Part shown: positions 1 to 64,000 of the stretch, one piece after another | Numbering within the stretch: the first letter of the stretch is position 1 | Layout: each line of letters starts with the position of its first letter | Origin: Candidatus Saganbacteria bacterium | GTDB taxonomy: Bacteria; Margulisbacteria; WOR-1; XYC2-FULL-46-14; XYC2-FULL-37-10 | Assembly: GCA_016223245.1 (NCBI GenBank) | Contig: JACRPL010000006.1 | Coordinates: 21,417-85,416 of the forward strand | DNA: 64,000 bases | Direction: 5' to 3' | The notes under the pieces: generated by a model | The model's input: only the letters and a program-made list of their open reading frames with translations | The model's database searches: none | What the model was told of the DNA's origin: nothing | Position numbers and translations under genes: made by a program

Positions 1-1382
1 TCCATGGCTTTATATCCATCATCGATCCTATCCTGGTATTTAGAGTCGATATTGGCGATTATCCTATTTTCGACAGCCTCCATTTGCGATTCTTTAGATT
101 TATCTTTTGCTTTATCCAGCGCTTTATTGTCGATTATCCGTGTATTGGACGGGTCTTGCACGTCGTCCTGTATGTCGGCTATTTTTGACGCGCCCCATTT
201 TGAAAGAGCTGCCGCGGCAGAAATTGCCGCAACCGTCAATACTGCGCCAATGCCTGTCCACGAAAAAATTGCTCCGACAATAGCAACTACAAGCGCCGCG
301 ACCTGCAAGAAGCTCCCCATAAAATGGAGGAATTGGTAGCCCGCAGAATTCAATTTGTCGATCTGCTTTTGCATATATCTAGACTGGTTTGTAAGTTTTG
401 CAATGGCGATCAAATTTGTCGATTGGGTATTGAATACCGACATTGTGCGTCCCGCTTCTTTTTCGAACAATTGCTGGTATGCTTTTGCTTTTGAATCCGA
501 GCCTTTGACCTCGTTTGAGGCTTCAAAGATCAGGTTTCCCGCATCAGCTTTGACTTCGCGGGAGGCTAAGATATGCCTTTGGACATTCAAAATATTGGTT
601 AATTTTTTCTTTAATTCGTCGATCGATTTTCTAAGCGATGGGACGTCGATATAGTCGCCGCTGCCGTCGTTTTGGTAAAGGCCCGTATTCAATCCGTTAA
701 AAGCATCCGTTGCCCGGGTGGAAAAATCGCCATTAAGCCCCGCAAGCCCTTTTTGGTTCACGGCCTTGTTCAATTGGGAATAGCTTTCCTGCATTGCCGC
801 GTTGAATTCATCGGTTATTTTTTTCTTTTCTTCCGCTCTCCAATCTTCATCGTCACAGAACGGCAAACTATCATGCCATTCCGAGGCTTCCTCGTCGATC
901 TCCGCATTACGATTATTTAATACTGCCTGGTTGTATGTTTGTATCTTGGACATAATGCTTGAGACGCCCTGGTTATACATCTCATCCCTTAAGCTGATGC
1001 TCTTTAATGCCGTTTCAATCTGCGAAGGCTTCTTTGATTTTTTAGCGTCGCTTATCTGCGCTTTTTGGAAATTAATTTCGAAAAGCATTTCGTTCAATTC
1101 TCTTCTTGTTTCATTGTAAACCGCGAGATTGAGCGATAAATAGTCTCTTGTGTTGTTTAAGTCGTAAAGCGCTCCAAGGTTTTTACCGTCGGCTACTTGG
1201 AAGCTTCCTTTTGAGTTTGTAAAATCGCCGCCTGCAGCATAGATAGCGGACTTTTTAGCGTCATAATATTCTTCAAAGTTTTGGATATAGCCAGAATCGT
1301 CCATGCGGCCGCTTTCACTGTTTTGGAAGTAGTCGTCAACTTTGACCGTATTTTGATTGGATATAGGCGCGCTTGTATTCAT
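1..1382 (-). CDS. Hypothetical protein, C-terminally truncated by the window edge (more than 460 aa visible). A long helical soluble region is followed by a ~36-aa hydrophobic helical hairpin.
   Basis: Reverse-strand translation by hand from ATG at 1380-1382 gives MNTSAPISNQNTVKVDDYFQ... and no stop codon down to position 1. The hairpin reads FLQVAALVVAIVGAIFSWTGIGAVLTVAAISAAAAL. The gene is missing from the ORF track only because it lacks an in-window stop. The plus-strand ORFs listed for 4..1514 are antisense artefacts of it. Confidence 0.5.
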   Translation of the reverse strand, partial: MNTSAPISNQNTVKVDDYFQNSESGRMDDSGYIQNFEEYYDAKKSAIYAAGGDFTNSKGSFQVADGKNLGALYDLNNTRDYLSLNLAVYNETRRELNEMLFEINFQKAQISDAKKSKKPSQIETALKSISLRDEMYNQGVSSIMSKIQTYNQAVLNNRNAEIDEEASEWHDSLPFCDDEDWRAEEKKKITDEFNAAMQESYSQLNKAVNQKGLAGLNGDFSTRATDAFNGLNTGLYQNDGSGDYIDVPSLRKSIDELKKKLTNILNVQRHILASREVKADAGNLIFEASNEVKGSDSKAKAYQQLFEKEAGRTMSVFNTQSTNLIAIAKLTNQSRYMQKQIDKLNSAGYQFLHFMGSFLQVAALVVAIVGAIFSWTGIGAVLTVAAISAAAALSKWGASKIADIQDDVQDPSNTRIIDNKALDKAKDKSKESQMEAVENRIIANIDSKYQDRIDDGYKAM

Positions 1383-1456
1383 TACATATATATAATCGTG
1401 GCAAGATGCGGCAAACTTGCATTAAAAACAGGAAGTAATGCGGGCTTGTGGCGAGT

Positions 1457-2485
1457 TTATTTTGTCGGAACAGCTATTTCCGGCAGCTTGGAATCCTTTA
1501 CATTTTTAAGATAAAATGCGTTAATAACCGCTTCATTGATATAGTATTTTTCTTTGGCTTTTGGCCTCAAGAAGTTCCAAAATGAAGAATTAAGATCTTT
1601 TTTGTCGAAACCGCCTTCTTTAATGAAAGCCGAAAAAATGCCTCTTAAAAATCTATCTTTTATTCTGGCATTATTCAGATCGACACCATCAAACTCGATA
1701 TTGTTTCTCAAGCAATACGATTCGTATGCGGCATGATAGATATAAAACAACAATGTCTTTATATGTTTTGGCGGGTCTTCTTTGGTCTTTTGCCATTCTT
1801 CGTATCTTGAAACTTGCTCTTCTCTTGAAGCTGCCGACGTATAATATGCGCGCCATGCCAAATCAAGATATTTATTATATGTTTCCTTGTCGTTTCGTCC
1901 AAGCCCTGTTACGTCAATATTATCCTCGGAACCATGTAATTTATAATATACGATCTCATCTTTCCTCATGATCTGGAGGAACCCTTCTCTGGTCAACTGG
2001 TACCGTGCATATAATACTTGCTGGTAGAAATCTATTCGGTTTTTCAGGTCTATGTAGCTTATAGAAGCTTTCCCATCGCCAAAAAGCTTTAGGAAATTGT
2101 CTTCCTTGAAATTATCGTCAGATAATCCTGTGTCTTCAAGGATCAATGCCTTCAATTGTTTTAGATCGATATTCCCGTCTTTATCTATTAGCTTGTCCAC
2201 CTTGTCAGCGAATTTCTTTGAAAGCCTAAGAGATGATTCTGATTGTTCGCACATGCGGTTGAATTTTGCCCTTAAAAACCCGCCGGGCGTCCTTTTTTCA
2301 TTGTCGTCCGGTATGGCGACTTTAGCTGCGGCTGAAGTTCCGGCTCCTGGCGCAATATCTCCGCGAATAATTGCGGCATCTACAGGCAATGCTCCGGATG
2401 GGACATCAGATTCCCTCCTTGGAGCTTTTCCGATTCGTTCAGGCGGCCTGCGTGTTATTGGCGCCGCTGGCGCGATTTCTGCCAT
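1457..2485 (-). CDS. Hypothetical protein, 342 aa, with a GC-rich Ala/Pro/Gly-rich N-terminus (MAEIAP...VPSGAL...) paralogous to the small upstream protein.
   Basis: Complete ORF. Its ATG (2485-2483) overlaps the TAA of the upstream 67-aa gene as TAATG, which suggests translational coupling. The N-terminal ~50 codons are conspicuously GC-rich within an AT-rich genome. No recognisable catalytic motif was found. Confidence 0.55.
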   Translation of the reverse strand: MAEIAPAAPITRRPPERIGKAPRRESDVPSGALPVDAAIIRGDIAPGAGTSAAAKVAIPDDNEKRTPGGFLRAKFNRMCEQSESSLRLSKKFADKVDKLIDKDGNIDLKQLKALILEDTGLSDDNFKEDNFLKLFGDGKASISYIDLKNRIDFYQQVLYARYQLTREGFLQIMRKDEIVYYKLHGSEDNIDVTGLGRNDKETYNKYLDLAWRAYYTSAASREEQVSRYEEWQKTKEDPPKHIKTLLFYIYHAAYESYCLRNNIEFDGVDLNNARIKDRFLRGIFSAFIKEGGFDKKDLNSSFWNFLRPKAKEKYYINEAVINAFYLKNVKDSKLPEIAVPTK

Positions 2486-2688
2486 TATTTAACCCCCAGG
2501 TAATTTTCAATATTAGAAGATTCAATCCTGAATTGTGCGAGTTTTTTTTGGAAACTTTCACGGATATCCTTCAATTCAGCTTTTGCTTTTTTGCGGTTAA
2601 TATACGCGGAAAACAATTGATAAGCATTTATCAATGTTAACATAGCTATAAATCCAAGTGAAAATGAAATCCAGTTAATATCAAACAT
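2485..2688 (-). CDS. Small membrane protein, 67 aa, with one N-terminal TM helix and a charged helical tail.
   Basis: An AGGAG-type RBS (reverse complement of 2689-2700, aagaggagaatt) lies directly upstream of the ATG at 2688. The hydrophobic stretch is ISFSLGFIAMLTLINAYQLF. The gene sits between two paralogous genes in the same orientation. Confidence 0.5.
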   Translation of the reverse strand: MFDINWISFSLGFIAMLTLINAYQLFSAYINRKKAKAELKDIRESFQKKLAQFRIESSNIENYLGVK

Positions 2689-2698
2689 AATTCTCCTC

Positions 2699-2935
2699 TT
2701 AGATTACCGTATTTGTTTTCGGCGCAATTGCACCGGGTGTTTGTACAGGCATTGTCGGTACTTCAGCTATATTTTTTTTTGGCAATAATGCTCCTGCTAC
2801 ACCGTTTAGGCTAACTTCCAGCAAACCTCTTGCGCCTGTTAATGCGAGCCTGCCGGATGGGACCCCGCGTGATTTAGCCGAAGCCGCGTCACTAAAACCT
2901 CTCCCCATTCCTCCGTTCGGATCGATCTCTGCCAT
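2699..2935 (-). CDS. Small Ala/Gly/Pro-rich protein, 78 aa, beginning MAEIDPNGG...VPSGRL..., paralogous to the N-terminus of the 342-aa protein.
   Basis: The start is an internal ATG at 2933-2935 of the listed 138-aa ORF, chosen because a GGAGG sequence lies 10 nt upstream (reverse complement of 2946-2950). The first 60 codons of the listed ORF overlap PBP1A and were discarded. There is a 10-nt gap to the next gene. Confidence 0.5.
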   Translation of the reverse strand: MAEIDPNGGMGRGFSDAASAKSRGVPSGRLALTGARGLLEVSLNGVAGALLPKKNIAEVPTMPVQTPGAIAPKTNTVI

Positions 2936-3011
2936 GATAATTTCGCCTCCACAATGTATATCGCATCCAATCGCAATAAACTTGCATGCAATCATGATAT
3001 AATTATACACA

Positions 3012-5084
3012 ATGAACCAGAAGAAAACGCCTAAAAAAAGACCTCGATCCTTGCTTATTGTCATTTTAATTATTGCAGCCGCGATCGTTGGCATATTTGT
3101 CCAAACAATGCTCACGCTTCCAAAAGTCGAAACGCTTGATTATTATATCCCATCGGAATCGACGACTTTATTTTCGTCAGACAGCAATCCGATGGCCCGC
3201 TTCCACAAAGAGGAAAACAGGCGCGTTGTGCAAATGTCTAGTATAAGCCCGTATATTAAGAAAGCCGTGATCTCAATCGAGGATGAGAGGTTTTATTCCC
3301 ATAACGGGGTCGATTTTCAAGGGATACTAAGGGCGGCGGGAAAAAATTTATTATGCGGCAGGATCGTTGAAGGCGGATCAACAATTACCCAGCAGCTTGC
3401 CCGCAACTTGTTCTTGACCCGGCAAAAAAGCATTGTCAGAAAATTCGCAGAGATCATTATTGCCCTGCAGATCGAGCATCGATTCACAAAACAAGAAATA
3501 CTCGAATATTATTTGAACCAGATTTATTTCGGGCATAACGCTTACGGCATCGAATCGGCATCTGACCTTTATTTTGACAAGCATGCAAAAGACCTGACGC
3601 TTGCCGAAGCTTCAATGCTTGCAGGCATTATTGAAGGGCCGGAGCTTTTTTCCCCTTATAAGAATATGAAGCTTGCAAAAGGGAGGCAAAAACTGGTACT
3701 GGCCAAAATGGTCGACCTGGGGCTTACATCTTTAACCGAAGCCCAAAACGCCTTCCAGGAGATACTTCCTATTTATCCTGAAAATTTAAGGAAATTCGGC
3801 AACATGGCGCCGTATTTTGTAGATTACATCCTCCAATTGTTGACCGAAAAATATGGGGAGGAAATGGTCAATAAAGGCGGTTTAAGGGTTTACACGACGC
3901 TTGACCCTAACATGCAGATTGCGGCTGAAGAGGCTGTTAAGCGTTTTGCAGAGGGCGAAGGGCCAAAATACAATTTCTCGCAGGCATCATTGATAGCGAT
4001 CGATCCCCGCTCCGGCCATATAAAAGCGATGGTCGGCGGGGTGGATTTTGTTAAAAGCCAATTTAATCGTGCTGTCCAGGCTAAGCGCCAGCCAGGCTCT
4101 TCATTTAAGCCGTTCATCTATGCTGCGGCGATCGAAAAAGGGATATCTCCCGGCACAGTGATCGAAGATAAGCCGATAAGTTTTAAAGTTTACCGGAACA
4201 AGTGGAACCCTCGCGGAAGCTGGTCGCCAAAAAACTTCGACAAAAAGTTCCACGGGAACGTTACCCTGCAGACCGCTCTTGAAAAGTCGCTAAACATTCC
4301 AGCCATTCAGTTGCTCCAGGATATCGGTGTTTCGGCCGCGATCTCAATTGCGCAAAGGATGGGAATAACAAGCAGGCTTGAGCCTGCCTTATCCCTTGCT
4401 TTGGGCGCATCGGAAGTTACGTTATACGAAATGACATCTGCTTTCGGTGTTTTTGCGAACAACGGCGTCAGATTTGAGCCTGTTGCCATTACAAAGATCG
4501 TCGACCGTAATGGAAACGTGATATTTCAGCACGAGGCTCGAGGGAAAAGAGTGCTTTCTGATAATGTCGCGGCAGTAATGGATGAGATGATGGAAGGCGT
4601 TATCTTGCGCGGTACGGGCGTTGCAGGGAATATCGGAAGGCCTGCGGCGGCAAAAACAGGGACTTCGCAGGATTTCCGCGATGCATGGTTTGTAGGTTTT
4701 ACTCCCCACCTTGTTTGCGGTGTTTGGGTCGGAAACGACAACAATGCCCATATGAAAGGAGTTGCCGAAGTTGCAGTCTGCCCAAGGCTTTGGAGGGAGT
4801 TTATGTCTAAAGCCATGGGAGTATATCCTGCGGTCGATTTCCAGAAACCTCAAGGGCTTGTGGCCGTAAAAATCTGTTTAAGCTCGGGCCTGCTTCCTAA
4901 TTCATCCTGTCCCAAGGATAAGATCGTTTCTGCCAAGTATTTTGAAAAGGATATTCCGATAGCCGAATGTTATATCCACCCGACGGAGAAAGACGCGGTC
5001 GAAGAGAAAGAAGACGAGCCGGAAGGAAGTTCAGATGAGCAATTAAAAGAAACGGAAGGAATACCTACTGATGGCATCAATTAA
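3012..5084 (+). CDS. mrcA: Class A penicillin-binding protein (PBP1A; transglycosylase plus transpeptidase).
   Basis: N-terminal TM anchor. Glycosyltransferase motifs ISIEDERFYSHNGVD and RIVEGGSTITQQLARN. Transpeptidase motifs SSFKPF and KTGT. 690 aa. Confidence 0.9.
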   Translation: MNQKKTPKKRPRSLLIVILIIAAAIVGIFVQTMLTLPKVETLDYYIPSESTTLFSSDSNPMARFHKEENRRVVQMSSISPYIKKAVISIEDERFYSHNGVDFQGILRAAGKNLLCGRIVEGGSTITQQLARNLFLTRQKSIVRKFAEIIIALQIEHRFTKQEILEYYLNQIYFGHNAYGIESASDLYFDKHAKDLTLAEASMLAGIIEGPELFSPYKNMKLAKGRQKLVLAKMVDLGLTSLTEAQNAFQEILPIYPENLRKFGNMAPYFVDYILQLLTEKYGEEMVNKGGLRVYTTLDPNMQIAAEEAVKRFAEGEGPKYNFSQASLIAIDPRSGHIKAMVGGVDFVKSQFNRAVQAKRQPGSSFKPFIYAAAIEKGISPGTVIEDKPISFKVYRNKWNPRGSWSPKNFDKKFHGNVTLQTALEKSLNIPAIQLLQDIGVSAAISIAQRMGITSRLEPALSLALGASEVTLYEMTSAFGVFANNGVRFEPVAITKIVDRNGNVIFQHEARGKRVLSDNVAAVMDEMMEGVILRGTGVAGNIGRPAAAKTGTSQDFRDAWFVGFTPHLVCGVWVGNDNNAHMKGVAEVAVCPRLWREFMSKAMGVYPAVDFQKPQGLVAVKICLSSGLLPNSSCPKDKIVSAKYFEKDIPIAECYIHPTEKDAVEEKEDEPEGSSDEQLKETEGIPTDGIN

Positions 5085-6468
5085 GTTCGGCACCGACGGC
5101 TGGAGGGCGGAGATCGCACGGGATTTTACATTTGAAAACCTTTCAAAAGTAACATATGCATTTATAAGATACCTTGTAAATTCTGGCCTGGCGGATAAAG
5201 GCATTGCCGTCGGGTACGACAACAGGTTCCAATCAGAGGATTTTGCAAGGAAATCAGCGGAGATCTGTTCAAATGCAGGGATCAAAACATTCTTATCGGA
5301 AATATCGCTTCCTTCCCCCGCTCTTTCATATTATGTATATTCGCAAAAACTTTCCGCCGGTATAATGATAACCGCAAGCCACAATCCAAGCGCCTGGAAC
5401 GGTTTTAAGATAAAAGAATCTTTTGGCGGATCTGCAAGGCCGGAAGTGACGCAAGCGATTGAAGCCGAACTTCAATCTTTAAACCTCCAACTTCCAACGT
5501 CCAACATCAAAAGAGAAATTGAGACTTTCGATCCCAAACCCGATTATTTAAAGCACATAGCTTCATTTGTTGATCTCAATAAGATAAAGAGCGCGGGGAT
5601 CACTATGGTCCTTGACCCGATGAACGGCAGCGGATCTTCTTTCTTAAAAGAGCTTTTGCCTGATTTAGTCGAAATAAATAATAATCGCGATCCTCTTTTC
5701 CATGGGGTTGCTCCCGAACCGCTGCCTGTTAATCTCTCCGAATTAAGTTCGATAGTAAAAGACGGAGAAAATAAGAATAAATTAACTGTTGGCATTGCGA
5801 TAGACGGCGATGCCGATAGGATCGCGGCGTACGATCCCGATGGGACTTATATTTCGTCCCATTATGTCTTTTCTTTGATCTTGAAGCATTTGGTCGAGAA
5901 TAAAAAACTAAAGGGAAAGATCGTCAAGACCTTTAATATTTCAAGGCTTGTCGAATTCCAGGCGAAAGAATATGGGCTTGAGATAATAGAGACCCCGATC
6001 GGATTCAAATACATCGCTGACCAATTCTTGAGAGGAGGTGTATTGATCGGCGGCGAGGAAAGCGGAGGCCTTGGCATAATCGGCAATATTCCCGAAAGAG
6101 ACGGATCTCTTAACGCTTTGCTTCTGCTCGAGCTTGTGGCCATAACAAAGAAGACCTTATCGCAAAATCTAAACGAGATCATGAAGAAACATGGTTTCTT
6201 CTATTATGATAGGATCGATCTCCATTTAAGCCGCGAGATATTCGGTCCAATAATGAAAGAATTGGTTGAACTCAAGGAATTTGGAGGACTTTCTGTTTCA
6301 AAAGTTGAGACGTTGGACGGCGTAAAACTCAATTTTGCAGATGAATCGTGGATATTGTTCCGGGCATCAGGGACTGAACCATTGCTTAGGATCTACGCCG
6401 AAGGCAAAACGATGGACAACGTAAAATTGTTGTTATCATACGGTCAGAAGCTATTTACTCGGTCTTGA
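5071..6468 (+). CDS. Phosphomannomutase/phosphoglucomutase family protein.
   Basis: FGTDGWRA N-terminal motif, active-site serine loop TASHNPSAWNG, metal-binding IDGDADR. 465 aa. It could supply mannose-1-P or glucose-1-P to the downstream glycan operon. Confidence 0.85.
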   Translation: MASIKFGTDGWRAEIARDFTFENLSKVTYAFIRYLVNSGLADKGIAVGYDNRFQSEDFARKSAEICSNAGIKTFLSEISLPSPALSYYVYSQKLSAGIMITASHNPSAWNGFKIKESFGGSARPEVTQAIEAELQSLNLQLPTSNIKREIETFDPKPDYLKHIASFVDLNKIKSAGITMVLDPMNGSGSSFLKELLPDLVEINNNRDPLFHGVAPEPLPVNLSELSSIVKDGENKNKLTVGIAIDGDADRIAAYDPDGTYISSHYVFSLILKHLVENKKLKGKIVKTFNISRLVEFQAKEYGLEIIETPIGFKYIADQFLRGGVLIGGEESGGLGIIGNIPERDGSLNALLLLELVAITKKTLSQNLNEIMKKHGFFYYDRIDLHLSREIFGPIMKELVELKEFGGLSVSKVETLDGVKLNFADESWILFRASGTEPLLRIYAEGKTMDNVKLLLSYGQKLFTRS

Positions 6469-7843
6469 TCTTGCTCGACTTTTCCTGAAGGCCCCTCTCA
6501 AAAGCCTCTTTCTTTTCGATCCTGATTATTTCTTCCATTTCCTTTGCCGCAAGGCCGCCCATGCCCATGCTTTTATAAGTCTTCTGGAGCTCCTTATGCA
6601 GGTTCTTGTTGTCGCCCGCAATAAGCGAAGCCTTCCTGAACTGTTCTGCCGCGAGGTTTTTTTCGTTGTTTTTTACAAGAGCTTGGCCAAGGACAATATA
6701 CATGTTCGGGTCGGCCGCCGCTATGCTTGCGGCATTTTTGTATTCTGATATCGCCGACTTGATATCCCCTGAATCCTCCAAGAGCAGGCCTAGGAACAAG
6801 TGCGGGTATGCATTTTGGGGGTTTTGGGCGATCGATCTTTTGTATTCCGCGATTGCTTCTGAAACCTTGCCCTTAAACCGAAGGTCAAGCGCGCGCATAT
6901 TCGAATCTAATATCTCAACTTTTGCCTTTTGCTTCAATTTATAAAACCAATCTTGGAAGGCTCTCTCCTGTTTTTCTTGGCGGACAGCCGCCTCGACATC
7001 GGATTTCCCCTTTATTACCCTAACGCGCGCATCGCTAACTTTAATTATGTGGTAGCCGAAATCCGTTTTGACAGGCCCGCCAACATCGCCGATCTTTAAC
7101 GAATAGGCAAGATCTTCAAAAGGCTTGACCATTGATCCAGTCGAAAAAAATCCCAGGTCCCCTCCCCTGTCTTTTGAGCCTGGGTCTTCAGAGTATTTTT
7201 TGGCAAGAGCAGCGAAATTTTCGCCTTTTTCCGCGCGTGCTTTTATTTCCTCTGCCAATTTCCGTGATTTTTCTTCTGAATTCTGGATGTTAGGCTTGAT
7301 AGTAATCAAAATGTGGCTAGCCTTTATCTCTTTCAAATCGTTTGGGGAAAATGGCGCCTGGTTTCTTATTTCTTGGACCATCTTCTGCACTGCTATTTCA
7401 TCCCTTATCATTTTCCTGAACTTGGAAAAAGACACATTAGACCTTTCCATTGCATTTTTAAGTTCACCGATTGAATTGAATTTTTGCTGTTTTGCTATTT
7501 GGTCGAGAGTTGCATTTAGCTCATCATTTGATATCCTTTGCCGTTTCCTTGCCTCGTCAAGTATTATTGAAAAATCGATCGTTTGCGATAACGCGAGATT
7601 TTGGACAAAAAGGAGGTCGGATGGCTTAAGAGCTTCCGGAAAATTCTGCCTGATCCTTGAAAAGATATCATTGAACCTCATAGGATCGACTTCCTTGCCG
7701 TTGATCTTTATGAACCCGGCATTTTTCCCGCTAGAGATCTGCTTAATACCCGCGTAGCCCAAGCCGTAAAACATCGATCCCACAAATACTACCGCAACAA
7801 TGATCATTATTATTTTTGTTTTTTTCCTTAAAAATGTCAGCAT
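6455..7843 (-). CDS. Membrane-anchored parvulin-type peptidyl-prolyl isomerase (PpiD/SurA-like) with a C-terminal TPR region.
   Basis: N-terminal TM helix, a SurA-N-like helical domain, parvulin signature ...GGDLGFF...FGYHIIKV, and a TPR-like C-terminus. Confidence 0.8.
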   Translation of the reverse strand: MLTFLRKKTKIIMIIVAVVFVGSMFYGLGYAGIKQISSGKNAGFIKINGKEVDPMRFNDIFSRIRQNFPEALKPSDLLFVQNLALSQTIDFSIILDEARKRQRISNDELNATLDQIAKQQKFNSIGELKNAMERSNVSFSKFRKMIRDEIAVQKMVQEIRNQAPFSPNDLKEIKASHILITIKPNIQNSEEKSRKLAEEIKARAEKGENFAALAKKYSEDPGSKDRGGDLGFFSTGSMVKPFEDLAYSLKIGDVGGPVKTDFGYHIIKVSDARVRVIKGKSDVEAAVRQEKQERAFQDWFYKLKQKAKVEILDSNMRALDLRFKGKVSEAIAEYKRSIAQNPQNAYPHLFLGLLLEDSGDIKSAISEYKNAASIAAADPNMYIVLGQALVKNNEKNLAAEQFRKASLIAGDNKNLHKELQKTYKSMGMGGLAAKEMEEIIRIEKKEAFERGLQEKSSKIKTE

Positions 7844-7845
7844 TT

Positions 7846-8739
7846 CTACTCCTTATCTTTTATAAGCCTTGAAACGGAAATATACCCTCCAAGCATCCCG
7901 AGAATAAGTCCGCTTGCAAATACCCCGATATAAATTGATACCAGGACTCCTCCGCTGTAAATAAGCGGCAGGAACGGGAGCGCCGCCTGTATGCGGTAAG
8001 CTATTGTTTCATAAAGCGATTTTAGGACAAATACGCCTATTCCTCCTCCCAAGATGCCGATAATTATTCCCTCGATCACGAACGGCCACCTTACAAAAGA
8101 TTCTGTTGCGCCGACAAGCTTCATGATATAAATGTCTGTCGCCCGGGCAAGGACGGTCAGCCTTATGGTATTAACTACGATTAGAAGCGTTGCGGCGAAC
8201 AATAATACCATAAGCCCGGCGCCCCCGATCCTGACGGCTTCAATCAGGGTCTGTATTTGCTTTATCAGTTTCCCGCTGTACCTTACTTCCTCGATCTCGG
8301 AATATTTCGCAACTTCTTCGGCCACATGAGGCAGAAGATCCGGGGTCCTGACTTTTATAGCGTATGTATTAGGAAGCGGATTGTCGCGCACAAGTTCGTC
8401 AAGGTTCAGCCTTCCGCCGAAATCTTCCTTGAAATTTTTCCAGGCTTCTTCTTTAGAGATATATCTCACTTCTTCGATGCCGGATATTTTTGAAATTGAA
8501 AGCTGGAGGGATGCCGCGTTGTCGCTGCTCAAATTCTTATTGACATAGGCTACCATGTCAAGCCTTGCTCCGACATTTGAAACAATATGCCCAAGGTTAG
8601 CGATAAAGATGAGGAAAAGCCCGAAGATGAAAAGCGATACGGTCACGATGCCTATCGCAACAATGCTCATTAAGCCGGAGCGCTTGATCCCGCGGAAAGC
8701 TTCGACAAAAAAGAATTCCAGATTGTTTAAGAATTTCAT
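7846..8739 (-). CDS. ftsX: Cell division permease FtsX.
   Basis: Four-TM FtsX topology with a large periplasmic loop. Immediately downstream of ftsE with a 4-nt overlap. Confidence 0.9.
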   Translation of the reverse strand: MKFLNNLEFFFVEAFRGIKRSGLMSIVAIGIVTVSLFIFGLFLIFIANLGHIVSNVGARLDMVAYVNKNLSSDNAASLQLSISKISGIEEVRYISKEEAWKNFKEDFGGRLNLDELVRDNPLPNTYAIKVRTPDLLPHVAEEVAKYSEIEEVRYSGKLIKQIQTLIEAVRIGGAGLMVLLFAATLLIVVNTIRLTVLARATDIYIMKLVGATESFVRWPFVIEGIIIGILGGGIGVFVLKSLYETIAYRIQAALPFLPLIYSGGVLVSIYIGVFASGLILGMLGGYISVSRLIKDKE

Positions 8740-9419
8740 GGCTGGTTGTAAACTCCTAATTGCTGGTCGCGGATGACCCTTCCGTTGTCTAGCGCTACGA
8801 CCCTCCGCTTCATGCTGTCGACGATGTTTTTGTTATGGGTCGAGACAAGGACTGTTGTATCGCGCCTGTTGATCTTGTCTAATAGCTCCATGATCTCCCA
8901 AGAAGTCGTAGGGTCAAGATTTCCTGTCGGTTCGTCAGCCAAAAGCAGCGTCGGATTGTTGACTATTGCGCGGGCTATGCAGACCCTTTGTTTCTCTCCG
9001 CCGGAGAGGTGTTCGGGGAACGACGAAGACCTTTTGAACATTTGGACAAGTTCGAGCGCCTGCATTGTGCGGCGCCTTATCTGCGACCTTGGCACGGAAG
9101 TTACCTGCAGTGCAAATGCCACATTCTCGTAAACGGTCCTTCTCTGGAGCAATTTAAAATCCTGGAAAACAACCCCGATATTCCTTCGCAAATAAGGCAC
9201 CTGTTCCGGGGTCAAGTCCGAAACATTGATCCTGTCGACGATAACTTTTCCCGAAGTCGGCCATTCTTCGCGGTAAAGCATTTTCATGAGAGTTGTTTTG
9301 CCTGCCCCTGACGACCCCACAATAAAAACGAATTCTTCCTTGCCGATGTGGAGATTGACGTCGAATAGCGCTTCAACGCCGTTTGGATATATTTTTGATA
9401 CGTTCTTAAGTTCGATCAT
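8736..9419 (-). CDS. ftsE: Cell division ATP-binding protein FtsE.
   Basis: Walker [13 protein letters not shown] signature LSGGEKQR, Walker B LLLADEP. 227 aa. Confidence 0.92.
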
Positions 9420-10666
9420 CTATATAATGGGAACTCCAGGCATAGTTTCTTGACTTCTTCGCGGATCTCTTTTTTCTTGGTTTCGTTTTCTTTATTTTCG
9501 ATAGCGCGATCTATGAATTCGGCTATCTTTTTCATTTGAGGCTCTTTCATACCGCGAGTAGTTATGGCAGGCGTCCCAACCCTGATACCGGATGTTACAA
9601 ACGGTTTTTCGGGATCAAAAGGTATTGTATTTTTGTTTATAGTAATGCCCACTTCGTCCAAGACCTTTTCGGCTTCTTTTCCGGTAACCTTCTTTACCCT
9701 AAGGTCTACAAGCATTAGATGGTTATCGGTACCGCCTGACACAAGCCGGAAGCCGTTTGCCGTAAGCTCTGTTGCCAAAACTTTAGCATTTTTAACGATC
9801 TGTTCCTGGTATTTTTTAAATTCAGGAGTTGAAGCTTCTTTGAAGGCGACAGCTTTTGCCGCAATAATATGCATTAGAGGTCCGCCTTGGTTGCCGGGGA
9901 ATACAGCTTTGTCTATCTTTTGGGCGTAATCGGCTTTGCACATGATCATGCCGCCCCTTGGGCCCCGCAAAGTCTTATGGGTTGTCGTGGTTACAATTTC
10001 TGCAACAGGAACAGGCGATGGATGAAGACCCGCAACAACGAGTCCCGCAATGTGAGCTATATCAACCATCAATAATGCGCCGACTTCTTTTGCGATTTCA
10101 CTGAACTTTTTAAAATCGATTATTCTGGGATAAGCTGTTGCGCCTGTAACGATCATTTTGGGCTTATGTTCGTGCGCTAATTTTCTTAATTCATCGTAAT
10201 CGATGGTTTCTGTTTCTTTATTTACGCCATAGGGAACGAATTTAAAATATGTGCCGGAGATATTAACAGAGCTTCCATGAGTTAAATGGCCGCCGTGAGA
10301 AAGATTTAATCCTAATACAGTATCTCCATAGTTTAAGCAGGCAAAGTATGCTTCCATGTTGGCTTGGGATCCCGAATGAGGCTGGACATTGGCATGATCC
10401 GCCCCAAAAAGTTTTTTCGCTCTCTCTCTCGCCAAGTCTTCCGCAATATCGACATATTGGCATCCGCCGTAATATCGTTTGCCGGGATATCCTTCGGCAT
10501 ACTTGTTTGTCATGACAGACCCTGCGGCTTCCATAACTGCGCGGGAAGTGAAATTTTCGGATGCTATCAATTCGAGATGGGTTTGCTGGCGGTCAAATTC
10601 TAAATCAAAAGCTTTTGCAATCTCCGGGTCGAATTTGCGGATATTTTCCAGGTCGAAATGTTGCAT
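9416..10666 (-). CDS. glyA: Serine hydroxymethyltransferase.
   Basis: PLP-lysine region [14 protein letters not shown] and strong SHMT-wide similarity. The start was moved to the internal Met ([15 protein letters not shown]) to avoid overlap with the upstream small gene. Confidence 0.95.
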
Positions 10667-10679
10667 TGTTATTTCCTTA

Positions 10680-10895
10680 TTATTTACTCGATAAGACAAA
10701 TTCAACTGGAATTTTGCTTATTTTCCCGCCGATGGGGAGATAGTTTAATATTTCAAAACCTAACAAATTCCCTTTTTTATCTTTTTTAAGTATGATCTCC
10801 TTGCCGGTTTCTTCATTTATGGTTTTTTGCGGTTTTTTTAGCCAGATATCCAACGTATTTCCGACTTCATCATACATAATTCTTATTTTTTCCAT
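10680..10895 (-). CDS. DUF2283-family small protein, putative antitoxin partner.
   Basis: 71 aa. [15 protein letters not shown]...[24 protein letters not shown] matches the DUF2283 pattern (YD.E.D.L.I.L ... G.IVG.EIL). It overlaps the upstream gene by 13 nt. Confidence 0.55.
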
Positions 10896-11197
10896 ACTAT
10901 TTCACCCTCTTTGATATTTTTTGTCAAATAAGCCGTAATAATAAATCCTTCGCCATTCAAATGCTTTACTACAACGCAATAATAATAATTCCCTGATTTT
11001 TTGTAATATAAATAAACCGATCTATCTTTTAAGCTCCTCCTGATTTCAACGGGATGTTTTATCGATTCAATAACCTCTTTTTCTTTCCCGTCTATTTCCG
11101 GATGTTTTATTTTTGTTATTAGATTCCAGTGTTGTGAATTTGTTCTTATCAAACAGCCAAGCGCCGAATTAATTTCGAATTTAATTTTTTCCCACAT
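10883..11197 (-). CDS. DUF4258-like small protein, putative toxin partner of DUF2283.
   Basis: 104 aa, Lys/Glu-rich, C-terminal ...GEGFIITAYLTKN resembling the DUF4258 tail. Its genomic pairing with a DUF2283 gene is the main evidence. Confidence 0.45.
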   Translation of the reverse strand: MWEKIKFEINSALGCLIRTNSQHWNLITKIKHPEIDGKEKEVIESIKHPVEIRRSLKDRSVYLYYKKSGNYYYCVVVKHLNGEGFIITAYLTKNIKEGEIVWKK

Positions 11198-11232
11198 TAT
11201 CGTGATTTATTCTAACATAAAATAATTTGTGC

Positions 11233-11270
11233 GTCAAAAAAACAAAGCTCCGATGTTGCGTCGGAGCCTT
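11233..11270 (-). terminator. Rho-independent terminator downstream of the lipoprotein gene.
   Basis: Minus-strand sequence GGCTCCGA-CGCAACA-TCGGAGCT forms a 7-8-bp GC-rich stem, followed by TTTGTTTTTTT. Confidence 0.5.
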
Positions 11271-11298
11271 ACATGACAAGAACAATGCTTATCTGCGG

Positions 11299-12399
11299 CT
11301 ATAAGGTTATAATGAAATACTGCAGCATTTTTTCCATATCGGCAGTTACAAGGCTTTCTTGCGCCTCATTATGGAACGTGGTATAGACAACTGTGCCTTT
11401 AGAAGCGCCTGCTGGCTTGAATTGAACTGCAAGCGGCTTGTCTGACACCGTTCCTGATGCAGAAATTCCGGATGCAATTCTTACTGACTCACTTAAAACG
11501 TTGGCAGAAGAACCGGAAATTGTCGGACTTCCACGAAGAAGCACGGCAGTATCCGTCCCTTCTCCTGAAATAACAACCCAGCCGCCTAAATCATAATAAA
11601 TGCTTATCGTAGATTTGCCTAAAACATTATTTATTAAGTTCGAATCAATAACAGTAGCTTCAACTGTTTTTGATCCCGTGCCGACTTTGGCCGCAGAAAT
11701 AGATTCAGCGGTCGCCGTAGCAGTAGAATCGCTGCCATAAAAGTCGATCGCACTTGGCCATAAGGGTTCTACGAAAGCAGCTGCCCAGTCAGAAGCATAA
11801 AGGGATTTTCCTGCGACCTCCACGAAGTTTTTTAAGTTAGTTTCAGCAGTCGAAGTAAAATTGGAAGTGGAAGCCCCGCAATTAATGAAAATTGCCTCAA
11901 AAGTGCTTATGAAGGCATAATTTGCCAAATCCGAAACTTCTATGGTTGTATAAGTAAAACCTAATTTTGTAATTATATTTTCAATTGTATCATAAGATCC
12001 TTTTATTACGGCAATATCTTTTGGAGCAGTTAAATTGGCTGGAGTAAAAGTGGTTTCAGAAGTAGCAACATTTACCGTTGTGCCGGATTCGAGAGTGACG
12101 GTGAAATCGATTTTCCAAGATCCTGATTCGACCGTCACTATTTTTGTGACAGAGGCTGAAGTTACAGGGACATTTAATGTGTAAGAGCCATCAGATTTTG
12201 TAAAAGTTTCAATAATAGATCCTGTTGTCCAAACTTTGACCCCTCCAAGAGGAGTAGTCCCGTTCGCAGCATAAACGATCCCTTTTACAACGCAGGTTGC
12301 TGTTGTTTCATTAACCTTGGCACATCCCACCGTTAACACAGAAATCCCAAATCCAAAAACCAAGATCCAAATCAAAATCCCAAATCTAAATCTTTTCAT
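11299..12399 (-). CDS. Ser/Thr-rich surface lipoprotein with an N-terminal carboxypeptidase-regulatory-like domain.
   Basis: The start was moved to MKRFRFGILIWILVFGFGISVLTVGC (lipobox LTVGC), which has an AAGGAG RBS 7 nt upstream. CVVKGIVYAANGTTPLGGVKVWTTG...SDGSYTL is CarbPepD_reg-like. Confidence 0.6.
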   Translation of the reverse strand: MKRFRFGILIWILVFGFGISVLTVGCAKVNETTATCVVKGIVYAANGTTPLGGVKVWTTGSIIETFTKSDGSYTLNVPVTSASVTKIVTVESGSWKIDFTVTLESGTTVNVATSETTFTPANLTAPKDIAVIKGSYDTIENIITKLGFTYTTIEVSDLANYAFISTFEAIFINCGASTSNFTSTAETNLKNFVEVAGKSLYASDWAAAFVEPLWPSAIDFYGSDSTATATAESISAAKVGTGSKTVEATVIDSNLINNVLGKSTISIYYDLGGWVVISGEGTDTAVLLRGSPTISGSSANVLSESVRIASGISASGTVSDKPLAVQFKPAGASKGTVVYTTFHNEAQESLVTADMEKMLQYFIITL

Positions 12400-12409
12400 G
12401 TTCTTCTCC

Positions 12410-13057
12410 TTATAAATAATATCTGTAGCCAGCGTCAACCCGAAGCCCTAACCCAGTATTATAGCCTAATCCAACTTGAACAGGCCCCATCTTTGTACCG
12501 CCTACGATGCCAAATCCTATTCCGCTCTTGATAACTCCAGAAAGCCCGGGGACGTTTGTCACATCTTTTGAATAACCAGCGTAAGCAAGCTCAAGTCCGA
12601 CATTGAAATTGCCTATTGGGTAAAGTACTTTTGCGCCGGCATCAATTATGCCGAAACCGCTGCCCATAGCATAACCGATTTCGCCGCCAAGAAAAACAGG
12701 TCCCATCGGCATTAGATAATCTGCCGCAAAAAGCGCCGCTCCTCCTGCTAATCCACCCTTTAGGGTTAAAGATCTTGCGGATTTTTCAACTATTTGCACT
12801 TTTGTGATCTCAAGCTTTAATTGCGAATCGGCAGGAAGTTCCTTCTTTAACTCTTCGATCTTGGCTTGATGCCCCTTAATTGTTTTATTCATGCGTGCGA
12901 TCTGCGTCTTGTTTTTTGTATTCGATAATTTTGATTGGAGCGCGGTGATCTCGCTTTGGAGCTTATCTATCTTTTCTTGAGCAGTCGCGGCGAAAGCCTG
13001 TACAGATAAGAAGCAAATGAACCCGGATAAAACGATCAAAGTAATTGTTTTTTTCAT
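12410..13057 (-). CDS. Outer-membrane protein: signal peptide, coiled-coil and a Gly-rich small beta-barrel-like C-terminus.
   Basis: Signal peptide MKKTITLIVLSGFICFLSVQAFA. Heptad coiled coil at residues 25-90. Gly/aromatic alternating C-terminal half ending ...RVDAGYRYYL. Forms an operon with the downstream lipoprotein. Confidence 0.55.
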   Translation of the reverse strand: MKKTITLIVLSGFICFLSVQAFAATAQEKIDKLQSEITALQSKLSNTKNKTQIARMNKTIKGHQAKIEELKKELPADSQLKLEITKVQIVEKSARSLTLKGGLAGGAALFAADYLMPMGPVFLGGEIGYAMGSGFGIIDAGAKVLYPIGNFNVGLELAYAGYSKDVTNVPGLSGVIKSGIGFGIVGGTKMGPVQVGLGYNTGLGLRVDAGYRYYL

Positions 13058-13138
13058 TAGATAACCACCTCTATTCGTTACAGCTTATAGATATTTTTTT
13101 TACTTGTCAAGCCGGAGTTTCAAAGTTATAATGCCTCC

Positions 13139-13450
13139 ATGCCAAAAAAAGAAAAAAACGAAAATGATATCGAAAATGAGATGGAAGAAGTATTTTCTGA
13201 AGCCTCCGAATCGTGCCAAGCCTGCGGCGGCGTGCTAAAGGCCGAAAAAGTCAACCTTGAGGAGTTTGAAAATGGCAAGCTTTATTTAATGGAAAACGTT
13301 TCCGCATACATTTGCGAAGGATGCGGAGAGATGTGGGTGCCGGAACCGACCCTTATTGAGTTTGAAAAGATGATGGATACGGCAAAAGAATATCAAGACG
13401 GAAAGGCTCCTCTCAAAAAAGCTACCCACAGGGTCAAGCGGCGCAAATAA
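13139..13450 (+). CDS. YgiT-type (MqsA-like) zinc-ribbon protein, standalone.
   Basis: CQACGG...(28 aa)...ICEGCGEMW matches the YgiT finger CxxC...CxxCGE. Acidic N-terminus and basic C-terminus. No HTH domain. Confidence 0.6.
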   Translation: MPKKEKNENDIENEMEEVFSEASESCQACGGVLKAEKVNLEEFENGKLYLMENVSAYICEGCGEMWVPEPTLIEFEKMMDTAKEYQDGKAPLKKATHRVKRRK

Positions 13451-13460
13451 TCGTTAGCTA

Positions 13461-15281
13461 TTAATTAACAGTAAATGGCACTACATCCGTAATGATCTTG
13501 CCGGCTGTTGATTTTTCAGATGAAGCTGTTGCGCTTGTGATCAATTGTTCAACCACGTATGATGTATTGTTGGTCATGTCGTATACGTCAAAATACAGCA
13601 AACTCGACAACGGGTTAAAGTTAAAGCTGTAGATTATTACGCTTGATTTGCTCGATGTCATATCTACCGGGCTAGTTGAAACGCTTGTAAGGTCGTTGCG
13701 AAGTATCTTGCTTTCTCCGCCGTTGTTCGCTAGATAGATCAAATAATCCCCGTAAGCGCGGGCCTTATTGATCGTCCTGTATTTTGAGTGCCTGGAAAAT
13801 GCTTCGATGCTCGGCTCTCCGCTTGAGTTCACTATCCTGTAAATCCTGTCGCCCTTGACGGCCGATGTCCCCGAAGACCAGCTGTCCAATTTTAATATGG
13901 CGTATAATGATCCATTGTCAGCGAGGACCAATTGTTTTGCCCAGCCGAAATTGACCCCCTGAAGGCCGTTGGCTATTTTCCATTCGTTTTTTGTTGTGCC
14001 TGCCAAGTGCGCATTTACTTCAACGCTTATTTTATCGGCAATATTTGAAACCCAAGCGCCATGGACGGATTCGCCGGTACCGGTAATGTTCATCGCTTCA
14101 AATGTTAAACCGCCTAAGGTATCGGTGGTCGTTGAAAAATATTTTTCCCTGATGAAATTGCGTACAGTTTCTTCCGAAACTCCGCTTTCAAGGGACAGAG
14201 GAAGGGATGTGCCTCCCCAGCTATCCTGTTTGAAAAATCTTTTTTGCTCGGTCCCATCCCAGTAGCCATAAAGTATTTGGTTTGATATTGTCCTTGAATC
14301 GTCCCATGCGTTCGAATCATCATATAACGACTTGACCGACGTGATCTTCCCCGTCGTATCAAGCTTGACTTGTATGATGCCGGAATATTTCAAGAAATTG
14401 TCATTTTGGTCTTTTATCTGTAGATTTGTGCCGACCAATATAATGCTGTTATTGCTTGGCACATAATAGTATGACCTAAGCCATCCGGTGTAGCCGTCGT
14501 TATAGAAAATACTTTTGACCGAATTGTTGTAGATCAGGCGCAGCCATTCGATGCTCCAATTCCCGGCATCGGACCCGTGAAAAAGAACGAACCCGTTCGG
14601 GCAAACATAAAAATCCCTGACAGCCATCTGGCTGTTCCCGATCTGCGAAAGTACTCCTGCCGGCGTCTTTTTCTTGAGGACTGTTGTCCCGCCGCCCGAA
14701 CCCTGCGCGGTGCCGAGATAATAAAGGTTCCCGTCATTATCCCATTGTACTTGTTTTACAGGAAGATCACCATTGTTTGAATCCCCGTACCATGTGCCAA
14801 CGCCATTAAGGGTATCATCGACTGATTCAGTCGTGCCGGTTGGATATATCCTAAAGAAAGCTATTTGCCTTCCGCGGGATTCTGATGTTGAAGAGTCTTG
14901 GATCCAAACGCCCCATTGGAAACCGACGTAAAGCGAACCATCCGGGCTTTTTTCAATTACGGAAATTGGAGGGCGGGAACCAGACGGCAGATTCAATATT
15001 GATGAAAACTCTCCCGAAGCGGTTAATTTCAAAAGGTCAGTTACGTTGGCGACCAGCGCTTTAACGTCTTTTGCCAGGGCTAAACCGCTCGTTCCAGTTG
15101 ATGCGGCAGAAACAATCGCTTTAGCTCCTGAAACATCAAAAAGATTTGATACTTTAACGGAAGAAGATTGATCCCCTCCGCCGTATGAACCTTTTTGTTC
15201 GCCACAGCCAGCCACTAGCGTGGCAATGACCAATGACCAAATCCCAATGACCAACAAAGAATAGTAATAATTTTTTTTCAT
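13461..15281 (-). CDS. Large lipoprotein, 606 aa, Ser/Gly/Tyr/Trp-rich and probably beta-rich.
   Basis: MKKNYYYSLLVIGIWSLVIATLVAGCG with lipobox LVAGC. A GGAGG RBS lies upstream. The 5' end shares the AATGACC-repeat cassette with the lptD-like gene. Confidence 0.6.
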   Translation of the reverse strand: MKKNYYYSLLVIGIWSLVIATLVAGCGEQKGSYGGGDQSSSVKVSNLFDVSGAKAIVSAASTGTSGLALAKDVKALVANVTDLLKLTASGEFSSILNLPSGSRPPISVIEKSPDGSLYVGFQWGVWIQDSSTSESRGRQIAFFRIYPTGTTESVDDTLNGVGTWYGDSNNGDLPVKQVQWDNDGNLYYLGTAQGSGGGTTVLKKKTPAGVLSQIGNSQMAVRDFYVCPNGFVLFHGSDAGNWSIEWLRLIYNNSVKSIFYNDGYTGWLRSYYYVPSNNSIILVGTNLQIKDQNDNFLKYSGIIQVKLDTTGKITSVKSLYDDSNAWDDSRTISNQILYGYWDGTEQKRFFKQDSWGGTSLPLSLESGVSEETVRNFIREKYFSTTTDTLGGLTFEAMNITGTGESVHGAWVSNIADKISVEVNAHLAGTTKNEWKIANGLQGVNFGWAKQLVLADNGSLYAILKLDSWSSGTSAVKGDRIYRIVNSSGEPSIEAFSRHSKYRTINKARAYGDYLIYLANNGGESKILRNDLTSVSTSPVDMTSSKSSVIIYSFNFNPLSSLLYFDVYDMTNNTSYVVEQLITSATASSEKSTAGKIITDVVPFTVN

Positions 15282-15361
15282 ATTCTTACCTCCGTTAATA
15301 CATCCGATGGAATAATACTCATAGAATAATACTCATAGTATGTGAAATTGTCAAGGAAGAT

Positions 15362-15390
15362 TTGACTTTTTTTTGCGCGCTTGATAAAAT
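15362..15390 (+). promoter_or_regulatory. Sigma70-like promoter upstream of the htrA remnant.
   Basis: TTGACT, a 17-nt spacer, then TAAAAT. A GAAGGGAGAGG RBS follows before the TTG start at 15436. Confidence 0.3.
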
Positions 15391-15435
15391 AACCAACAAT
15401 TTACAAAAACATCAAGAAGGGAGAGGTGTATATTA

Positions 15436-16056
15436 TTGAAAATCAAAATTAAATTGTTATGCCTTTATTGCTTCATAATGCTAGTCCAAGCCCTTTCGCT
15501 TAATGTGGCGGCCGCTCCCGCAATCCTCGAGGAAAAAGTTCCGGGGCAGAACGGCTGCAATACTATTGCCGATGTCGTTGAAAAAGTTGGCAATGCCGTT
15601 GTAAATATTGACGTCGTTAAAATGCAAAAGACCAGGTTCATCAACCCCTTTTCTGGTTTTGTAAAAGATTTTGGCTTCGGGTTTGATTTCGATCCGCGCT
15701 TCAAGAATTTTTTTGAAGACAAGATCATACCCCAAAAAGGAGAAGTCATCGGCGTTAATGTTGCGATCGTCGCGCAAGCGCAAGGTATAGGCTTTGCTAT
15801 TCCAATTAATTCCGCAAAAGAGGTACTGCAAGACCTTAGGATTCGCCCGCTGCCCAAATGGGGTTTAAACAATACGATGTCATAAAACAAGTGAATGGGG
15901 AAAAGGTCAAAACTTCAGATGAGGTACAAAAGATCGTTTCACAGTTAAAGCCAAACAGTGAAAGAAATAAGTATGGTAATATACAGGGACGGAAAAAATT
16001 ATTCAATTAAGGGGAAATTAGGCGAAAGGCCCGAACAAGTCGACGAAAAGGAGTAA
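15436..16056 (+). pseudogene. Degraded HtrA/DegP-family serine protease remnant: internal deletion of the catalytic core plus frameshifts in the PDZ domain.
   Basis: Frame 1 carries the signal peptide, the protease-domain start ([14 protein letters not shown]) and, joined directly to it, the protease-domain end ([33 protein letters not shown]). The His/Asp/GDSGGP catalytic region is absent. The PDZ segments [27 protein letters not shown] and VIYRDGK...GKLGERPEQ continue in two other frames (15858-16010 and 15973-16056). Confidence 0.55.
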
Positions 16057-16061
16057 ACAAT

Positions 16062-17201
16062 ATGGCAGAATTCAGGCGCGCATACGGATTTGACGAGATA
16101 TCGCTTGCCCCGTCAATTATAACGATCAACCCGGATGATACGGATGTTTCGGTTGAGATCGGCAAAAAGAAGTTCCAGATCCCGATCATCGCTTCCGCGA
16201 TGGACGGAGTTATGAGCCCCAAAACTGCCGTCCTAATGAGCAAGCTTGGAGGATTGGGCGTTCTTAATCTCCAAGGCGTTTGGACGCGCTACGAAAACGC
16301 CGAAAAAGTATTGGAACAAATAGCTTCCGTCAGCCGCGAGGAATATGTCCCGCTAATGCAAAAACTTTATCTTGAACCGGTCAAAAAAGACCTTATCGGA
16401 AAAAGAATTAAGGAGATAAAAGCCGCCGGCGGGATCGCTGCGGTATCATCTATCCCGCAAGATGCCATCGAATTTGGTACTATCGCACGCGATGCAGGCG
16501 TTGATATTTTTGTCGTCCAATCGACCGTCCTTTCGACAAAACACAAATCAAAGACATCCGAGCCTTTGGACCTAAAAAAATTCTGCCATGAGATGAAAGT
16601 GCCGGTGATCGTCGGAAATTGTGTTACATACGAAGTAGCATTAACGCTTATGGGTACAGGTGTTGCGGCAGTTTTAGTCGGGATCGGGCCCGGCGCCGCC
16701 TGCACCTCGCGCGGGGTTTTAGGCGTCGGAGTGCCGATGGCCACGGCTATTGCCGATTGCGCCGCGGCGCGCGACGCTTACTATAAAGAGAACAATATTT
16801 ATATTCCAATCATCGCAGATGGCGGTATGGCAGTGTCGGGCGATATGTGCAAGGCTATAGCTTGCGGTGCGGATGCCGTTATGATCGGGTCACCGATCGC
16901 AAAAGCTTCCGAAGCTCCTGGCTGCGGATTCCATTGGGGCATGGCGACGCCGTCGCCTACACTTCCTCGAGGATCAAGGATAAAAGTCGGAACGATCGGT
17001 TCATTAAAAGAGATATTGCACGGCCCTGCAAAATTCGATGACGGATCGATGAATTTTATTGGAGCCCTTCGGACATCTATGGGAACATTGGGCGCAGTAA
17101 ACATCCGCGAGATGCAGCAAGTTGAGGTTGTGATCGCTCCTTCGATCTTAACCGAAGGAAAAGTTTACCAAAAAGCTCAGTCTCTTGGCATGTACAAATG
17201 A
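16062..17201 (+). CDS. IMP dehydrogenase family protein lacking the CBS subdomain.
   Basis: TIM-barrel IMPDH/GMPR motifs include the catalytic Cys loop VGIGPGAACTSR. At 379 aa there is no room for the CBS pair. AAGGAG RBS. Overlaps guaA by 4 nt. Confidence 0.8.
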   Translation: MAEFRRAYGFDEISLAPSIITINPDDTDVSVEIGKKKFQIPIIASAMDGVMSPKTAVLMSKLGGLGVLNLQGVWTRYENAEKVLEQIASVSREEYVPLMQKLYLEPVKKDLIGKRIKEIKAAGGIAAVSSIPQDAIEFGTIARDAGVDIFVVQSTVLSTKHKSKTSEPLDLKKFCHEMKVPVIVGNCVTYEVALTLMGTGVAAVLVGIGPGAACTSRGVLGVGVPMATAIADCAAARDAYYKENNIYIPIIADGGMAVSGDMCKAIACGADAVMIGSPIAKASEAPGCGFHWGMATPSPTLPRGSRIKVGTIGSLKEILHGPAKFDDGSMNFIGALRTSMGTLGAVNIREMQQVEVVIAPSILTEGKVYQKAQSLGMYK

Positions 17202-18748
17202 GTAAACACGATCTGATCGTTGTCCTCGATTTCGGCGCGCAATACTCGATGCTCATAGCCCGCCGCGTCCGCGAATGCAATGTATACTGCGAAATTCTCC
17301 CTTACAACACAACAGTTGAAGAGCTAAAAAAACGAAATGTTAAGGGTATTATCCTTTCCGGCGGCCCATCTTCCGTTTACGAGAAAAACGCCCCCCATCC
17401 TGATCCAAACATTTTCAAAAGCGGCATACCGATCTTAGGTATATGTTATGGCGTACAGCTAATCGGAAAAGCTTTTGGCGGTGAAGTAAAAGAAGGATCG
17501 ATCAAAGAATACGGGAAAACACAATTAACGATCAATGATGAAGTAAATCTTTTTGCGGGGCTTCCGAACGAGATACAAACTTGGATGAGCCATGGCGATT
17601 CGGTTGTAAAGTTGCCTGATGGTTTTGTAGGCTTAGGACATACGGAGCACACTCAAAATGCGGCGATCGGCGACCATACAAGAAAAATATACGGCGTCCA
17701 ATTCCATCCTGAAGTTGTCCATACGCCGCAAGGCTTCGAAATAATAAAAAATTTCGTATATATTGTATCCGATTGCAAACCGACATGGACTACCGCTAAT
17801 TTCATTGACCAATCCGTAAAAGAGATACAGGCGACACTTGGTAAAGAAAGAATTTTATGCGCGCTGTCGGGCGGCGTTGATTCAACAACGGTTGCGGCTC
17901 TTGTCCACAAAGCCGTTGGCGAACAATTGACTTGCATGTTCATCGATCAAGGGTTTATGCGAAAGAACGAAGCCAAAAAGATCGAAGAGTTATTTACCTC
18001 AAAATTTAAGATCCATTTCATCCACATTAATGCATCAGAACGATTCTATGAGAAATTAAAAGGGATTTCGGACCCAGAAGAAAAACGCCATCGAATTGGC
18101 AACGAATTCATTCGTGTATTCGAAGAAGAAGCAAAAAAACTTGGACATCTACCATATTTGGCGCAAGGAACGCTTTACCCTGATGTTATTGAATCAGCGG
18201 TACCCGGACTTTCTGCTACGACCGCAGTTCGAATTAAAACGCATCATAATGTCGGCGGATTGCCAAAAGATATCAAATTTAAACTAATAGAGCCATTAAA
18301 GAAGCTATTTAAAGATGAAGTTAGAGCGCTTGGCCGCGATCTTGGAGTTCCGGATGAAATAATATCCCGCCAGCCATTCCCTGGCCCTGGCCTTGCGATA
18401 AGGATTATTGGCGAGGTTACAAAAGAAAGAGTTAAGATATTGCAAGATGTTGACGATATAGTCGTTTCTGAGATCAAAGCCGCCGGATATTATAAAAAAG
18501 TTTGGCAATCTTTTGGCGTTTTGCTTCCTATTAGAACAGTTGGGGTTATGGGTGATAAGCGTACTTATTTGAACACAGTTGCTATCCGATCGGTCACATC
18601 TACCGATGCAATGACGGCCGATTGGTCAAAATTGCCATATGAACTTCTTGAAAAGATGTCTAGCAGGATCATTAATGAATGCCCTGAAATTAACCGCGTA
18701 GTTTACGATATTTCCTCAAAACCGCCTTCGACTATCGAGTGGGAATAG
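17198..18748 (+). CDS. guaA: GMP synthase (glutamine-hydrolysing).
   Basis: Class I GATase with the catalytic Cys in GICYGVQ, followed by an ATP pyrophosphatase domain carrying the PP-loop SGGVDS. 516 aa. Confidence 0.95.
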   Translation: MSKHDLIVVLDFGAQYSMLIARRVRECNVYCEILPYNTTVEELKKRNVKGIILSGGPSSVYEKNAPHPDPNIFKSGIPILGICYGVQLIGKAFGGEVKEGSIKEYGKTQLTINDEVNLFAGLPNEIQTWMSHGDSVVKLPDGFVGLGHTEHTQNAAIGDHTRKIYGVQFHPEVVHTPQGFEIIKNFVYIVSDCKPTWTTANFIDQSVKEIQATLGKERILCALSGGVDSTTVAALVHKAVGEQLTCMFIDQGFMRKNEAKKIEELFTSKFKIHFIHINASERFYEKLKGISDPEEKRHRIGNEFIRVFEEEAKKLGHLPYLAQGTLYPDVIESAVPGLSATTAVRIKTHHNVGGLPKDIKFKLIEPLKKLFKDEVRALGRDLGVPDEIISRQPFPGPGLAIRIIGEVTKERVKILQDVDDIVVSEIKAAGYYKKVWQSFGVLLPIRTVGVMGDKRTYLNTVAIRSVTSTDAMTADWSKLPYELLEKMSSRIINECPEINRVVYDISSKPPSTIEWE

Positions 18749-18787
18749 ACTGCAAGTTTTTGCCTAAATAGCTCGATAGTTATTTAG

Positions 18788-21700
18788 ATGGCAGAAGTAT
18801 CACTAGACCCAATAACACATCAAAAGTCACCAAAGCCTGTTGTTTCGGGGCCAACGCCTGCATCGTCACAACCAGGAAGGGTAAAACAACCTCCTGCTCC
18901 AACGACAGCTCCGGCCCATGAATCCGCAAAAACATTAAAAGCTCGTCAAGCTCAACTCGACATTGAATCTGTTTCTGCTGATGAACAGGCTTTTATCACT
19001 TTGCTTGGGATAACAAAAGTGGAATTTCGGGAAATAAAAGCGATATGCAATCTTAAACAAACGGATAGGTTAACTTTTCTGCTTTCGAAAGTTAAGGGGG
19101 CAAAAAGCGGGTCTGCGGCTGTAAAAAAAGCCAAACAAAATATCAAAAAATACGAACAATGTCAAAAATATAAAGAAGCGATCCTTTCCACATTAAAGGT
19201 CCAACAGCCGGAACTATTCAAAACCTTTGAAAGCTATCAAAATAAGATTTTGGCCCGAGCATTTGCGGAAACCTTAGCCCTTTTTAGGGATGAACGAGTA
19301 TTTAAGGAATATTATGAAATATTGAACAAATATCACATAATAGATCCCTTGGCAATTGGCAGAAAAGATATAGGTAAAATGACGATTTACGAAGAGACAA
19401 TCTTTTTTCAGAGAACAGAAACAATGAGAGGATATTCGATCTCAAATATGTATTTTGAAGAAGCCCAGAGATATTTGAACATTCAAGAACAGATCCGGGC
19501 CAAAACAAATAAATATTTCTTGCAAATAATAAAGTCAAATAAATTTGGGAAAAAATTGGCCGCTATCCATAATAGAGAAACAGAAGCTATGGCGCAATTA
19601 TGGCCAAAAGATGATCTTAACCTTGAATTGACTGGACTGACAAATAAAGCCCAAAGCCTAATAAATAAATACCGTAAAATAGCTAAAGAGCTTGAAGCCG
19701 CGATCAAAACGCCGGATATTAAAGACGATGAAATGGCCAAAGCGAAATTGTCGGGGATCATCGATGAATTGCTGGCGGAAATTGGAATTGAATATAAGGC
19801 TGCTTATGTTGAAACCCCCTCAAATCCAGAAAAACAGGCTTTAAAATCATTGCTCCATATCACCGCACAATTGAAGATATTGGATAAAAAGATAATATAT
19901 TATGCCAGATTAAGCAATCCCGCCCTATCGCAGAATGAAAGGGATCTGATCGAACAGGTTAAAGGTCTATCCGAGAAAGGGATATTATTTTCGAAAGCGC
20001 CTACTGAAGCCGGAGCTTTCAAAAAATATACTTTGGCTGCATGGCTTGCGACCTATCCAAAAGAAGTACAACTTATTCTGGAAATATATGTCCGATCAAC
20101 GAAAGATTTCTTAAGGCAGATTAAAGATAATATGCCTTTGATAGGTACGGGAAAGGATAAAAGTGAGGCATTGTATTTTACCTTGCTGGCTTCGGGATTT
20201 TCCGAAAAAGAATTATTGGCGTTCGATGCCATGGCGGCGCTTGAAAGCCTCGCTGATGACGACAAGAAGGTTTTAATAGGAACAAATGAAGGGCAAATAG
20301 GAAATTGTTTAAAAGAGCTTAAGAAAACATATGATCTAATGTTATCCAGCAAGTATATAACATTAAGTCCTAAAGAAAGAGCCGCTATAAATGCTAAATA
20401 TTGTCAATTAACAAGCCTTTTATTTGGGCTTGTCGGCTCTTATCAGCGAGCAAGTTATCTGATGGAAATATCTGTTTATATGCGCAAAACCGGTGTTCAT
20501 ATTCCCGGAAAAACCCATGAGATTGAAAATTCTCCAGAAACACACGATGACCTTATTTATCACCAAGGCTTGTTGAGATTCATTAAGGCTTCTGCCGAAC
20601 AATTTGGCGTTGACCCATGGAATCTTATTGCCACTCATTTAACCGTCAGGAAAATTACCGGCGAGCCGATCGACCAAAAATATGTGGATGAGATATTGAA
20701 ACATTCATCTTTGCAAGGTTTGATCGATTTAGACGGCCAATATAATTTAGACGAGCTTAAAAAGAAATTCATTTCAGCTTTTGTTTATAAAGGGCTGGAA
20801 TCATCTTTAGCCATCCAAACTAATTATGAGGCATCGAAAGCTAAAATATTCGCATGGCTGCAAAAATATGTAGGACAAATAAGATCGGAAATATCAAAGG
20901 ATCCTCGATATGCCGGGCTCAATGAAATGGAAAATAAGCTTAGGATACTGAACCAAATATTCAGGTTTTTGTTGGAAACAAAGGTAGTGTCAAACAACGA
21001 ATTGGATATTTTTATCAAGAAAAATCCTTATGCTGAGCTAAAGATCGGGTTGGAAATGCAAAACTTGAGATCGAAGGAGGTATTCTTTACTATGGGGTAT
21101 GAGAGTCTGCCAAAAGAGGTAAAGGATGCGGTTGAAAAACACGGATTTACCGCTTTTTGCAAGGATTATGCAGCTCTCTTGGATATCTATTGGGTCCCTA
21201 ATGACAAGAAAACTTTATTTTTAGGATACACTTTTTTGGGGAAAGGCCCAATTGTCTTAACATATAAACAATCTAATTTTTTGAACAAAATAATTGACAT
21301 ATTAGTCCACGAATTAAGGCATAAAGCGGATAACGATGACTTTGAAAAATATTGCCTGGCAAACCCTAACTATAAAAAACCTTTTGATGATATCCCTATT
21401 ATGCTGACAGAACGAAATGCTGATATCCTTTCATTGGCTGTTTGTGAAGGCATCAAGCCAAGAACCTTGGCCTTAAAAAAGGAAATAGCAGAAATAAGGC
21501 GAAGAGTTGAAATATCCAATGTTTTGTTGGGGCTAAACCCGGGAGACAGGCAAATTTTAAAGCCGCCTTATAATGGGATAAAGATAGAAATGCAATCATT
21601 GTCGATCGCGCCATCGCAGATACCTTTAGAAGTGAAAGATCTTCATGCAATAAAATCAGTTTTAATTAATATGGGTTATACCGCCAAAGAACAGGGATTT

Positions 21701-21961
21701 TTGATAGATACTTGTGTTGCAGTCATTTCATCCGGTTGGATCGATCTTTCAACCCTAAATGTTCCCGGCCAAAGGAATATATTCATTGATTTTATTGAAA
21801 AATTGGTTGGGGATAAGCGAAGCAAAGGATATTATACAGATGAATTTGAGAGTCACTTAGCTCACTCGAAAAAAACAATAAATAGTAAAGTAAAAACCCC
21901 CATTGTTACATCTCAAGAGCTTAAACGGTTGATCTATAAGACGCTGCCTCTCGCCTTCTGA
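18788..21961 (+). CDS. Large hypothetical protein, 1057 aa, with a Pro/Ala-rich N-terminus, extensive Lys/Glu-rich helical regions and a single HExxH motif. Putative zincin-like domain.
   Basis: A continuous ORF. No signal peptide. HELRH lies within ...IIDILVHELRHKADNDDFEKY at about residue 850. No other recognisable domain. Confidence 0.6.
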   Translation: MAEVSLDPITHQKSPKPVVSGPTPASSQPGRVKQPPAPTTAPAHESAKTLKARQAQLDIESVSADEQAFITLLGITKVEFREIKAICNLKQTDRLTFLLSKVKGAKSGSAAVKKAKQNIKKYEQCQKYKEAILSTLKVQQPELFKTFESYQNKILARAFAETLALFRDERVFKEYYEILNKYHIIDPLAIGRKDIGKMTIYEETIFFQRTETMRGYSISNMYFEEAQRYLNIQEQIRAKTNKYFLQIIKSNKFGKKLAAIHNRETEAMAQLWPKDDLNLELTGLTNKAQSLINKYRKIAKELEAAIKTPDIKDDEMAKAKLSGIIDELLAEIGIEYKAAYVETPSNPEKQALKSLLHITAQLKILDKKIIYYARLSNPALSQNERDLIEQVKGLSEKGILFSKAPTEAGAFKKYTLAAWLATYPKEVQLILEIYVRSTKDFLRQIKDNMPLIGTGKDKSEALYFTLLASGFSEKELLAFDAMAALESLADDDKKVLIGTNEGQIGNCLKELKKTYDLMLSSKYITLSPKERAAINAKYCQLTSLLFGLVGSYQRASYLMEISVYMRKTGVHIPGKTHEIENSPETHDDLIYHQGLLRFIKASAEQFGVDPWNLIATHLTVRKITGEPIDQKYVDEILKHSSLQGLIDLDGQYNLDELKKKFISAFVYKGLESSLAIQTNYEASKAKIFAWLQKYVGQIRSEISKDPRYAGLNEMENKLRILNQIFRFLLETKVVSNNELDIFIKKNPYAELKIGLEMQNLRSKEVFFTMGYESLPKEVKDAVEKHGFTAFCKDYAALLDIYWVPNDKKTLFLGYTFLGKGPIVLTYKQSNFLNKIIDILVHELRHKADNDDFEKYCLANPNYKKPFDDIPIMLTERNADILSLAVCEGIKPRTLALKKEIAEIRRRVEISNVLLGLNPGDRQILKPPYNGIKIEMQSLSIAPSQIPLEVKDLHAIKSVLINMGYTAKEQGFLIDTCVAVISSGWIDLSTLNVPGQRNIFIDFIEKLVGDKRSKGYYTDEFESHLAHSKKTINSKVKTPIVTSQELKRLIYKTLPLAF

Positions 21962-22947
21962 TGCTCTTTCCATGAAGAAGAAAATATATGCGAGCCGTCT
22001 TTACGTGCTACAAAATATATATAATTCGTGTTCGCGGGATAAATAGCCGCCTTAAATGACGCAAGCCCCGGATTGCATATCGGCGTTGGAGTTAGCCCCA
22101 TGTTTTTATAGGTATTATACGGCGATCGGATTTGGAGCTGTTTTAAATATACATGCTTTGTCGGATTTTCTAATATATATTTGATCGTAGGATCTGAAGC
22201 CAACGGCATTTTCATCTTCATTCTATTATAAAAAACAGATGAGATGATTGGCCTCTCTGCATCAAGTCTTGCTTCTTTTTCAATAATTGACGCTAGGATC
22301 AAAGTGTTGTAGAAGGAAAACGTACTGTTCTTTCCATTTTCTTTCCAGTAAAACCAGAGCATTACATTAAAACGTTTAAGCATCATATTGGCAAGGACTT
22401 CGGTTGAAGTTGTTTTTTCTATTATGTAAGTATCCGGGAATAAATAGCCTTCGAAAGAATAGCTATTATTGGCTTTTAGAAAATCATATTTTAGAGCTAG
22501 TGATAAAGATAAAGGCGTGTTGGTAAGCTTTCTGAATTCTTCGAAGTGAAGAAATCCGGTCTTTTGAAGGATGCTTCCCATTTTATAGATCGAAGTCCCT
22601 TCAGGAAATGTAACCTTAATTGGATTGGGCGAGTTAGTGTCGCCGCGCCTTAGTTTTATCAGTGTTGAAACAAGCGTTCCATGAGGATTAAACGTGTATT
22701 CGCCTGATTGTATCTTGTTTTGCATATTGAGCGAGAATGCCGCAAGCTTAAAAAATAAGCTATTTTCAATAACCTTATTGGATGCAAGCATATTCGCTAT
22801 CTCATTTGCGCTTGTCCCCTGGTTTATGGATATCGAGACCAGTAGATCGTTCTTGCCGGTTTGGATAAAGATGGAAAAAAAAGACAGAATAACAAGTATC
22901 AATAATAATATTGGCAAAAGAACGAGTATTTTTTTCATTTCCTGCAT
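21934..22947 (-). CDS. mltG: Endolytic murein transglycosylase MltG (YceG-like).
   Basis: N-terminal TM helix plus a YceG-like domain (...SGEYTF...TFPEGTSIYKMGSIL...). Sits immediately downstream of ruvX. Confidence 0.75.
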   Translation of the reverse strand: MQEMKKILVLLPILLLILVILSFFSIFIQTGKNDLLVSISINQGTSANEIANMLASNKVIENSLFFKLAAFSLNMQNKIQSGEYTFNPHGTLVSTLIKLRRGDTNSPNPIKVTFPEGTSIYKMGSILQKTGFLHFEEFRKLTNTPLSLSLALKYDFLKANNSYSFEGYLFPDTYIIEKTTSTEVLANMMLKRFNVMLWFYWKENGKNSTFSFYNTLILASIIEKEARLDAERPIISSVFYNRMKMKMPLASDPTIKYILENPTKHVYLKQLQIRSPYNTYKNMGLTPTPICNPGLASFKAAIYPANTNYIYFVARKDGSHIFSSSWKEHQKARGSVL

Positions 22948-23330
22948 TCCATATAATTCTGCAAAATAAGCGCCGCGGCCGTCTTATCAATAAACTTGCG
23001 CCTTTTTTTCTCGGAAACACCAGCTTCGTCAAACATCCTATTGGCTTGAGATGAAGTCAACCTTTCATCCCATGTAACAATTGGAATAGTAACCGATTTT
23101 TTCAATTCTTCAATAAATTCCAACACTTTTTGGGCAGAGTGCCCTATCTCGCCTCTCATGGTTTTGGGAAGACCTACTACGATCTCGGATATGTCATCAT
23201 ATTGTTTGATCGTATTTTTAACTTCGTCAATATTTGAGACCACTGCTATTCCTTGAGCGGTTAACCCGAGAGGGTCGCTTATCGCAATGCCTATTCGAAC
23301 TTCACCGTAATCGATACCCATGGTCCTCAT
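22935..23330 (-). CDS. ruvX: Putative pre-16S rRNA nuclease / Holliday-junction resolvase-like YqgF.
   Basis: MGIDYGEVRIGIAISD RNase H-like motif. The start was moved to the internal Met (MRTMGIDYG), which abuts the alaS stop. Confidence 0.85.
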   Translation of the reverse strand: MRTMGIDYGEVRIGIAISDPLGLTAQGIAVVSNIDEVKNTIKQYDDISEIVVGLPKTMRGEIGHSAQKVLEFIEELKKSVTIPIVTWDERLTSSQANRMFDEAGVSEKKRRKFIDKTAAALILQNYMECRK

Positions 23331-25987
23331 ATTAATTCTATTGCCTTCTTCAGAGCTTCCTCGATCCTTGAAATATCGCGCCCACCCGCTTCGGCCTTGT
23401 TCGGCCGCCCGCCGCCGCCGCCGCCGCAAGTTTCGGCTAGTACTTTTGCAAGCTTGCCCGCATGATAGCCTTTTTTCACTAGATCATCCGTTACGATCAC
23501 CAAGAACGATATTTTATCGGATATTGTTGATGCAAGGATTATTATTCCCGATCTAAGCGAATCACGGAGTTTGTCGCCCATAATTCGCATATTATCAACC
23601 GGAACCTCTATTAACGATGCCTTAAGGACGACGATATCTTTTATCTTTTCAGTTTGTGATAGGAGAGAGTCGGCTTCTAATAAGGATTTTTTTGCTTCAA
23701 GATCGTCAATTTCTTTTTGGATGTTCTTGTTCCTCTCTCTTGCCCATTCAAGCCTTCCCTCAAGATGCTCAAGGAATTTGTTTACGCGGATCGAGTCTTT
23801 TTCATCAACTGCTTGGCCCAGGGTGTTTAATTCGGTGGGGTCAACTTCAAAAATGCCTTCATCAAGGAAAGCTCCGCCGCCAAGCAACTGCTTTTTTGCC
23901 TGAAGTATTGCGTGGTGGCGCATAAGATCATCGATCTGAATATGGAGATCTTTTGCCTTGTAAACTATGGCAGCTTTGGACAGATCTCCTGCAATTGCTT
24001 CAATTCTCCTTACTCCCGATTGTAAGGCTTCCTCTTTTATGATCTTGAAAAAAACGATATCTTTAGTATTATCAACATGACAGCCGCCGCAAAGCTCAAG
24101 GCTTAAATCGCCTATCTTTACTACCCTAACTTTGTCGCCATATTTTTCGGAAAATAAAGCCATCGCACCGAGTTTTTTTGCTTCATTGAGGTTTGTTTCA
24201 AATTTTTCGACTTTAATGGCCTTTTTAATATTCTCATTAACGATCCTCTCAACTTCAGCTGTTTCTTGTTTTGTCATCGCACGATTGAAGCTAAAATCGA
24301 AGCGCAAACGGTCAGGGCCAACGTACGATCCCGCTTGTTTTGCCATATCGCCCAAGGTTTTTCTCAAAGCCGCATGAAGCAGATGAGTTCCAGTGTGGTG
24401 GGCCATTATATTTTTTCTTTTACTTTCATCTACCTTGGCATGAACATGGTCCCCGATCTTTAAGCGATCTATATTATCGAGACGATGAAGGATCACTCCG
24501 CCAATTTCGCCGTATGTTCCAATAACAATGCTTTCGTTTATGATCCCGGTATCTCCAATTTGGCCTCCGCCCTCCGGATAAAATGGCGTCTTATCGAGAA
24601 TTACGATGTTCTCGTCAGGAATGATCTCCAATATCTTTGCGTCGGACTCAAGTTTGTCGTAACCCACAAAATTTGTTTTACCGTGTTTTTCTTCGAAAGT
24701 ATTCTTTAATCTTAAGATCGAATCCTCAAGTTTAAAGGCTCCTGCCCTTGCGCGTTCTCTTTGTTCTCCCATTAAATTTTCGAATTCAGCTTTGTTGATC
24801 GAATACCCTCTTTCAATCGCGAACTCTTCGGTTATTTCATATGGGAAGCCAAAAGTATCATGAAGTTTAAAAACATCGATTCCGGCAAGCTTTTTGTCGG
24901 TAGCATGCTTTGCAAATAGTTCTTCCAGTAATTTCATGCCTGATTCAAGTGTATTATTGAAACCGATCTCTTCAGATCTGATAGTCTCTTCGATTATTTT
25001 TGATTGGGTTGCAAGTTCAGGATAAGTTCCCTTTCCTTGTTCGATAACTGTCCTTGATAATTCCGATAAGAAGGGCATTTGCATCTTTAATTTTCTTCCG
25101 TTTAGTATCGCTCGCCTGATAATTCTTCGTAGAACATAGCCTCGCCCTTCATTTGACGGCAATACTGAATCGGAGATCAAATATGTCATCGCGCGCAAAT
25201 GGTCGGCAATTATTTTGCTGGAAGCGCTTCTATCGGGAAGTTTTTCAAAGATCGGAGTGAATAAATCCGTATCGAAATTATCTGTTTTTCCCTGCAGAAC
25301 TCTCGATATCCTCTCAAGCCCCATACCGGTATCAATATTCTTCTTTGGGAGAGGTTTTAACTCTCCGGCCTCGTTGCGATTATATTGAATGAACACAAGA
25401 TTCCATATCTCCAGGAATCTCTCGCAATCACAAGCAGGATTGCAGTCGGGCTTATCGCATTTGACGCCGGAGTCATAATATATTTCAGAACAAGGTCCAC
25501 AAGGACCTGTAGGCCCTGCTGACCAAAAATTGTTTTCCTCATCAAGCCTATAGATCTTTTCTTTGGGTATTCCTATTTTTTTATTCCAAATATCATAGGC
25601 TTCATCATCTTTTTCATAGATCGCGATGACGAGTTTTTCTTTTTCGATCTTGTAGGCTTCGGTTAAAAGCTCCCAAGCGTATGCTATCGCATCTTCTTTG
25701 AAATAATCGCCGAAAGAAAAATTCCCAAGCATCTCAAAGAATGTATGATGCCTGGTCGTCTTCCCGACATGTCCTATGTCGTTCATGCGTATGCATTTTT
25801 GTACGGTTGTAACGCGTTTATATTTTGGGGATTCGGTTCCCAAGAATATCGGCTTGAACGGAAGCATTCCCGCTAAAGTTAATAAAACTGTCGGGTCAGA
25901 CGGGATTAGCGAAGCGGAAGGCTGGCGCTTATGCCCCTTTTTCTCGAAGAATTCTAAGAATTGTTCTCTAATTTCAGAACTTTTCAT
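23327..25987 (-). CDS. alaS: Alanine--tRNA ligase.
   Basis: Class II core motifs, the editing-domain HxxxH...CGGCH zinc motif, and a C-terminal GGGGGGRP glycine motif. 886 aa. Confidence 0.95.
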   Translation of the reverse strand: MKSSEIREQFLEFFEKKGHKRQPSASLIPSDPTVLLTLAGMLPFKPIFLGTESPKYKRVTTVQKCIRMNDIGHVGKTTRHHTFFEMLGNFSFGDYFKEDAIAYAWELLTEAYKIEKEKLVIAIYEKDDEAYDIWNKKIGIPKEKIYRLDEENNFWSAGPTGPCGPCSEIYYDSGVKCDKPDCNPACDCERFLEIWNLVFIQYNRNEAGELKPLPKKNIDTGMGLERISRVLQGKTDNFDTDLFTPIFEKLPDRSASSKIIADHLRAMTYLISDSVLPSNEGRGYVLRRIIRRAILNGRKLKMQMPFLSELSRTVIEQGKGTYPELATQSKIIEETIRSEEIGFNNTLESGMKLLEELFAKHATDKKLAGIDVFKLHDTFGFPYEITEEFAIERGYSINKAEFENLMGEQRERARAGAFKLEDSILRLKNTFEEKHGKTNFVGYDKLESDAKILEIIPDENIVILDKTPFYPEGGGQIGDTGIINESIVIGTYGEIGGVILHRLDNIDRLKIGDHVHAKVDESKRKNIMAHHTGTHLLHAALRKTLGDMAKQAGSYVGPDRLRFDFSFNRAMTKQETAEVERIVNENIKKAIKVEKFETNLNEAKKLGAMALFSEKYGDKVRVVKIGDLSLELCGGCHVDNTKDIVFFKIIKEEALQSGVRRIEAIAGDLSKAAIVYKAKDLHIQIDDLMRHHAILQAKKQLLGGGAFLDEGIFEVDPTELNTLGQAVDEKDSIRVNKFLEHLEGRLEWARERNKNIQKEIDDLEAKKSLLEADSLLSQTEKIKDIVVLKASLIEVPVDNMRIMGDKLRDSLRSGIIILASTISDKISFLVIVTDDLVKKGYHAGKLAKVLAETCGGGGGGRPNKAEAGGRDISRIEEALKKAIELI

Positions 25988-26002
25988 AATTATTTACTTG
26001 AA

Positions 26003-26059
26003 CAAACTAACCTGCGAGTAAACCCTGCCTGCCGGTAGGCACGGCTCGCGGTTAGTTTG
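26003..26059. repeat. GC-rich palindromic repeat element, copy 1, intergenic between tmk and alaS.
   Basis: CAAACTAACC-TGCGAGTAAACCCTGCCTGCCGGTAGGCACGGCTCGC-GGTTAGTTTG: 10-bp terminal inverted repeats around a near-palindromic GC-rich core. It lies 16 bp upstream of the alaS start codon. Confidence 0.6.
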
Positions 26060-26078
26060 AATTTCATAACCACGGCGT

Positions 26079-26690
26079 TTAGCCGCTGGTAGAAAAATAT
26101 TTCTCAATCTCCTCCCTAATTCTATTTTGTACATCTTCAACCGGCATCGTACTATTAATGACCTTAACTCTTTTTTTATCGTTTTGGGCGATCTCCAAAT
26201 ATTTATCCCTGACCCTTTCATGAAAGGCGACGATCTCTTTTTCAAATCGGTCGATATTCCCTCTTTCTTTCGCCCTCTTGAGGCCAACTTCGACCGGAAC
26301 ATCGAGCAGGATAGTAATATCGGGAACTAGTCCGCGGCTCGCTACCCAATTTACATATCTTACCAAATCTTCTGGAAGGCCGCGGCCCCCCAATTGGTAT
26401 GCCAGAGTTGAATCCATATACCTATCGCAGATAATTGTTTTCTTTTTATCTAGCGCCGGTTTAATTATTTTTTCAACATGCTCTACCCTGTCTGCCGCGA
26501 AAAGGAAAATTTCCGACAGTATTTCCGGCTCTTTTTCCAATAAGATCTTTCTTAATTCCATTCCAAGCGATGTTCCGCCTGGTTCTTTGGTTATCACGAC
26601 ATCTTGGCCTTTAGATGCAAGGTATTTTGATAATAATTCGATCTGTGTTGTTTTTCCGCAGCCTTCCCCGCCTTCAAAAGAGATGAACAT
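26079..26690 (-). CDS. tmk: Thymidylate kinase.
   Basis: P-loop FISFEGGEGCGKTT, DRY-type motif and a LID region. 203 aa. Confidence 0.93.
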   Translation of the reverse strand: MFISFEGGEGCGKTTQIELLSKYLASKGQDVVITKEPGGTSLGMELRKILLEKEPEILSEIFLFAADRVEHVEKIIKPALDKKKTIICDRYMDSTLAYQLGGRGLPEDLVRYVNWVASRGLVPDITILLDVPVEVGLKRAKERGNIDRFEKEIVAFHERVRDKYLEIAQNDKKRVKVINSTMPVEDVQNRIREEIEKYFSTSG

Positions 26691-26698
26691 GTTCCCTC

Positions 26699-28258
26699 CT
26701 AGTTTATGCCGAAGTTGAAATTAAATTCATTCCTCATTACACGATATGCAAAAGTTATATTGAAGCAATGGATCCCGATGCGGACAAGATAATCGAATTC
26801 TCGGGGACTTAAATCCGGTAAATTATATAAAACGTTGATACCGTATTTGCTTCCATCATTTCCTGCCATAAATCCCGCATTTATTTGGTTTGAAGCTGTA
26901 AAGCGATACATTTCATAAGTAAACGGGCTTGTTCCTCTATTTAGGATGAAAGTCCTAAATCCCACACCGGTTGATAAGAATGGGGACCATGTCTTGTACA
27001 ATTCAAGGCCGCCAACGGTTTTTAGCCAACGGGTCCCGTTGCCGCCTTGCCTGCCGGCAGGCAGGTAGAAAGAATGGTCGTTATCCAAAATAACCTTTAT
27101 TATGCCGATTTGAAGGTCGAGAAGCGATGCCGAAACGCCAAGTTTTGCGTTTGAATAAGTTTGTGATGCCCCAGATGATTCTTCGGAAATAAACCCGAGA
27201 GAGAGAGATCCTGACATATCAAATTTATCATATGCCCATTTTTTAAGCGACAAAGATAAAAGCGGGAACTGGCTTACCCTTTCATAATTTATCCTTTCAT
27301 TTAATGCCATTTTGGACGAAAGCTCGAATTGTTTAACAGTATCAATGTTAAATAATTTTAGGGCGAACGGCCCATCGCTCTTTACTTCATTGCCAAAAAG
27401 ATAATTATGGGCAAATATGACAGAGATCGGGTCTTTCGAATCCCCGGATATTTTGAAATTTCCGCTGTTTTGGGCGTCTTTAATATAATTAAGGTCTAAT
27501 CCGGCCCCAAGATATTTCTTCGCAGCATAGTTTACCGCGATATTTCCGCTCAAGCTCCTGCTTACATGCCAAGGCAAGCTTTGGGAAATATAAGCTCCAT
27601 CAAGATCGTTTGATCCAAAAACCGGATAAGGCATTTGGTGGGCCAAACCTTTTTCTTCGGCTTTAAGGTCGTATATATAGACTGGTACCGGTGTCGTAGC
27701 TACGCCGTCCAGCCAAAACCTGGCCCAATAACAAATAAGCCATCCGTCCTTGGGATATAAAATAATATTATCGGCCTGAAAATGATAATGCGGTGTAAAT
27801 AGATCGCAAGTCGTGAATTCCGCATTTTTTAGGTCAATTTTGTCCTCGTCCATCTTAACTAGGTCTCCAGTCAGCGTAACATTTTTGTAGAGCAATTTTA
27901 CTTTATTTGCAGCACCGATCCTTGTGTTTAGATTGAAATCTAATACATCTCCCGAAAAATAAAGGCCTTGATATAGAAGTTTGAAGCCCGCATCCGTTTT
28001 AATATTCTTGTCCGCCGTAAAATATAAGAATTTTTCGCCAGATGCCTTGAGGTCTTTATATGTTACCTCGACTGATCCTATCGCTTCGACATATTTCCCG
28101 TCATCGGAATAATTGAGCGTTTGGGCGTTGATCGAGAGATCCTTGTCTTGGGCAAAGACTTGCGTTGATAATATAATAAGCAAAATGACCAATGACCAAT
28201 GACCAATGACCAACAAGGAATAGATTATAGAATAAATACATTGTTGGGATTTGGTCAT
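26699..28258 (-). CDS. LptD/OstA-like outer-membrane LPS-assembly protein.
   Basis: Signal peptide, then an OstA-like N-terminal domain (...LNYSDDGKYVEAIGSVEVTYKDLKASGEKFLYF...) and a beta-rich C-terminus. 519 aa is short for LptD. Confidence 0.55.
   Translation of the reverse strand: MTKSQQCIYSIIYSLLVIGHWSLVILLIILSTQVFAQDKDLSINAQTLNYSDDGKYVEAIGSVEVTYKDLKASGEKFLYFTADKNIKTDAGFKLLYQGLYFSGDVLDFNLNTRIGAANKVKLLYKNVTLTGDLVKMDEDKIDLKNAEFTTCDLFTPHYHFQADNIILYPKDGWLICYWARFWLDGVATTPVPVYIYDLKAEEKGLAHQMPYPVFGSNDLDGAYISQSLPWHVSRSLSGNIAVNYAAKKYLGAGLDLNYIKDAQNSGNFKISGDSKDPISVIFAHNYLFGNEVKSDGPFALKLFNIDTVKQFELSSKMALNERINYERVSQFPLLSLSLKKWAYDKFDMSGSLSLGFISEESSGASQTYSNAKLGVSASLLDLQIGIIKVILDNDHSFYLPAGRQGGNGTRWLKTVGGLELYKTWSPFLSTGVGFRTFILNRGTSPFTYEMYRFTASNQINAGFMAGNDGSKYGINVLYNLPDLSPREFDYLVRIGIHCFNITFAYRVMRNEFNFNFGIN
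27048..27063. repeat. Core palindrome TGCCTGCCGGCAGGCA, copy 3, in-frame within the lptD-like gene.
   Basis: A perfect 16-bp palindrome identical to the core of the element in mutS. It encodes LPAGR in ...FYLPAGRQGGNG.... Confidence 0.5.
28184..28211. repeat. AATGACC heptanucleotide tandem repeat, four copies, encoding the Trp-rich signal-peptide core of the lptD-like gene.
   Basis: Read directly from the sequence: aatgacc x4. On the minus strand it translates to LVIGHWSLVI. Its inverted copy TTGGTCATTGG lies at 28251-28261, spanning the start codon. Confidence 0.7.
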
Positions 28259-28270
28259 TGGGATTTACTG

Positions 28271-29647
28271 CTAGCCAACTTCTTCATAGCGGCTTTCTTT
28301 ATTGCAGAATTTGGCAATGTCTTTGCGGAAGACCAATTCGACAGTGCCGACAGGGCCGTTCCTTTGTTTCGCGATAATAATTTCGGCTATATTCCCGCGT
28401 TCTGATTGTGGATTGTAATAATCGTCCCTATGGATGAACATTACAAGGTCAGCCGTTTGTTCAATTTCTCCCGATTCCCTAAGGTCCGATAGCCTTGGTA
28501 TCCTATCGTTTCGCTGTTCAACCGCCCTTGAAAGTTGCGACAGTGCAATTACGGGAAGATCAAGTTCGCGTGCAAGGGTCTTAAGCGACCGTGAGATTTC
28601 CGAAATTTCCTGCACCCTGTTTTCGATCCTGCCCCTGCCAGACATAAGCTGCAAGTAATCGATCATGACCATTCCAAGCCCTTTTTCAAGTTTGAGCCTT
28701 CTGCATTTTGCCCTTATTTCCATTGCGGTGATCGAAGCCGAATCGTCAATGTATATCTGGGCTTCGGAGAGTTTTGACAAGGCGCGCGTCAACTTCTTCC
28801 AACCGGTATCAGGGAGTGTTGCTGTTTTAAGCTTTATTGCGTCGATCTCCGCCTCTGAACACAGCATTCTTTGGGCAAGCTGGTCTTTGCTCATTTCAAG
28901 CGAGAAGATCGCGACAGGTATCTTGAATTTTATTGCCATATTTTGGGCCATGTTCAATGCAAATGCGGTTTTTCCAACCGACGGCCTTGCCGCGATAATT
29001 ATTAGGTCGGAATTCTGGAACCCGGCTGTCAGATTGTCAAGATCGGTATAGCCTGTTGGAATGCCTGTAATGTGCTCTTTTTTCCCGTATAGCCTGTCGA
29101 TCCTGTCTAAAACTTTTGTCAAAATCGAATCTAACTTGTGGAATCCTTCTTTTGTCCGTTTTAATGCGATATCGAAGATCGTTTTTTCTGCATGGTCCAA
29201 TATACTGTCAACATTGTCCGGTTCATCGAACGCTTCCGATACAATATACGTTCCGGCATCGATCAATCGCCTCAATGTCGCTTTTTCTTCAACGATCCGC
29301 GCGTAATATTCGATATTTGCGGCTGTCGGGACGGAATTAATAAGGTCCGCAATATAACCGGATCCTCCAGAAGAGTCAAGCTTGTTGCTTTTCCGAAGGC
29401 TTTCGCCCACAGTGACAAGGTCTACAGGTTCGCCTCGGTCAAACAGGTCGAGGATCGTTTCGTAAATATATTTGTGCGCATCGCGGTAAAAGCTGTCCGC
29501 GTGCAGGATCTCGATTGCTTTTACAATCGCGGCCTTGTCAATCAATAACGATCCAATTACTGATTGTTCTGCTTGCAGGTTTTGCGGTGGAATTCTTTCT
29601 TCGGCCATGAGATGTAAATTATAACATATGTTGACATTGATTTCCAA
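28271..29647 (-). CDS. dnaB: Replicative DNA helicase DnaB.
   Basis: N-terminal DnaB domain and a RecA-like domain with Walker A ARPSVGKT and Walker B MVMIDYLQLM. 458 aa. Confidence 0.95.
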   Translation of the reverse strand: MEINVNICYNLHLMAEERIPPQNLQAEQSVIGSLLIDKAAIVKAIEILHADSFYRDAHKYIYETILDLFDRGEPVDLVTVGESLRKSNKLDSSGGSGYIADLINSVPTAANIEYYARIVEEKATLRRLIDAGTYIVSEAFDEPDNVDSILDHAEKTIFDIALKRTKEGFHKLDSILTKVLDRIDRLYGKKEHITGIPTGYTDLDNLTAGFQNSDLIIIAARPSVGKTAFALNMAQNMAIKFKIPVAIFSLEMSKDQLAQRMLCSEAEIDAIKLKTATLPDTGWKKLTRALSKLSEAQIYIDDSASITAMEIRAKCRRLKLEKGLGMVMIDYLQLMSGRGRIENRVQEISEISRSLKTLARELDLPVIALSQLSRAVEQRNDRIPRLSDLRESGEIEQTADLVMFIHRDDYYNPQSERGNIAEIIIAKQRNGPVGTVELVFRKDIAKFCNKESRYEEVG

Positions 29648-29719
29648 GCGTACTAGAATTATGCCAAATGGAATGAATTATTCGGCTTTTAATACGGCAA
29701 TTTCCGGAAAAATATTGGG

Positions 29720-32194
29720 TCAGGCATTTATTACAGGAACATTCGATCGATGATCAAATCCCAGGTCATTTTCAACCATCTCAAGCGTTGTATATATCTC
29801 TTTAGCCCTTGAAATCACGTCATTCGGGAGCCCCGCTAACCGCGCAACTTGGATCCCATACGATCTATCTGCAGAGCCCTCGACTATCTTATGTAAAAAT
29901 GTTATTTGATCGCCTTCTTCTTTTATCTGGATATTCAGATTTTTCATGCCTTTATGTTTTTCCGCAAGCTGAGTGATCTCATGGTAGTGAGTCGCGAATA
30001 AAGTTTTTGCTTTGATGTTGTTATTGATGAATTCGGCAACAGCCGCAGCGATAGACATCCCGTCAAAAGTCGCCGTCCCTCTGCCTATTTCATCAAGTAT
30101 TATCAAACTATTTTCAGTCGCATTGTTCAGGATATTCGCGGTTTCGGTCATCTCGAGCATAAATGTTGATTGTCCTGAATATATATCATCCATAGCCCCA
30201 ATTCTTGTGAAGATTTTGTCTATTAACGGCAATATTGCATTATCGGCCGGGACAAACGAACCCATTTGTGCCAAAAGGCATATTAACGCGGTCTGTCTCA
30301 TGTAAGTAGATTTACCTGCCATGTTAGGGCCAGTGATCAGCAGGAAACTACTTTCATTGTTCATCAAGATATCGTTTTTTACAAAATTATGGTTTCCAAG
30401 CATTTTTTCGACTACCGGATGCCGTGATCCGGTTATCAGGATATCAGTGGATCCGGATATCAGGGGGCGGCAATAATTGTTTTCTTGCGCGACTTGTGCC
30501 AATGAGATCAAGACATCGAGTTGGGATAATATCTCCGCAATATATTGTAATTCTTTTGTAAATCCTGCGGCTTTTTCACGTACATCGCAGAAAATCTTAT
30601 ATTCCAGTTCTTTGATCCTTTCATCGGCATTTAGGATCAGAGATTCCTTTTCTTTTAAGTCAGGCGTTATATATCTTTCGCAATTAGTAAGTGTTTGTTT
30701 TCTAATATAATTTGCAGGCACTTGAGACAGGTTTGCCGTTGTGACCTCGATATAATATCCGAAAACTTTATTAAAACCTACTTTGAGGGATTTGATACCG
30801 CTTGCTATCCTTTCTTTGTTCTCAAGTTCGGCGATCCAGCTTTTTCCGCCATAAGCTATCTTTCTCAATTCATCCAGCTCATTATCATAAGAATCGTTTA
30901 TTATCCCGCCTTCTTTAATAGTGAACGGAGGATCAATCTTTATGGCTTTATTTATTAATTCCTTGAGTTCAAGAAGTTCCGGAAGATCATTGACATGTTT
31001 TAGCATTTTCGATTTGCATTTTGAAGTTAACGTTTTAAAGAATGGGATCTCTTTTAACGATTCATTTAGAGAAACAATATCTTTTGCGTTTCCCTGCTCT
31101 GTTGCAATTTTTGATGTTAGTCTTTCAATATCATAGAGATTCTTAAGTCTTTGTGTTAGCTCTGCTTTTAAAATTGTATCTCCTATAAGTTCATCAATTG
31201 CATCGAAACGGGCATTTATTTTATCTATTTCCATTAAAGGCATAAGAAGCCAATTTCTAAGAAGCCTGCTTCCCATATTTGTTTCGCATCTATCAAGCAC
31301 CCAGAGTAAGGCCCCTTTTAAGGATTTATCTTTAATAGATTGAACGAGTTCAAGGTTTCTTCTTGTTTGGGCGTCTATAAGCATATATTGGCCGATCGCA
31401 TAAGGCGTAATTTTGTTAATGTGGCCCAGAGCAGTTTTCTGGTTGTCTTCAAGATAATCCAAGGCAGCTGCAGCGGCGGATAAACCAACTGAATAGTTCT
31501 CAATTCCGAATGAGGCAAGAGATTTTATTTTGAAGAATTTTGAAAGTTTTTCTTCTGCTTCGGATTGGTCGTATTTGTCTTTGTAGCTTTCAATCCTAAT
31601 AGACGGAACCTGCGAGTGAACCCTGCCTGCCGGCAGGCACGGCTCGCGGTTCCTTTTCTCATCAATCATGTCGGAAAGAAGTATCTCCGATGGTTTTATC
31701 CTATTTATTTCATCGAGGAGATCTTTTAAAGTATCGATTTCTGTAACTTTAAATTCACCAGTCGAAGCATCCGTATAAGCTAGACCAAACTTGCCTTTCT
31801 CAAAAGATACGACAAGAAGATAATTGTTTGTCTTATCGGTTAGCATTGAAGTACCAATAATTGTCCCAGGGGTATATATCTTTATTACATCTCTTTTAAC
31901 CAGCCCTTTAGCAAGCTTTGGGTCTTCGACTTGTTCGCAGATAGCAACTTTGTATCCTTTTTCGACAAGTTTTCCAATATAATTTTCGGCCGCATGGAAT
32001 GGTATCCCGCACATCGGCATTCTGTTCTCGGAAATTCCCCTGCCAGTTAATGTGAGGCCAAGTTCGCGCGATCCAAGCTCTGCATCATCGTAGAACATTT
32101 CATAGAAGTCGCCCAAGCGGAAAAAAAGGATTGCATCCTTGTGCTGTGATTTTATTTCCCGATATTGTTTTATCATCGGGGTTTGGTCTGTCAT
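29720..32194 (-). CDS. mutS: DNA mismatch repair protein MutS.
   Basis: Mismatch-binding N-terminus (GDFYEMF), Walker A GPNMAGKST, ABC signature ...STFM.E..E, and a C-terminal HTH. 824 aa. Carries a 16-aa in-frame insertion from the palindromic repeat. Confidence 0.95.
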   Translation of the reverse strand: MTDQTPMIKQYREIKSQHKDAILFFRLGDFYEMFYDDAELGSRELGLTLTGRGISENRMPMCGIPFHAAENYIGKLVEKGYKVAICEQVEDPKLAKGLVKRDVIKIYTPGTIIGTSMLTDKTNNYLLVVSFEKGKFGLAYTDASTGEFKVTEIDTLKDLLDEINRIKPSEILLSDMIDEKRNREPCLPAGRVHSQVPSIRIESYKDKYDQSEAEEKLSKFFKIKSLASFGIENYSVGLSAAAAALDYLEDNQKTALGHINKITPYAIGQYMLIDAQTRRNLELVQSIKDKSLKGALLWVLDRCETNMGSRLLRNWLLMPLMEIDKINARFDAIDELIGDTILKAELTQRLKNLYDIERLTSKIATEQGNAKDIVSLNESLKEIPFFKTLTSKCKSKMLKHVNDLPELLELKELINKAIKIDPPFTIKEGGIINDSYDNELDELRKIAYGGKSWIAELENKERIASGIKSLKVGFNKVFGYYIEVTTANLSQVPANYIRKQTLTNCERYITPDLKEKESLILNADERIKELEYKIFCDVREKAAGFTKELQYIAEILSQLDVLISLAQVAQENNYCRPLISGSTDILITGSRHPVVEKMLGNHNFVKNDILMNNESSFLLITGPNMAGKSTYMRQTALICLLAQMGSFVPADNAILPLIDKIFTRIGAMDDIYSGQSTFMLEMTETANILNNATENSLIILDEIGRGTATFDGMSIAAAVAEFINNNIKAKTLFATHYHEITQLAEKHKGMKNLNIQIKEEGDQITFLHKIVEGSADRSYGIQVARLAGLPNDVISRAKEIYTTLEMVENDLGFDHRSNVPVINA
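31605..31653. repeat. GC-rich palindromic repeat element, copy 2, in-frame inside mutS.
   Basis: GGAACC-TGCGAGTGAACCCTGCCTGCCGGCAGGCACGGCTCGC-GGTTCC. It encodes NREPCLPAGRVHSQVP within MutS. About 90% identical to copy 1. Confidence 0.6.
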
Positions 32195-32313
32195 TGTACT
32201 TCATCCTTTAAAGTGGATTTACCTTTATAAGTTCTAAATATATAGTGATAGTGCATGATTTTTTTAACCGCGGCGTTCAGCCGCAGGTACTACAAGTCTT
32301 CAAAAGCGCCGGC

Positions 32314-34272
32314 CTAAGACTTTCGTATTGTGACGCCCAGTTTCTCTTCCAAAGCTGAAATCACTGCAACAAATCTCTCATTCACAGCTTCGTCTGTTAA
32401 AGTTGAATTCTTATCGCGAAAAGACAGCCTATAAGCCTGGCTGTTTTTGTACTGGTCAAAAAGCTTAACTTCCTCAAGAAATGGACCGGCTGTTTCTTTG
32501 ATCGAAGTGACGATTTGATCGTATGTAATCCCCTCCGGCACAAACATTGCCAAATCACGGTCAATTTTAGGGAATTTAGAAAGAGCAGTGTGATCTTTCA
32601 TCGCTTTTAAACTGAGAAGAGCTTGAATTTCAACTTCAAATAAATAAACATCTCTGTTCAAATCATATGTTTTCTTTTTCACAGGATGAATAAGCCCCAA
32701 TTTGGCAACATACATGCCTGCTGCAGACAAAGATGCTGATTGCACAGGGTGATACCATTGATCAATTAATCCCTCCTCAATAATATTAAAAGTATACTCT
32801 TTAGAGAATTGATTGATCAGCGTTTCAATGATGCCCTTTATTTCACGAAAACCGGCTTTGGGCGCGAAAATAGACCCTGCAAGAACCAGCCTTTCATGCA
32901 CTTTATTTCCAAATACCTTGCCAACTTCAAAAATTCCAAGTTCGTCAACTTGATGCCTTAAGTTATAGGAAACAACCCTTAATATACTAGGCAGCATGCT
33001 GGTTCTCATTACCGACTCGGATATAGTCATAGGATTAGTGATCTTAATTGCGTTCTTCTCGGCATCGGACGGATCGACCAAACTGAAGGTCTGGACCTCA
33101 TACAACCCTGTCCCTATAAGGATATTTTTGATATTTGAAACTTTGGAGTACACCGTTTCTGTGATCTCTGTTTTTCCGATCTTTGGGCTTGTGACTGGAA
33201 TATTGTGATACCCAAAAATTCTGGCGATCTCTTCAATAAGGTCTATTTCCCTCTCAATATCGGCATAACGCCAGGTTGGGACCTCCACGATAATTTTAGA
33301 TTTGCTGTTTTTGAGAAGTTTAAAGCCAAGCCCTTTAAGTATTTTAATAGCTGTCCCTTGAGGAACAGGAACGCCGAGTATTGCATTAAGCCGCTCAAAC
33401 CTAAGTGCGATCCTTCTTTTCTTAATGTCTTGTTTTTTCTTATCAATTTGCCCCCTCAAAACAACTCCGCTGGCCAATTCCGCGACCATTGAAGCCGCGG
33501 CATCTAAAGCGGTTTCAACCATATTCCAATCTGTAGTTTTTTCAAACCGGGCAGAGGATTCTGTCCTAAGCTTTAGGGATTTGGAAGTTTTAGAAATATT
33601 TATCGGATCAAAATATGCGGATTCCAGGACAACAGTTTTTGTTTTTGCCGAAACCTCCGTGTTTGCCCCTCCCATCACCCCTGCAACCGCAATGGCCCTG
33701 TTTGCATCCGCTATTACAAGACTGTCCTTGTCCAATTTGAAATCCGCGCCGTCAAGCGTCTTAATTTTTTCTTGGGGAGCAGCCCGCCTGACAATGATCT
33801 TTTGTCCTTGTATCTTATCGTGGTCAAAAGCGTGCATCGGCTGGCCAAGCTCAAGCAGAAGATAATTTGTAATATCCACAATGTTATTGATAGGCCTTAA
33901 TCCGCATGTGCTAAGCCGTTTCTTAAGCCAATCGGGTGAGTCTTTAACTTTAATGTTTTCAATGACTCTCGCCATATAACGAGGGCAAAGCTTCGGTTCT
34001 CTTATTTCAACACTGACAACGGGAGAAGTTTTCTTTTCCGATTCATAACGTTTTAATCTTTTCATTTTCAGTTTTGAGCTTGTTATCGAAGAAACTTCTC
34101 TTGCAATACCGAGAATTGAACTGCAATCGCCGCGGTTTGGCAGGATATCTACATCCAATGAGTCGTTTAACGACAATGTTTCAAGCCCCGACATAGTAAG
34201 CTTTTGGGCAAGATCTGATGCCGGAATTTTTACATCAACATATTCCTTTAGCCAATCGATCGGTACTCTCAT
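32314..34272 (-). CDS. pheT: Phenylalanine--tRNA ligase beta subunit, short form without the N-terminal tRNA-binding (Myf) domain.
   Basis: B3/B4 region LPNRGDCSSILGIAREV, B5 domains and a C-terminal anticodon-binding-like region. 652 aa. Its start is coupled to the pheS stop. Confidence 0.9.
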   Translation of the reverse strand: MRVPIDWLKEYVDVKIPASDLAQKLTMSGLETLSLNDSLDVDILPNRGDCSSILGIAREVSSITSSKLKMKRLKRYESEKKTSPVVSVEIREPKLCPRYMARVIENIKVKDSPDWLKKRLSTCGLRPINNIVDITNYLLLELGQPMHAFDHDKIQGQKIIVRRAAPQEKIKTLDGADFKLDKDSLVIADANRAIAVAGVMGGANTEVSAKTKTVVLESAYFDPINISKTSKSLKLRTESSARFEKTTDWNMVETALDAAASMVAELASGVVLRGQIDKKKQDIKKRRIALRFERLNAILGVPVPQGTAIKILKGLGFKLLKNSKSKIIVEVPTWRYADIEREIDLIEEIARIFGYHNIPVTSPKIGKTEITETVYSKVSNIKNILIGTGLYEVQTFSLVDPSDAEKNAIKITNPMTISESVMRTSMLPSILRVVSYNLRHQVDELGIFEVGKVFGNKVHERLVLAGSIFAPKAGFREIKGIIETLINQFSKEYTFNIIEEGLIDQWYHPVQSASLSAAGMYVAKLGLIHPVKKKTYDLNRDVYLFEVEIQALLSLKAMKDHTALSKFPKIDRDLAMFVPEGITYDQIVTSIKETAGPFLEEVKLFDQYKNSQAYRLSFRDKNSTLTDEAVNERFVAVISALEEKLGVTIRKS

Positions 34273-35288
34273 TAAAATTGCCTCAAAAATCTTATATCAT
34301 TTTCGAAGAAAAGACGGATATCGCCAATCCCATGCTTAAGCATTGCGATACGCTCGATGCCGACCCCGAACGCAAAGCCCGAATATTTTTCAGGGTCGTA
34401 ATTAACGTTTTTTAAGACATTGGGATCAATAATCCCCGCCCCCAGGATCTCAAGCCAGCCGGACTGTTTGCAAACGCCGCACCCATCGCCTTCGCACATT
34501 ACGCATTCGACATCAACCTCACATGACGGCTCCGTAAACGGGAAATAGCTCGGACGGAACCTGACTTTTTTATCACGGCCAAATACTGCATGCAAAAACA
34601 AAGTCAAAACGCCTTTCAGGTCCGAGAACTTAATATCGGTATCAACAAGTAGTCCTTCCAACTGGTGGAAGACCGGTGAGTGAGTGACATCCGCATCGCG
34701 CCTGTAAACACGGCCGGGGGCAATGACTGCAAGCGGCGGTTTCTGTTTTTTCATTACTCTTATTTGGACTGGAGACGTATGCGTCCTCAAAAGAAGCCCA
34801 TCCTCAAGCCAAAGCGTTGACCACATATCGCGGGACGGGTGGTACGGCGGGATATTGAGCGCTTCAAAGTTAAAATATTCCGTTTCGATGTCCGGCCCTT
34901 CAGCGACAGAAAACCCAAGCCTTTCGAAAATTGAGACCATTTCATCCATGACTTGTGTTATGGGGTGTTTTTTCCCTCGAGGAAACGATTTTCCGGGAAG
35001 TGTAATATCTAATTGTCCGGATTTGACCAAATTAAATAATTCCTGGCCTTCAAATTTTGATTTTTTATCTTGAAATGCTTGTTCTATGTCTTTTTTTGCG
35101 TCATTTACAGCTTTACCGTATGCAGGTTTTTCGGATGGATCTAGACTTGCCAGGTTTTTCATGAGATCCGTAAAAAGTCCGTTCTTTCCAAGATACTTGA
35201 TCCGGATCTCGTCTAATTTCTGAAGAGTATCGGCCGCTTCAAACGCGATCTTTGCTTCTTCGTGTATCTTATTTATCTTTTCAGGCAT
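34272..35288 (-). CDS. pheS: Phenylalanine--tRNA ligase alpha subunit.
   Basis: Class II motifs 2 and 3 (...FRPSYFPFTEPS..., GFAFGVGIERIAML). 338 aa. Confidence 0.95.
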   Translation of the reverse strand: MPEKINKIHEEAKIAFEAADTLQKLDEIRIKYLGKNGLFTDLMKNLASLDPSEKPAYGKAVNDAKKDIEQAFQDKKSKFEGQELFNLVKSGQLDITLPGKSFPRGKKHPITQVMDEMVSIFERLGFSVAEGPDIETEYFNFEALNIPPYHPSRDMWSTLWLEDGLLLRTHTSPVQIRVMKKQKPPLAVIAPGRVYRRDADVTHSPVFHQLEGLLVDTDIKFSDLKGVLTLFLHAVFGRDKKVRFRPSYFPFTEPSCEVDVECVMCEGDGCGVCKQSGWLEILGAGIIDPNVLKNVNYDPEKYSGFAFGVGIERIAMLKHGIGDIRLFFENDIRFLRQF

Positions 35289-36045
35289 TCTTCATCCTTT
35301 GCCTTAATGATTCGTAAATAAGGACGGTGCCTGCCATCGCCGCATTCAGCGATTCGGCATTGCCCAGAATCGGGATCTTAACTTTTTCATCGCACATATC
35401 AATGATTTCTTCCGGCAATCCGGATGATTCGTTACCGATAATAATTGCTATCGGCCCTTTCAAATCCGCATCCCAATGCGCGTCCTTCGAATCCAAGCTG
35501 GTTCCAACTAACCGGAATTTTTTGTTTTTTAGGAAAGCCAATTCGCTTTTGATATCGGAAGATCGCACAACAGGCACCCTAAAAAACGATCCCATCGTCC
35601 CGCGGACCACTTTAGGATTAAAAGGATCAACTGTTCCTTTTGAAACAATAATCCCCGCGGCATTTGCGGCGTCAACTGCCCTGATAAGAGTTCCTAAGTT
35701 CCCGGGATCTTGTATCCCGACCAAGACAAGTATCACTGGATCCTTTTTTGTAATTATATCAGATAATTTCCATTTTTTTATTTTTGCGGCGGCGATGATG
35801 CCGGGCGGCGTTTCGACGGTTGATATTGTTTTCATCGCTTCACTTGAAACTTTGATCGTTTTGATCTTGCGTTTGGCGGCATCTTGCAATATTTCGAATT
35901 CGGCGGAGTATAAAATGAATTTAGCCATGTCTAACCCTTCTTTGATCGATTTTTCTCCTTCCACCACAAAGAAACCTTCCTCTTCCCGCGTTCTTCTATT
36001 TTGGTTGAGGGCTAATATCAACTTGGCTTCCCGCGATAATTTCAT
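35281..36045 (-). CDS. TrmH/SpoU-family RNA 2'-O-methyltransferase.
   Basis: SPOUT motifs LVLVGIQDPGNLGTLIRA and IIIGNESSGL, plus a C-terminal NAESLNAAMA. Confidence 0.8.
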   Translation of the reverse strand: MKLSREAKLILALNQNRRTREEEGFFVVEGEKSIKEGLDMAKFILYSAEFEILQDAAKRKIKTIKVSSEAMKTISTVETPPGIIAAAKIKKWKLSDIITKKDPVILVLVGIQDPGNLGTLIRAVDAANAAGIIVSKGTVDPFNPKVVRGTMGSFFRVPVVRSSDIKSELAFLKNKKFRLVGTSLDSKDAHWDADLKGPIAIIIGNESSGLPEEIIDMCDEKVKIPILGNAESLNAAMAGTVLIYESLRQRMKNA

Positions 36046-36083
36046 GCTTGATTATAACACGGGCTGCCTGCAATCGAATAGCC

Positions 36084-36111
36084 TTGATTTTGCGGCATAA
36101 AGCCATATAAT
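36084..36111 (+). promoter_or_regulatory. Sigma70-like promoter for the secreted BNR protein gene.
   Basis: TTGATT, a 16-nt spacer, then TATAAT, about 45 nt upstream of the AGGAAA RBS and the ATG at 36157. Confidence 0.3.
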
Positions 36112-36156
36112 TAGATAGAAGGCATCAGAACATCAGGATAACAGGAAAAAAGAGAA

Positions 36157-38607
36157 ATGAAAACCGCAAGACAGATTTTATATATTATCTTTATCATCGC
36201 TTTTATGGCTGCGGCTTCAAATGCAATTATTTTTTTGGACCCGCAGCAGAATATCTATCATCTCGACGGAAAGGCCTATCAAACATCAAATGACCTGGGC
36301 CAAAGTTTTACAAAATATAAAAGCCCTGTTTCAAGCGAGGCGAAATATGATCTTGTTTCCGGCCAAAATCTTTACTTGTTCGTAAACAATGATAACAAAT
36401 TGTGGGTCCGCGAAAGTTTGGACCTTGGCCAAAGCTTTTCCCCTGCAAAACTGATAATAAACGATTTTAATCCTGACAATTACTCTGTTTTAATAAATAA
36501 CGGCATTTGGCATCTATTTTCCGCGGAGAAAAAGCGATTATATTACTCATTATCTTCAAATAATGGTCAAAGCTTTTCGCGGCCTGTGCTTATGGCGGAT
36601 TTTTATGTCGATTCGTATGAGATATTTCCCCAAAAAGACAAGATAACGATTTTTGCTAATTCAGGAAAAAATATCTACAAGATCGACGCAATAAACCAGA
36701 CAATTTCAAACCCGATCGAACTTCATGTTTCGGATAACACGATCTCAAGCCTCATAGGGTTTGACCATTCCTTCCTTCCGGAAAATCCCGTTCTTATATG
36801 GGCCGAAATTTTACCAAGCGGCCAAACTGAAATAAAATACCTGCCTGAAAATAAAAAAGAACCTATTTCATTGTATCAATCATCTTATAAAATGACAGGG
36901 ACGGAAGCCAAGCAATCTTATGGGGTTTTTCTCTTGTTTTTTTCTGAATATTTGCCGGATGGGCCGGTCCCGCATCTTATCAGGTTCGACAAATATGGAG
37001 GCTTGGTCCATAGGGCAGAAAAATTATTTGAATCAAGGCCTCCCGCGGAAAAATATTTGGGCTCCTACCCTTTAGGCAATAAGCTTATTTCATTCTTTGA
37101 AAAAAACGGCGATTTGGCGGCCAGCAATATTATCAAATTTACGCCGCAGCTTAAAATCGAAATTCCGAAAGATGCCTTTGTGACAAATCAAAACACCGTC
37201 CATTTCAAGCTTAGTGTTTCAAATGGCGATCCAAGCCAGCTGATCTACGGCTTAAAAATATGCTCGGACCCAAGTTTTCGCGATGATAAGACTTTTGATA
37301 TAAATAATATTTCTTCAGAAACGGATGTTTTATTGCCTTTGCCGGATGGGAATTATGCAATCAAGGCATATGCTACAGACGGCATCTCATACGTAAAATC
37401 TTCCAATGTTTTCGGGCTAACCCTGGACCGGATCCCCCCAAAGATCAAAATATTAAACGATGCCGAAGAGCTTTTTTTAACAGGTTCTGACACGATAGAG
37501 ATTAGGGGCTTGGTTTTAAGCGGGGAAGCGCTTTTTGTTAACGGAAAAAAAGTTGATGTCGGGAAGAATGGCCAGTTTTCATCAATGATCAATCTTTTCC
37601 CAGGAAAAAACAATATTTTGGTCCTTGCAACTGACGAGGCTTCGAACGCATCTTCCGAAAGCCTCTCTATAACTTACAGCGACGATATCCCTCAATTACA
37701 TATAATTTCCCCAAGGGCCGATGATTTCTATAAAAAAGATTCGACTCTTATTATTCGGGCGCAAGTAAAGGACAAGACAAACGATATCATTGCTGGGGCT
37801 GTATCTAATGTATTTATCGACAAGGAAAAGACGGGCGAAAGTCTTGATTTTGATCCCGAAAATTCAACTGTTTCGGGTTTTTTTAGCCTTCCTCCGGAGA
37901 TTGCCGATGGCGAACATTCGATCAAATTGACGCTTGTCGATTCTGCCGGGAACTTAGGGGTCGGGATTTCAAAGTTTAAGATCGACAATACAAAACCTGC
38001 CGTCAATAAAAAATTGTTCCGCGCAAGCGGAAAAAGCGTCAATTTGAGATTTTTCGAGGACGGTTCGGGCATCGACAGCTCCGGGTCATACCTTAAGCTT
38101 TTCCGGGGAAGTTTGGAGGTTGAAGGATATACAAAATACGATAAAAGTTCCGCTGCTTTTGTCCCGACAAACCCGATGCCTGACGGCAACTATTTATTGG
38201 AATATTCTCTTCGCGACATGGTCGGGAATTTTACAAGTAAGGAAAGCGCGCAAATATTAATTTCCTCTTTTGCCGCCCAATCTGTACTAGGAAGCGCTTC
38301 CGGCGATTTATCTATCCTAAGCCTCGAGAACGGCCCAAATCCTTTCAGCCCGGGCAATAATGAGACAACAACGATCAAATATTTAATGTCAGCTTCCGCA
38401 AATCTGGAATTGTATATTTATAACATGCTTGGCGACCTGATCTATAAGAAAAATTACGGCAATATGCCGGCAAGCGGTATTTTCACTTGGGACGGCAGTG
38501 ACCAGTACGGAAAAAAGGCCCTGGGCGGTATTTTTCCGTATGTGATAGCTGCTTCCGATCCAAACGGCAAGAAATATATTAAAAGGGGAAAGATCGCGGT
38601 CTTTTAA
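36157..38607 (+). CDS. Secreted multidomain protein with BNR/Asp-box-like repeats, Ig-like domains and a T9SS-type C-terminal sorting domain.
   Basis: Signal peptide. Three S.DLGQSF-type repeats. A C-terminus GPNPFSPGNNETTTIKY...LELYIYNMLGDLIYKK...GIFTWDG...G.FPYVI matching the Por-secretion-tail / FlgD-Ig-like pattern. Confidence 0.65.
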   Translation: MKTARQILYIIFIIAFMAAASNAIIFLDPQQNIYHLDGKAYQTSNDLGQSFTKYKSPVSSEAKYDLVSGQNLYLFVNNDNKLWVRESLDLGQSFSPAKLIINDFNPDNYSVLINNGIWHLFSAEKKRLYYSLSSNNGQSFSRPVLMADFYVDSYEIFPQKDKITIFANSGKNIYKIDAINQTISNPIELHVSDNTISSLIGFDHSFLPENPVLIWAEILPSGQTEIKYLPENKKEPISLYQSSYKMTGTEAKQSYGVFLLFFSEYLPDGPVPHLIRFDKYGGLVHRAEKLFESRPPAEKYLGSYPLGNKLISFFEKNGDLAASNIIKFTPQLKIEIPKDAFVTNQNTVHFKLSVSNGDPSQLIYGLKICSDPSFRDDKTFDINNISSETDVLLPLPDGNYAIKAYATDGISYVKSSNVFGLTLDRIPPKIKILNDAEELFLTGSDTIEIRGLVLSGEALFVNGKKVDVGKNGQFSSMINLFPGKNNILVLATDEASNASSESLSITYSDDIPQLHIISPRADDFYKKDSTLIIRAQVKDKTNDIIAGAVSNVFIDKEKTGESLDFDPENSTVSGFFSLPPEIADGEHSIKLTLVDSAGNLGVGISKFKIDNTKPAVNKKLFRASGKSVNLRFFEDGSGIDSSGSYLKLFRGSLEVEGYTKYDKSSAAFVPTNPMPDGNYLLEYSLRDMVGNFTSKESAQILISSFAAQSVLGSASGDLSILSLENGPNPFSPGNNETTTIKYLMSASANLELYIYNMLGDLIYKKNYGNMPASGIFTWDGSDQYGKKALGGIFPYVIAASDPNGKKYIKRGKIAVF

Positions 38608-39938
38608 TAAGCCCCATGGGCAGTAATAACGACAGGGATCGTTTTTATTAAAATCTTAAAATCCATCCACAATGACCAGTTCTCGATGTAGTAGATATCG
38701 AGCCTTACCATATCCTCAAATGGCAAGAGCGATCGGCCTGATACTTGCCAAAGCCCTGTTATCCCGGGCTTTGTCCTCAATCTTTTTTTGTGCCATGGAG
38801 AATAATTTATAACCTCCGACGGGAGCGGCGGCCTGGGCCCCACTAGGCTCATATGGCCCAACAGCACATTGAACAATTGAGGCAATTCATCGATCGAAAG
38901 CCTCCTTATTATCACTCCGATGCGGGTTATCCTCGGGTCCTTCTTGATCTTAAAGATATGCCCCTCGACTTCGGACATGCCCTTGATCTTGTCTAACATT
39001 TCTTCGGCATTAATGACCATTGACCTGAATTTGAACATTGGGAAAAGGCAACCGTCTTGTCCTACGCGATTCTGCGAAAAAAATACCGGCCCCCTTGAAT
39101 TGATCTTGATCAGTAAGGCAACTATTATGAATAATGGCAATAATATAAAAAGCAGTACGCCGGAAACAATAATATCTACTAGCCGCTTAATGAACGCATT
39201 AAAGCCCGCCAAACCTATTTCGGAAACGGTTATTAGGGGCACTCCCCCTACTTCGTCGATATTTATCCGCGAAGCCATGATCTCAAGGATGCCTGGTACG
39301 ATCTTGAATTTTACCCGAAGGGTTTCGCAATCGGTAATCAGGTCGAGTATTTTCTTGTAAGGCATGGAGCTATCCGCAAAAATCACCTCATCGGCGGAAT
39401 TTTGCCTAATTGATTCTTTAAGCTTTGATGTATCCGTAATAAATCCGACTGGAAGCCCTCCTAAGGCCTTGACATGTTTGAGCCTTTGCGCAATCGTTTG
39501 TCCCATTTCGCCATGACCTACAATTAAGACTCGTTTGATCCCGATCCCGAATGAGTGCAATAGATTCCTTATAAAAGCGGATATTAATCTGTGTGAAAGC
39601 AGCAATAAAAATGAGAACAGCCATGCATACGCGATAAGAAGCCTTGAGAACCAAAATCCACGATATATGAACAGCATTCCGAATATGACAAATGATGCGA
39701 CGGTAACTGATAGCAGGAGCAAAGCGGCTTCGTCAATAATATCCGATGATTTTTTTTCATATAATCCGACCAGTTTGAAGATTGCAAGCCATAATATCGT
39801 GATAAAAAGAAGCGTTCCAGAAAATTTTTGGAAAACAGGCGCAAGACCGTGGGTCACAAATACCATTACATGGAACCTGACAAAATATGCCATCAGGAAC
39901 GAAACATTGATCAAAGCCGCATCAATTAAGACTTTCAT
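38604..39938 (-). CDS. Polyprenyl-phosphate glycosylphosphotransferase (WbaP/bacterial sugar transferase family), the initiating enzyme.
   Basis: N-terminal TM helices, a central CoA-binding-like domain and the C-terminal sugar-transferase signature ...RPGITGLWQVSGR. 444 aa. Confidence 0.85.
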   Translation of the reverse strand: MKVLIDAALINVSFLMAYFVRFHVMVFVTHGLAPVFQKFSGTLLFITILWLAIFKLVGLYEKKSSDIIDEAALLLLSVTVASFVIFGMLFIYRGFWFSRLLIAYAWLFSFLLLLSHRLISAFIRNLLHSFGIGIKRVLIVGHGEMGQTIAQRLKHVKALGGLPVGFITDTSKLKESIRQNSADEVIFADSSMPYKKILDLITDCETLRVKFKIVPGILEIMASRINIDEVGGVPLITVSEIGLAGFNAFIKRLVDIIVSGVLLFILLPLFIIVALLIKINSRGPVFFSQNRVGQDGCLFPMFKFRSMVINAEEMLDKIKGMSEVEGHIFKIKKDPRITRIGVIIRRLSIDELPQLFNVLLGHMSLVGPRPPLPSEVINYSPWHKKRLRTKPGITGLWQVSGRSLLPFEDMVRLDIYYIENWSLWMDFKILIKTIPVVITAHGAY

Positions 39939-42271
39939 TTTTTAATCAATGACTTGACAAAGTCAAGCTCTTCCCGAGCCCTGGCTGTCTCGCCCCTCTT
40001 CCCGTAAATCTCTGCGAGGCCTTTATGGACATCGGCATTGTTCGGATCGGTTGTCAGCATCTCTTGGAATAATTTGAATGCGGGATCCAGTTCATTGCTC
40101 TTAAGGTGGCTAAAAGCTAATTTAAGCTTCGGCTCGGATAATGTTGGATTGATCCGGTATGCTTCAGCATAAGCTTTTTTTGCATCGTCAAATTTGCCTT
40201 GTTTTTCGGCAATCGCCGCATATGTCAAATAAGCTTCAGCGTAATACGGGTCTATCTTCAATGCGATCGCCGTGTTAATAAGTGTTTTCTCGATATTATT
40301 TTGCATCAAGTGTATCCTCGATGAAATATAATAGTTATCGGCATTAAGCGGATCGACTCTCATGCCGTAGGCAAAAGCATCCAGCGCTTCCTGCAATTTC
40401 TTCTGTTGGTCTTCTTGCGACGCCGGAGATGAAAGCGCATTGTTCAAAAGAGCTATCCCGTAATGCGTAACTGTTCCGCCTTCGTACGGGAAAATATCGA
40501 TAGCGCGATTGAAATATGGGACAGCTTCAGAAAATCTTCTCATATCAAGCAGTGTTTTGCCCATTTTGAATTCCTTGTCAGCTTTAAATTGTTGAACAGA
40601 AATAAGGCATAAATAAGCAGCAATAACTACAATTATTCCAGCCGGAATCCATGGGATATCGTCAAATTGCACTATTTTCTCGTTCTCATGCGCTTGATTA
40701 GAGCTAATATTCATTATAACAGCCCAAAAGACCCAAAATAGCGAAGTAATGGCTATTACCCCAAAACTGAATTGATTTTGGATAATGTACGAAGCAAGGC
40801 TTGCAAATACAACAACAATCAATACCTTGCGGTCATCATCAACGGATTTAAGCTTCAGTAAACCGAACCTGTACAATGATAAAAGTATAAATAAATATAC
40901 AAAGAACGATATCAAGCCTTTTGTTACCGGCACATCAAAGGTTTCATTGTGGCTCCTATCCTGTTTTACATGGAAAGCCTCTTTGAACCTGAACAAATCG
41001 GTTTCATACCTTGGAAATACCATCTTTAATACTTCAGGGCCAACCCCAAAAACAGGATTGTCGGAAATTATCCCAAGCGCGCTTTTCCATGTTTCTCCGC
41101 GCGACCCGGCAGCTCCCCCAAGCTCAACCGGCGTTTCTTTTTCCTTCGTTTTTATCTCGCTTTGCTCTTCGACCCCTTTTACTTTTATCTCGCCTGCAAA
41201 CCGCGCAAATGGCGAAAAATCGGGGTTTAAAGCGGTTGCGATCGAAATTACGCTTATAGCTATCAAGACAGCGGACAAAAGCTTCCAATTATCGACCAAT
41301 CTTTTTCTTGGGGCTAAGGCCAAGATCAAGACAAGGCCTACGCCTAAGCCGATATAGCCTCCCCTGCTTTGCGTATAGAAATTGCAGATATAAACAAGGA
41401 CGATGCTTATGCCAATAAGGGCTTTCATTGCCATGTCCGGCAATTTTTCAAAAGTTTGCGCAAACATTATTCCGCAGATAGCCGTTGGAATAAAGAAAAA
41501 ATACCAAATTAAGGGATTTTGGCCGTCCTGCGTGTAAATCATTATAATAAAAATAAGAGGGACCGCAAGATAATAGATGATCGGGAGTAATATATTATCA
41601 AGCCAGGCGCTCCCCTCTCGCCTTTTCAGGTCATCGAAGATTTTCTTTTTTTTTGTCAATATAATGGGGCGTTCGCTTTGGGCCTGCGGCACAAGCAGGA
41701 AAAAAAACAGTATAAAAAAAGCCATATCCATATATGCGGATAGGAAGTTCGGCTGGCCTATTGTTGCGATTACCCTCTGCCATGTCACGACCCCCCCCCA
41801 GACATATGGATCGTTCCCCATCCTCTGGATTATACCGTAAACTGCCATCGCAGTTGCAGTAGGCGCGACGATGGCGATGAGTTGTTTTAATTTAGCAAAT
41901 CCATGAAAATAATTTGTTGCAATAAAAAACATCATTGCATAACAATACCATGTAGTTAGCCCTTCATATCGGCCGTAAAAGCCAAAAAAACTGATAATCA
42001 CATTTATCGATGTGACCGTTGCGGCTGTCACACAGAGAAGATATGTTAAGATCGGCCAATCAAGGCGCGTGCGGGAAAAAACATGGTTTCCGCGGATCAA
42101 TATCTTGATGATCCAAATTGTCGCGATAAGAAGTATAAAAAGGCGGAGCATCGCAGATTTGGTGCCTGAAAACACAATACCGATCCTCCTGTCAAAAATA
42201 ATAGGCAATAGGATCATCAAGCCTAAGAACATCCATTCTATGGCTTTATCAAAGTATTTTATTTTCATCAA
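39935..42271 (-). CDS. O-antigen ligase/polymerase-like (Wzy_C) polytopic membrane protein fused to C-terminal TPR repeats.
   Basis: More than 10 predicted TM helices across 600 aa, then TPR repeats (...AEAYLTYAAIAEKQGKFDDAKKAYAEAYRINP...). 778 aa. Confidence 0.6.
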   Translation of the reverse strand: MMKIKYFDKAIEWMFLGLMILLPIIFDRRIGIVFSGTKSAMLRLFILLIATIWIIKILIRGNHVFSRTRLDWPILTYLLCVTAATVTSINVIISFFGFYGRYEGLTTWYCYAMMFFIATNYFHGFAKLKQLIAIVAPTATAMAVYGIIQRMGNDPYVWGGVVTWQRVIATIGQPNFLSAYMDMAFFILFFFLLVPQAQSERPIILTKKKKIFDDLKRREGSAWLDNILLPIIYYLAVPLIFIIMIYTQDGQNPLIWYFFFIPTAICGIMFAQTFEKLPDMAMKALIGISIVLVYICNFYTQSRGGYIGLGVGLVLILALAPRKRLVDNWKLLSAVLIAISVISIATALNPDFSPFARFAGEIKVKGVEEQSEIKTKEKETPVELGGAAGSRGETWKSALGIISDNPVFGVGPEVLKMVFPRYETDLFRFKEAFHVKQDRSHNETFDVPVTKGLISFFVYLFILLSLYRFGLLKLKSVDDDRKVLIVVVFASLASYIIQNQFSFGVIAITSLFWVFWAVIMNISSNQAHENEKIVQFDDIPWIPAGIIVVIAAYLCLISVQQFKADKEFKMGKTLLDMRRFSEAVPYFNRAIDIFPYEGGTVTHYGIALLNNALSSPASQEDQQKKLQEALDAFAYGMRVDPLNADNYYISSRIHLMQNNIEKTLINTAIALKIDPYYAEAYLTYAAIAEKQGKFDDAKKAYAEAYRINPTLSEPKLKLAFSHLKSNELDPAFKLFQEMLTTDPNNADVHKGLAEIYGKRGETARAREELDFVKSLIKK

Positions 42272-43190
42272 AAAATCTCCTTATTTTATCTTTAAATATC
42301 TCTTTATCGAATTTTTCGGCATGAGCTCTTAAAGTTTTCTTGTCGAAATCCATTTTATCAAACTTTTCAATTGCTTTCATTAGGCTTTCTGCAGATTGTT
42401 GGCCGAAGAATATTCCTGTTATTTCATCGACCACAGTTTCTAGCGCGCCGCCTTTAGCATATGCTATCGTAGGCCTTCCTGATGCCGCAGCTTCAAGAGG
42501 CGTCATTCCAAAATCTTCCTCGCCAGTAAGGATCAGCGCGCGGCATTCGGATAAAAGCTTCTTCAACTTTTGATCGCTGACCTTTCCTAAGAACGTAATA
42601 TTGGCGCTTGCATTCCGTTTTAATTGAGCTAATGAAGGACCCTCACCTGCTATAATTAAAGGCAGGCCTAACCTTGATACCGCTTCGACCGCGAGATCTA
42701 TCCGCTTATAACCGACAAGCCTTGAAACTATAAGAAAATAGTCCCCATCAATTGCCGATACTGCATATTGTTTTGTATCGATCGGCGGGTAGATCACTAT
42801 TGAATCGCGACTATATATTTGCTTTATCCTTTGGGAAACTATTTTTGAGATCGCGATAAAATGGTCCACATTTTTACTGTTATATAGATCCCAACATTTA
42901 ATGGGCGATAAGACGAACGGCAGTATCCAATTGATAAGGCCGGGGAAATTTTCTTTTTTTATATAATCGGAGTATCGCCAAACAAATCGCATTGGGTTAT
43001 AACAATAGCAGACGTGGACGGCGCCCTTCCGTTTTCTTATCCCTTTTGCGAACGCGGAACTTGAAGATAGTACCACATCATATCCCGATAAATTAAAACT
43101 TAGGAAAGCTAACGGATAAAGCGCGAAAAAGATCCTGAAGTTCTTAAAAATGAAGGGGATCCTTTGCATAAAGGATGTCCTAATAGCCAT
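42249..43190 (-). CDS. Glycosyltransferase, GT-B fold (GT4/group 1).
   Basis: C-terminal ...EDFGMTPLEAAASGRPTIAYAKGGALETV... E-x7-E donor-binding motif. Confidence 0.75.
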   Translation of the reverse strand: MAIRTSFMQRIPFIFKNFRIFFALYPLAFLSFNLSGYDVVLSSSSAFAKGIRKRKGAVHVCYCYNPMRFVWRYSDYIKKENFPGLINWILPFVLSPIKCWDLYNSKNVDHFIAISKIVSQRIKQIYSRDSIVIYPPIDTKQYAVSAIDGDYFLIVSRLVGYKRIDLAVEAVSRLGLPLIIAGEGPSLAQLKRNASANITFLGKVSDQKLKKLLSECRALILTGEEDFGMTPLEAAASGRPTIAYAKGGALETVVDEITGIFFGQQSAESLMKAIEKFDKMDFDKKTLRAHAEKFDKEIFKDKIRRFFDENKIL

Positions 43191-43324
43191 CTTTTTGAAG
43201 CTTTCGGGGAAATTGAATGGATTAAAGATCGAAGTATATATCGGGGCTTCAGGGAAAATTTTATGGAAAGCTTCTACGCATCTTTCGGCTCCGCCAAATT
43301 GGTGGAGGTAATCGTGGACAATGG

Positions 43325-44302
43325 CTATTTTAATTTTTTTAAACGATTGAGATCGGCTTCGACCATTAATTCAACCAATTCATGGAATTTGATCTTTGGT
43401 TCCCAGGATAATTTTCTCCGAGCGAAGCTGTAGTCCCCGCATAAAATGTTCACTTCCGCCGGCCTGTACAATAGATCGTCCACAACAACATATTTCTTGT
43501 AATCCAGGCCGGCTATTGAAAATGCCAATTGGGCAAACTCTAGGATTGAGTGGGTTTCGTTCGTAGCGATGACAAAATCATCCGGTTTGTCCTGGCTTAA
43601 TATTTTCCACATCGCTTCGACATAATCGCCCGCAAAGCCCCAGTCCCTTTTTGCTTCAAGGTTTCCTAGCCGCAATTCTTTTTCAAGCCCAAGCTTTATC
43701 CTTGCAGCGGCATTAGTTATTTTTCTTGTGACGAATTCAAATCCCCTTCTTGGCGATTCATGGTTAAACAAAATTCCGCTGCAGGCAAAAAGGCCGTAAG
43801 CTTCCCTATAATTTCTTGTCAGGTCAAAGCCCGCTACCTTGGATATGCCGTAGGGCGATCTTGGGTGGAAAGGCGTATTTTCATTTTGAGGCGTTTCCGC
43901 GGCGGCGCCAAACATTTCAGATGATCCCGCGAAGTAAAACTTACACTTGGGCGCACGCTCTTTTATAGCGGACAACATATAATGGGTGCCGTTCAAATTG
44001 GTGTTGATCGTAGAAAATTCATCCTCGAACGAGTAGCTGACAAAACTCTGGGCGGCAAGATGATAGCACTCGTCGGGCATAACTTTTTCTATCACCTTAA
44101 AAAGGCTGGCATAATTTTCCAGGGATGCGGGATGAAGGATGAGTTTGCCGTAAAAATCCCTTAATCGCCACATCCTGTGTTCAATATCCTCCAGGGCAAC
44201 GCGCCTAATTATCCCATGCACTTCATACCCTTTCTTTAGAAGGAATTCCGACAAATATGATCCGTCTTGCCCAGTGATCCCTGTAATTAACGCTTTTTTC
44301 AT
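43325..44302 (-). CDS. gmd: GDP-mannose 4,6-dehydratase.
   Basis: MKKALITGITGQDGSYLSEFLLKKGYEVHGIIRR and a YGISK catalytic motif. The start was set at the internal Met, giving an ATGA overlap with the upstream gene. Confidence 0.92.
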   Translation of the reverse strand: MKKALITGITGQDGSYLSEFLLKKGYEVHGIIRRVALEDIEHRMWRLRDFYGKLILHPASLENYASLFKVIEKVMPDECYHLAAQSFVSYSFEDEFSTINTNLNGTHYMLSAIKERAPKCKFYFAGSSEMFGAAAETPQNENTPFHPRSPYGISKVAGFDLTRNYREAYGLFACSGILFNHESPRRGFEFVTRKITNAAARIKLGLEKELRLGNLEAKRDWGFAGDYVEAMWKILSQDKPDDFVIATNETHSILEFAQLAFSIAGLDYKKYVVVDDLLYRPAEVNILCGDYSFARRKLSWEPKIKFHELVELMVEADLNRLKKLK

Positions 44303-45171
44303 GGTTTGATATGCTCCTTTTCGATCAAGTAAGCTTTGAGCCCTTCTTTCCAATCCGGCATGTCGTCAATCCCCAGTTCTTTAAGCTTCAGATGCGCCAA
44401 CACTGAATTCTTTGGTCTTCTGGCTTTTGTTTTATATTTGTTTGCGTTTGTCTTTTGCACAATTATGTTCATTTTCAGAAATTTAAATATCTGGTCGGCA
44501 TATTCCCACCAAGAACAAGAACCGGCATTCGTAATATGATACAGGCCAAAATGGTGAGTTTTAATTATTTGGTATATCTTTTTCGCTAAATCGCGAGTAT
44601 ATGTTGGGGTCAAAACTTCATCGGTCACAACTTTAATCTCTTGGGCGTTTTTTGCGCGTTTTATCATATTCTCGACAAAATTTCCTCCGCCTTTACCCAA
44701 ACATCCTGCCGCGCCATAAAGACCGGAAGTTCTGACAATGAAATGTTTTTCCCATAAATATTTAATAAATTGTTCACCAGCTAGTTTTGATATGCCGTAC
44801 GCGGATCTTGGGGTTGGGACAGTATCTTCGGTATATGGAGATGTTTTATCGCCATCAAATACATAATCAGTTGAAATATGGACAAGTTTTGCATTGATGT
44901 CGCGGCATGCGATCGCAAGGTTCTTGGCCCCATGAGCGTTCACTTTATAGGCTTCAACATCATTTTCTTCGCAAGCGTCAACCCTATGATATGCGGCTGT
45001 ATTTATTACAATATCAGGTTTTGATCCGCTCAATACCGATTTGCAGAGAGATTCATTTGTTATATCAATATCATTTAAGGTCAACGGTGCTTGCGACGAT
45101 TTGTCTATGATCTTACATAAATCAGTCCCTAATTGTCCATCTGCACCAATTATAGCGATCTTCACGATCAA
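44299..45171 (-). CDS. RmlD-family NAD(P)-dependent sugar-nucleotide 4-ketoreductase, likely GDP-4-keto-6-deoxymannose reductase.
   Basis: IGADGQLG Rossmann motif, YGISK active-site motif, 290 aa (RmlD size class). Coupled to gmd. Confidence 0.75.
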   Translation of the reverse strand: MIVKIAIIGADGQLGTDLCKIIDKSSQAPLTLNDIDITNESLCKSVLSGSKPDIVINTAAYHRVDACEENDVEAYKVNAHGAKNLAIACRDINAKLVHISTDYVFDGDKTSPYTEDTVPTPRSAYGISKLAGEQFIKYLWEKHFIVRTSGLYGAAGCLGKGGGNFVENMIKRAKNAQEIKVVTDEVLTPTYTRDLAKKIYQIIKTHHFGLYHITNAGSCSWWEYADQIFKFLKMNIIVQKTNANKYKTKARRPKNSVLAHLKLKELGIDDMPDWKEGLKAYLIEKEHIKP

Positions 45172-46196
45172 AATACCTTTCCGATGACTTTGAGCTTTGA
45201 TTCCATCTCGACTAGAAGCCTCATCCAGTCGATGTTATAATAGATCAGGTTTTCAAAATCAATATATTTGCCTGATCTCAATAAGCTGAATATTTCCAAG
45301 ACCGCTTCTTCAATAGAATGTTTTGCTTCAAAGCCAAGCACATCCCTTATCTTTTCGCTGTTCAACCTATAGCTTCGCGATTCCTTCGAGCCAAAAAGCA
45401 CCTCGATATCGACTTTTGTAAACTTCTTCAATATTTCAGCTACCCAATGCCCAAGTTCCAATATCCTATAGTTTTTGTGGTTGAGATTGAATATTTGGCC
45501 GGAAACTTTACCGCTTGGAGCTTTGATTCCCTCAATATGCGCCAATGCGATGTCTTTAACATGTATAAGAGGCCGCCAATTGTCCCCCGCACAATAAACA
45601 AATATCTTGTTTTTAGCAAAAGCATCCTTTGTCATTGTGTTGACAACAAGATCCCATCGCATTCTTGGAGAGAAACCAAAAACCGTTGCTTGCCTGAATA
45701 TGACAGGATGGAAGTTGTCCGAAACAAGGGATCGCAATCCATTTTCGGCGTCTAATTTCGATTGGGCATACTCCGATTGAGGATTCGGCGCATAAGTTTC
45801 ATCCGCGATCGTGTCAACATGGAATCCGATTATAGCGGCCGAACTTGCAAAAGTAAAACGATCAACGCCTTTTTTCTTGCATGCTTCCGCAACTCTCATT
45901 GTGCCCTCAAAATTTATTTCATGGTTAGCTTTAGGGTCGAATTCAGCGGTTGGATCGTTGCTTAATGAGCCAAGATGGGCAACAGCCTTGACATTGCTCA
46001 AGGCGTCTTCTGGAAACTGCCTGACATCGCCTTGTACTATTTCGATCTTATCCTTAACATCTTCCAAAGATCGGTCGCCAAAATACATCTTATCGAATAC
46101 TCTGACTTTTTCGCCTTTGTTTAGCAGTTCCCTAACGAGGACTGCTCCGATATATCCAGCCCCGCCGGTAATTAAAACTATATTTTTTGACATCAA
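45168..46196 (-). CDS. NAD-dependent epimerase/dehydratase (extended SDR).
   Basis: LITGGAGYIGAVLVREL and a YAQSK catalytic motif. 342 aa. Confidence 0.75.
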   Translation of the reverse strand: MMSKNIVLITGGAGYIGAVLVRELLNKGEKVRVFDKMYFGDRSLEDVKDKIEIVQGDVRQFPEDALSNVKAVAHLGSLSNDPTAEFDPKANHEINFEGTMRVAEACKKKGVDRFTFASSAAIIGFHVDTIADETYAPNPQSEYAQSKLDAENGLRSLVSDNFHPVIFRQATVFGFSPRMRWDLVVNTMTKDAFAKNKIFVYCAGDNWRPLIHVKDIALAHIEGIKAPSGKVSGQIFNLNHKNYRILELGHWVAEILKKFTKVDIEVLFGSKESRSYRLNSEKIRDVLGFEAKHSIEEAVLEIFSLLRSGKYIDFENLIYYNIDWMRLLVEMESKLKVIGKVF

Positions 46197-46220
46197 ATGA
46201 CCTCTTATACCAATTTTATC

Positions 46221-46814
46221 TTAAAACAACTTGCCTTTCAACATATAGCCGATCAGTGAAACATACTCCCAAACAACATACTGTGTATCTTCATGCCTGG
46301 TCCACCATTTATTCGGGTTGAATTCGCTTTTTTCTACAGGTGAAGCCATGACTTTTATGCCTTCTTTCTTGAAGAACTTCCGTGCGACTAGCCGAGACCT
46401 TCTAATATGGGTTGGAGATGTAACTAATATCACTTTTTTTGCGTCAATTTTCTTTAATATGAGCAGTGAAAACTTGATATCTTCAAACGTTGATCTTGAT
46501 CTGTCTTGCAATAAGACATCTTTTGCTGGGACGCCAAGGGATGTTGCCTGGTTCCTCATGTTTTCGGCATAAGTCAAATGCCATATTGCCGGCCCCCCGC
46601 TCATTAGGATCTTTGGCGCAAATCCTTTTTTATACAGATCAACGCCGTGAGCCGCCCTTTCACCGTTGCTGTCGCCCGCAAGCACAAGGATCACGTCGGA
46701 TTTTTCAAGTTTATCTCGGACATAAAGGAATTTTGCCATTCCGTTTAGAATGACAGGATGGAAAACAATTGCCGCAGTCATTAATATAAGGAAAACGATC
46801 AAACTTTTTTTCAT
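46221..46814 (-). CDS. DUF218 (SanA/YdcF/ElyC) family envelope protein.
   Basis: Signal/TM N-terminus and a DUF218-like core (...ILVLAGDSNGERAAHGVDLYKKGFAPKILMSGG...). Confidence 0.6.
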   Translation of the reverse strand: MKKSLIVFLILMTAAIVFHPVILNGMAKFLYVRDKLEKSDVILVLAGDSNGERAAHGVDLYKKGFAPKILMSGGPAIWHLTYAENMRNQATSLGVPAKDVLLQDRSRSTFEDIKFSLLILKKIDAKKVILVTSPTHIRRSRLVARKFFKKEGIKVMASPVEKSEFNPNKWWTRHEDTQYVVWEYVSLIGYMLKGKLF

Positions 46815-46825
46815 TTTAACCTCTT

Positions 46826-47218
46826 TCAGCTAAATGAGAATTTCTTATGGCCCAAATAACTTATAATAACATTTAGAAATATGAGCGGCACTTGTGCAAT
46901 GATAGGATTTATCCTCAAAAATTCAACAATAAGCGGCAGTAAGGCCAAGTTAACAACTATTGAGAATCCATAAACAAAATAAAACCTCATATATTCCTTA
47001 AGATACTTTCCTTTAGTTTTGAAAACGAATATTTTATAGCTTATGTAAGCGTTAGTGATACTGGCAATATTGCTTATAATGAAAAGAATAAGATAGTGCA
47101 TCTTTTCGGAGAATAGCCGGTACAGCAAAATAAATGCCAAATATCCAAATATCGTATTCCAGATCCCTGCCAAGAGGTAATTGATCTTTTCTTTATGGGT
47201 ATGGAAAAAAAGCCTCAT
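46826..47218 (-). CDS. GtrA-family small membrane protein, putative flippase for a lipid-linked sugar.
   Basis: 130 aa, four TM helices, GtrA-like. Directly upstream of a DPM1-like GT2. Confidence 0.6.
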   Translation of the reverse strand: MRLFFHTHKEKINYLLAGIWNTIFGYLAFILLYRLFSEKMHYLILFIISNIASITNAYISYKIFVFKTKGKYLKEYMRFYFVYGFSIVVNLALLPLIVEFLRINPIIAQVPLIFLNVIISYLGHKKFSFS

Positions 47219-47219
47219 C

Positions 47220-48152
47220 CTAGAAATTTATTCTTTCTTTTTCAATGACCAGAGGCCTTTTTAAGACTTGCGTATGAATGGAACCTATATATTCTCCGAT
47301 GATGCCGATGAAAAACAATTGTACGGCTGAAAAGAAAAAGACCCCGATGACCAATGGCGCAATCCCTACATTGAAATTATCCCAAAAGATGATCTTATAG
47401 ATAAAATATCCAATTGCCACAAGAATGCTGATTATTGAAACAAGGAAGCCGAGCATTGTCGCAAGCCTTAGAGGAACCCTTGAATGGTTTGTGATCCCAA
47501 GCATCGCCATGTCGTAAAGAGTGTAAAAATTATTTTTTGTGATGCCATGATCACGTTTCGGCTGGATATATTCAATTATAGCGATTTCAAAGCCTAAATC
47601 ACTAATGAGCCCTCTAAAATATGGATATGGGTCATTAAGCGAGCGTAAAATATCCATTACTTTTTTATCGTACAATCCGAATCCGGTAAAATTCCGTATC
47701 TGCTTAACTTCCGACAAGCTTTCGATAATCTTATAAAATAATTGTCTAATGCTGAACATAAACTTGGATTCTTTGCTTGCCTTCTTGACGCCAATTACCA
47801 CTTTAAACCCATCTTCCCATTTTTTTGCAAAATCCTTTATCATTTCTGGCGGGTCTTGAAGATCTGCAACAATTGAAATCACAGCATCTCCATGAGCCTG
47901 CAGAAGCGCATGGTAAGGCGATCTTATATGTCCGAAGTTGCGCGTATTTACGATGATCTTAACATTCTTGTCGGTTTTTGCGATATCTTTGAGAATTGCG
48001 ACCGTTCTATCACTAGAAGCATTGTCGATAAATATATGTTCGTATCGGTAATCTTTTAAATCGGATTGGAAAATATTTTTTACGGCAGAATATATCGCCT
48101 CGATATTTTTTTCTTCGTTGAAACACGCAGTGACTACGCTGATTAATTTCAC
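47220..48152 (-). CDS. GT2 polyprenyl-phosphate glycosyltransferase (DPM1/GtrB-like).
   Basis: MKLISVVTACFNEEKNI...DADLQDPPEMI with DxD-type motifs, plus a C-terminal membrane anchor. Confidence 0.85.
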   Translation of the reverse strand: MKLISVVTACFNEEKNIEAIYSAVKNIFQSDLKDYRYEHIFIDNASSDRTVAILKDIAKTDKNVKIIVNTRNFGHIRSPYHALLQAHGDAVISIVADLQDPPEMIKDFAKKWEDGFKVVIGVKKASKESKFMFSIRQLFYKIIESLSEVKQIRNFTGFGLYDKKVMDILRSLNDPYPYFRGLISDLGFEIAIIEYIQPKRDHGITKNNFYTLYDMAMLGITNHSRVPLRLATMLGFLVSIISILVAIGYFIYKIIFWDNFNVGIAPLVIGVFFFSAVQLFFIGIIGEYIGSIHTQVLKRPLVIEKERINF

Positions 48153-49213
48153 AATATAGCCTCCAATGCTTTTATGGCTTCAATTTTCGCAAGATCGTTA
48201 ACTTGTATCATCTTATGGTTTTCTTGCATCATTACAAGCGACAATCCTTCGCCTGTTCTTTTCTTATCCTTTTTCATGGCAGAGACTATTGCATTATGGT
48301 CGATCTTTAAGTCATTTAGATCGATCTTGACCACTGGAAGTAGAGCATTTTTAGATAAATCCTCCGATAACGTCATTGACATTAGGCCTCGATCGATAGC
48401 TACATGATTAGCTAACATTATACCAAGAACAACAGCTTGCCCATGAGGTATCTTATAATCTGTTGCGGTTTCCAATGCATGTCCGAAACAATGCCCAAAG
48501 TTCAGGATGTTCCTGCGGCCTTTATCAAATTCATCAGTTTCAATATATATTTTTTTTATTAATAGAGCCTCTCTGGTCATTTTACCGATTGTTATCAAAT
48601 CGCGTTCAAGTAACGGGCTCATTTTGGATTTGAGTTCAATTGTTTTACCGGTACCGCCGATCAAGAAGAGTTTAACCAACTCCCCGATCCCGCTTAAATA
48701 ATCGATATCAGTTAGTGTTGCCAAAAATTCAGGAATTATATATATCTCGGATGGGGGGTAAAAAGTTCCCAAAAGATTTTTGAATCCTTTATAGTTCAAT
48801 GAAGTTTTTGCCCCAATACAACTGTCGCATTGAGATAGCATGGTTGTAGGGAAAAAGATCCAATTAATTCCCCGATATATGATTGAAGCCGCAAATCCGG
48901 CAATATCCTGAAGAATACCCCCGCCTATAACAGCTAAAACAGTGTTTTTCTTTGAAGAGCGTTCAATTAAACTATCGACCAATATTTGAACGCCCTCAAA
49001 TGTTTTTTTATCTTCGCCTACTTCAAAAATAACCGCTTTTGAAGCGTCGATCTTTGAAAGCATGCTTTTATTATGTCGTTCCCAAACTTTTTTATCTATT
49101 ATGAAAAATGCTTCGTTCAATTCTGATATCTTGTCCAGTAGGTCTTTTGGAAATAAAAAATCTACGGTATAATCATTTAGTTTTGACTTGATCGAGAGAC
49201 CATCTATTGGCAT
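48149..49213 (-). CDS. 3-dehydroquinate synthase-like (sugar-phosphate cyclase superfamily) enzyme.
   Basis: GGG..D NAD motif (VIGGGILQD) and metal-binding His motifs (...NFGHCFGHALE...HGQAV). 354 aa. Confidence 0.8.
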   Translation of the reverse strand: MPIDGLSIKSKLNDYTVDFLFPKDLLDKISELNEAFFIIDKKVWERHNKSMLSKIDASKAVIFEVGEDKKTFEGVQILVDSLIERSSKKNTVLAVIGGGILQDIAGFAASIIYRGINWIFFPTTMLSQCDSCIGAKTSLNYKGFKNLLGTFYPPSEIYIIPEFLATLTDIDYLSGIGELVKLFLIGGTGKTIELKSKMSPLLERDLITIGKMTREALLIKKIYIETDEFDKGRRNILNFGHCFGHALETATDYKIPHGQAVVLGIMLANHVAIDRGLMSMTLSEDLSKNALLPVVKIDLNDLKIDHNAIVSAMKKDKKRTGEGLSLVMMQENHKMIQVNDLAKIEAIKALEAIL

Positions 49214-49863
49214 GTATAACCGCCGTCAATAATGATATTTTGGCCTGTAATATAAGTGTTTTTGTCCGAACAAAGAAAACAGACCAAATGTGCGATTTCA
49301 TCGATATTTGCTAAGCGACCAAGAGGGATCAGCTTTTTTATTGAAGCTATCTGTTCTTCGGAATTGTTTTGCCTGGTTAACGAAGTTTCAACAAATCCCG
49401 GAGATACGGAATTTACTAAAATACCCCTTTCCCCAAGTTCGATCGCAAGCGTTCTTGTCAATGCATTAAGTCCAGCCTTTGTCGCGGCATATACCCCTCT
49501 TCCGGGCTTTGAAACCTCACTCCAAATTGAACTAATATTAACGATGCGTCCTTTTCCCATCATAGGCACGATGCCCCTGATCAATCGTATTGGTGATGAC
49601 AAGTTTATTTTTATAGTCTCGTCGAGATCCTTATCGTCAATTTCAGAAATATTGCCGATTGGATTTATTCCCGCATTATTTACAAGAACATCAATTGATC
49701 CGGTTAATAAGGATATATAGTTAGCAACCGAAGAATTATCCGCAAGGTCCAATTCTTTTCGAGTCGGCGCAAGCACTGCAAAACCTTCTTTTTTTAAAAG
49801 ATCGGCAATTGCTTTGCCAATACCTCGCGACCCTCCGGTTACAAGCGCTTTTTTTCCGGTCAT
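49204..49863 (-). CDS. Short-chain dehydrogenase/reductase.
   Basis: TGGSRGIGKAIA glycine motif, NNAG, and a Y...K catalytic motif (YAATKAG). Confidence 0.8.
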   Translation of the reverse strand: MTGKKALVTGGSRGIGKAIADLLKKEGFAVLAPTRKELDLADNSSVANYISLLTGSIDVLVNNAGINPIGNISEIDDKDLDETIKINLSSPIRLIRGIVPMMGKGRIVNISSIWSEVSKPGRGVYAATKAGLNALTRTLAIELGERGILVNSVSPGFVETSLTRQNNSEEQIASIKKLIPLGRLANIDEIAHLVCFLCSDKNTYITGQNIIIDGGYTCQ

Positions 49864-50678
49864 TCGATGCTTCCTCCCGCGTCTTTAATTAATTTGTCGT
49901 ACCTGGATTGAAGCATTTCGATCCTAATTTTATCCTCTTCAAAGATCATGCCATAGAAATCGCGTTTGTTTTTCAACCACATAAGCTCGAAACCCACAGC
50001 CTTAAGTATCCCCTTATCCGCATTATCGTTTAAGGCTTCAGGGCATTTAAATATGACTTTGCGTGTTTCATATCTATCGAGCGCTCCGGTAGGTAGCTTT
50101 TTGAAAAATGGAAGTGACGCAGCTGAAACGCCTCCGCCAATAACACATTCAAGTTTTTTTTGTTTTGATTTAAGAAGCAATTCTTTTGCAACGTCGAATA
50201 TTTTATCTGAATTAATATCTTCACGGGTTAAACCCATAGACCCAGTCATATCAACTCGTCCTAATACTATGCCATCAAGTTCGGAAATGTTTGGAAGCTT
50301 GAGCATTTCGTCAAAATTATTGGAGCCTGTAATTGTTTCAATATTAATTAATAAAGAAACCCCATCTCTTTCATCTTTTGGGAATGCCAATTTTGCAGCT
50401 TGCAAATATTTCTTTAATGCATATTGCGATTCGATCATTGGAGCGACTATGCGAGCCACTCCTATCGATCTTGAGTCATACATATCTTTTATCGCTTCGC
50501 ACCCGCCTATTTTAATCGTAAGATCAAGGCCTGCTTTTGATATAACTTCTTTTAAACGCAAAGCTTCTTCGAGCCTGGTACCCTCTGCCTCAAATTCAGC
50601 CTTTATTCCAATGACGTGATGGTTTTCCTTAAGGTCCAAAAGGACCGAAACCATTTTTTTCTCTAAATTATTCATCAT
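49860..50678 (-). CDS. HpcH/HpaI-family aldolase or citrate-lyase-beta-like protein.
   Basis: TIM-barrel pyruvate-aldolase-like motifs (...GIVLGRVDMTGSMG...). 272 aa. Confidence 0.7.
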   Translation of the reverse strand: MMNNLEKKMVSVLLDLKENHHVIGIKAEFEAEGTRLEEALRLKEVISKAGLDLTIKIGGCEAIKDMYDSRSIGVARIVAPMIESQYALKKYLQAAKLAFPKDERDGVSLLINIETITGSNNFDEMLKLPNISELDGIVLGRVDMTGSMGLTREDINSDKIFDVAKELLLKSKQKKLECVIGGGVSAASLPFFKKLPTGALDRYETRKVIFKCPEALNDNADKGILKAVGFELMWLKNKRDFYGMIFEEDKIRIEMLQSRYDKLIKDAGGSIE

Positions 50679-52488
50679 TATCCTCCAATTCTTTTATCAA
50701 CATATTGCTTTTGAACTCTTCTCTTGGAAGGAACGGGAACATATCTTCCAATGGTTTTGATCTCATTTTACCGTTCTTTAGTTTAACAGAAGATAGCTTT
50801 GGTTCAAACCTGTAAGTAGGATCAAGAATGACCTCGATAACAGCTGGTCCGCGCTTATTAAGGATCGCCGCAATGTCATTCTTAAGTGATTTTTGATTTT
50901 TTATGGTAACAGCACTTATCCCGTAAGCTTTTGCAATTTTCGTAATATCCGGAAAAGTAACTCCGGTTTCCGGACAACAAGCAACTCGCCTCCCTTCAAA
51001 GAAAGAATCTTGAGTTTGTTTTATCGAGCAATAGCCCTGATTATTAAGAACAAATATCTTTATCGGAAGCTTAAGGCCTGCAACTGTTTGCAATTCCTGC
51101 ATATTCATTTGCAGACTGCCGTCGCCTGCAATACAGATAACCTCTTTTTTGTTTGCCGCAATACAAGCACCGATAGCAGCCGGCAAGTCGTATCCCATCG
51201 AGGCGCATCCCGAATTCCAGAACATCCTTTGATTTGGTTTAACAATTCCTGCTTGAAAAACCGATACACATGCCGTGCCATTTCCCGCCACAACAATTGC
51301 ATTAGATCTAAGCTGATTTGTTAGAACATCGATAAAATAATATGGGTTGATTGATTTCTTAAGTTTTTTATATTCCGGTAGTACAGTAGGATATTTCTTC
51401 TTGCGCTCTGTACACCAGATTAGCCATTCTTTGGGGATCGATATGTTTTTCCAGGCAATCGTTGTGTATAATGCCTCTAAGAAATATTTAGCATCGCAAT
51501 TTATTGCAATATCAGGTTTCAACGTAGGTTTATTAAGTTCTGTTGGATCAATATCTATTACTATCTTTTTTGCTTCTCTTGCGACAGTTTCCCAGTTATA
51601 ACTAACCTGCCTGATATTGTTCCTGGTCCCGATATATAATACCAGATCGGAGTTTTGGAGTGCAAAGTTTCCGGCTCTTGTTCCCACTGTTCCAATTCTT
51701 CCGATAAACAATGGATGATCCGAAGGAATTTGATCAAATCCATTAAAAGTTGAAAGGACAGGAATTCTTAGCTTTTCGATGACCTTTTTGAATATTTTTA
51801 GTGAGCCTGACAATCTTATCCCATGTCCTGCGACTATTACTGGTCTTTTAGCGTTTTTCAGCAATTCAATTGTTTTTGCAATCTTAGAATTTATTTCATC
51901 ATTGGCAAACTTGATCTCGTCTTCTTTTTTATCGTAGCCTGTCAAATTGTTCTCATCAACCATTGAAGACTGGACGTCAAGCGGCACATCTAACCAAACA
52001 GGCCCAGGACGGCCTGACATCGCCAAATAGAGAGCTTTTTCTAAATAGTACCTGATCTTATATGGATCTTCGACATATACTGCATATTTTGTAACCGGTT
52101 TTACAATGTCTACGATATTGATCTCCTGATCTCCTAATTGCCTTAATTTCTGATCAGGATAAGATTCAATTGTCGTTTCCCTCTTAACCTGCCCCGAAAT
52201 ATATATTACTGGAATTGAATCAAGCCATTGGCCTATCACGCCGGTCATGGTATTTGTTCCACCAGGTCCAGATGTTATGATAACGCAGCCGATCTTTCCG
52301 GAGACCCTAAAATATCCTTCTGCTCCGATCGCGGATGCTTGCTCATGATGGTTGCAAATATATCTGATTTTCTTGCTTTTGCCCACGGAATCATTTAAAT
52401 GCATAGCTCCGCCGCCTGAGATCATAAAAACGTCTTTTATCCCGTATTCTTCAAGCTTTTTTACTATGTAATCCGAAACTTTGATCAT
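50668..52488 (-). CDS. Thiamine-diphosphate-dependent enzyme of the acetolactate-synthase-large-subunit family (YerE-like).
   Basis: Three-domain ALS architecture. ThDP motif GDGSLQMNMQELQTV...NN. 606 aa. Confidence 0.85.
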   Translation of the reverse strand: MIKVSDYIVKKLEEYGIKDVFMISGGGAMHLNDSVGKSKKIRYICNHHEQASAIGAEGYFRVSGKIGCVIITSGPGGTNTMTGVIGQWLDSIPVIYISGQVKRETTIESYPDQKLRQLGDQEINIVDIVKPVTKYAVYVEDPYKIRYYLEKALYLAMSGRPGPVWLDVPLDVQSSMVDENNLTGYDKKEDEIKFANDEINSKIAKTIELLKNAKRPVIVAGHGIRLSGSLKIFKKVIEKLRIPVLSTFNGFDQIPSDHPLFIGRIGTVGTRAGNFALQNSDLVLYIGTRNNIRQVSYNWETVAREAKKIVIDIDPTELNKPTLKPDIAINCDAKYFLEALYTTIAWKNISIPKEWLIWCTERKKKYPTVLPEYKKLKKSINPYYFIDVLTNQLRSNAIVVAGNGTACVSVFQAGIVKPNQRMFWNSGCASMGYDLPAAIGACIAANKKEVICIAGDGSLQMNMQELQTVAGLKLPIKIFVLNNQGYCSIKQTQDSFFEGRRVACCPETGVTFPDITKIAKAYGISAVTIKNQKSLKNDIAAILNKRGPAVIEVILDPTYRFEPKLSSVKLKNGKMRSKPLEDMFPFLPREEFKSNMLIKELEDNDE

Positions 52489-53237
52489 ATTGATATAGTT
52501 ATCCCGTCTGTGGCGGCTATTGTATTCTTAAAGATATTTCTTACTTGTTTCTGTGCAGTTTTTCTTTCTTTAAGCGTTTGATATACTTCGGCGTCAAAAT
52601 GTGTAAGAACCAACTTCTTTGATTTTGAAACCTTTGCAATTTCTGCTGCTGTCGCGGGAGTTAAGTGCGGCCATTCGGAGTGGTCCATACCAAGCTTAAA
52701 TGCACATTCGGAGATGATAAGGTCTGATCTTTGAGCCAGCCTGATCGCATTATCGCAATACCCAGTATCGGTGATGTAACTTATTACTTTGCCCGAAAAA
52801 TTAAGCCTGTATCCATATGACGGGACAACATGCAATAATATCTTGTAGTCCTCTAAAAACGATATTTCTTTTGATCGTTTCTTTAAATCAACAATTTTAA
52901 CTTTTGTTTTAAGCAGATCAAGTGGCGCGGTATATGGCTTATTGATAAATTCATGAGCGGTCTTAACATAATTACCAGGCAGACAAAGCGAAATCCCCTG
53001 CTTAAAATTAAATTTTGCCAAAACATGAAGACCTATAACATGATCGAGATGGAAGTGGCTTATAAAAAGAAAGATCGGTTTTTTTGATCTAATATATTTA
53101 TCCAGTTTATAAATACCATTGCCAGCATCCAAAATAACGTATTCGTTAGGCGTTTCAATTAAAAGGCTTACGGTATTACCGCAATCGGTGTCATACCAAC
53201 CGTTCGTTCCCAGAAATGTGATCTTTATCTTTTGCAT
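52485..53237 (-). CDS. MBL-fold metallo-hydrolase.
   Basis: HFHLDHVIGL metal-binding motif. 250 aa. Confidence 0.75.
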   Translation of the reverse strand: MQKIKITFLGTNGWYDTDCGNTVSLLIETPNEYVILDAGNGIYKLDKYIRSKKPIFLFISHFHLDHVIGLHVLAKFNFKQGISLCLPGNYVKTAHEFINKPYTAPLDLLKTKVKIVDLKKRSKEISFLEDYKILLHVVPSYGYRLNFSGKVISYITDTGYCDNAIRLAQRSDLIISECAFKLGMDHSEWPHLTPATAAEIAKVSKSKKLVLTHFDAEVYQTLKERKTAQKQVRNIFKNTIAATDGITISI

Positions 53238-53248
53238 ATTAATCCCTT

Positions 53249-54127
53249 CTATTTATCAAAAAGCAATAGTTCTTTATCGATCTTACTCTTATTTTCAACA
53301 TACCAATCATATAATTTACGGATAGATTCTTCAATAGGCGTGAGCTTGAGGCCTTCAATCTCTGTTTTTAATCGTGAATTGTCGCCGCTGTATTCGGTCT
53401 CTTGACCTTCCTGTTGAATTTTTATCGGAAGGTCTTTTTTCGAGACTTTAAGCACGATCTTTGCAATTTCTTTTAGTTCGATAGATCTATCGGGTGCAAT
53501 ATTGTATGCTTTGTGCTTATTTGTACAAACAATGAAATGCTCAATAACTAAACATAAGTCATCAATACTAATATAATCGAATTTTCTGTTTTGCTTTATT
53601 GTGATAGGAAGATCGAATATTGTCTTGCATATCGCATTTGAGATGAATCTAATCGCATAATCCTCATATTTCCCAAAAACTCCAAAAGGCCTAAGTTCGA
53701 CAATGTTATCGGTTTTTTCTAAATACTTTGCGCAGAGATATTTTGAAAAGCCACCTTCATCATCTGGAACATTTACATCGAAATACTCTTCTTTCATTTT
53801 CGGCAGATAATGATCTATGCCATATACCAGGCCGGAGCTCAAAAAAATCATTTTCTTGAACTTTTTTTCGTTTCTTGCTATGTTGAAGAACATTCTTGTA
53901 TTTTGCTCTAATTGTTTTGAGGGATCTTTCGCGTTTCTATGTCCGGGGCGGACGGCGGAATGGACCATGATATCAATATTATTATTCTTAAAATAATTTT
54001 CTACAGCTATCGAATCAATTAAGTCTAGCTCAGCGCGTGTGGGTGATAAAATATCGTATTTTTCACCAAAATATTCGATCAAGTTCTTTCCCACAAAACC
54101 CGATCCGCCTGTAATAAGCAGTTTCAT
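53249..54127 (-). CDS. NAD(P)-dependent sugar-nucleotide reductase or epimerase, of the CDP-abequose/paratose synthase size class.
   Basis: MKLLITGGSGFVGKNL and a Y..AK catalytic motif. 292 aa. Immediately downstream of rfbH, as in enterobacterial ddh clusters. Confidence 0.75.
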   Translation of the reverse strand: MKLLITGGSGFVGKNLIEYFGEKYDILSPTRAELDLIDSIAVENYFKNNNIDIMVHSAVRPGHRNAKDPSKQLEQNTRMFFNIARNEKKFKKMIFLSSGLVYGIDHYLPKMKEEYFDVNVPDDEGGFSKYLCAKYLEKTDNIVELRPFGVFGKYEDYAIRFISNAICKTIFDLPITIKQNRKFDYISIDDLCLVIEHFIVCTNKHKAYNIAPDRSIELKEIAKIVLKVSKKDLPIKIQQEGQETEYSGDNSRLKTEIEGLKLTPIEESIRKLYDWYVENKSKIDKELLLFDK

Positions 54128-55467
54128 CGTTTTACTGCTTTTCTGATCTCATCCAACATGAAATCGATCATTTCTTTTGTCATTCCAGGATATACTCCAA
54201 CCCAAAAAGTATTATTCATGATAAGATCGGTATTTTTCAGATCGCCGACCACTCGATATCCTTTTTTATTCTTGCGCATTTCATCAAAACACGGATGCTT
54301 GGTCATATTCCCGGCAAAAAGCATCCTGGTTTGAATCCCTTTTGACTCGAGATGATGGACTATCTCATTTCTCGTAATACATGCGTCATCTTTTACGGTC
54401 AAAAGAAAACCAAACCAGCTGGGGAGAGAATTCCTTTCGGCTTTGGGAAGGATGAAAATATCATCAAGCTTTGACAGTCCATCACGAAGCATTTTCCAAT
54501 TTGCCCGCCGTGCTTTAATGAACGAGGGAAGTTTTTCCAACTGCGCGCATCCTATTGCCGCTTGCATATCAGTAACTTTTAGATTGTATCCGAAATGTGA
54601 ATATATATATTTATGGTCATATCCATACGGAAGTTCGCCTAATTGCCATTTGAAACGCTTTTTACAGGAATTATCTTGTCCGGATGGGCACCAGCAGTCC
54701 CTGCCCCAATCGCGGAATGAATTGACGATCTTATTTAGCATGGGATCATTTGTGTAAACTGCTCCGCCTTCGCCCATAGTTATTTGGTGCGCCGGGAAAA
54801 AGCTTGAAGTCGCTATATCCCCGAAAGTCCCGGTATAAGCCCATTTGCCATGAAGCTTATATTTAGAACCCAAAGAATCGCAATTATCTTCGATCGACCA
54901 AATTTTATGTTTGGAACAAAATTCTTTAACTTTCTGGATATTAAAAGGATTTCCAAGCGTATGGGCTATAATTACTGCTTTCGTTTTTTTCGACAACGCC
55001 GCTTCAAGCTGTACGCAATCAATGTTGTAGCTTGGGAGAGCGACATCAACAAATACAGGAACGGCGCCATATTGGATGATCGGTGAGATCGTTGTCGGAA
55101 ATCCTGCTGCTACCGTAATTACTTCATCGCCTTTCTTGATCCTTCTATCCCCGAGCTTTGGCGATGTGAGCGCCATAAAGGCCAATAAATTTGCGGATGA
55201 CCCCGAATTAACAAGAGAACAATATTTTACCCCGATAAATTTTGCGAAGCCTTGTTCGAATTTTTCCGCATATCTTCCCGTCGTTAGCCAAAAATCCAAA
55301 GATGAATCTATCAGATTTGAGATCTCTTTTTCATCATAAACTCGCCCGGCGTAAGGAATTTTGTCTCCAGCGGAATATTTGTGTTTCTTTTTCGATCTGT
55401 AAAAATCAATAGCCGCATTAATTGTTTTTTTTCTTAATTCCGCTTCATTTCCCATAATATCCCTCAA
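54124..55467 (-). CDS. rfbH: CDP-6-deoxy-D-xylo-4-hexulose 3-dehydrase (RfbH/DdhC, E1).
   Basis: DegT/DnrJ/EryC1 fold, at 447 aa with the RfbH-type size and N-terminal extension. Preceded by rfbF and rfbG. Confidence 0.85.
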   Translation of the reverse strand: MRDIMGNEAELRKKTINAAIDFYRSKKKHKYSAGDKIPYAGRVYDEKEISNLIDSSLDFWLTTGRYAEKFEQGFAKFIGVKYCSLVNSGSSANLLAFMALTSPKLGDRRIKKGDEVITVAAGFPTTISPIIQYGAVPVFVDVALPSYNIDCVQLEAALSKKTKAVIIAHTLGNPFNIQKVKEFCSKHKIWSIEDNCDSLGSKYKLHGKWAYTGTFGDIATSSFFPAHQITMGEGGAVYTNDPMLNKIVNSFRDWGRDCWCPSGQDNSCKKRFKWQLGELPYGYDHKYIYSHFGYNLKVTDMQAAIGCAQLEKLPSFIKARRANWKMLRDGLSKLDDIFILPKAERNSLPSWFGFLLTVKDDACITRNEIVHHLESKGIQTRMLFAGNMTKHPCFDEMRKNKKGYRVVGDLKNTDLIMNNTFWVGVYPGMTKEMIDFMLDEIRKAVKR

Positions 55468-56509
55468 TTTGCTTTAAACAAACCTCTCTGATATCTTTTC
55501 CGGCTGCATATGCTTTTGTGAAATCAATGACCATATCAAGCGCTTTTTCAAGGCCTAATTTTGGCCTCCATTTGAGCCTTGATCTGGATTTTGAGGCGTC
55601 AAGCATAAGATAATGCGCTTCATGGGGATGCTTGCCTTTTGCCATTTCATAACAAGCTCCATTTCCCCACTTTTTGCATAATTCTTTTGTAAGCCAAATA
55701 ACCGGCTTCGCGTCTTTTTTTTTGGGTCCAAAATTCCAAGCTTCGGCAAATTTGCCGGGTTTTTCGTACAATTTTCGCGCCAGCAGCAAATATCCGGTCA
55801 AAGGTTCCAATACATGCTGCCATGGCCTTACAGCTTTCGGGTTTCTTATAAGTATTTTCTCGCTTTTTGAAATTGCCCTAATAAAATCCGGAACAAGCCT
55901 GTCGCTTGCCCAATCTCCTCCGCCTATCACATTTCCGGCCCTTGCTGTTGCAATATTTAATCCGAAGGAATCCCTGTAAGACGCAGTAACTATCTCTGAA
56001 CAAGCTTTACTGCTTGAATATGGATCATATCCGCCTAGCGGGTCATTTTCTCTAAATCCCCTTGACCCTTGCCCCGATTTCCGCATCGGGGCTTGCCCCT
56101 TGTTCTCATATACTTTATCGGTCGTAATATTTATTGCTGCCTTAACGCTATTGCATGCTCTGACCGCCTCTAATAAATTCACAGTACCAAAAATATTTAT
56201 TTCATAAGTTTCGACCGGGATAACGTAAGAATCTCGGACTATGGGCTGTGCCGCCATATGGATGACTATTTCCGGTTGAGCCTTTTTAATTTCAGCTTTT
56301 ATCCGATCTTTATCCCTGATATCGGCAATGATAGATCTTACGGATTTATCTAAATTGCAAAGATCGTACAAGCATGGTTCAGTCGACGGATTTAAAGCGT
56401 AGCCCGTAATATTTGCGCCGAAATGATCTAACATCAGGCAAAGCCATGAGCCCTTAAAACCGGTATGACCTGTTATGAAGACTCTCTTATCTTTCCAAAA
56501 ATTTGTCAT
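55445..56509 (-). CDS. rfbG: CDP-glucose 4,6-dehydratase.
   Basis: MTNFWKDKRVFITGHTGFKGSWL and a YSSSKA catalytic motif. 354 aa. Confidence 0.9.
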   Translation of the reverse strand: MTNFWKDKRVFITGHTGFKGSWLCLMLDHFGANITGYALNPSTEPCLYDLCNLDKSVRSIIADIRDKDRIKAEIKKAQPEIVIHMAAQPIVRDSYVIPVETYEINIFGTVNLLEAVRACNSVKAAINITTDKVYENKGQAPMRKSGQGSRGFRENDPLGGYDPYSSSKACSEIVTASYRDSFGLNIATARAGNVIGGGDWASDRLVPDFIRAISKSEKILIRNPKAVRPWQHVLEPLTGYLLLARKLYEKPGKFAEAWNFGPKKKDAKPVIWLTKELCKKWGNGACYEMAKGKHPHEAHYLMLDASKSRSRLKWRPKLGLEKALDMVIDFTKAYAAGKDIREVCLKQIEGYYGK

Positions 56510-56515
56510 TTGACA

Positions 56516-57295
56516 TTAACCCCACACTTTCCAGGGAGCTTTGCCCGAATCCCATAAACTTTCGAGTATTTTCTTTTCCCTCAATGTGTCCATCGGCTGC
56601 CAGAAACCCGTATGTTTATAAGACATAAGCTGTCCATCTTTTGTGATATTCCGAACAGTATCCTCCTCAAAAGGTATGATCTCGTCCTTTATATAATCCA
56701 GGACTTTGGGTTCCAGGACAAAAAATCCGCCATTGATCCACGAAGTATTGCCTTCCGCTTTCTCCTGGAATTTGTAAACCCGATTATCGTCTTTTATGTT
56801 CAATGCTCCAAACCGCCCAATAGGCCTTACGGCGGTCACGGTTGCAAGCTTGCCGTGGGTTTTATGGAAATTTACCAATGCTTTGATATCAATATCCCCA
56901 ACGCCATCTCCATAGGTAAGCATAAAAGCCTTATTGTCCAAATATTTTCCGGCCCTTTTTATCCTTCCCGCGGTCGAAGTCTCGATCCCGGTATCAACAA
57001 GCGTCACTCGCCATGGTTCTGCCGTATTAGTTTGGATAATTGTTTTTTGGGAGCCTGAACTGAAATCGAAAGTAACGTCGGATTCATGCAAAAAGTAATT
57101 GGCAAAATATTCTTTTATCTGATAGCCCTTGTAACCCAAACATACGACGAAATCGTTGAACCCAAAATGGGAATAAAGCTTCATGATATGCCAAAGGATA
57201 GGCTTGTCGCCTATTTCAAGCATTGGTTTTGGCTTCAATGACGATTCTTCGCCAATTCTTGTCCCTAAACCTCCCGCAAGGATCATTACCTTCAT
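56516..57295 (-). CDS. rfbF: Glucose-1-phosphate cytidylyltransferase.
   Basis: MKVMILAGGLGTRIGEESSLKPKPMLEIGDKPILWHIM... is near-canonical RfbF. 259 aa. Confidence 0.9.
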   Translation of the reverse strand: MKVMILAGGLGTRIGEESSLKPKPMLEIGDKPILWHIMKLYSHFGFNDFVVCLGYKGYQIKEYFANYFLHESDVTFDFSSGSQKTIIQTNTAEPWRVTLVDTGIETSTAGRIKRAGKYLDNKAFMLTYGDGVGDIDIKALVNFHKTHGKLATVTAVRPIGRFGALNIKDDNRVYKFQEKAEGNTSWINGGFFVLEPKVLDYIKDEIIPFEEDTVRNITKDGQLMSYKHTGFWQPMDTLREKKILESLWDSGKAPWKVWG

Positions 57296-57319
57296 ATTGT
57301 TTCCTCCATTATAGATATT

Positions 57320-58816
57320 TTATCCGATTTTTTCATACAAAGATACTGTTATCCTATATGAGCCCTTCTTGTGCCTATTTATCGGCAATTTTGAAACTAA
57401 AGTGCTTTCGTAGGGGACGAATTTCCGGATCATTTTCAGCCGATAATTATTACCTAGGCTAAGTTTTATGCTTTCAATATATCCTTTCGGGAAAACCCGC
57501 TCATCGACAATATTTGTTATGAGCCAGATCCTTTTGGCTATCAATTCGGAAGGCTTTAGGAGCGCATGTCCATTTACAAGCGAAACCATTTCGTAATCAC
57601 CCGGAAGATAATACTTTAAGATATTATATGTAATATGCCTATTTGTTGCGGCAATTAGATCGCCTTTTAAATGTTCTTTTTCTATTATTTGAGAGACTTC
57701 CCTCCATGGCTCGATCTGGTTTGAATTATGGTATTCATTAAATGTGAAATAATTGGCGATCGAAATACTTTGAAATAAAAGGATCAGCCCAAATAAAATA
57801 TAGAAAATGACCGGATTTTTTATACGCGACAGGGAAATCCCAAGCAAGGCAATATAAAATGGCAATGTAAAGATGAGGTATTTTGGCATTGTCGACGGTA
57901 AAATAGATGCTATAACTATAGGCATTACAAGAAATATCATCATGTACACGTTTTTTTCATCTTTCGATCCAATGAATTGAAATATCAACAAGGATCCAAT
58001 AATTATTAACGATGGAATTACAATAATGTTCCAAGGTGCGACCGTCTCACCCAAGGCAAGCACAAAGAAGATCAATGGCAATTTTAATGTTGGGGGGAAC
58101 GTGGAAAACGCCATATCCGGGGTCCCGGAAATAACGGCCATGGCCGCATGAATGATGATCTTAAAATAAAGAGGGAAAATTAGAATTGAAACAATAAGCA
58201 AAAAGCCAAGCGCTAAACGAGAGTTGGCATCTTTTTTTCTTAGGTAAATGATCGCGCAAAGTACAAATTGGCTAAATATCATCAATGCCGAATAAATTTG
58301 GGTCAAACCTAACAGCAAAGTGCATAAAATGAAAACAATTGAGGCTTTAATTGTCACTTGCTTGTACAACAACCTAAAGAGCGACCAGGCCGATAAAATA
58401 GATAACAATAGCATTAGCCCATACAACCTAATTTCGTGAGAATGCATAATGGCCAATGGTGAAAAAGCTAAAAGGCCGGCACAAACTAAGGCGGCCCTAT
58501 CGCTTATTGTATCTTTTACGAAAAGGTACATAGCTATCATAGAAAATATGCCAATGATAACTGAAAGCATGCGCAACCCGTATTCAGTAGGTCCGAAAAC
58601 TTTTATCCATAAAAACAATATCGCAAAATATGCCGGAAGATGGGATTCGATTGCCAATGCCTTGATATCAAAATGGCCGGATACGGAATAAATACTATGC
58701 GCTTCATCACCCCAAAGGCTTCGGAATATCGGGTCATAGATCCTGATAAAAGAGCCCAATAACAGGATAAATAAGAAGATCATGAATATTCTGTTTGCTT
58801 TAATCGCCGAAAACAT
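57320..58816 (-). CDS. GT-C fold membrane glycosyltransferase (GT39/ArnT/PMT-like).
   Basis: Polytopic, with a DE motif in the first periplasmic loop (SLWGDEAHS). 498 aa. Confidence 0.6.
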   Translation of the reverse strand: MFSAIKANRIFMIFLFILLLGSFIRIYDPIFRSLWGDEAHSIYSVSGHFDIKALAIESHLPAYFAILFLWIKVFGPTEYGLRMLSVIIGIFSMIAMYLFVKDTISDRAALVCAGLLAFSPLAIMHSHEIRLYGLMLLLSILSAWSLFRLLYKQVTIKASIVFILCTLLLGLTQIYSALMIFSQFVLCAIIYLRKKDANSRLALGFLLIVSILIFPLYFKIIIHAAMAVISGTPDMAFSTFPPTLKLPLIFFVLALGETVAPWNIIVIPSLIIIGSLLIFQFIGSKDEKNVYMMIFLVMPIVIASILPSTMPKYLIFTLPFYIALLGISLSRIKNPVIFYILFGLILLFQSISIANYFTFNEYHNSNQIEPWREVSQIIEKEHLKGDLIAATNRHITYNILKYYLPGDYEMVSLVNGHALLKPSELIAKRIWLITNIVDERVFPKGYIESIKLSLGNNYRLKMIRKFVPYESTLVSKLPINRHKKGSYRITVSLYEKIG

Positions 58817-60071
58817 TATATTTTAACTCCTTCAATGTTTTAATGCCTTCTTCCAAGACCTTCCGGTCGCCATAGATTTGCTCGGATGACTTGATCGACA
58901 TCCTATCGCCTTTCAACCTAAGCTCTTTTTCGATCGGCGCGAATTTCTTTATTTTATAGATCCCCAGTGCTATCCCGCTTGCCCAATTTGAAATAATGAC
59001 CAAAGTGAATATTAATATTGCTGGCTTTAGATAATGGTCGATTTTTTTTGTTCTAATTAAATATAAGAGAAAAAGCCAAATAAAGCCCAAGAAATAGAAC
59101 ATTTGGAACATATGGTATCTCGATAATAACGCGAACTTGATCCCAAAATTAACCCTCCCAATAGATGTAATGAAAGCCGTCAAAATAGAATAGAACATCA
59201 TTGAATACGGTATGATCGTTTCTTTATGGCCATATTTATACGTTTTGAACACTAATACAGCACCGATAACAAAGAAAATAAAGCCCCAAATTCCAGCGAT
59301 CAGAAGCAATATCGGCAATAAATGACCTACTTTGTAAGTAGGAATAAAATTAGCCCCGAAATAAACGAAAAAGTATTCGATGATTTTAATAGTATTTGTG
59401 AGCGGTAAGGCCGTATTGTTTTTGGTCAGGACATTCTCGGAAAAATAGAGCATATATGTTAATATGCACGCTGAAAAGAACATAAGCATGTTTTGAATGT
59501 TTTTCTTTGGAGAAAATATTATGCCGGGAAGACATGCGATCCAGCCCAAAAGGCCGGTCAAAAAAGAGAAGGAAGCTATGACCAATGAAATTATCATGAT
59601 CAAGAGCGACCTCAAATTTGATCCTGTATTGTACGAATTGATAATAGCTAAAAAAACAAAAACGAGGCATAGGAGGTATGCCGAAAAACTGAATAATATA
59701 TTTTCATGATGTATCGGGGAGTATTGGGCCAATAACGCAAAAAAGAAAAGTATTCTCGCACTTTTATTGCTAATATTCTTTGAAAATGAATTATATATAA
59801 GAAGCATTAACATTGAAAACAATAGAAGAGATGCAAAAGTCTCGTATTTTAAATTCCACTGGCTTATATGGGCCAAAAAGACGGTTATCAAATTTGGGAA
59901 AAATACCCGGTGCTCACTTACCCTTGCCCAAAGATTTTGAATATTTGGTTGTTTTATTATATGGATAAAAGACCATTGGTCGGCGATCGGAATATTAGGC
60001 GTGAAAGTCAGGACATAGATCGATAATAATATAAAAACAATAAAAAATATAGTTTTTTGTATAGAGCTCAT
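58800..60071 (-). CDS. Polytopic membrane protein, possibly a second GT-C-type transferase or a polymerase.
   Basis: 423 aa with 10 or more hydrophobic segments. No soluble domain. Confidence 0.5.
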   Translation of the reverse strand: MSSIQKTIFFIVFILLSIYVLTFTPNIPIADQWSFIHIIKQPNIQNLWARVSEHRVFFPNLITVFLAHISQWNLKYETFASLLLFSMLMLLIYNSFSKNISNKSARILFFFALLAQYSPIHHENILFSFSAYLLCLVFVFLAIINSYNTGSNLRSLLIMIISLVIASFSFLTGLLGWIACLPGIIFSPKKNIQNMLMFFSACILTYMLYFSENVLTKNNTALPLTNTIKIIEYFFVYFGANFIPTYKVGHLLPILLLIAGIWGFIFFVIGAVLVFKTYKYGHKETIIPYSMMFYSILTAFITSIGRVNFGIKFALLSRYHMFQMFYFLGFIWLFLLYLIRTKKIDHYLKPAILIFTLVIISNWASGIALGIYKIKKFAPIEKELRLKGDRMSIKSSEQIYGDRKVLEEGIKTLKELKYNVFGD

Positions 60072-60940
60072 TTCATTGAACCCTTCCCAAGCTTACCGGA
60101 TGCAAAATCATATATTGCAAGCATTGTAGTTCTAATACTGCCGAATTGCCTATTTTTTAAAGACTCTATCAGCGAATAGATCGGGAAAATTACCAGATTT
60201 AGCACCAACGGTATTAATTGACCTGTCTTTTTGAAGAACAAAAGATTATTTCTCGTGCGAAAATAAGTGTAAAAGGGAGACAATTTCCCCCCCATTGATG
60301 CCGCAAATTTGTGATAGATCACCGCTTTCGGCACAATCAACAATTGATACCCCGCCCTTCTTGCCCGAATGCTAATATCCACATCCTCATAATTATTGAA
60401 ATAATCGGCATCGAGCATGCCTATTTTCCCCAATACTTCTCTTTTGATAAGCATTGAACAACCGGAGATCCATTCTGTTTCGCCGGATCCCGAAAGGTCG
60501 TGCGCCGGTTTTCTTATGATAGGTAAAAACTTTCCGCCAGAAAACCAAACCTTTGTTTTATCGGAATATTGCATTATCCTCGGGGATAATATGCCGGCGG
60601 AACGATTTTCTTGTCCTGCCGAAATAAGATGCGACAGAAAATTAGGTTCAACAGTTGTGTCATTGTTTAACAGAAGAACATAGTCGGCGCCATGGGATAA
60701 CGCAAGCCTTATCCCAACGTTGCTCCCTTCGGCGAAACCAAGATTTTTGCCGTTTTCAATCAAAGTTATTCCCGGAAATTCATTTTTAATATGAATTTGC
60801 GAGCTATCTTTGGATCCGTTATCGGCTAAAATGATCTCAAAGTTGCCATAATCTGTGTTCATTAGCGAAGCGAGACATTCCTTTGTATCAAAATATTGGT
60901 TCCAATTGAGTATAACTATCGAAACTTTAGGTTTATTCAT
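60068..60940 (-). CDS. GT2 glycosyltransferase.
   Basis: KVSIVILNWNQYFDTKECLASL...ILADNGSKD and a DxD motif. The start was set at the internal MNKPKVS to avoid overlap. Confidence 0.8.
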   Translation of the reverse strand: MNKPKVSIVILNWNQYFDTKECLASLMNTDYGNFEIILADNGSKDSSQIHIKNEFPGITLIENGKNLGFAEGSNVGIRLALSHGADYVLLLNNDTTVEPNFLSHLISAGQENRSAGILSPRIMQYSDKTKVWFSGGKFLPIIRKPAHDLSGSGETEWISGCSMLIKREVLGKIGMLDADYFNNYEDVDISIRARRAGYQLLIVPKAVIYHKFAASMGGKLSPFYTYFRTRNNLLFFKKTGQLIPLVLNLVIFPIYSLIESLKNRQFGSIRTTMLAIYDFASGKLGKGSMK

Positions 60941-61857
60941 TTTTTTTCTTTCCCAAGTAATTTGCGGATCCCCTCCACTAATCCAATTTTTGGCTTCCAT
61001 CCAGGCAGCCTCTTTCCTTTATTCCAAGGGATCATTACCTCTCTATCCCGGTATGTTCGCCCACCCCACATGACATTGGCATTTCGACCGGACAATTTGG
61101 AATAAATATCAACAATTCTTCTAAGCTCAAGGGGTTTGCCCGACGAAACAGAAAAGTTCTCAATTCTCTTGCCCTTTGATCTAGCAATCCTTGAAGCCGC
61201 CTTAAGATAAGCGTCGATCACATCGTCTATATATACAAGGTCGATCAATTGGCGGCCAGGGGACATTGTGATCGACCGTCCGGATATTGAAGAATCATGG
61301 AGAAGTTTAAATAATTTTGCCCGCTTATCTTCCGGCCCATAAGTGTCGAAAAGCTTTAAAGTAATGACTTTGAGCTCTGTTGAGCTTGCATAATACTCAA
61401 TAATATCTTCAAACGCCTGTTTGGTCGCGGCATAAAGATTGACGGGGCTGTAGTGTTTGTTTTGAAAGTGCTGCCATGAGGTACCCGTATTTACCAAGTA
61501 ATTGCATTGGTTGACTCTCATGGCCTCGAGCAACTGTGTCCCAAATAGAACATTTGATCCGATCAATGGATTAATATCTGTTGATGAATGTTCTGATATG
61601 AACAGGGAAGCGAGATGAAAAACGATATCAGGCTTTGCCCGCCTTAATATCGAGAGTAATCCTTCTGTCGAACCGTCATGTTCAAAGATCTTGACGATCG
61701 GATATTTCTTGGCCAGCAATAACTTATCTGCTCCGGGCCTTACAACCACGCTTATCGTTATCTTTTTTTGCAGCAAGCGTTCCAACAAATGAGAACCGAT
61801 AAACCCTGCAGCTCCGGTAATGAGTATATTATTAAATTTGGAATTAGATCTTTTCAT
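60937..61857 (-). CDS. NAD-dependent epimerase or 4-ketoreductase (extended SDR).
   Basis: ILITGAAGFIGSHLLERL and a YAATKQAFE catalytic motif. The start was set at the internal MKRSNSKF. Confidence 0.75.
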   Translation of the reverse strand: MKRSNSKFNNILITGAAGFIGSHLLERLLQKKITISVVVRPGADKLLLAKKYPIVKIFEHDGSTEGLLSILRRAKPDIVFHLASLFISEHSSTDINPLIGSNVLFGTQLLEAMRVNQCNYLVNTGTSWQHFQNKHYSPVNLYAATKQAFEDIIEYYASSTELKVITLKLFDTYGPEDKRAKLFKLLHDSSISGRSITMSPGRQLIDLVYIDDVIDAYLKAASRIARSKGKRIENFSVSSGKPLELRRIVDIYSKLSGRNANVMWGGRTYRDREVMIPWNKGKRLPGWKPKIGLVEGIRKLLGKEKK

Positions 61858-62422
61858 ATATAAATGGGCTCTTATAATCCTTGAGGTTTTGCAGCTTAGC
61901 ATCGCGCTCGGACACGATCGGTTTATTGTTTGGCCAGGGGACCCCCGCGCTGGACCAATGTATACCCCCATCATTTGCGGGTGAATGCTTAAAACTTGTC
62001 TTATAGAGCAGGATTGCCTCGCTGCTTAAAACATAAAACCCATGGGCCACTCCAGCGGGGAGGTAGAGCAAATGGCTTACTTTTGCGCTAAGTTCAAAAG
62101 TTTCATGCTGGCCGAATGTTTCCGATCCGATCCTTAGGTCAACGATCGCATCAAATACCTCGCCGAACAAACAACAAACGATCTTGGAATAAGCCGCCGG
62201 CGGTGTCTGGAAATGCATTCCCCTTAAAACGCCTTTGCTTGATTTTGAATAAAAATCCTCCGCAAAACATGTTGGCAGCTTATGCGTTAGAAACTGTTCT
62301 TCCTCGAAGAACTTGACCAAACTTCCGCGCGCGTCGAGATGTATTATTGGTTCAATTTCATAACATCCCGCAATTTTAGTTTTTTTTATTTTCATTGGTT
62401 TCTCCTCCATATGTATCGCCAA
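61844..62422 (-). CDS. RmlC-like cupin sugar-nucleotide 3,5(5)-epimerase.
   Basis: dTDP-4-dehydrorhamnose-3,5-epimerase fold motifs (...KGVLRGMHFQ...YSKIV.C..G...D...D.R..S.TFG...). 192 aa. Confidence 0.75.
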   Translation of the reverse strand: MAIHMEEKPMKIKKTKIAGCYEIEPIIHLDARGSLVKFFEEEQFLTHKLPTCFAEDFYSKSSKGVLRGMHFQTPPAAYSKIVCCLFGEVFDAIVDLRIGSETFGQHETFELSAKVSHLLYLPAGVAHGFYVLSSEAILLYKTSFKHSPANDGGIHWSSAGVPWPNNKPIVSERDAKLQNLKDYKSPFIYEKI

Positions 62423-63744
62423 TGCGCAATTGTTTCGCGGAATTTATTTGCGATCTTTTTTAAGAGCCTTTTCTTTTTAATGGACCTTATCCTGGAATCA
62501 AGATACAAATAATCCACTCCTTTGATCTTTTGAGATCTGGGAGAACGGTCAACTTCATGATCTTTGATCAAGCTTAGCCCGTGTTCCTTGCAATATAAAA
62601 AAAGCTCGCTTCCGGGATGCGGGGTAAAATAGGACGGCGAATCGTAGTCGGGATCGATCTTTTCGATAATTGAGATCGTTTGTTCCACCTCTTCTTTTGT
62701 CTCGGTCGGCAGGCCGAACATATAATTGGCAAATATTTCAACGCCATTTTTCCTGCAAATTTCGGCCGCGCGCAAATTTTGTTCGACCGTTGTCCCTTTT
62801 TTGATAAAATCCAAGATCCTCTGGCTGCCGCTCTCAAAACCGATTATAAGGCATGCCAGTCCCGATTTTTTCATCTCATAGATCAGCTCTTCGTTGTTGC
62901 TTATTATATCTGCGCGGCTCTGGCAAACAAATTTCTTTTTGATGCCCAATCTATTATACTCCTCACAAAACCTCATGACCCATTTTTTGTCATAGGTAAA
63001 TAGGTCGTCGTGGACCATAAAGCTGTTGAATTTATACCGGCTATACAGATGATCCAATTCGTCAATGACATTTTCAACGCTTCTCATCCTGACCCTGTCG
63101 CCAAATACACGCCGTTCGGCCGGCTGGCAAAAAGTGCAATTAAACGGGCATCCCCGCCCGACATTGAGCGTAACGAAAGGTGCTTTTAAAGACTTGATGA
63201 ACGGGTGGAACAGTTCGGCGCTTACATCAAACAGGTCCCTATCGATCCACGACAGCGTGTCAAGCGAGGTTGCCTCGCCCTGATAGACCCTGTCAGGCAT
63301 TCCGCCGCTTTTAATTATATCCAATATTCTAGAAAATATTACTTCCCCTTCACCAACAACGATTATATCGATATCATTGTTGCTTTTCATCTGTTCAAGC
63401 ATTATCGTCGGGTGGACCCCTCCAACAACAGTTATTGCCTTTGGATTGGTCTGCTTTGTTATTTTTATCGCTTCGAGCGCCGGTAAAAGATCGATGCTCA
63501 TGATCGAGAAACCGACGACTTCAGAGCCTTGTTCCTTCAATATTTCGGAATAATGTTCCCAATCTCTCAATTTACGAAGATCAATGCCTTTAACATCGTA
63601 ACCTTTTTGTTTTGCATAACTGCTGATGGAACAAAGACCGTGATTTATATAATTAACAACGGGATCGCTTCCACGGCCATAGCTATTAAATCCCCGCATT
63701 CCGATGCCCGGATAAACAAGTGTGGCTTTTAATGAGCTATTCAT
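62392..63744 (-). CDS. B12-binding radical SAM protein (class B rSAM, candidate C-methyltransferase or rearrangement enzyme).
   Basis: N-terminal cobalamin-binding Rossmann domain (...VVGFSIMS...ITVVGGVHPT) followed by the CxxxCxxC motif GRGCPFNCTFC. Confidence 0.85.
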   Translation of the reverse strand: MNSSLKATLVYPGIGMRGFNSYGRGSDPVVNYINHGLCSISSYAKQKGYDVKGIDLRKLRDWEHYSEILKEQGSEVVGFSIMSIDLLPALEAIKITKQTNPKAITVVGGVHPTIMLEQMKSNNDIDIIVVGEGEVIFSRILDIIKSGGMPDRVYQGEATSLDTLSWIDRDLFDVSAELFHPFIKSLKAPFVTLNVGRGCPFNCTFCQPAERRVFGDRVRMRSVENVIDELDHLYSRYKFNSFMVHDDLFTYDKKWVMRFCEEYNRLGIKKKFVCQSRADIISNNEELIYEMKKSGLACLIIGFESGSQRILDFIKKGTTVEQNLRAAEICRKNGVEIFANYMFGLPTETKEEVEQTISIIEKIDPDYDSPSYFTPHPGSELFLYCKEHGLSLIKDHEVDRSPRSQKIKGVDYLYLDSRIRSIKKKRLLKKIANKFRETIAHWRYIWRRNQ

Positions 63745-64000
63745 AATCTATCTCAATTTCCCTATTTAATAGTTCATTCCTGAAATTCCTGAATTTTTCA
63801 AAATAAAAGGTTTTTCTTTTCCGGCTCAAGCCGAAACAAAAGAAAATAAATAAATAGAATATAAGCGCCAAAAAAGCTTTTAGCGCGATCATAAACGGAT
63901 CACTGCCGATCCCGGCGTATTCCATGATGAAAATGGCGCCGGCGGTAATAGCAGAGAGACAAGCCGGCAAGATAATTGTCGAAACAATATATGCGCTAAA
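63737..64000 (-). CDS. Partial membrane protein; the gene continues beyond the window.
   Basis: A hydrophobic ORF, probably in frame through the window end. Confidence 0.35.
   Translation of the reverse strand, partial: FSAYIVSTIILPACLSAITAGAIFIMEYAGIGSDPFMIALKAFLALIFYLFIFFCFGLSRKRKTFYFEKFRNFRNELLNREIEIDYE

Follow-up and report, generated by a model that had tools for sequence, protein, structure and literature searches.

A predicted B12-binding radical SAM enzyme beside a probable AscE/AscF-type gene pair in a surface-glycan operon of a Candidatus Saganbacteria bacterium

Introduction

The locus described here raises the question of whether a radical SAM enzyme with a B12-binding domain, encoded directly upstream of an RmlC-like epimerase and a short-chain dehydrogenase/reductase (SDR), acts together with these two proteins on one nucleotide sugar or belongs to a separate step of glycan biosynthesis. 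The three genes lie in a 64-kb stretch of DNA of a Candidatus Saganbacteria bacterium, the whole of which is referred to below as the window. The original prediction placed them at the head of a sugar operon and considered the radical SAM enzyme to be coupled to an AscE/AscF-like epimerase and reductase. Results of our analysis agree with the gene identities and with the AscE/AscF-like character of the pair, but neither with the position at the operon head nor with the coupling.

Results

The region 60937-63744 (reverse strand) is exactly filled by three co-directional, overlapping genes, as indicated by the ORF list and gene calls: the B12-binding radical SAM gene (62392-63744; 450 aa; PF02310 and PF04055), referred to here as rSAM, the RmlC-like cupin gene (61844-62395; 183 aa; PF00908), and the extended SDR gene (60937-61857; 306 aa; PF01370). 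The most likely start of the RmlC-like gene is ATG 62395 and not TTG 62422, and that of the SDR gene is 61857 and not 61974. The E-values of all three products are far beyond chance, and rSAM has a 100% identical counterpart among the NCBI proteins of Candidatus Saganbacteria. The ATG of the RmlC-like gene overlaps the rSAM stop (ATGA), and a GT2 glycosyltransferase gene (60068-60940, reverse strand; gene calls; PF00535, 75.9 bits) overlaps the SDR stop by 4 nt. On the other side, the stop of a Wzx-type flippase gene, of which only the 3' end is present as an open frame cut by the window edge (63737-64000, reverse strand), overlaps the rSAM start by 8 nt. Thus, rSAM is translationally coupled to glycan genes on both sides, and in the gene calls the starts and stops from Wzx through PMT_2 overlap by 4-17 nt, as in a tight operon. 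Another contig (L001), which shares 11.6 kb with the window at 99.98% identity, extends upstream on the same strand; it encodes the full-length flippase (515 aa; PF01943/PF13440), preceded by genes of a GT2, a UDP-galactopyranose mutase, a second GT2, and a HAD hydrolase. Since the flippase gene overlaps the rSAM start and further glycan genes lie upstream, rSAM is not the first gene of the operon, and its apparent position at the head is an artefact created by the end of the window. The region is best explained as an internal part of a Wzx/Wzy-type surface-glycan operon of about 30 kb.

The RmlC-like protein matches PF00908 with 173.9 bits (E 3e-51), and its His61 (RGMHFQ), Lys71 (SKIV), and Tyr131 (LLYK) align with the Salmonella RmlC (1dzr). 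In the PDB, it is best matched by its closest relative of solved structure, the CDP-specific epimerase WbcA (5buv; 141 bits, E 3.5e-40), which differs from it in having a Cys in place of the RmlC catalytic Tyr of the LLYK motif. We rejected the assignment of this protein as a true dTDP-specific RmlC, as its TIGR01221 score (144.8 bits, cutoff 155.75) is below the equivalog level, WbcA is its closest structure, and neither rmlA nor rmlB was found in the cluster of the window. Probably, it is a CDP-4-keto-(3,)6-deoxyhexose epimerase of AscE/WbcA type, a prediction to be read with the reservation that the regiospecificity of epimerisation (3-, 5-, or 3,5-) is not readable from sequence (PMC9095892). 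The SDR (PF01370, 120.8 bits) has the GxxGxxG motif at residue 15 and Y142xxxK146. It was rejected as an NDP-sugar 4,6-dehydratase and appears to be of the reductase or epimerase type, because it lacks the dehydratase Asp-Glu pair (TGTSWQ vs. STDEVYG-type in RmlB) and is below the TIGR01181 cutoff (66.6 bits vs. 365). Its orthologs, 52-54% identical, are encoded by the last gene of a five-gene cassette in loci L094-L096, and its probable function is that of an AscF-like CDP-4-keto-3,6-dideoxyhexose 4-reductase.

The remaining genes of such a pathway are present in the same operon, 4-7 kb downstream of the RmlC-like/SDR pair. The rfbF-rfbG-rfbH block (54124-57295, reverse strand) comprises rfbF (56516-57295; TIGR02623, 408 bits, cutoff 300), rfbG (55445-56509; TIGR02622, 458 bits, cutoff 278), and rfbH/E1 (54124-55467; NF011936, 735.8 bits, cutoff 423), with three membrane or GT genes between it and the pair. 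In three unrelated cultured bacteria, Moorella, Phormidium, and Geomobilimonas, orthologs of the pair end a contiguous rfbF-rfbG-rfbH-rmlC-like-SDR cassette, whose products are 49-66% identical to RfbF, RfbH, the RmlC-like protein, and the SDR of the window, and 30-59% identical to RfbG; there is no rSAM gene near the cassette in any of the three. As the pair occurs without rSAM in those genomes, it would belong to the CDP-3,6-dideoxyhexose pathway and not to rSAM, and the best explanation of the RmlC-like and SDR genes is that they form the ordinary AscE/AscF-type tail of this pathway. The module logic is that of the Yersinia arrangement ddhABC-ascEF-wzx-GT (PMC5399914), with which the orthologous cassettes share the gene order of the Yersinia pseudotuberculosis O:5a ddhABC-ascE-ascF genes for CDP-ascarylose, namely, cytidylyltransferase, 4,6-dehydratase, E1, epimerase, reductase, wzx, and GT. 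The likeness is one of gene order. Unlike in Yersinia O:5a, in the window the pair is apart from rfbFGH and preceded by rSAM, and no ddhD/E3 gene was found in the cluster.

The N-terminal part of rSAM (residues 34-140; 63325-63645, reverse strand) is a Rossmann-type B12-binding domain that matches PF02310 over its full length (model positions 14-120 of 121) with 59.8 bits (cutoff 32.1). It is followed by a radical SAM core domain (residues 194-358; 62671-63165, reverse strand; PF04055, 82.7 bits, E 4.5e-23), in the translation of which the CxxxCxxC motif of the [4Fe-4S] cluster, C199/C203/C206, is located within GRGCPFNCTFCQPAE (63127-63150, reverse strand). These cysteines are invariant in 30/30 homologs, and the motifs MS[IV]D, GGxHP, and GEGE of the B12 domain are kept across the family. 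In the AF2 model (pLDDT 92.7), residues 6-145 contain five parallel strands flanked by helices. With the family profile, matches to the B12 domains of TokK (4e-10), TsrM (8e-8), OxsB, and 4Q37 were obtained, and the family members match PF02310 over its full length with 60-72 bits, as compared with a partial match of 20 bits in the case of an AprD4-like control. The assignment of rSAM as a class-B-type radical SAM enzyme of a nucleotide-sugar/glycan operon is thus supported by its B12 domain, its CxxxCxxC motif, and its neighboring glycan genes, and the protein presumably binds cobalamin, although a Rossmann-like N-terminal domain alone is no proof of cobalamin use, as exemplified by AprD4 and ArsL (PMC12931638). 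The lack of a DxHxxG-type region had been proposed as grounds for refuting this assignment. The motif is indeed absent from the family alignment, where the relevant loop reads [NS]-H35-G36-L37; yet this is not a valid test for rSAM, because cobalamin is base-off and without a His ligand in all solved B12-rSAM structures, and DxHxxG is a feature of MetH and mutases that does not define the B12-rSAM class (PMC12931638).

Reference genomes contain at least 577 loci of the rSAM family, with about 50% identity across phyla, and no characterised member was found among them. An RmlC-like gene near rSAM occurs, among 88 family loci, only in the window's own contig; one further locus with such a neighbor encodes a relative 76% identical. 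Since this adjacency is nearly unique, it is by operon position that rSAM is linked to the dideoxyhexose branch. The link of the family to glycan genes in general is much broader. The commonest downstream neighbor is an extended SDR gene (24/68 loci), with GT2 genes in 11/68, and the upstream neighbors include nucleotidyltransferase genes (26/75) and Wzx-like flippase genes (6/75). In Chloroflexota, rSAM is flanked by RmlA (476 bits, cutoff 320) and RmlB (455 bits, cutoff 365), with rmlA and/or rmlB beside it in 37/64 loci, an order that may reflect one ancestral event and not many independent ones. These family-wide SDR, GT2, nucleotidyltransferase, and flippase neighbors point to a role of rSAM in glycan biosynthesis. 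It could be argued that rSAM is merely co-transcribed with glycan genes and acts on a non-sugar substrate, such as a lipid carrier, a protein, or a small metabolite, as about half of the surveyed loci have no recognisable sugar gene directly beside rSAM, some contain tandem rSAM paralogs or SPASM rSAMs, and ArsR-type regulators are encoded upstream in 7/75. We consider this very unlikely, given that nucleotidyltransferase, SDR, GT2, and flippase genes are the top neighbors on both sides, far above random expectation, and given the translational coupling of rSAM to glycan genes in the window.

A search with the HMMs of named families did not place rSAM above the curated cutoff of any of them. 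The methylase HMMs scored were those of HpnR (110.9 bits, cutoff 650), MgmA (105.8 bits, cutoff 360), the PhpK family (88.7 bits, cutoff 600), RiPP C-methyltransferase (88.3 bits, cutoff 282), and KedN5 (68.7 bits, cutoff 700), with GenK, Fom3, and MoeK5 being outside the set. The two best scores were obtained for the non-methylases HpnJ (TIGR03471, 155.4 bits, cutoff 577.6) and BchE (TIGR02026, 153.1 bits, cutoff 481.35). As both are far below the cutoffs and no hopanoid or bacteriochlorophyll genes are present around rSAM, where the context is solely that of glycan genes, its membership in the HpnJ or BchE families was rejected. These matches may nevertheless suggest that rSAM, like HpnJ, BchE, or OxsB, catalyses a cobalamin-assisted radical rearrangement or oxidation without methylation, for example, sugar-ring contraction or carbocyclisation on a lipid-linked glycan after GT2 transfer. 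HpnJ acts in this manner after the GT2 HpnI, on the glucosamine of the hopanoid glycoside (bacteriohopanetetrol glucosamine), and resembling neighborhoods are found in the rSAM family: GT2 genes are the commonest neighbors in non-Chloroflexota loci, adjoining rSAM in 8/20, the order GT2-rSAM-GT2 occurs in Nitrospirota and Schekmanbacteria, and the SDR partner is HpnA-like in L033 and L089. HpnJ and BchE are listed as non-methylases of the same large SSN cluster (PMC12931638, PMC9204698), but the methylases Fom3 and MoeK5 belong to the same neighborhood, and MoeK5, HpnJ, and Fom3 fall together even in a stringent SSN (PMC9204698). With a score below 30% of the HpnJ cutoff, and with no other gene of the operon predicting a carbocyclic or ring-contracted sugar, such a function of rSAM seems unlikely.

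[quoted passage not shown] The second-best sequence match and the best whole-chain fold match (Foldseek; 6fd2 with paromamine, E 6e-21, TM 0.73, 456 columns) is AprD4, the apramycin 1,2-diol dehydratase, which has a sugar substrate and a partner reductase and binds no cobalamin (PMC12931638). This similarity raises the possibility that rSAM is a cobalamin-independent radical 1,2-diol dehydratase that deoxygenates a sugar with the adjacent SDR as its reductase, as in the AprD4/AprD3 system; the SDR being the commonest downstream neighbor of the family and the absence of E3/DdhD from the cluster would fit such a function. However, the sequence match to AprD4 is limited to core residues 153-386 and does not cover the N-terminal domain, and the score with the AprD4 HMM (NF033070) is low (67 bits, cutoff 500), which together with the full-length PF02310 match, well above that of the AprD4-like protein, led us to reject membership in the AprD4 family despite the similar fold. 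Moreover, the partner SDR in Chloroflexota is a bona fide 4,6-dehydratase and not a reductase, C3 deoxygenation is already provided by RfbH, and the five-gene cassettes that lack E3 also lack rSAM. A dehydratase function is therefore, in our view, quite unlikely.

Discussion

Our tentative preference, held at slightly below even confidence, is for an ordinary AscE/AscF-type pair accompanied by rSAM as a sugar-tailoring and most likely C-methylating enzyme. In the first branch, RfbF, RfbG, and RfbH would produce CDP-4-keto-3,6-dideoxy-D-glucose, the cupin would epimerise it beside the 4-keto group by means of His61 and Tyr131, and the SDR would reduce C4 with NAD(P)H to yield an ascarylose-like CDP-dideoxyhexose, to be handled by the adjacent GT2 and Wzx. 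The rSAM enzyme would tailor a 6-deoxy or dideoxy sugar of the glycan, either at the stage of an NDP-4-keto-6-deoxyhexose or after transfer of the sugar onto a lipid-linked glycan. Most likely, it would catalyse the radical C-methylation of an unactivated sugar carbon, in which the reduced [4Fe-4S] cluster would cleave SAM to a 5'-deoxyadenosyl radical, this radical would abstract hydrogen from a sugar C-H, methylcobalamin would give its methyl group to the resulting sugar radical, and a second SAM would re-methylate cob(I)alamin.

C-methyltransferase is the dominant known function of the B12-rSAM class (PMC12931638, PMC9204698), although, according to reviews, sequence cannot separate its methylating from its non-methylating members (PMC12931638). 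The closest solved sequence, MgmA/QCMT, and the precedents of GenK, GenD1, Fms7, and MoeK5 speak for methylation. The latter four, likened to rSAM by description, are sugar C-methyltransferases of the same class, but belong to aminoglycoside/moenomycin secondary metabolism and not to envelope-glycan operons. Known sugar-methylating B12-rSAMs use glycosides, and none is known to act on an NDP-sugar, so that rSAM may act at either stage. The non-methylases that head the HMM ranking, the cobalamin-free AprD4 as the best fold, and the finding of no cobalamin uptake or synthesis gene in the 64-kb window count against methylation.

The original prediction joined rSAM to the pair as one pathway; the near-unique adjacency and the rSAM-free cassettes argue against this. 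Rather, the family of rSAM is best explained as a large, uncharacterised one that is associated with glycan assembly in many phyla of anaerobes, and represents an enzyme-discovery lead of moderate interest.

Gene organization of the radical SAM locus

The region 60937-63744 contains three co-directional open reading frames on the minus strand, and all three genes predicted there from the sequence alone are present, with E-values far beyond chance. The first gene (62392-63744) encodes a protein of 450 aa (rSAM), in which Pfam models detect a B12-binding domain (PF02310, 59.8 bits vs. a cutoff of 32.1, residues 34-140) and a Radical_SAM domain (PF04055, 82.7 bits, residues 194-358). Its CxxxCxxC motif (C199, C203, and C206) lies inside GRGCPFNCTFCQPAE, and the protein is 100% identical to an NCBI protein of Candidatus Saganbacteria. 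The second gene (61844-62395, with its start at 62395) encodes an RmlC-like protein of 183 aa (dTDP_sugar_isom, PF00908, 173.9 bits), and the third (60937-61857, with its start at 61857) an extended SDR of the Epimerase family of 306 aa (SDR306; PF01370, 120.8 bits), both starts being taken from gene calls on a contig that matches the window at 99.98% identity along 11.6 kb. Adjacent genes all overlap, by 4-17 nt (e.g., ATGA at the rSAM/RmlC-like junction), and rSAM and its neighbours form one tight transcription unit. The trio had been placed at the head of an operon, but the window includes only 256 nt upstream of rSAM, and these are the 3' end of another minus-strand gene. On the longer contig, the gene upstream of rSAM encodes a 515-aa Wzx-type flippase, with an 8-nt overlap between its stop and the start of rSAM, and upstream of it are genes for a GT2, UDP-galactopyranose mutase, another GT2, and a HAD hydrolase.

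Downstream of SDR306, genes for a GT2, a 423-aa membrane protein, and a PMT_2 GT-C are followed by those for RfbF, RfbG, and RfbH, next by those for an SDR, an MBL-fold protein, and a ThDP enzyme, and then by those for an aldolase-like protein, a FabG-like SDR, and an AroB-like cyclase. The remaining genes encode a PgfS-like GT2 and a DUF218 protein, an SDR, RmlD, and a GMD-like protein, and finally a GT1, a Wzy_C-TPR protein, and a Bac_transf phosphoglycosyltransferase at ~38.6 kb. The whole is a cluster of about 30 kb of the Wzx/Wzy surface-glycan type.

Several other features of the cluster deserve mention. The region 48149-52488 (minus strand) encodes an AroB-related sugar-phosphate cyclase (TIGR04425, 398.9 bits vs. 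a cutoff of 400), the FabG-like SDR, a 272-aa HpcH/HpaI-aldolase-like protein, and a ThDP acetolactate-synthase-like enzyme; these genes suggest that, besides the YerE-like ThDP step, there is another unusual branch leading to a sugar or cyclitol. The 250-aa MBL-fold (RNase Z/Apyc1-like) protein encoded at 52485-53237 (minus strand) adjoins RfbH, as does its counterpart at 12813-13574 of a related cluster (L005). The 423-aa polytopic membrane protein (58800-60071, minus strand; 425 aa in L005) has no Pfam or NCBIfam match and adjoins the PMT_2-type GT-C (57320-58816, minus strand), with which it may form a novel polymerase or GT-C pair. At 43325-45171 (minus strand), an RmlD orthologue (301 bits vs. 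a cutoff of 224) is encoded together with a GMD-like dehydratase (386 bits vs. a cutoff of 415); no rmlA or rmlB is present in this glycan cluster, and RmlD may serve the RmlC-like epimerase as an alternative partner reductase. At the cluster edge, on the opposite strand, an 816-aa protein (36157-38607, plus strand) contains Glucodextranase_B, Big_13, and CHU_C domains, the last being a T9SS-type C-terminal sorting domain; for a Saganbacteria genome, such a domain set is unexpected. The first ~36 kb of the window hold mostly housekeeping genes and some open reading frames of unknown function; among the latter, large ones of up to 1057 aa at 18788-21961 (plus strand) and at 13461-15281, 26699-28258, 11299-13057, and 1457-2485 (all minus strand) have no Pfam match at E<=1e-5.

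Class and proposed reaction of the radical SAM enzyme

Among the candidate proteins scored, 3056 were homologous to rSAM at E<=1e-10. The best 120 of them, all with scores above 450 bits and 44-76% identity, are encoded by Omnitrophota, Nitrospirota, Chloroflexota, Schekmanbacteria, Armatimonadota, and others. Genomes of GTDB species encode at least 577 relatives (577 of the 600 listed pattern matches were confirmed). In an alignment of 30 family sequences, the mean column identity is 60%, the cluster cysteines are invariant, and the motifs MS[IV]D, GGxHP, and GEGE of the B12 domain are conserved. Besides the CxxxCxxC cysteines, rSAM has further invariant or nearly invariant cysteines (C260, C274, C330, and C385; window ~62590-62967), for which a role in an auxiliary cluster or as a catalytic thiol is possible.

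The family profile matches the B12 domains of TokK, TsrM, OxsB, and 4Q37, the sequence match to AprD4 is confined to the rSAM core, and PF02310 scores 60-72 bits over its full length in five family members (20 bits, partial, in an AprD4-like protein). Because of these three results, the N-terminal domain looks like a real B12 domain. The DxHxxG motif, on which the original prediction made the cobalamin assignment depend, is absent from the 30-sequence family alignment, yet it is not diagnostic for B12-binding radical SAM enzymes. It is the motif of MetH and mutases, while all solved members of the radical SAM class bind cobalamin base-off without a His ligand (PMC12931638), so its absence cannot refute the assignment. 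No cob, cbi, or btu genes of cobalamin synthesis or uptake were found across the whole 64-kb window.

Domain architecture, cluster motif, B12-type domain, operon membership, and family-wide glycan association were shown by the analysis; as to the reaction itself, radical C-methylation is the most likely reading, though a tentative one, at close to even confidence. The enzyme would bind cobalamin and tailor a 6-deoxy or dideoxy sugar, from which a 5'-deoxyadenosyl radical would take a hydrogen atom, the methyl group being supplied by methylcobalamin. In favour of methylation, C-methyltransferases are the dominant known function of the class, and GenK, GenD1, Fms7, and MoeK5 are B12-binding radical SAM enzymes that C-methylate sugars (PMC12931638, PMC9204698). 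Its certainty is lowered by the lack of distinguishing sequence features in the non-methylating members of the class (PMC12931638), and also because the closest named HMMs of rSAM are those of non-methylases and its closest fold is that of a dehydratase. No NCBIfam family cutoff was reached; the best models are HpnJ (155 bits vs. a cutoff of 578), BchE (153 vs. 481), and MJ_1487 (140 vs. 251). As HpnJ and BchE, the top named models, are non-methylases, they would fit an HpnJ-like rearrangement enzyme, which we consider unlikely. The closest solved protein by sequence is the B12-binding radical SAM C-methyltransferase MgmA/QCMT (9CCB), followed by AprD4. In the case of the AlphaFold model of rSAM (pLDDT 92.7), the order of AprD4 and MgmA is reversed: the dehydratase AprD4 is the top whole-chain structural match (TM 0.73), followed by MgmA, TsrM, OxsB, TokK, and CysS. 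This fold similarity points to an AprD4-like dehydration; however, rSAM reaches only 67 bits with the AprD4 model (cutoff 500), and PF02310 is full-length in the family, whereas AprD4 does not bind cobalamin (PMC12931638), which makes such a reaction quite improbable.

Neighbourhoods of the radical SAM family

In 88 loci with members of the rSAM family, open reading frames in all frames were scored against a protein panel, and flanking same-strand ones were subjected to bulk Pfam scans. Upstream of rSAM, a nucleotidyltransferase is encoded in 26 of 75 loci, another radical SAM protein in 10, and a Wzx-like flippase in 6; downstream, an extended SDR is encoded in 24 of 68 loci, a GT2 in 11, and another radical SAM protein in 7. 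In Chloroflexota, the flanking genes encode genuine long-form RmlA (476 bits vs. a cutoff of 320) and RmlB (455 bits vs. a cutoff of 365). Of the 64 loci of this phylum, 28 have RmlA upstream, 25 RmlB downstream, 16 both, and 37 either, and the rmlA-rSAM-rmlB arrangement recurs among the loci L004 and L011-L087. In all of the 37, the surrounding ±10 kb lack an RmlC- or RmlD-like gene. In the other phyla, GT2 is the usual neighbour (8 of 20 loci), as in the Wzm-Wzt-MT-GT2-rSAM-GT2 order of Nitrospirota and Schekmanbacteria. The tie of the family to envelope-glycan and NDP-6-deoxyhexose metabolism is robust, and action of rSAM on a non-sugar substrate seems very improbable. Concerning the stage at which the substrate would be modified, the rmlA-rSAM-rmlB order favours an NDP-sugar, while the GT2 neighbourhoods, together with the action of known sugar-methylating B12-binding radical SAM enzymes on glycosides, favour a lipid-linked glycan.

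Some loci contain further unusual genes. In certain Chloroflexota loci (L060, L048, L053, L071, and L077), paralogous genes for B12-binding radical SAM proteins stand in tandem, up to five in a row. A GT-rich cluster (L089, 1613-11073) encodes three radical SAM proteins, namely, a family member, an AprD4-like protein (279.6 bits vs. a cutoff of 500) that comes after an HpnA-like SDR, and a SPASM-domain protein. In Nitrospira loci L047 (11230-15510), L083, and L056, which encode subfamily-A-like radical SAM proteins with the motif HDDLFFINH, a giant open reading frame of ~1400 aa is immediately downstream.

The RmlC-like/SDR pair and the CDP-dideoxyhexose cassette

The RmlC-like protein scores just below the RmlC equivalog cutoff (144.8 vs. 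155.75 bits), has 5BUV, the CDP-specific epimerase WbcA, as its best solved relative (E 3.5e-40), and retains the catalytic His, Lys, and Tyr of RmlC. SDR306 has the GxxGxxG and YxxxK motifs, matches no equivalog model, and has homologues of 52-58% identity in many phyla; its assignment as a 4,6-dehydratase was rejected, as it is without the Asp-Glu pair. In Moorella naiadis, Phormidium sp. LEGE 05292, and Geomobilimonas luticola, an SDR306 orthologue closes a five-gene cassette in the order cytidylyltransferase, 4,6-dehydratase, DegT/RfbH-like protein, RmlC-like protein, and SDR, with a flippase and/or GT2 behind it. Identities to the window copies are 51-63% for RfbF, 30-59% for RfbG, 56-66% for RfbH, 49-53% for the RmlC-like protein, and 52-54% for SDR306. 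Since this gene order is that of the Yersinia ddhABC-ascE-ascF-wzx-GT module, the AscE/AscF reading of the pair is well supported; in Yersinia, the genes after ddhC determine which dideoxyhexose is made (PMC5399914). For the window's RfbFGH together with the pair, the expected product would be ascarylose or a different 3,6-dideoxy-L-hexose.

In the ±9-kb loci of these three cassettes, tblastn detected no rSAM gene. Among the 88 loci, an RmlC-like gene is found at most 3 kb from rSAM only on the window's own contig. The trio recurs in one 3.2-kb contig (proteins of 76%, 71%, and 68% identity), and a 63%-identical rSAM relative is part of a Wzx-rSAM-SDR arrangement without RmlC. The coupling of rSAM to the pair, as proposed in the original prediction, thus does not extend to the family: it is a local arrangement of this Saganbacteria lineage, and the pair is a routine AscE/AscF-type module tied to RfbFGH (54124-57295, minus strand) and not to rSAM. 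The adjacency of rSAM and SDR genes in L001, L005, L033, and L089 might be taken to mark SDR306 as a dedicated partner of rSAM. This idea was rejected because the adjoining SDRs, of RmlB, HpnA-like, and SDR306 types, are mutually non-orthologous (24-48% identity) and SDR306 orthologues occur in cassettes free of rSAM.

The RfbH (E1) orthologue scores 735.8 bits (cutoff 423), and no gene for an E3/DdhD/AscD-type reductase was found in window 38600-64000 or positions 1-5483 of the longer contig (L001). Such a gene is equally missing from the orthologous cassettes of Moorella, Phormidium, and Geomobilimonas (L094-L096), and since these are free of rSAM, a role of rSAM as a stand-in for E3 was rejected. 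As these examples show, CDP-dideoxyhexose cassettes that lack E3 are common beyond Enterobacterales.

Significance

The C-H functionalisations catalysed by cobalamin-dependent radical SAM enzymes are chemically difficult. To our knowledge, all characterised sugar-modifying members are from antibiotic or hopanoid pathways, and we know of none from primary envelope-glycan biosynthesis or acting at the NDP-sugar level. The literature searched contained nothing relevant on a characterised member in O-antigen, polysaccharide, or dTDP-sugar pathways, and no usable information on cobalamin in Saganbacteria. According to our analysis, rSAM belongs to a known enzyme class, of which it is a new and uncharacterised member, encoded in envelope-glycan operons beside NDP-sugar genes; the largest sequence groups of this class have yet to be explored (PMC12931638). 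As a lead for enzyme discovery, rSAM is a good one, though not surprising in kind, and the RmlC-like/SDR part matters less. The family, with ~50% identity across phyla, is encoded recurrently between rmlA and rmlB or among GT2 genes, and therefore offers concrete candidate substrates: dTDP-4-keto-6-deoxyglucose, CDP-4-keto-3,6-dideoxyglucose, or their products.

It is possible, if doubtful, that the family is a widespread one of cobalamin-dependent enzymes tailoring NDP-4-keto-6-deoxyhexoses or the 6-deoxyhexose residues of lipid-linked glycans, including an RmlC/RmlD-independent dTDP-sugar route of Chloroflexota. If so, the rSAM of the window would be the founding example of an envelope-sugar-tailoring family in anaerobic, mostly uncultivated Chloroflexota, Nitrospirota, Omnitrophota, Desulfobacterota, and Saganbacteria. 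From a 3,6-dideoxyhexose of the ascarylose type, the Saganbacteria enzyme would produce a new sugar, either C-methylated or rearranged, and the rmlA-rSAM-rmlB cassette of Chloroflexota would make a dTDP-sugar without the need of RmlC or RmlD. The elucidation of the rSAM reaction would add a new tailoring step to bacterial glycobiology and account for as yet unknown envelope sugars of candidate phyla.
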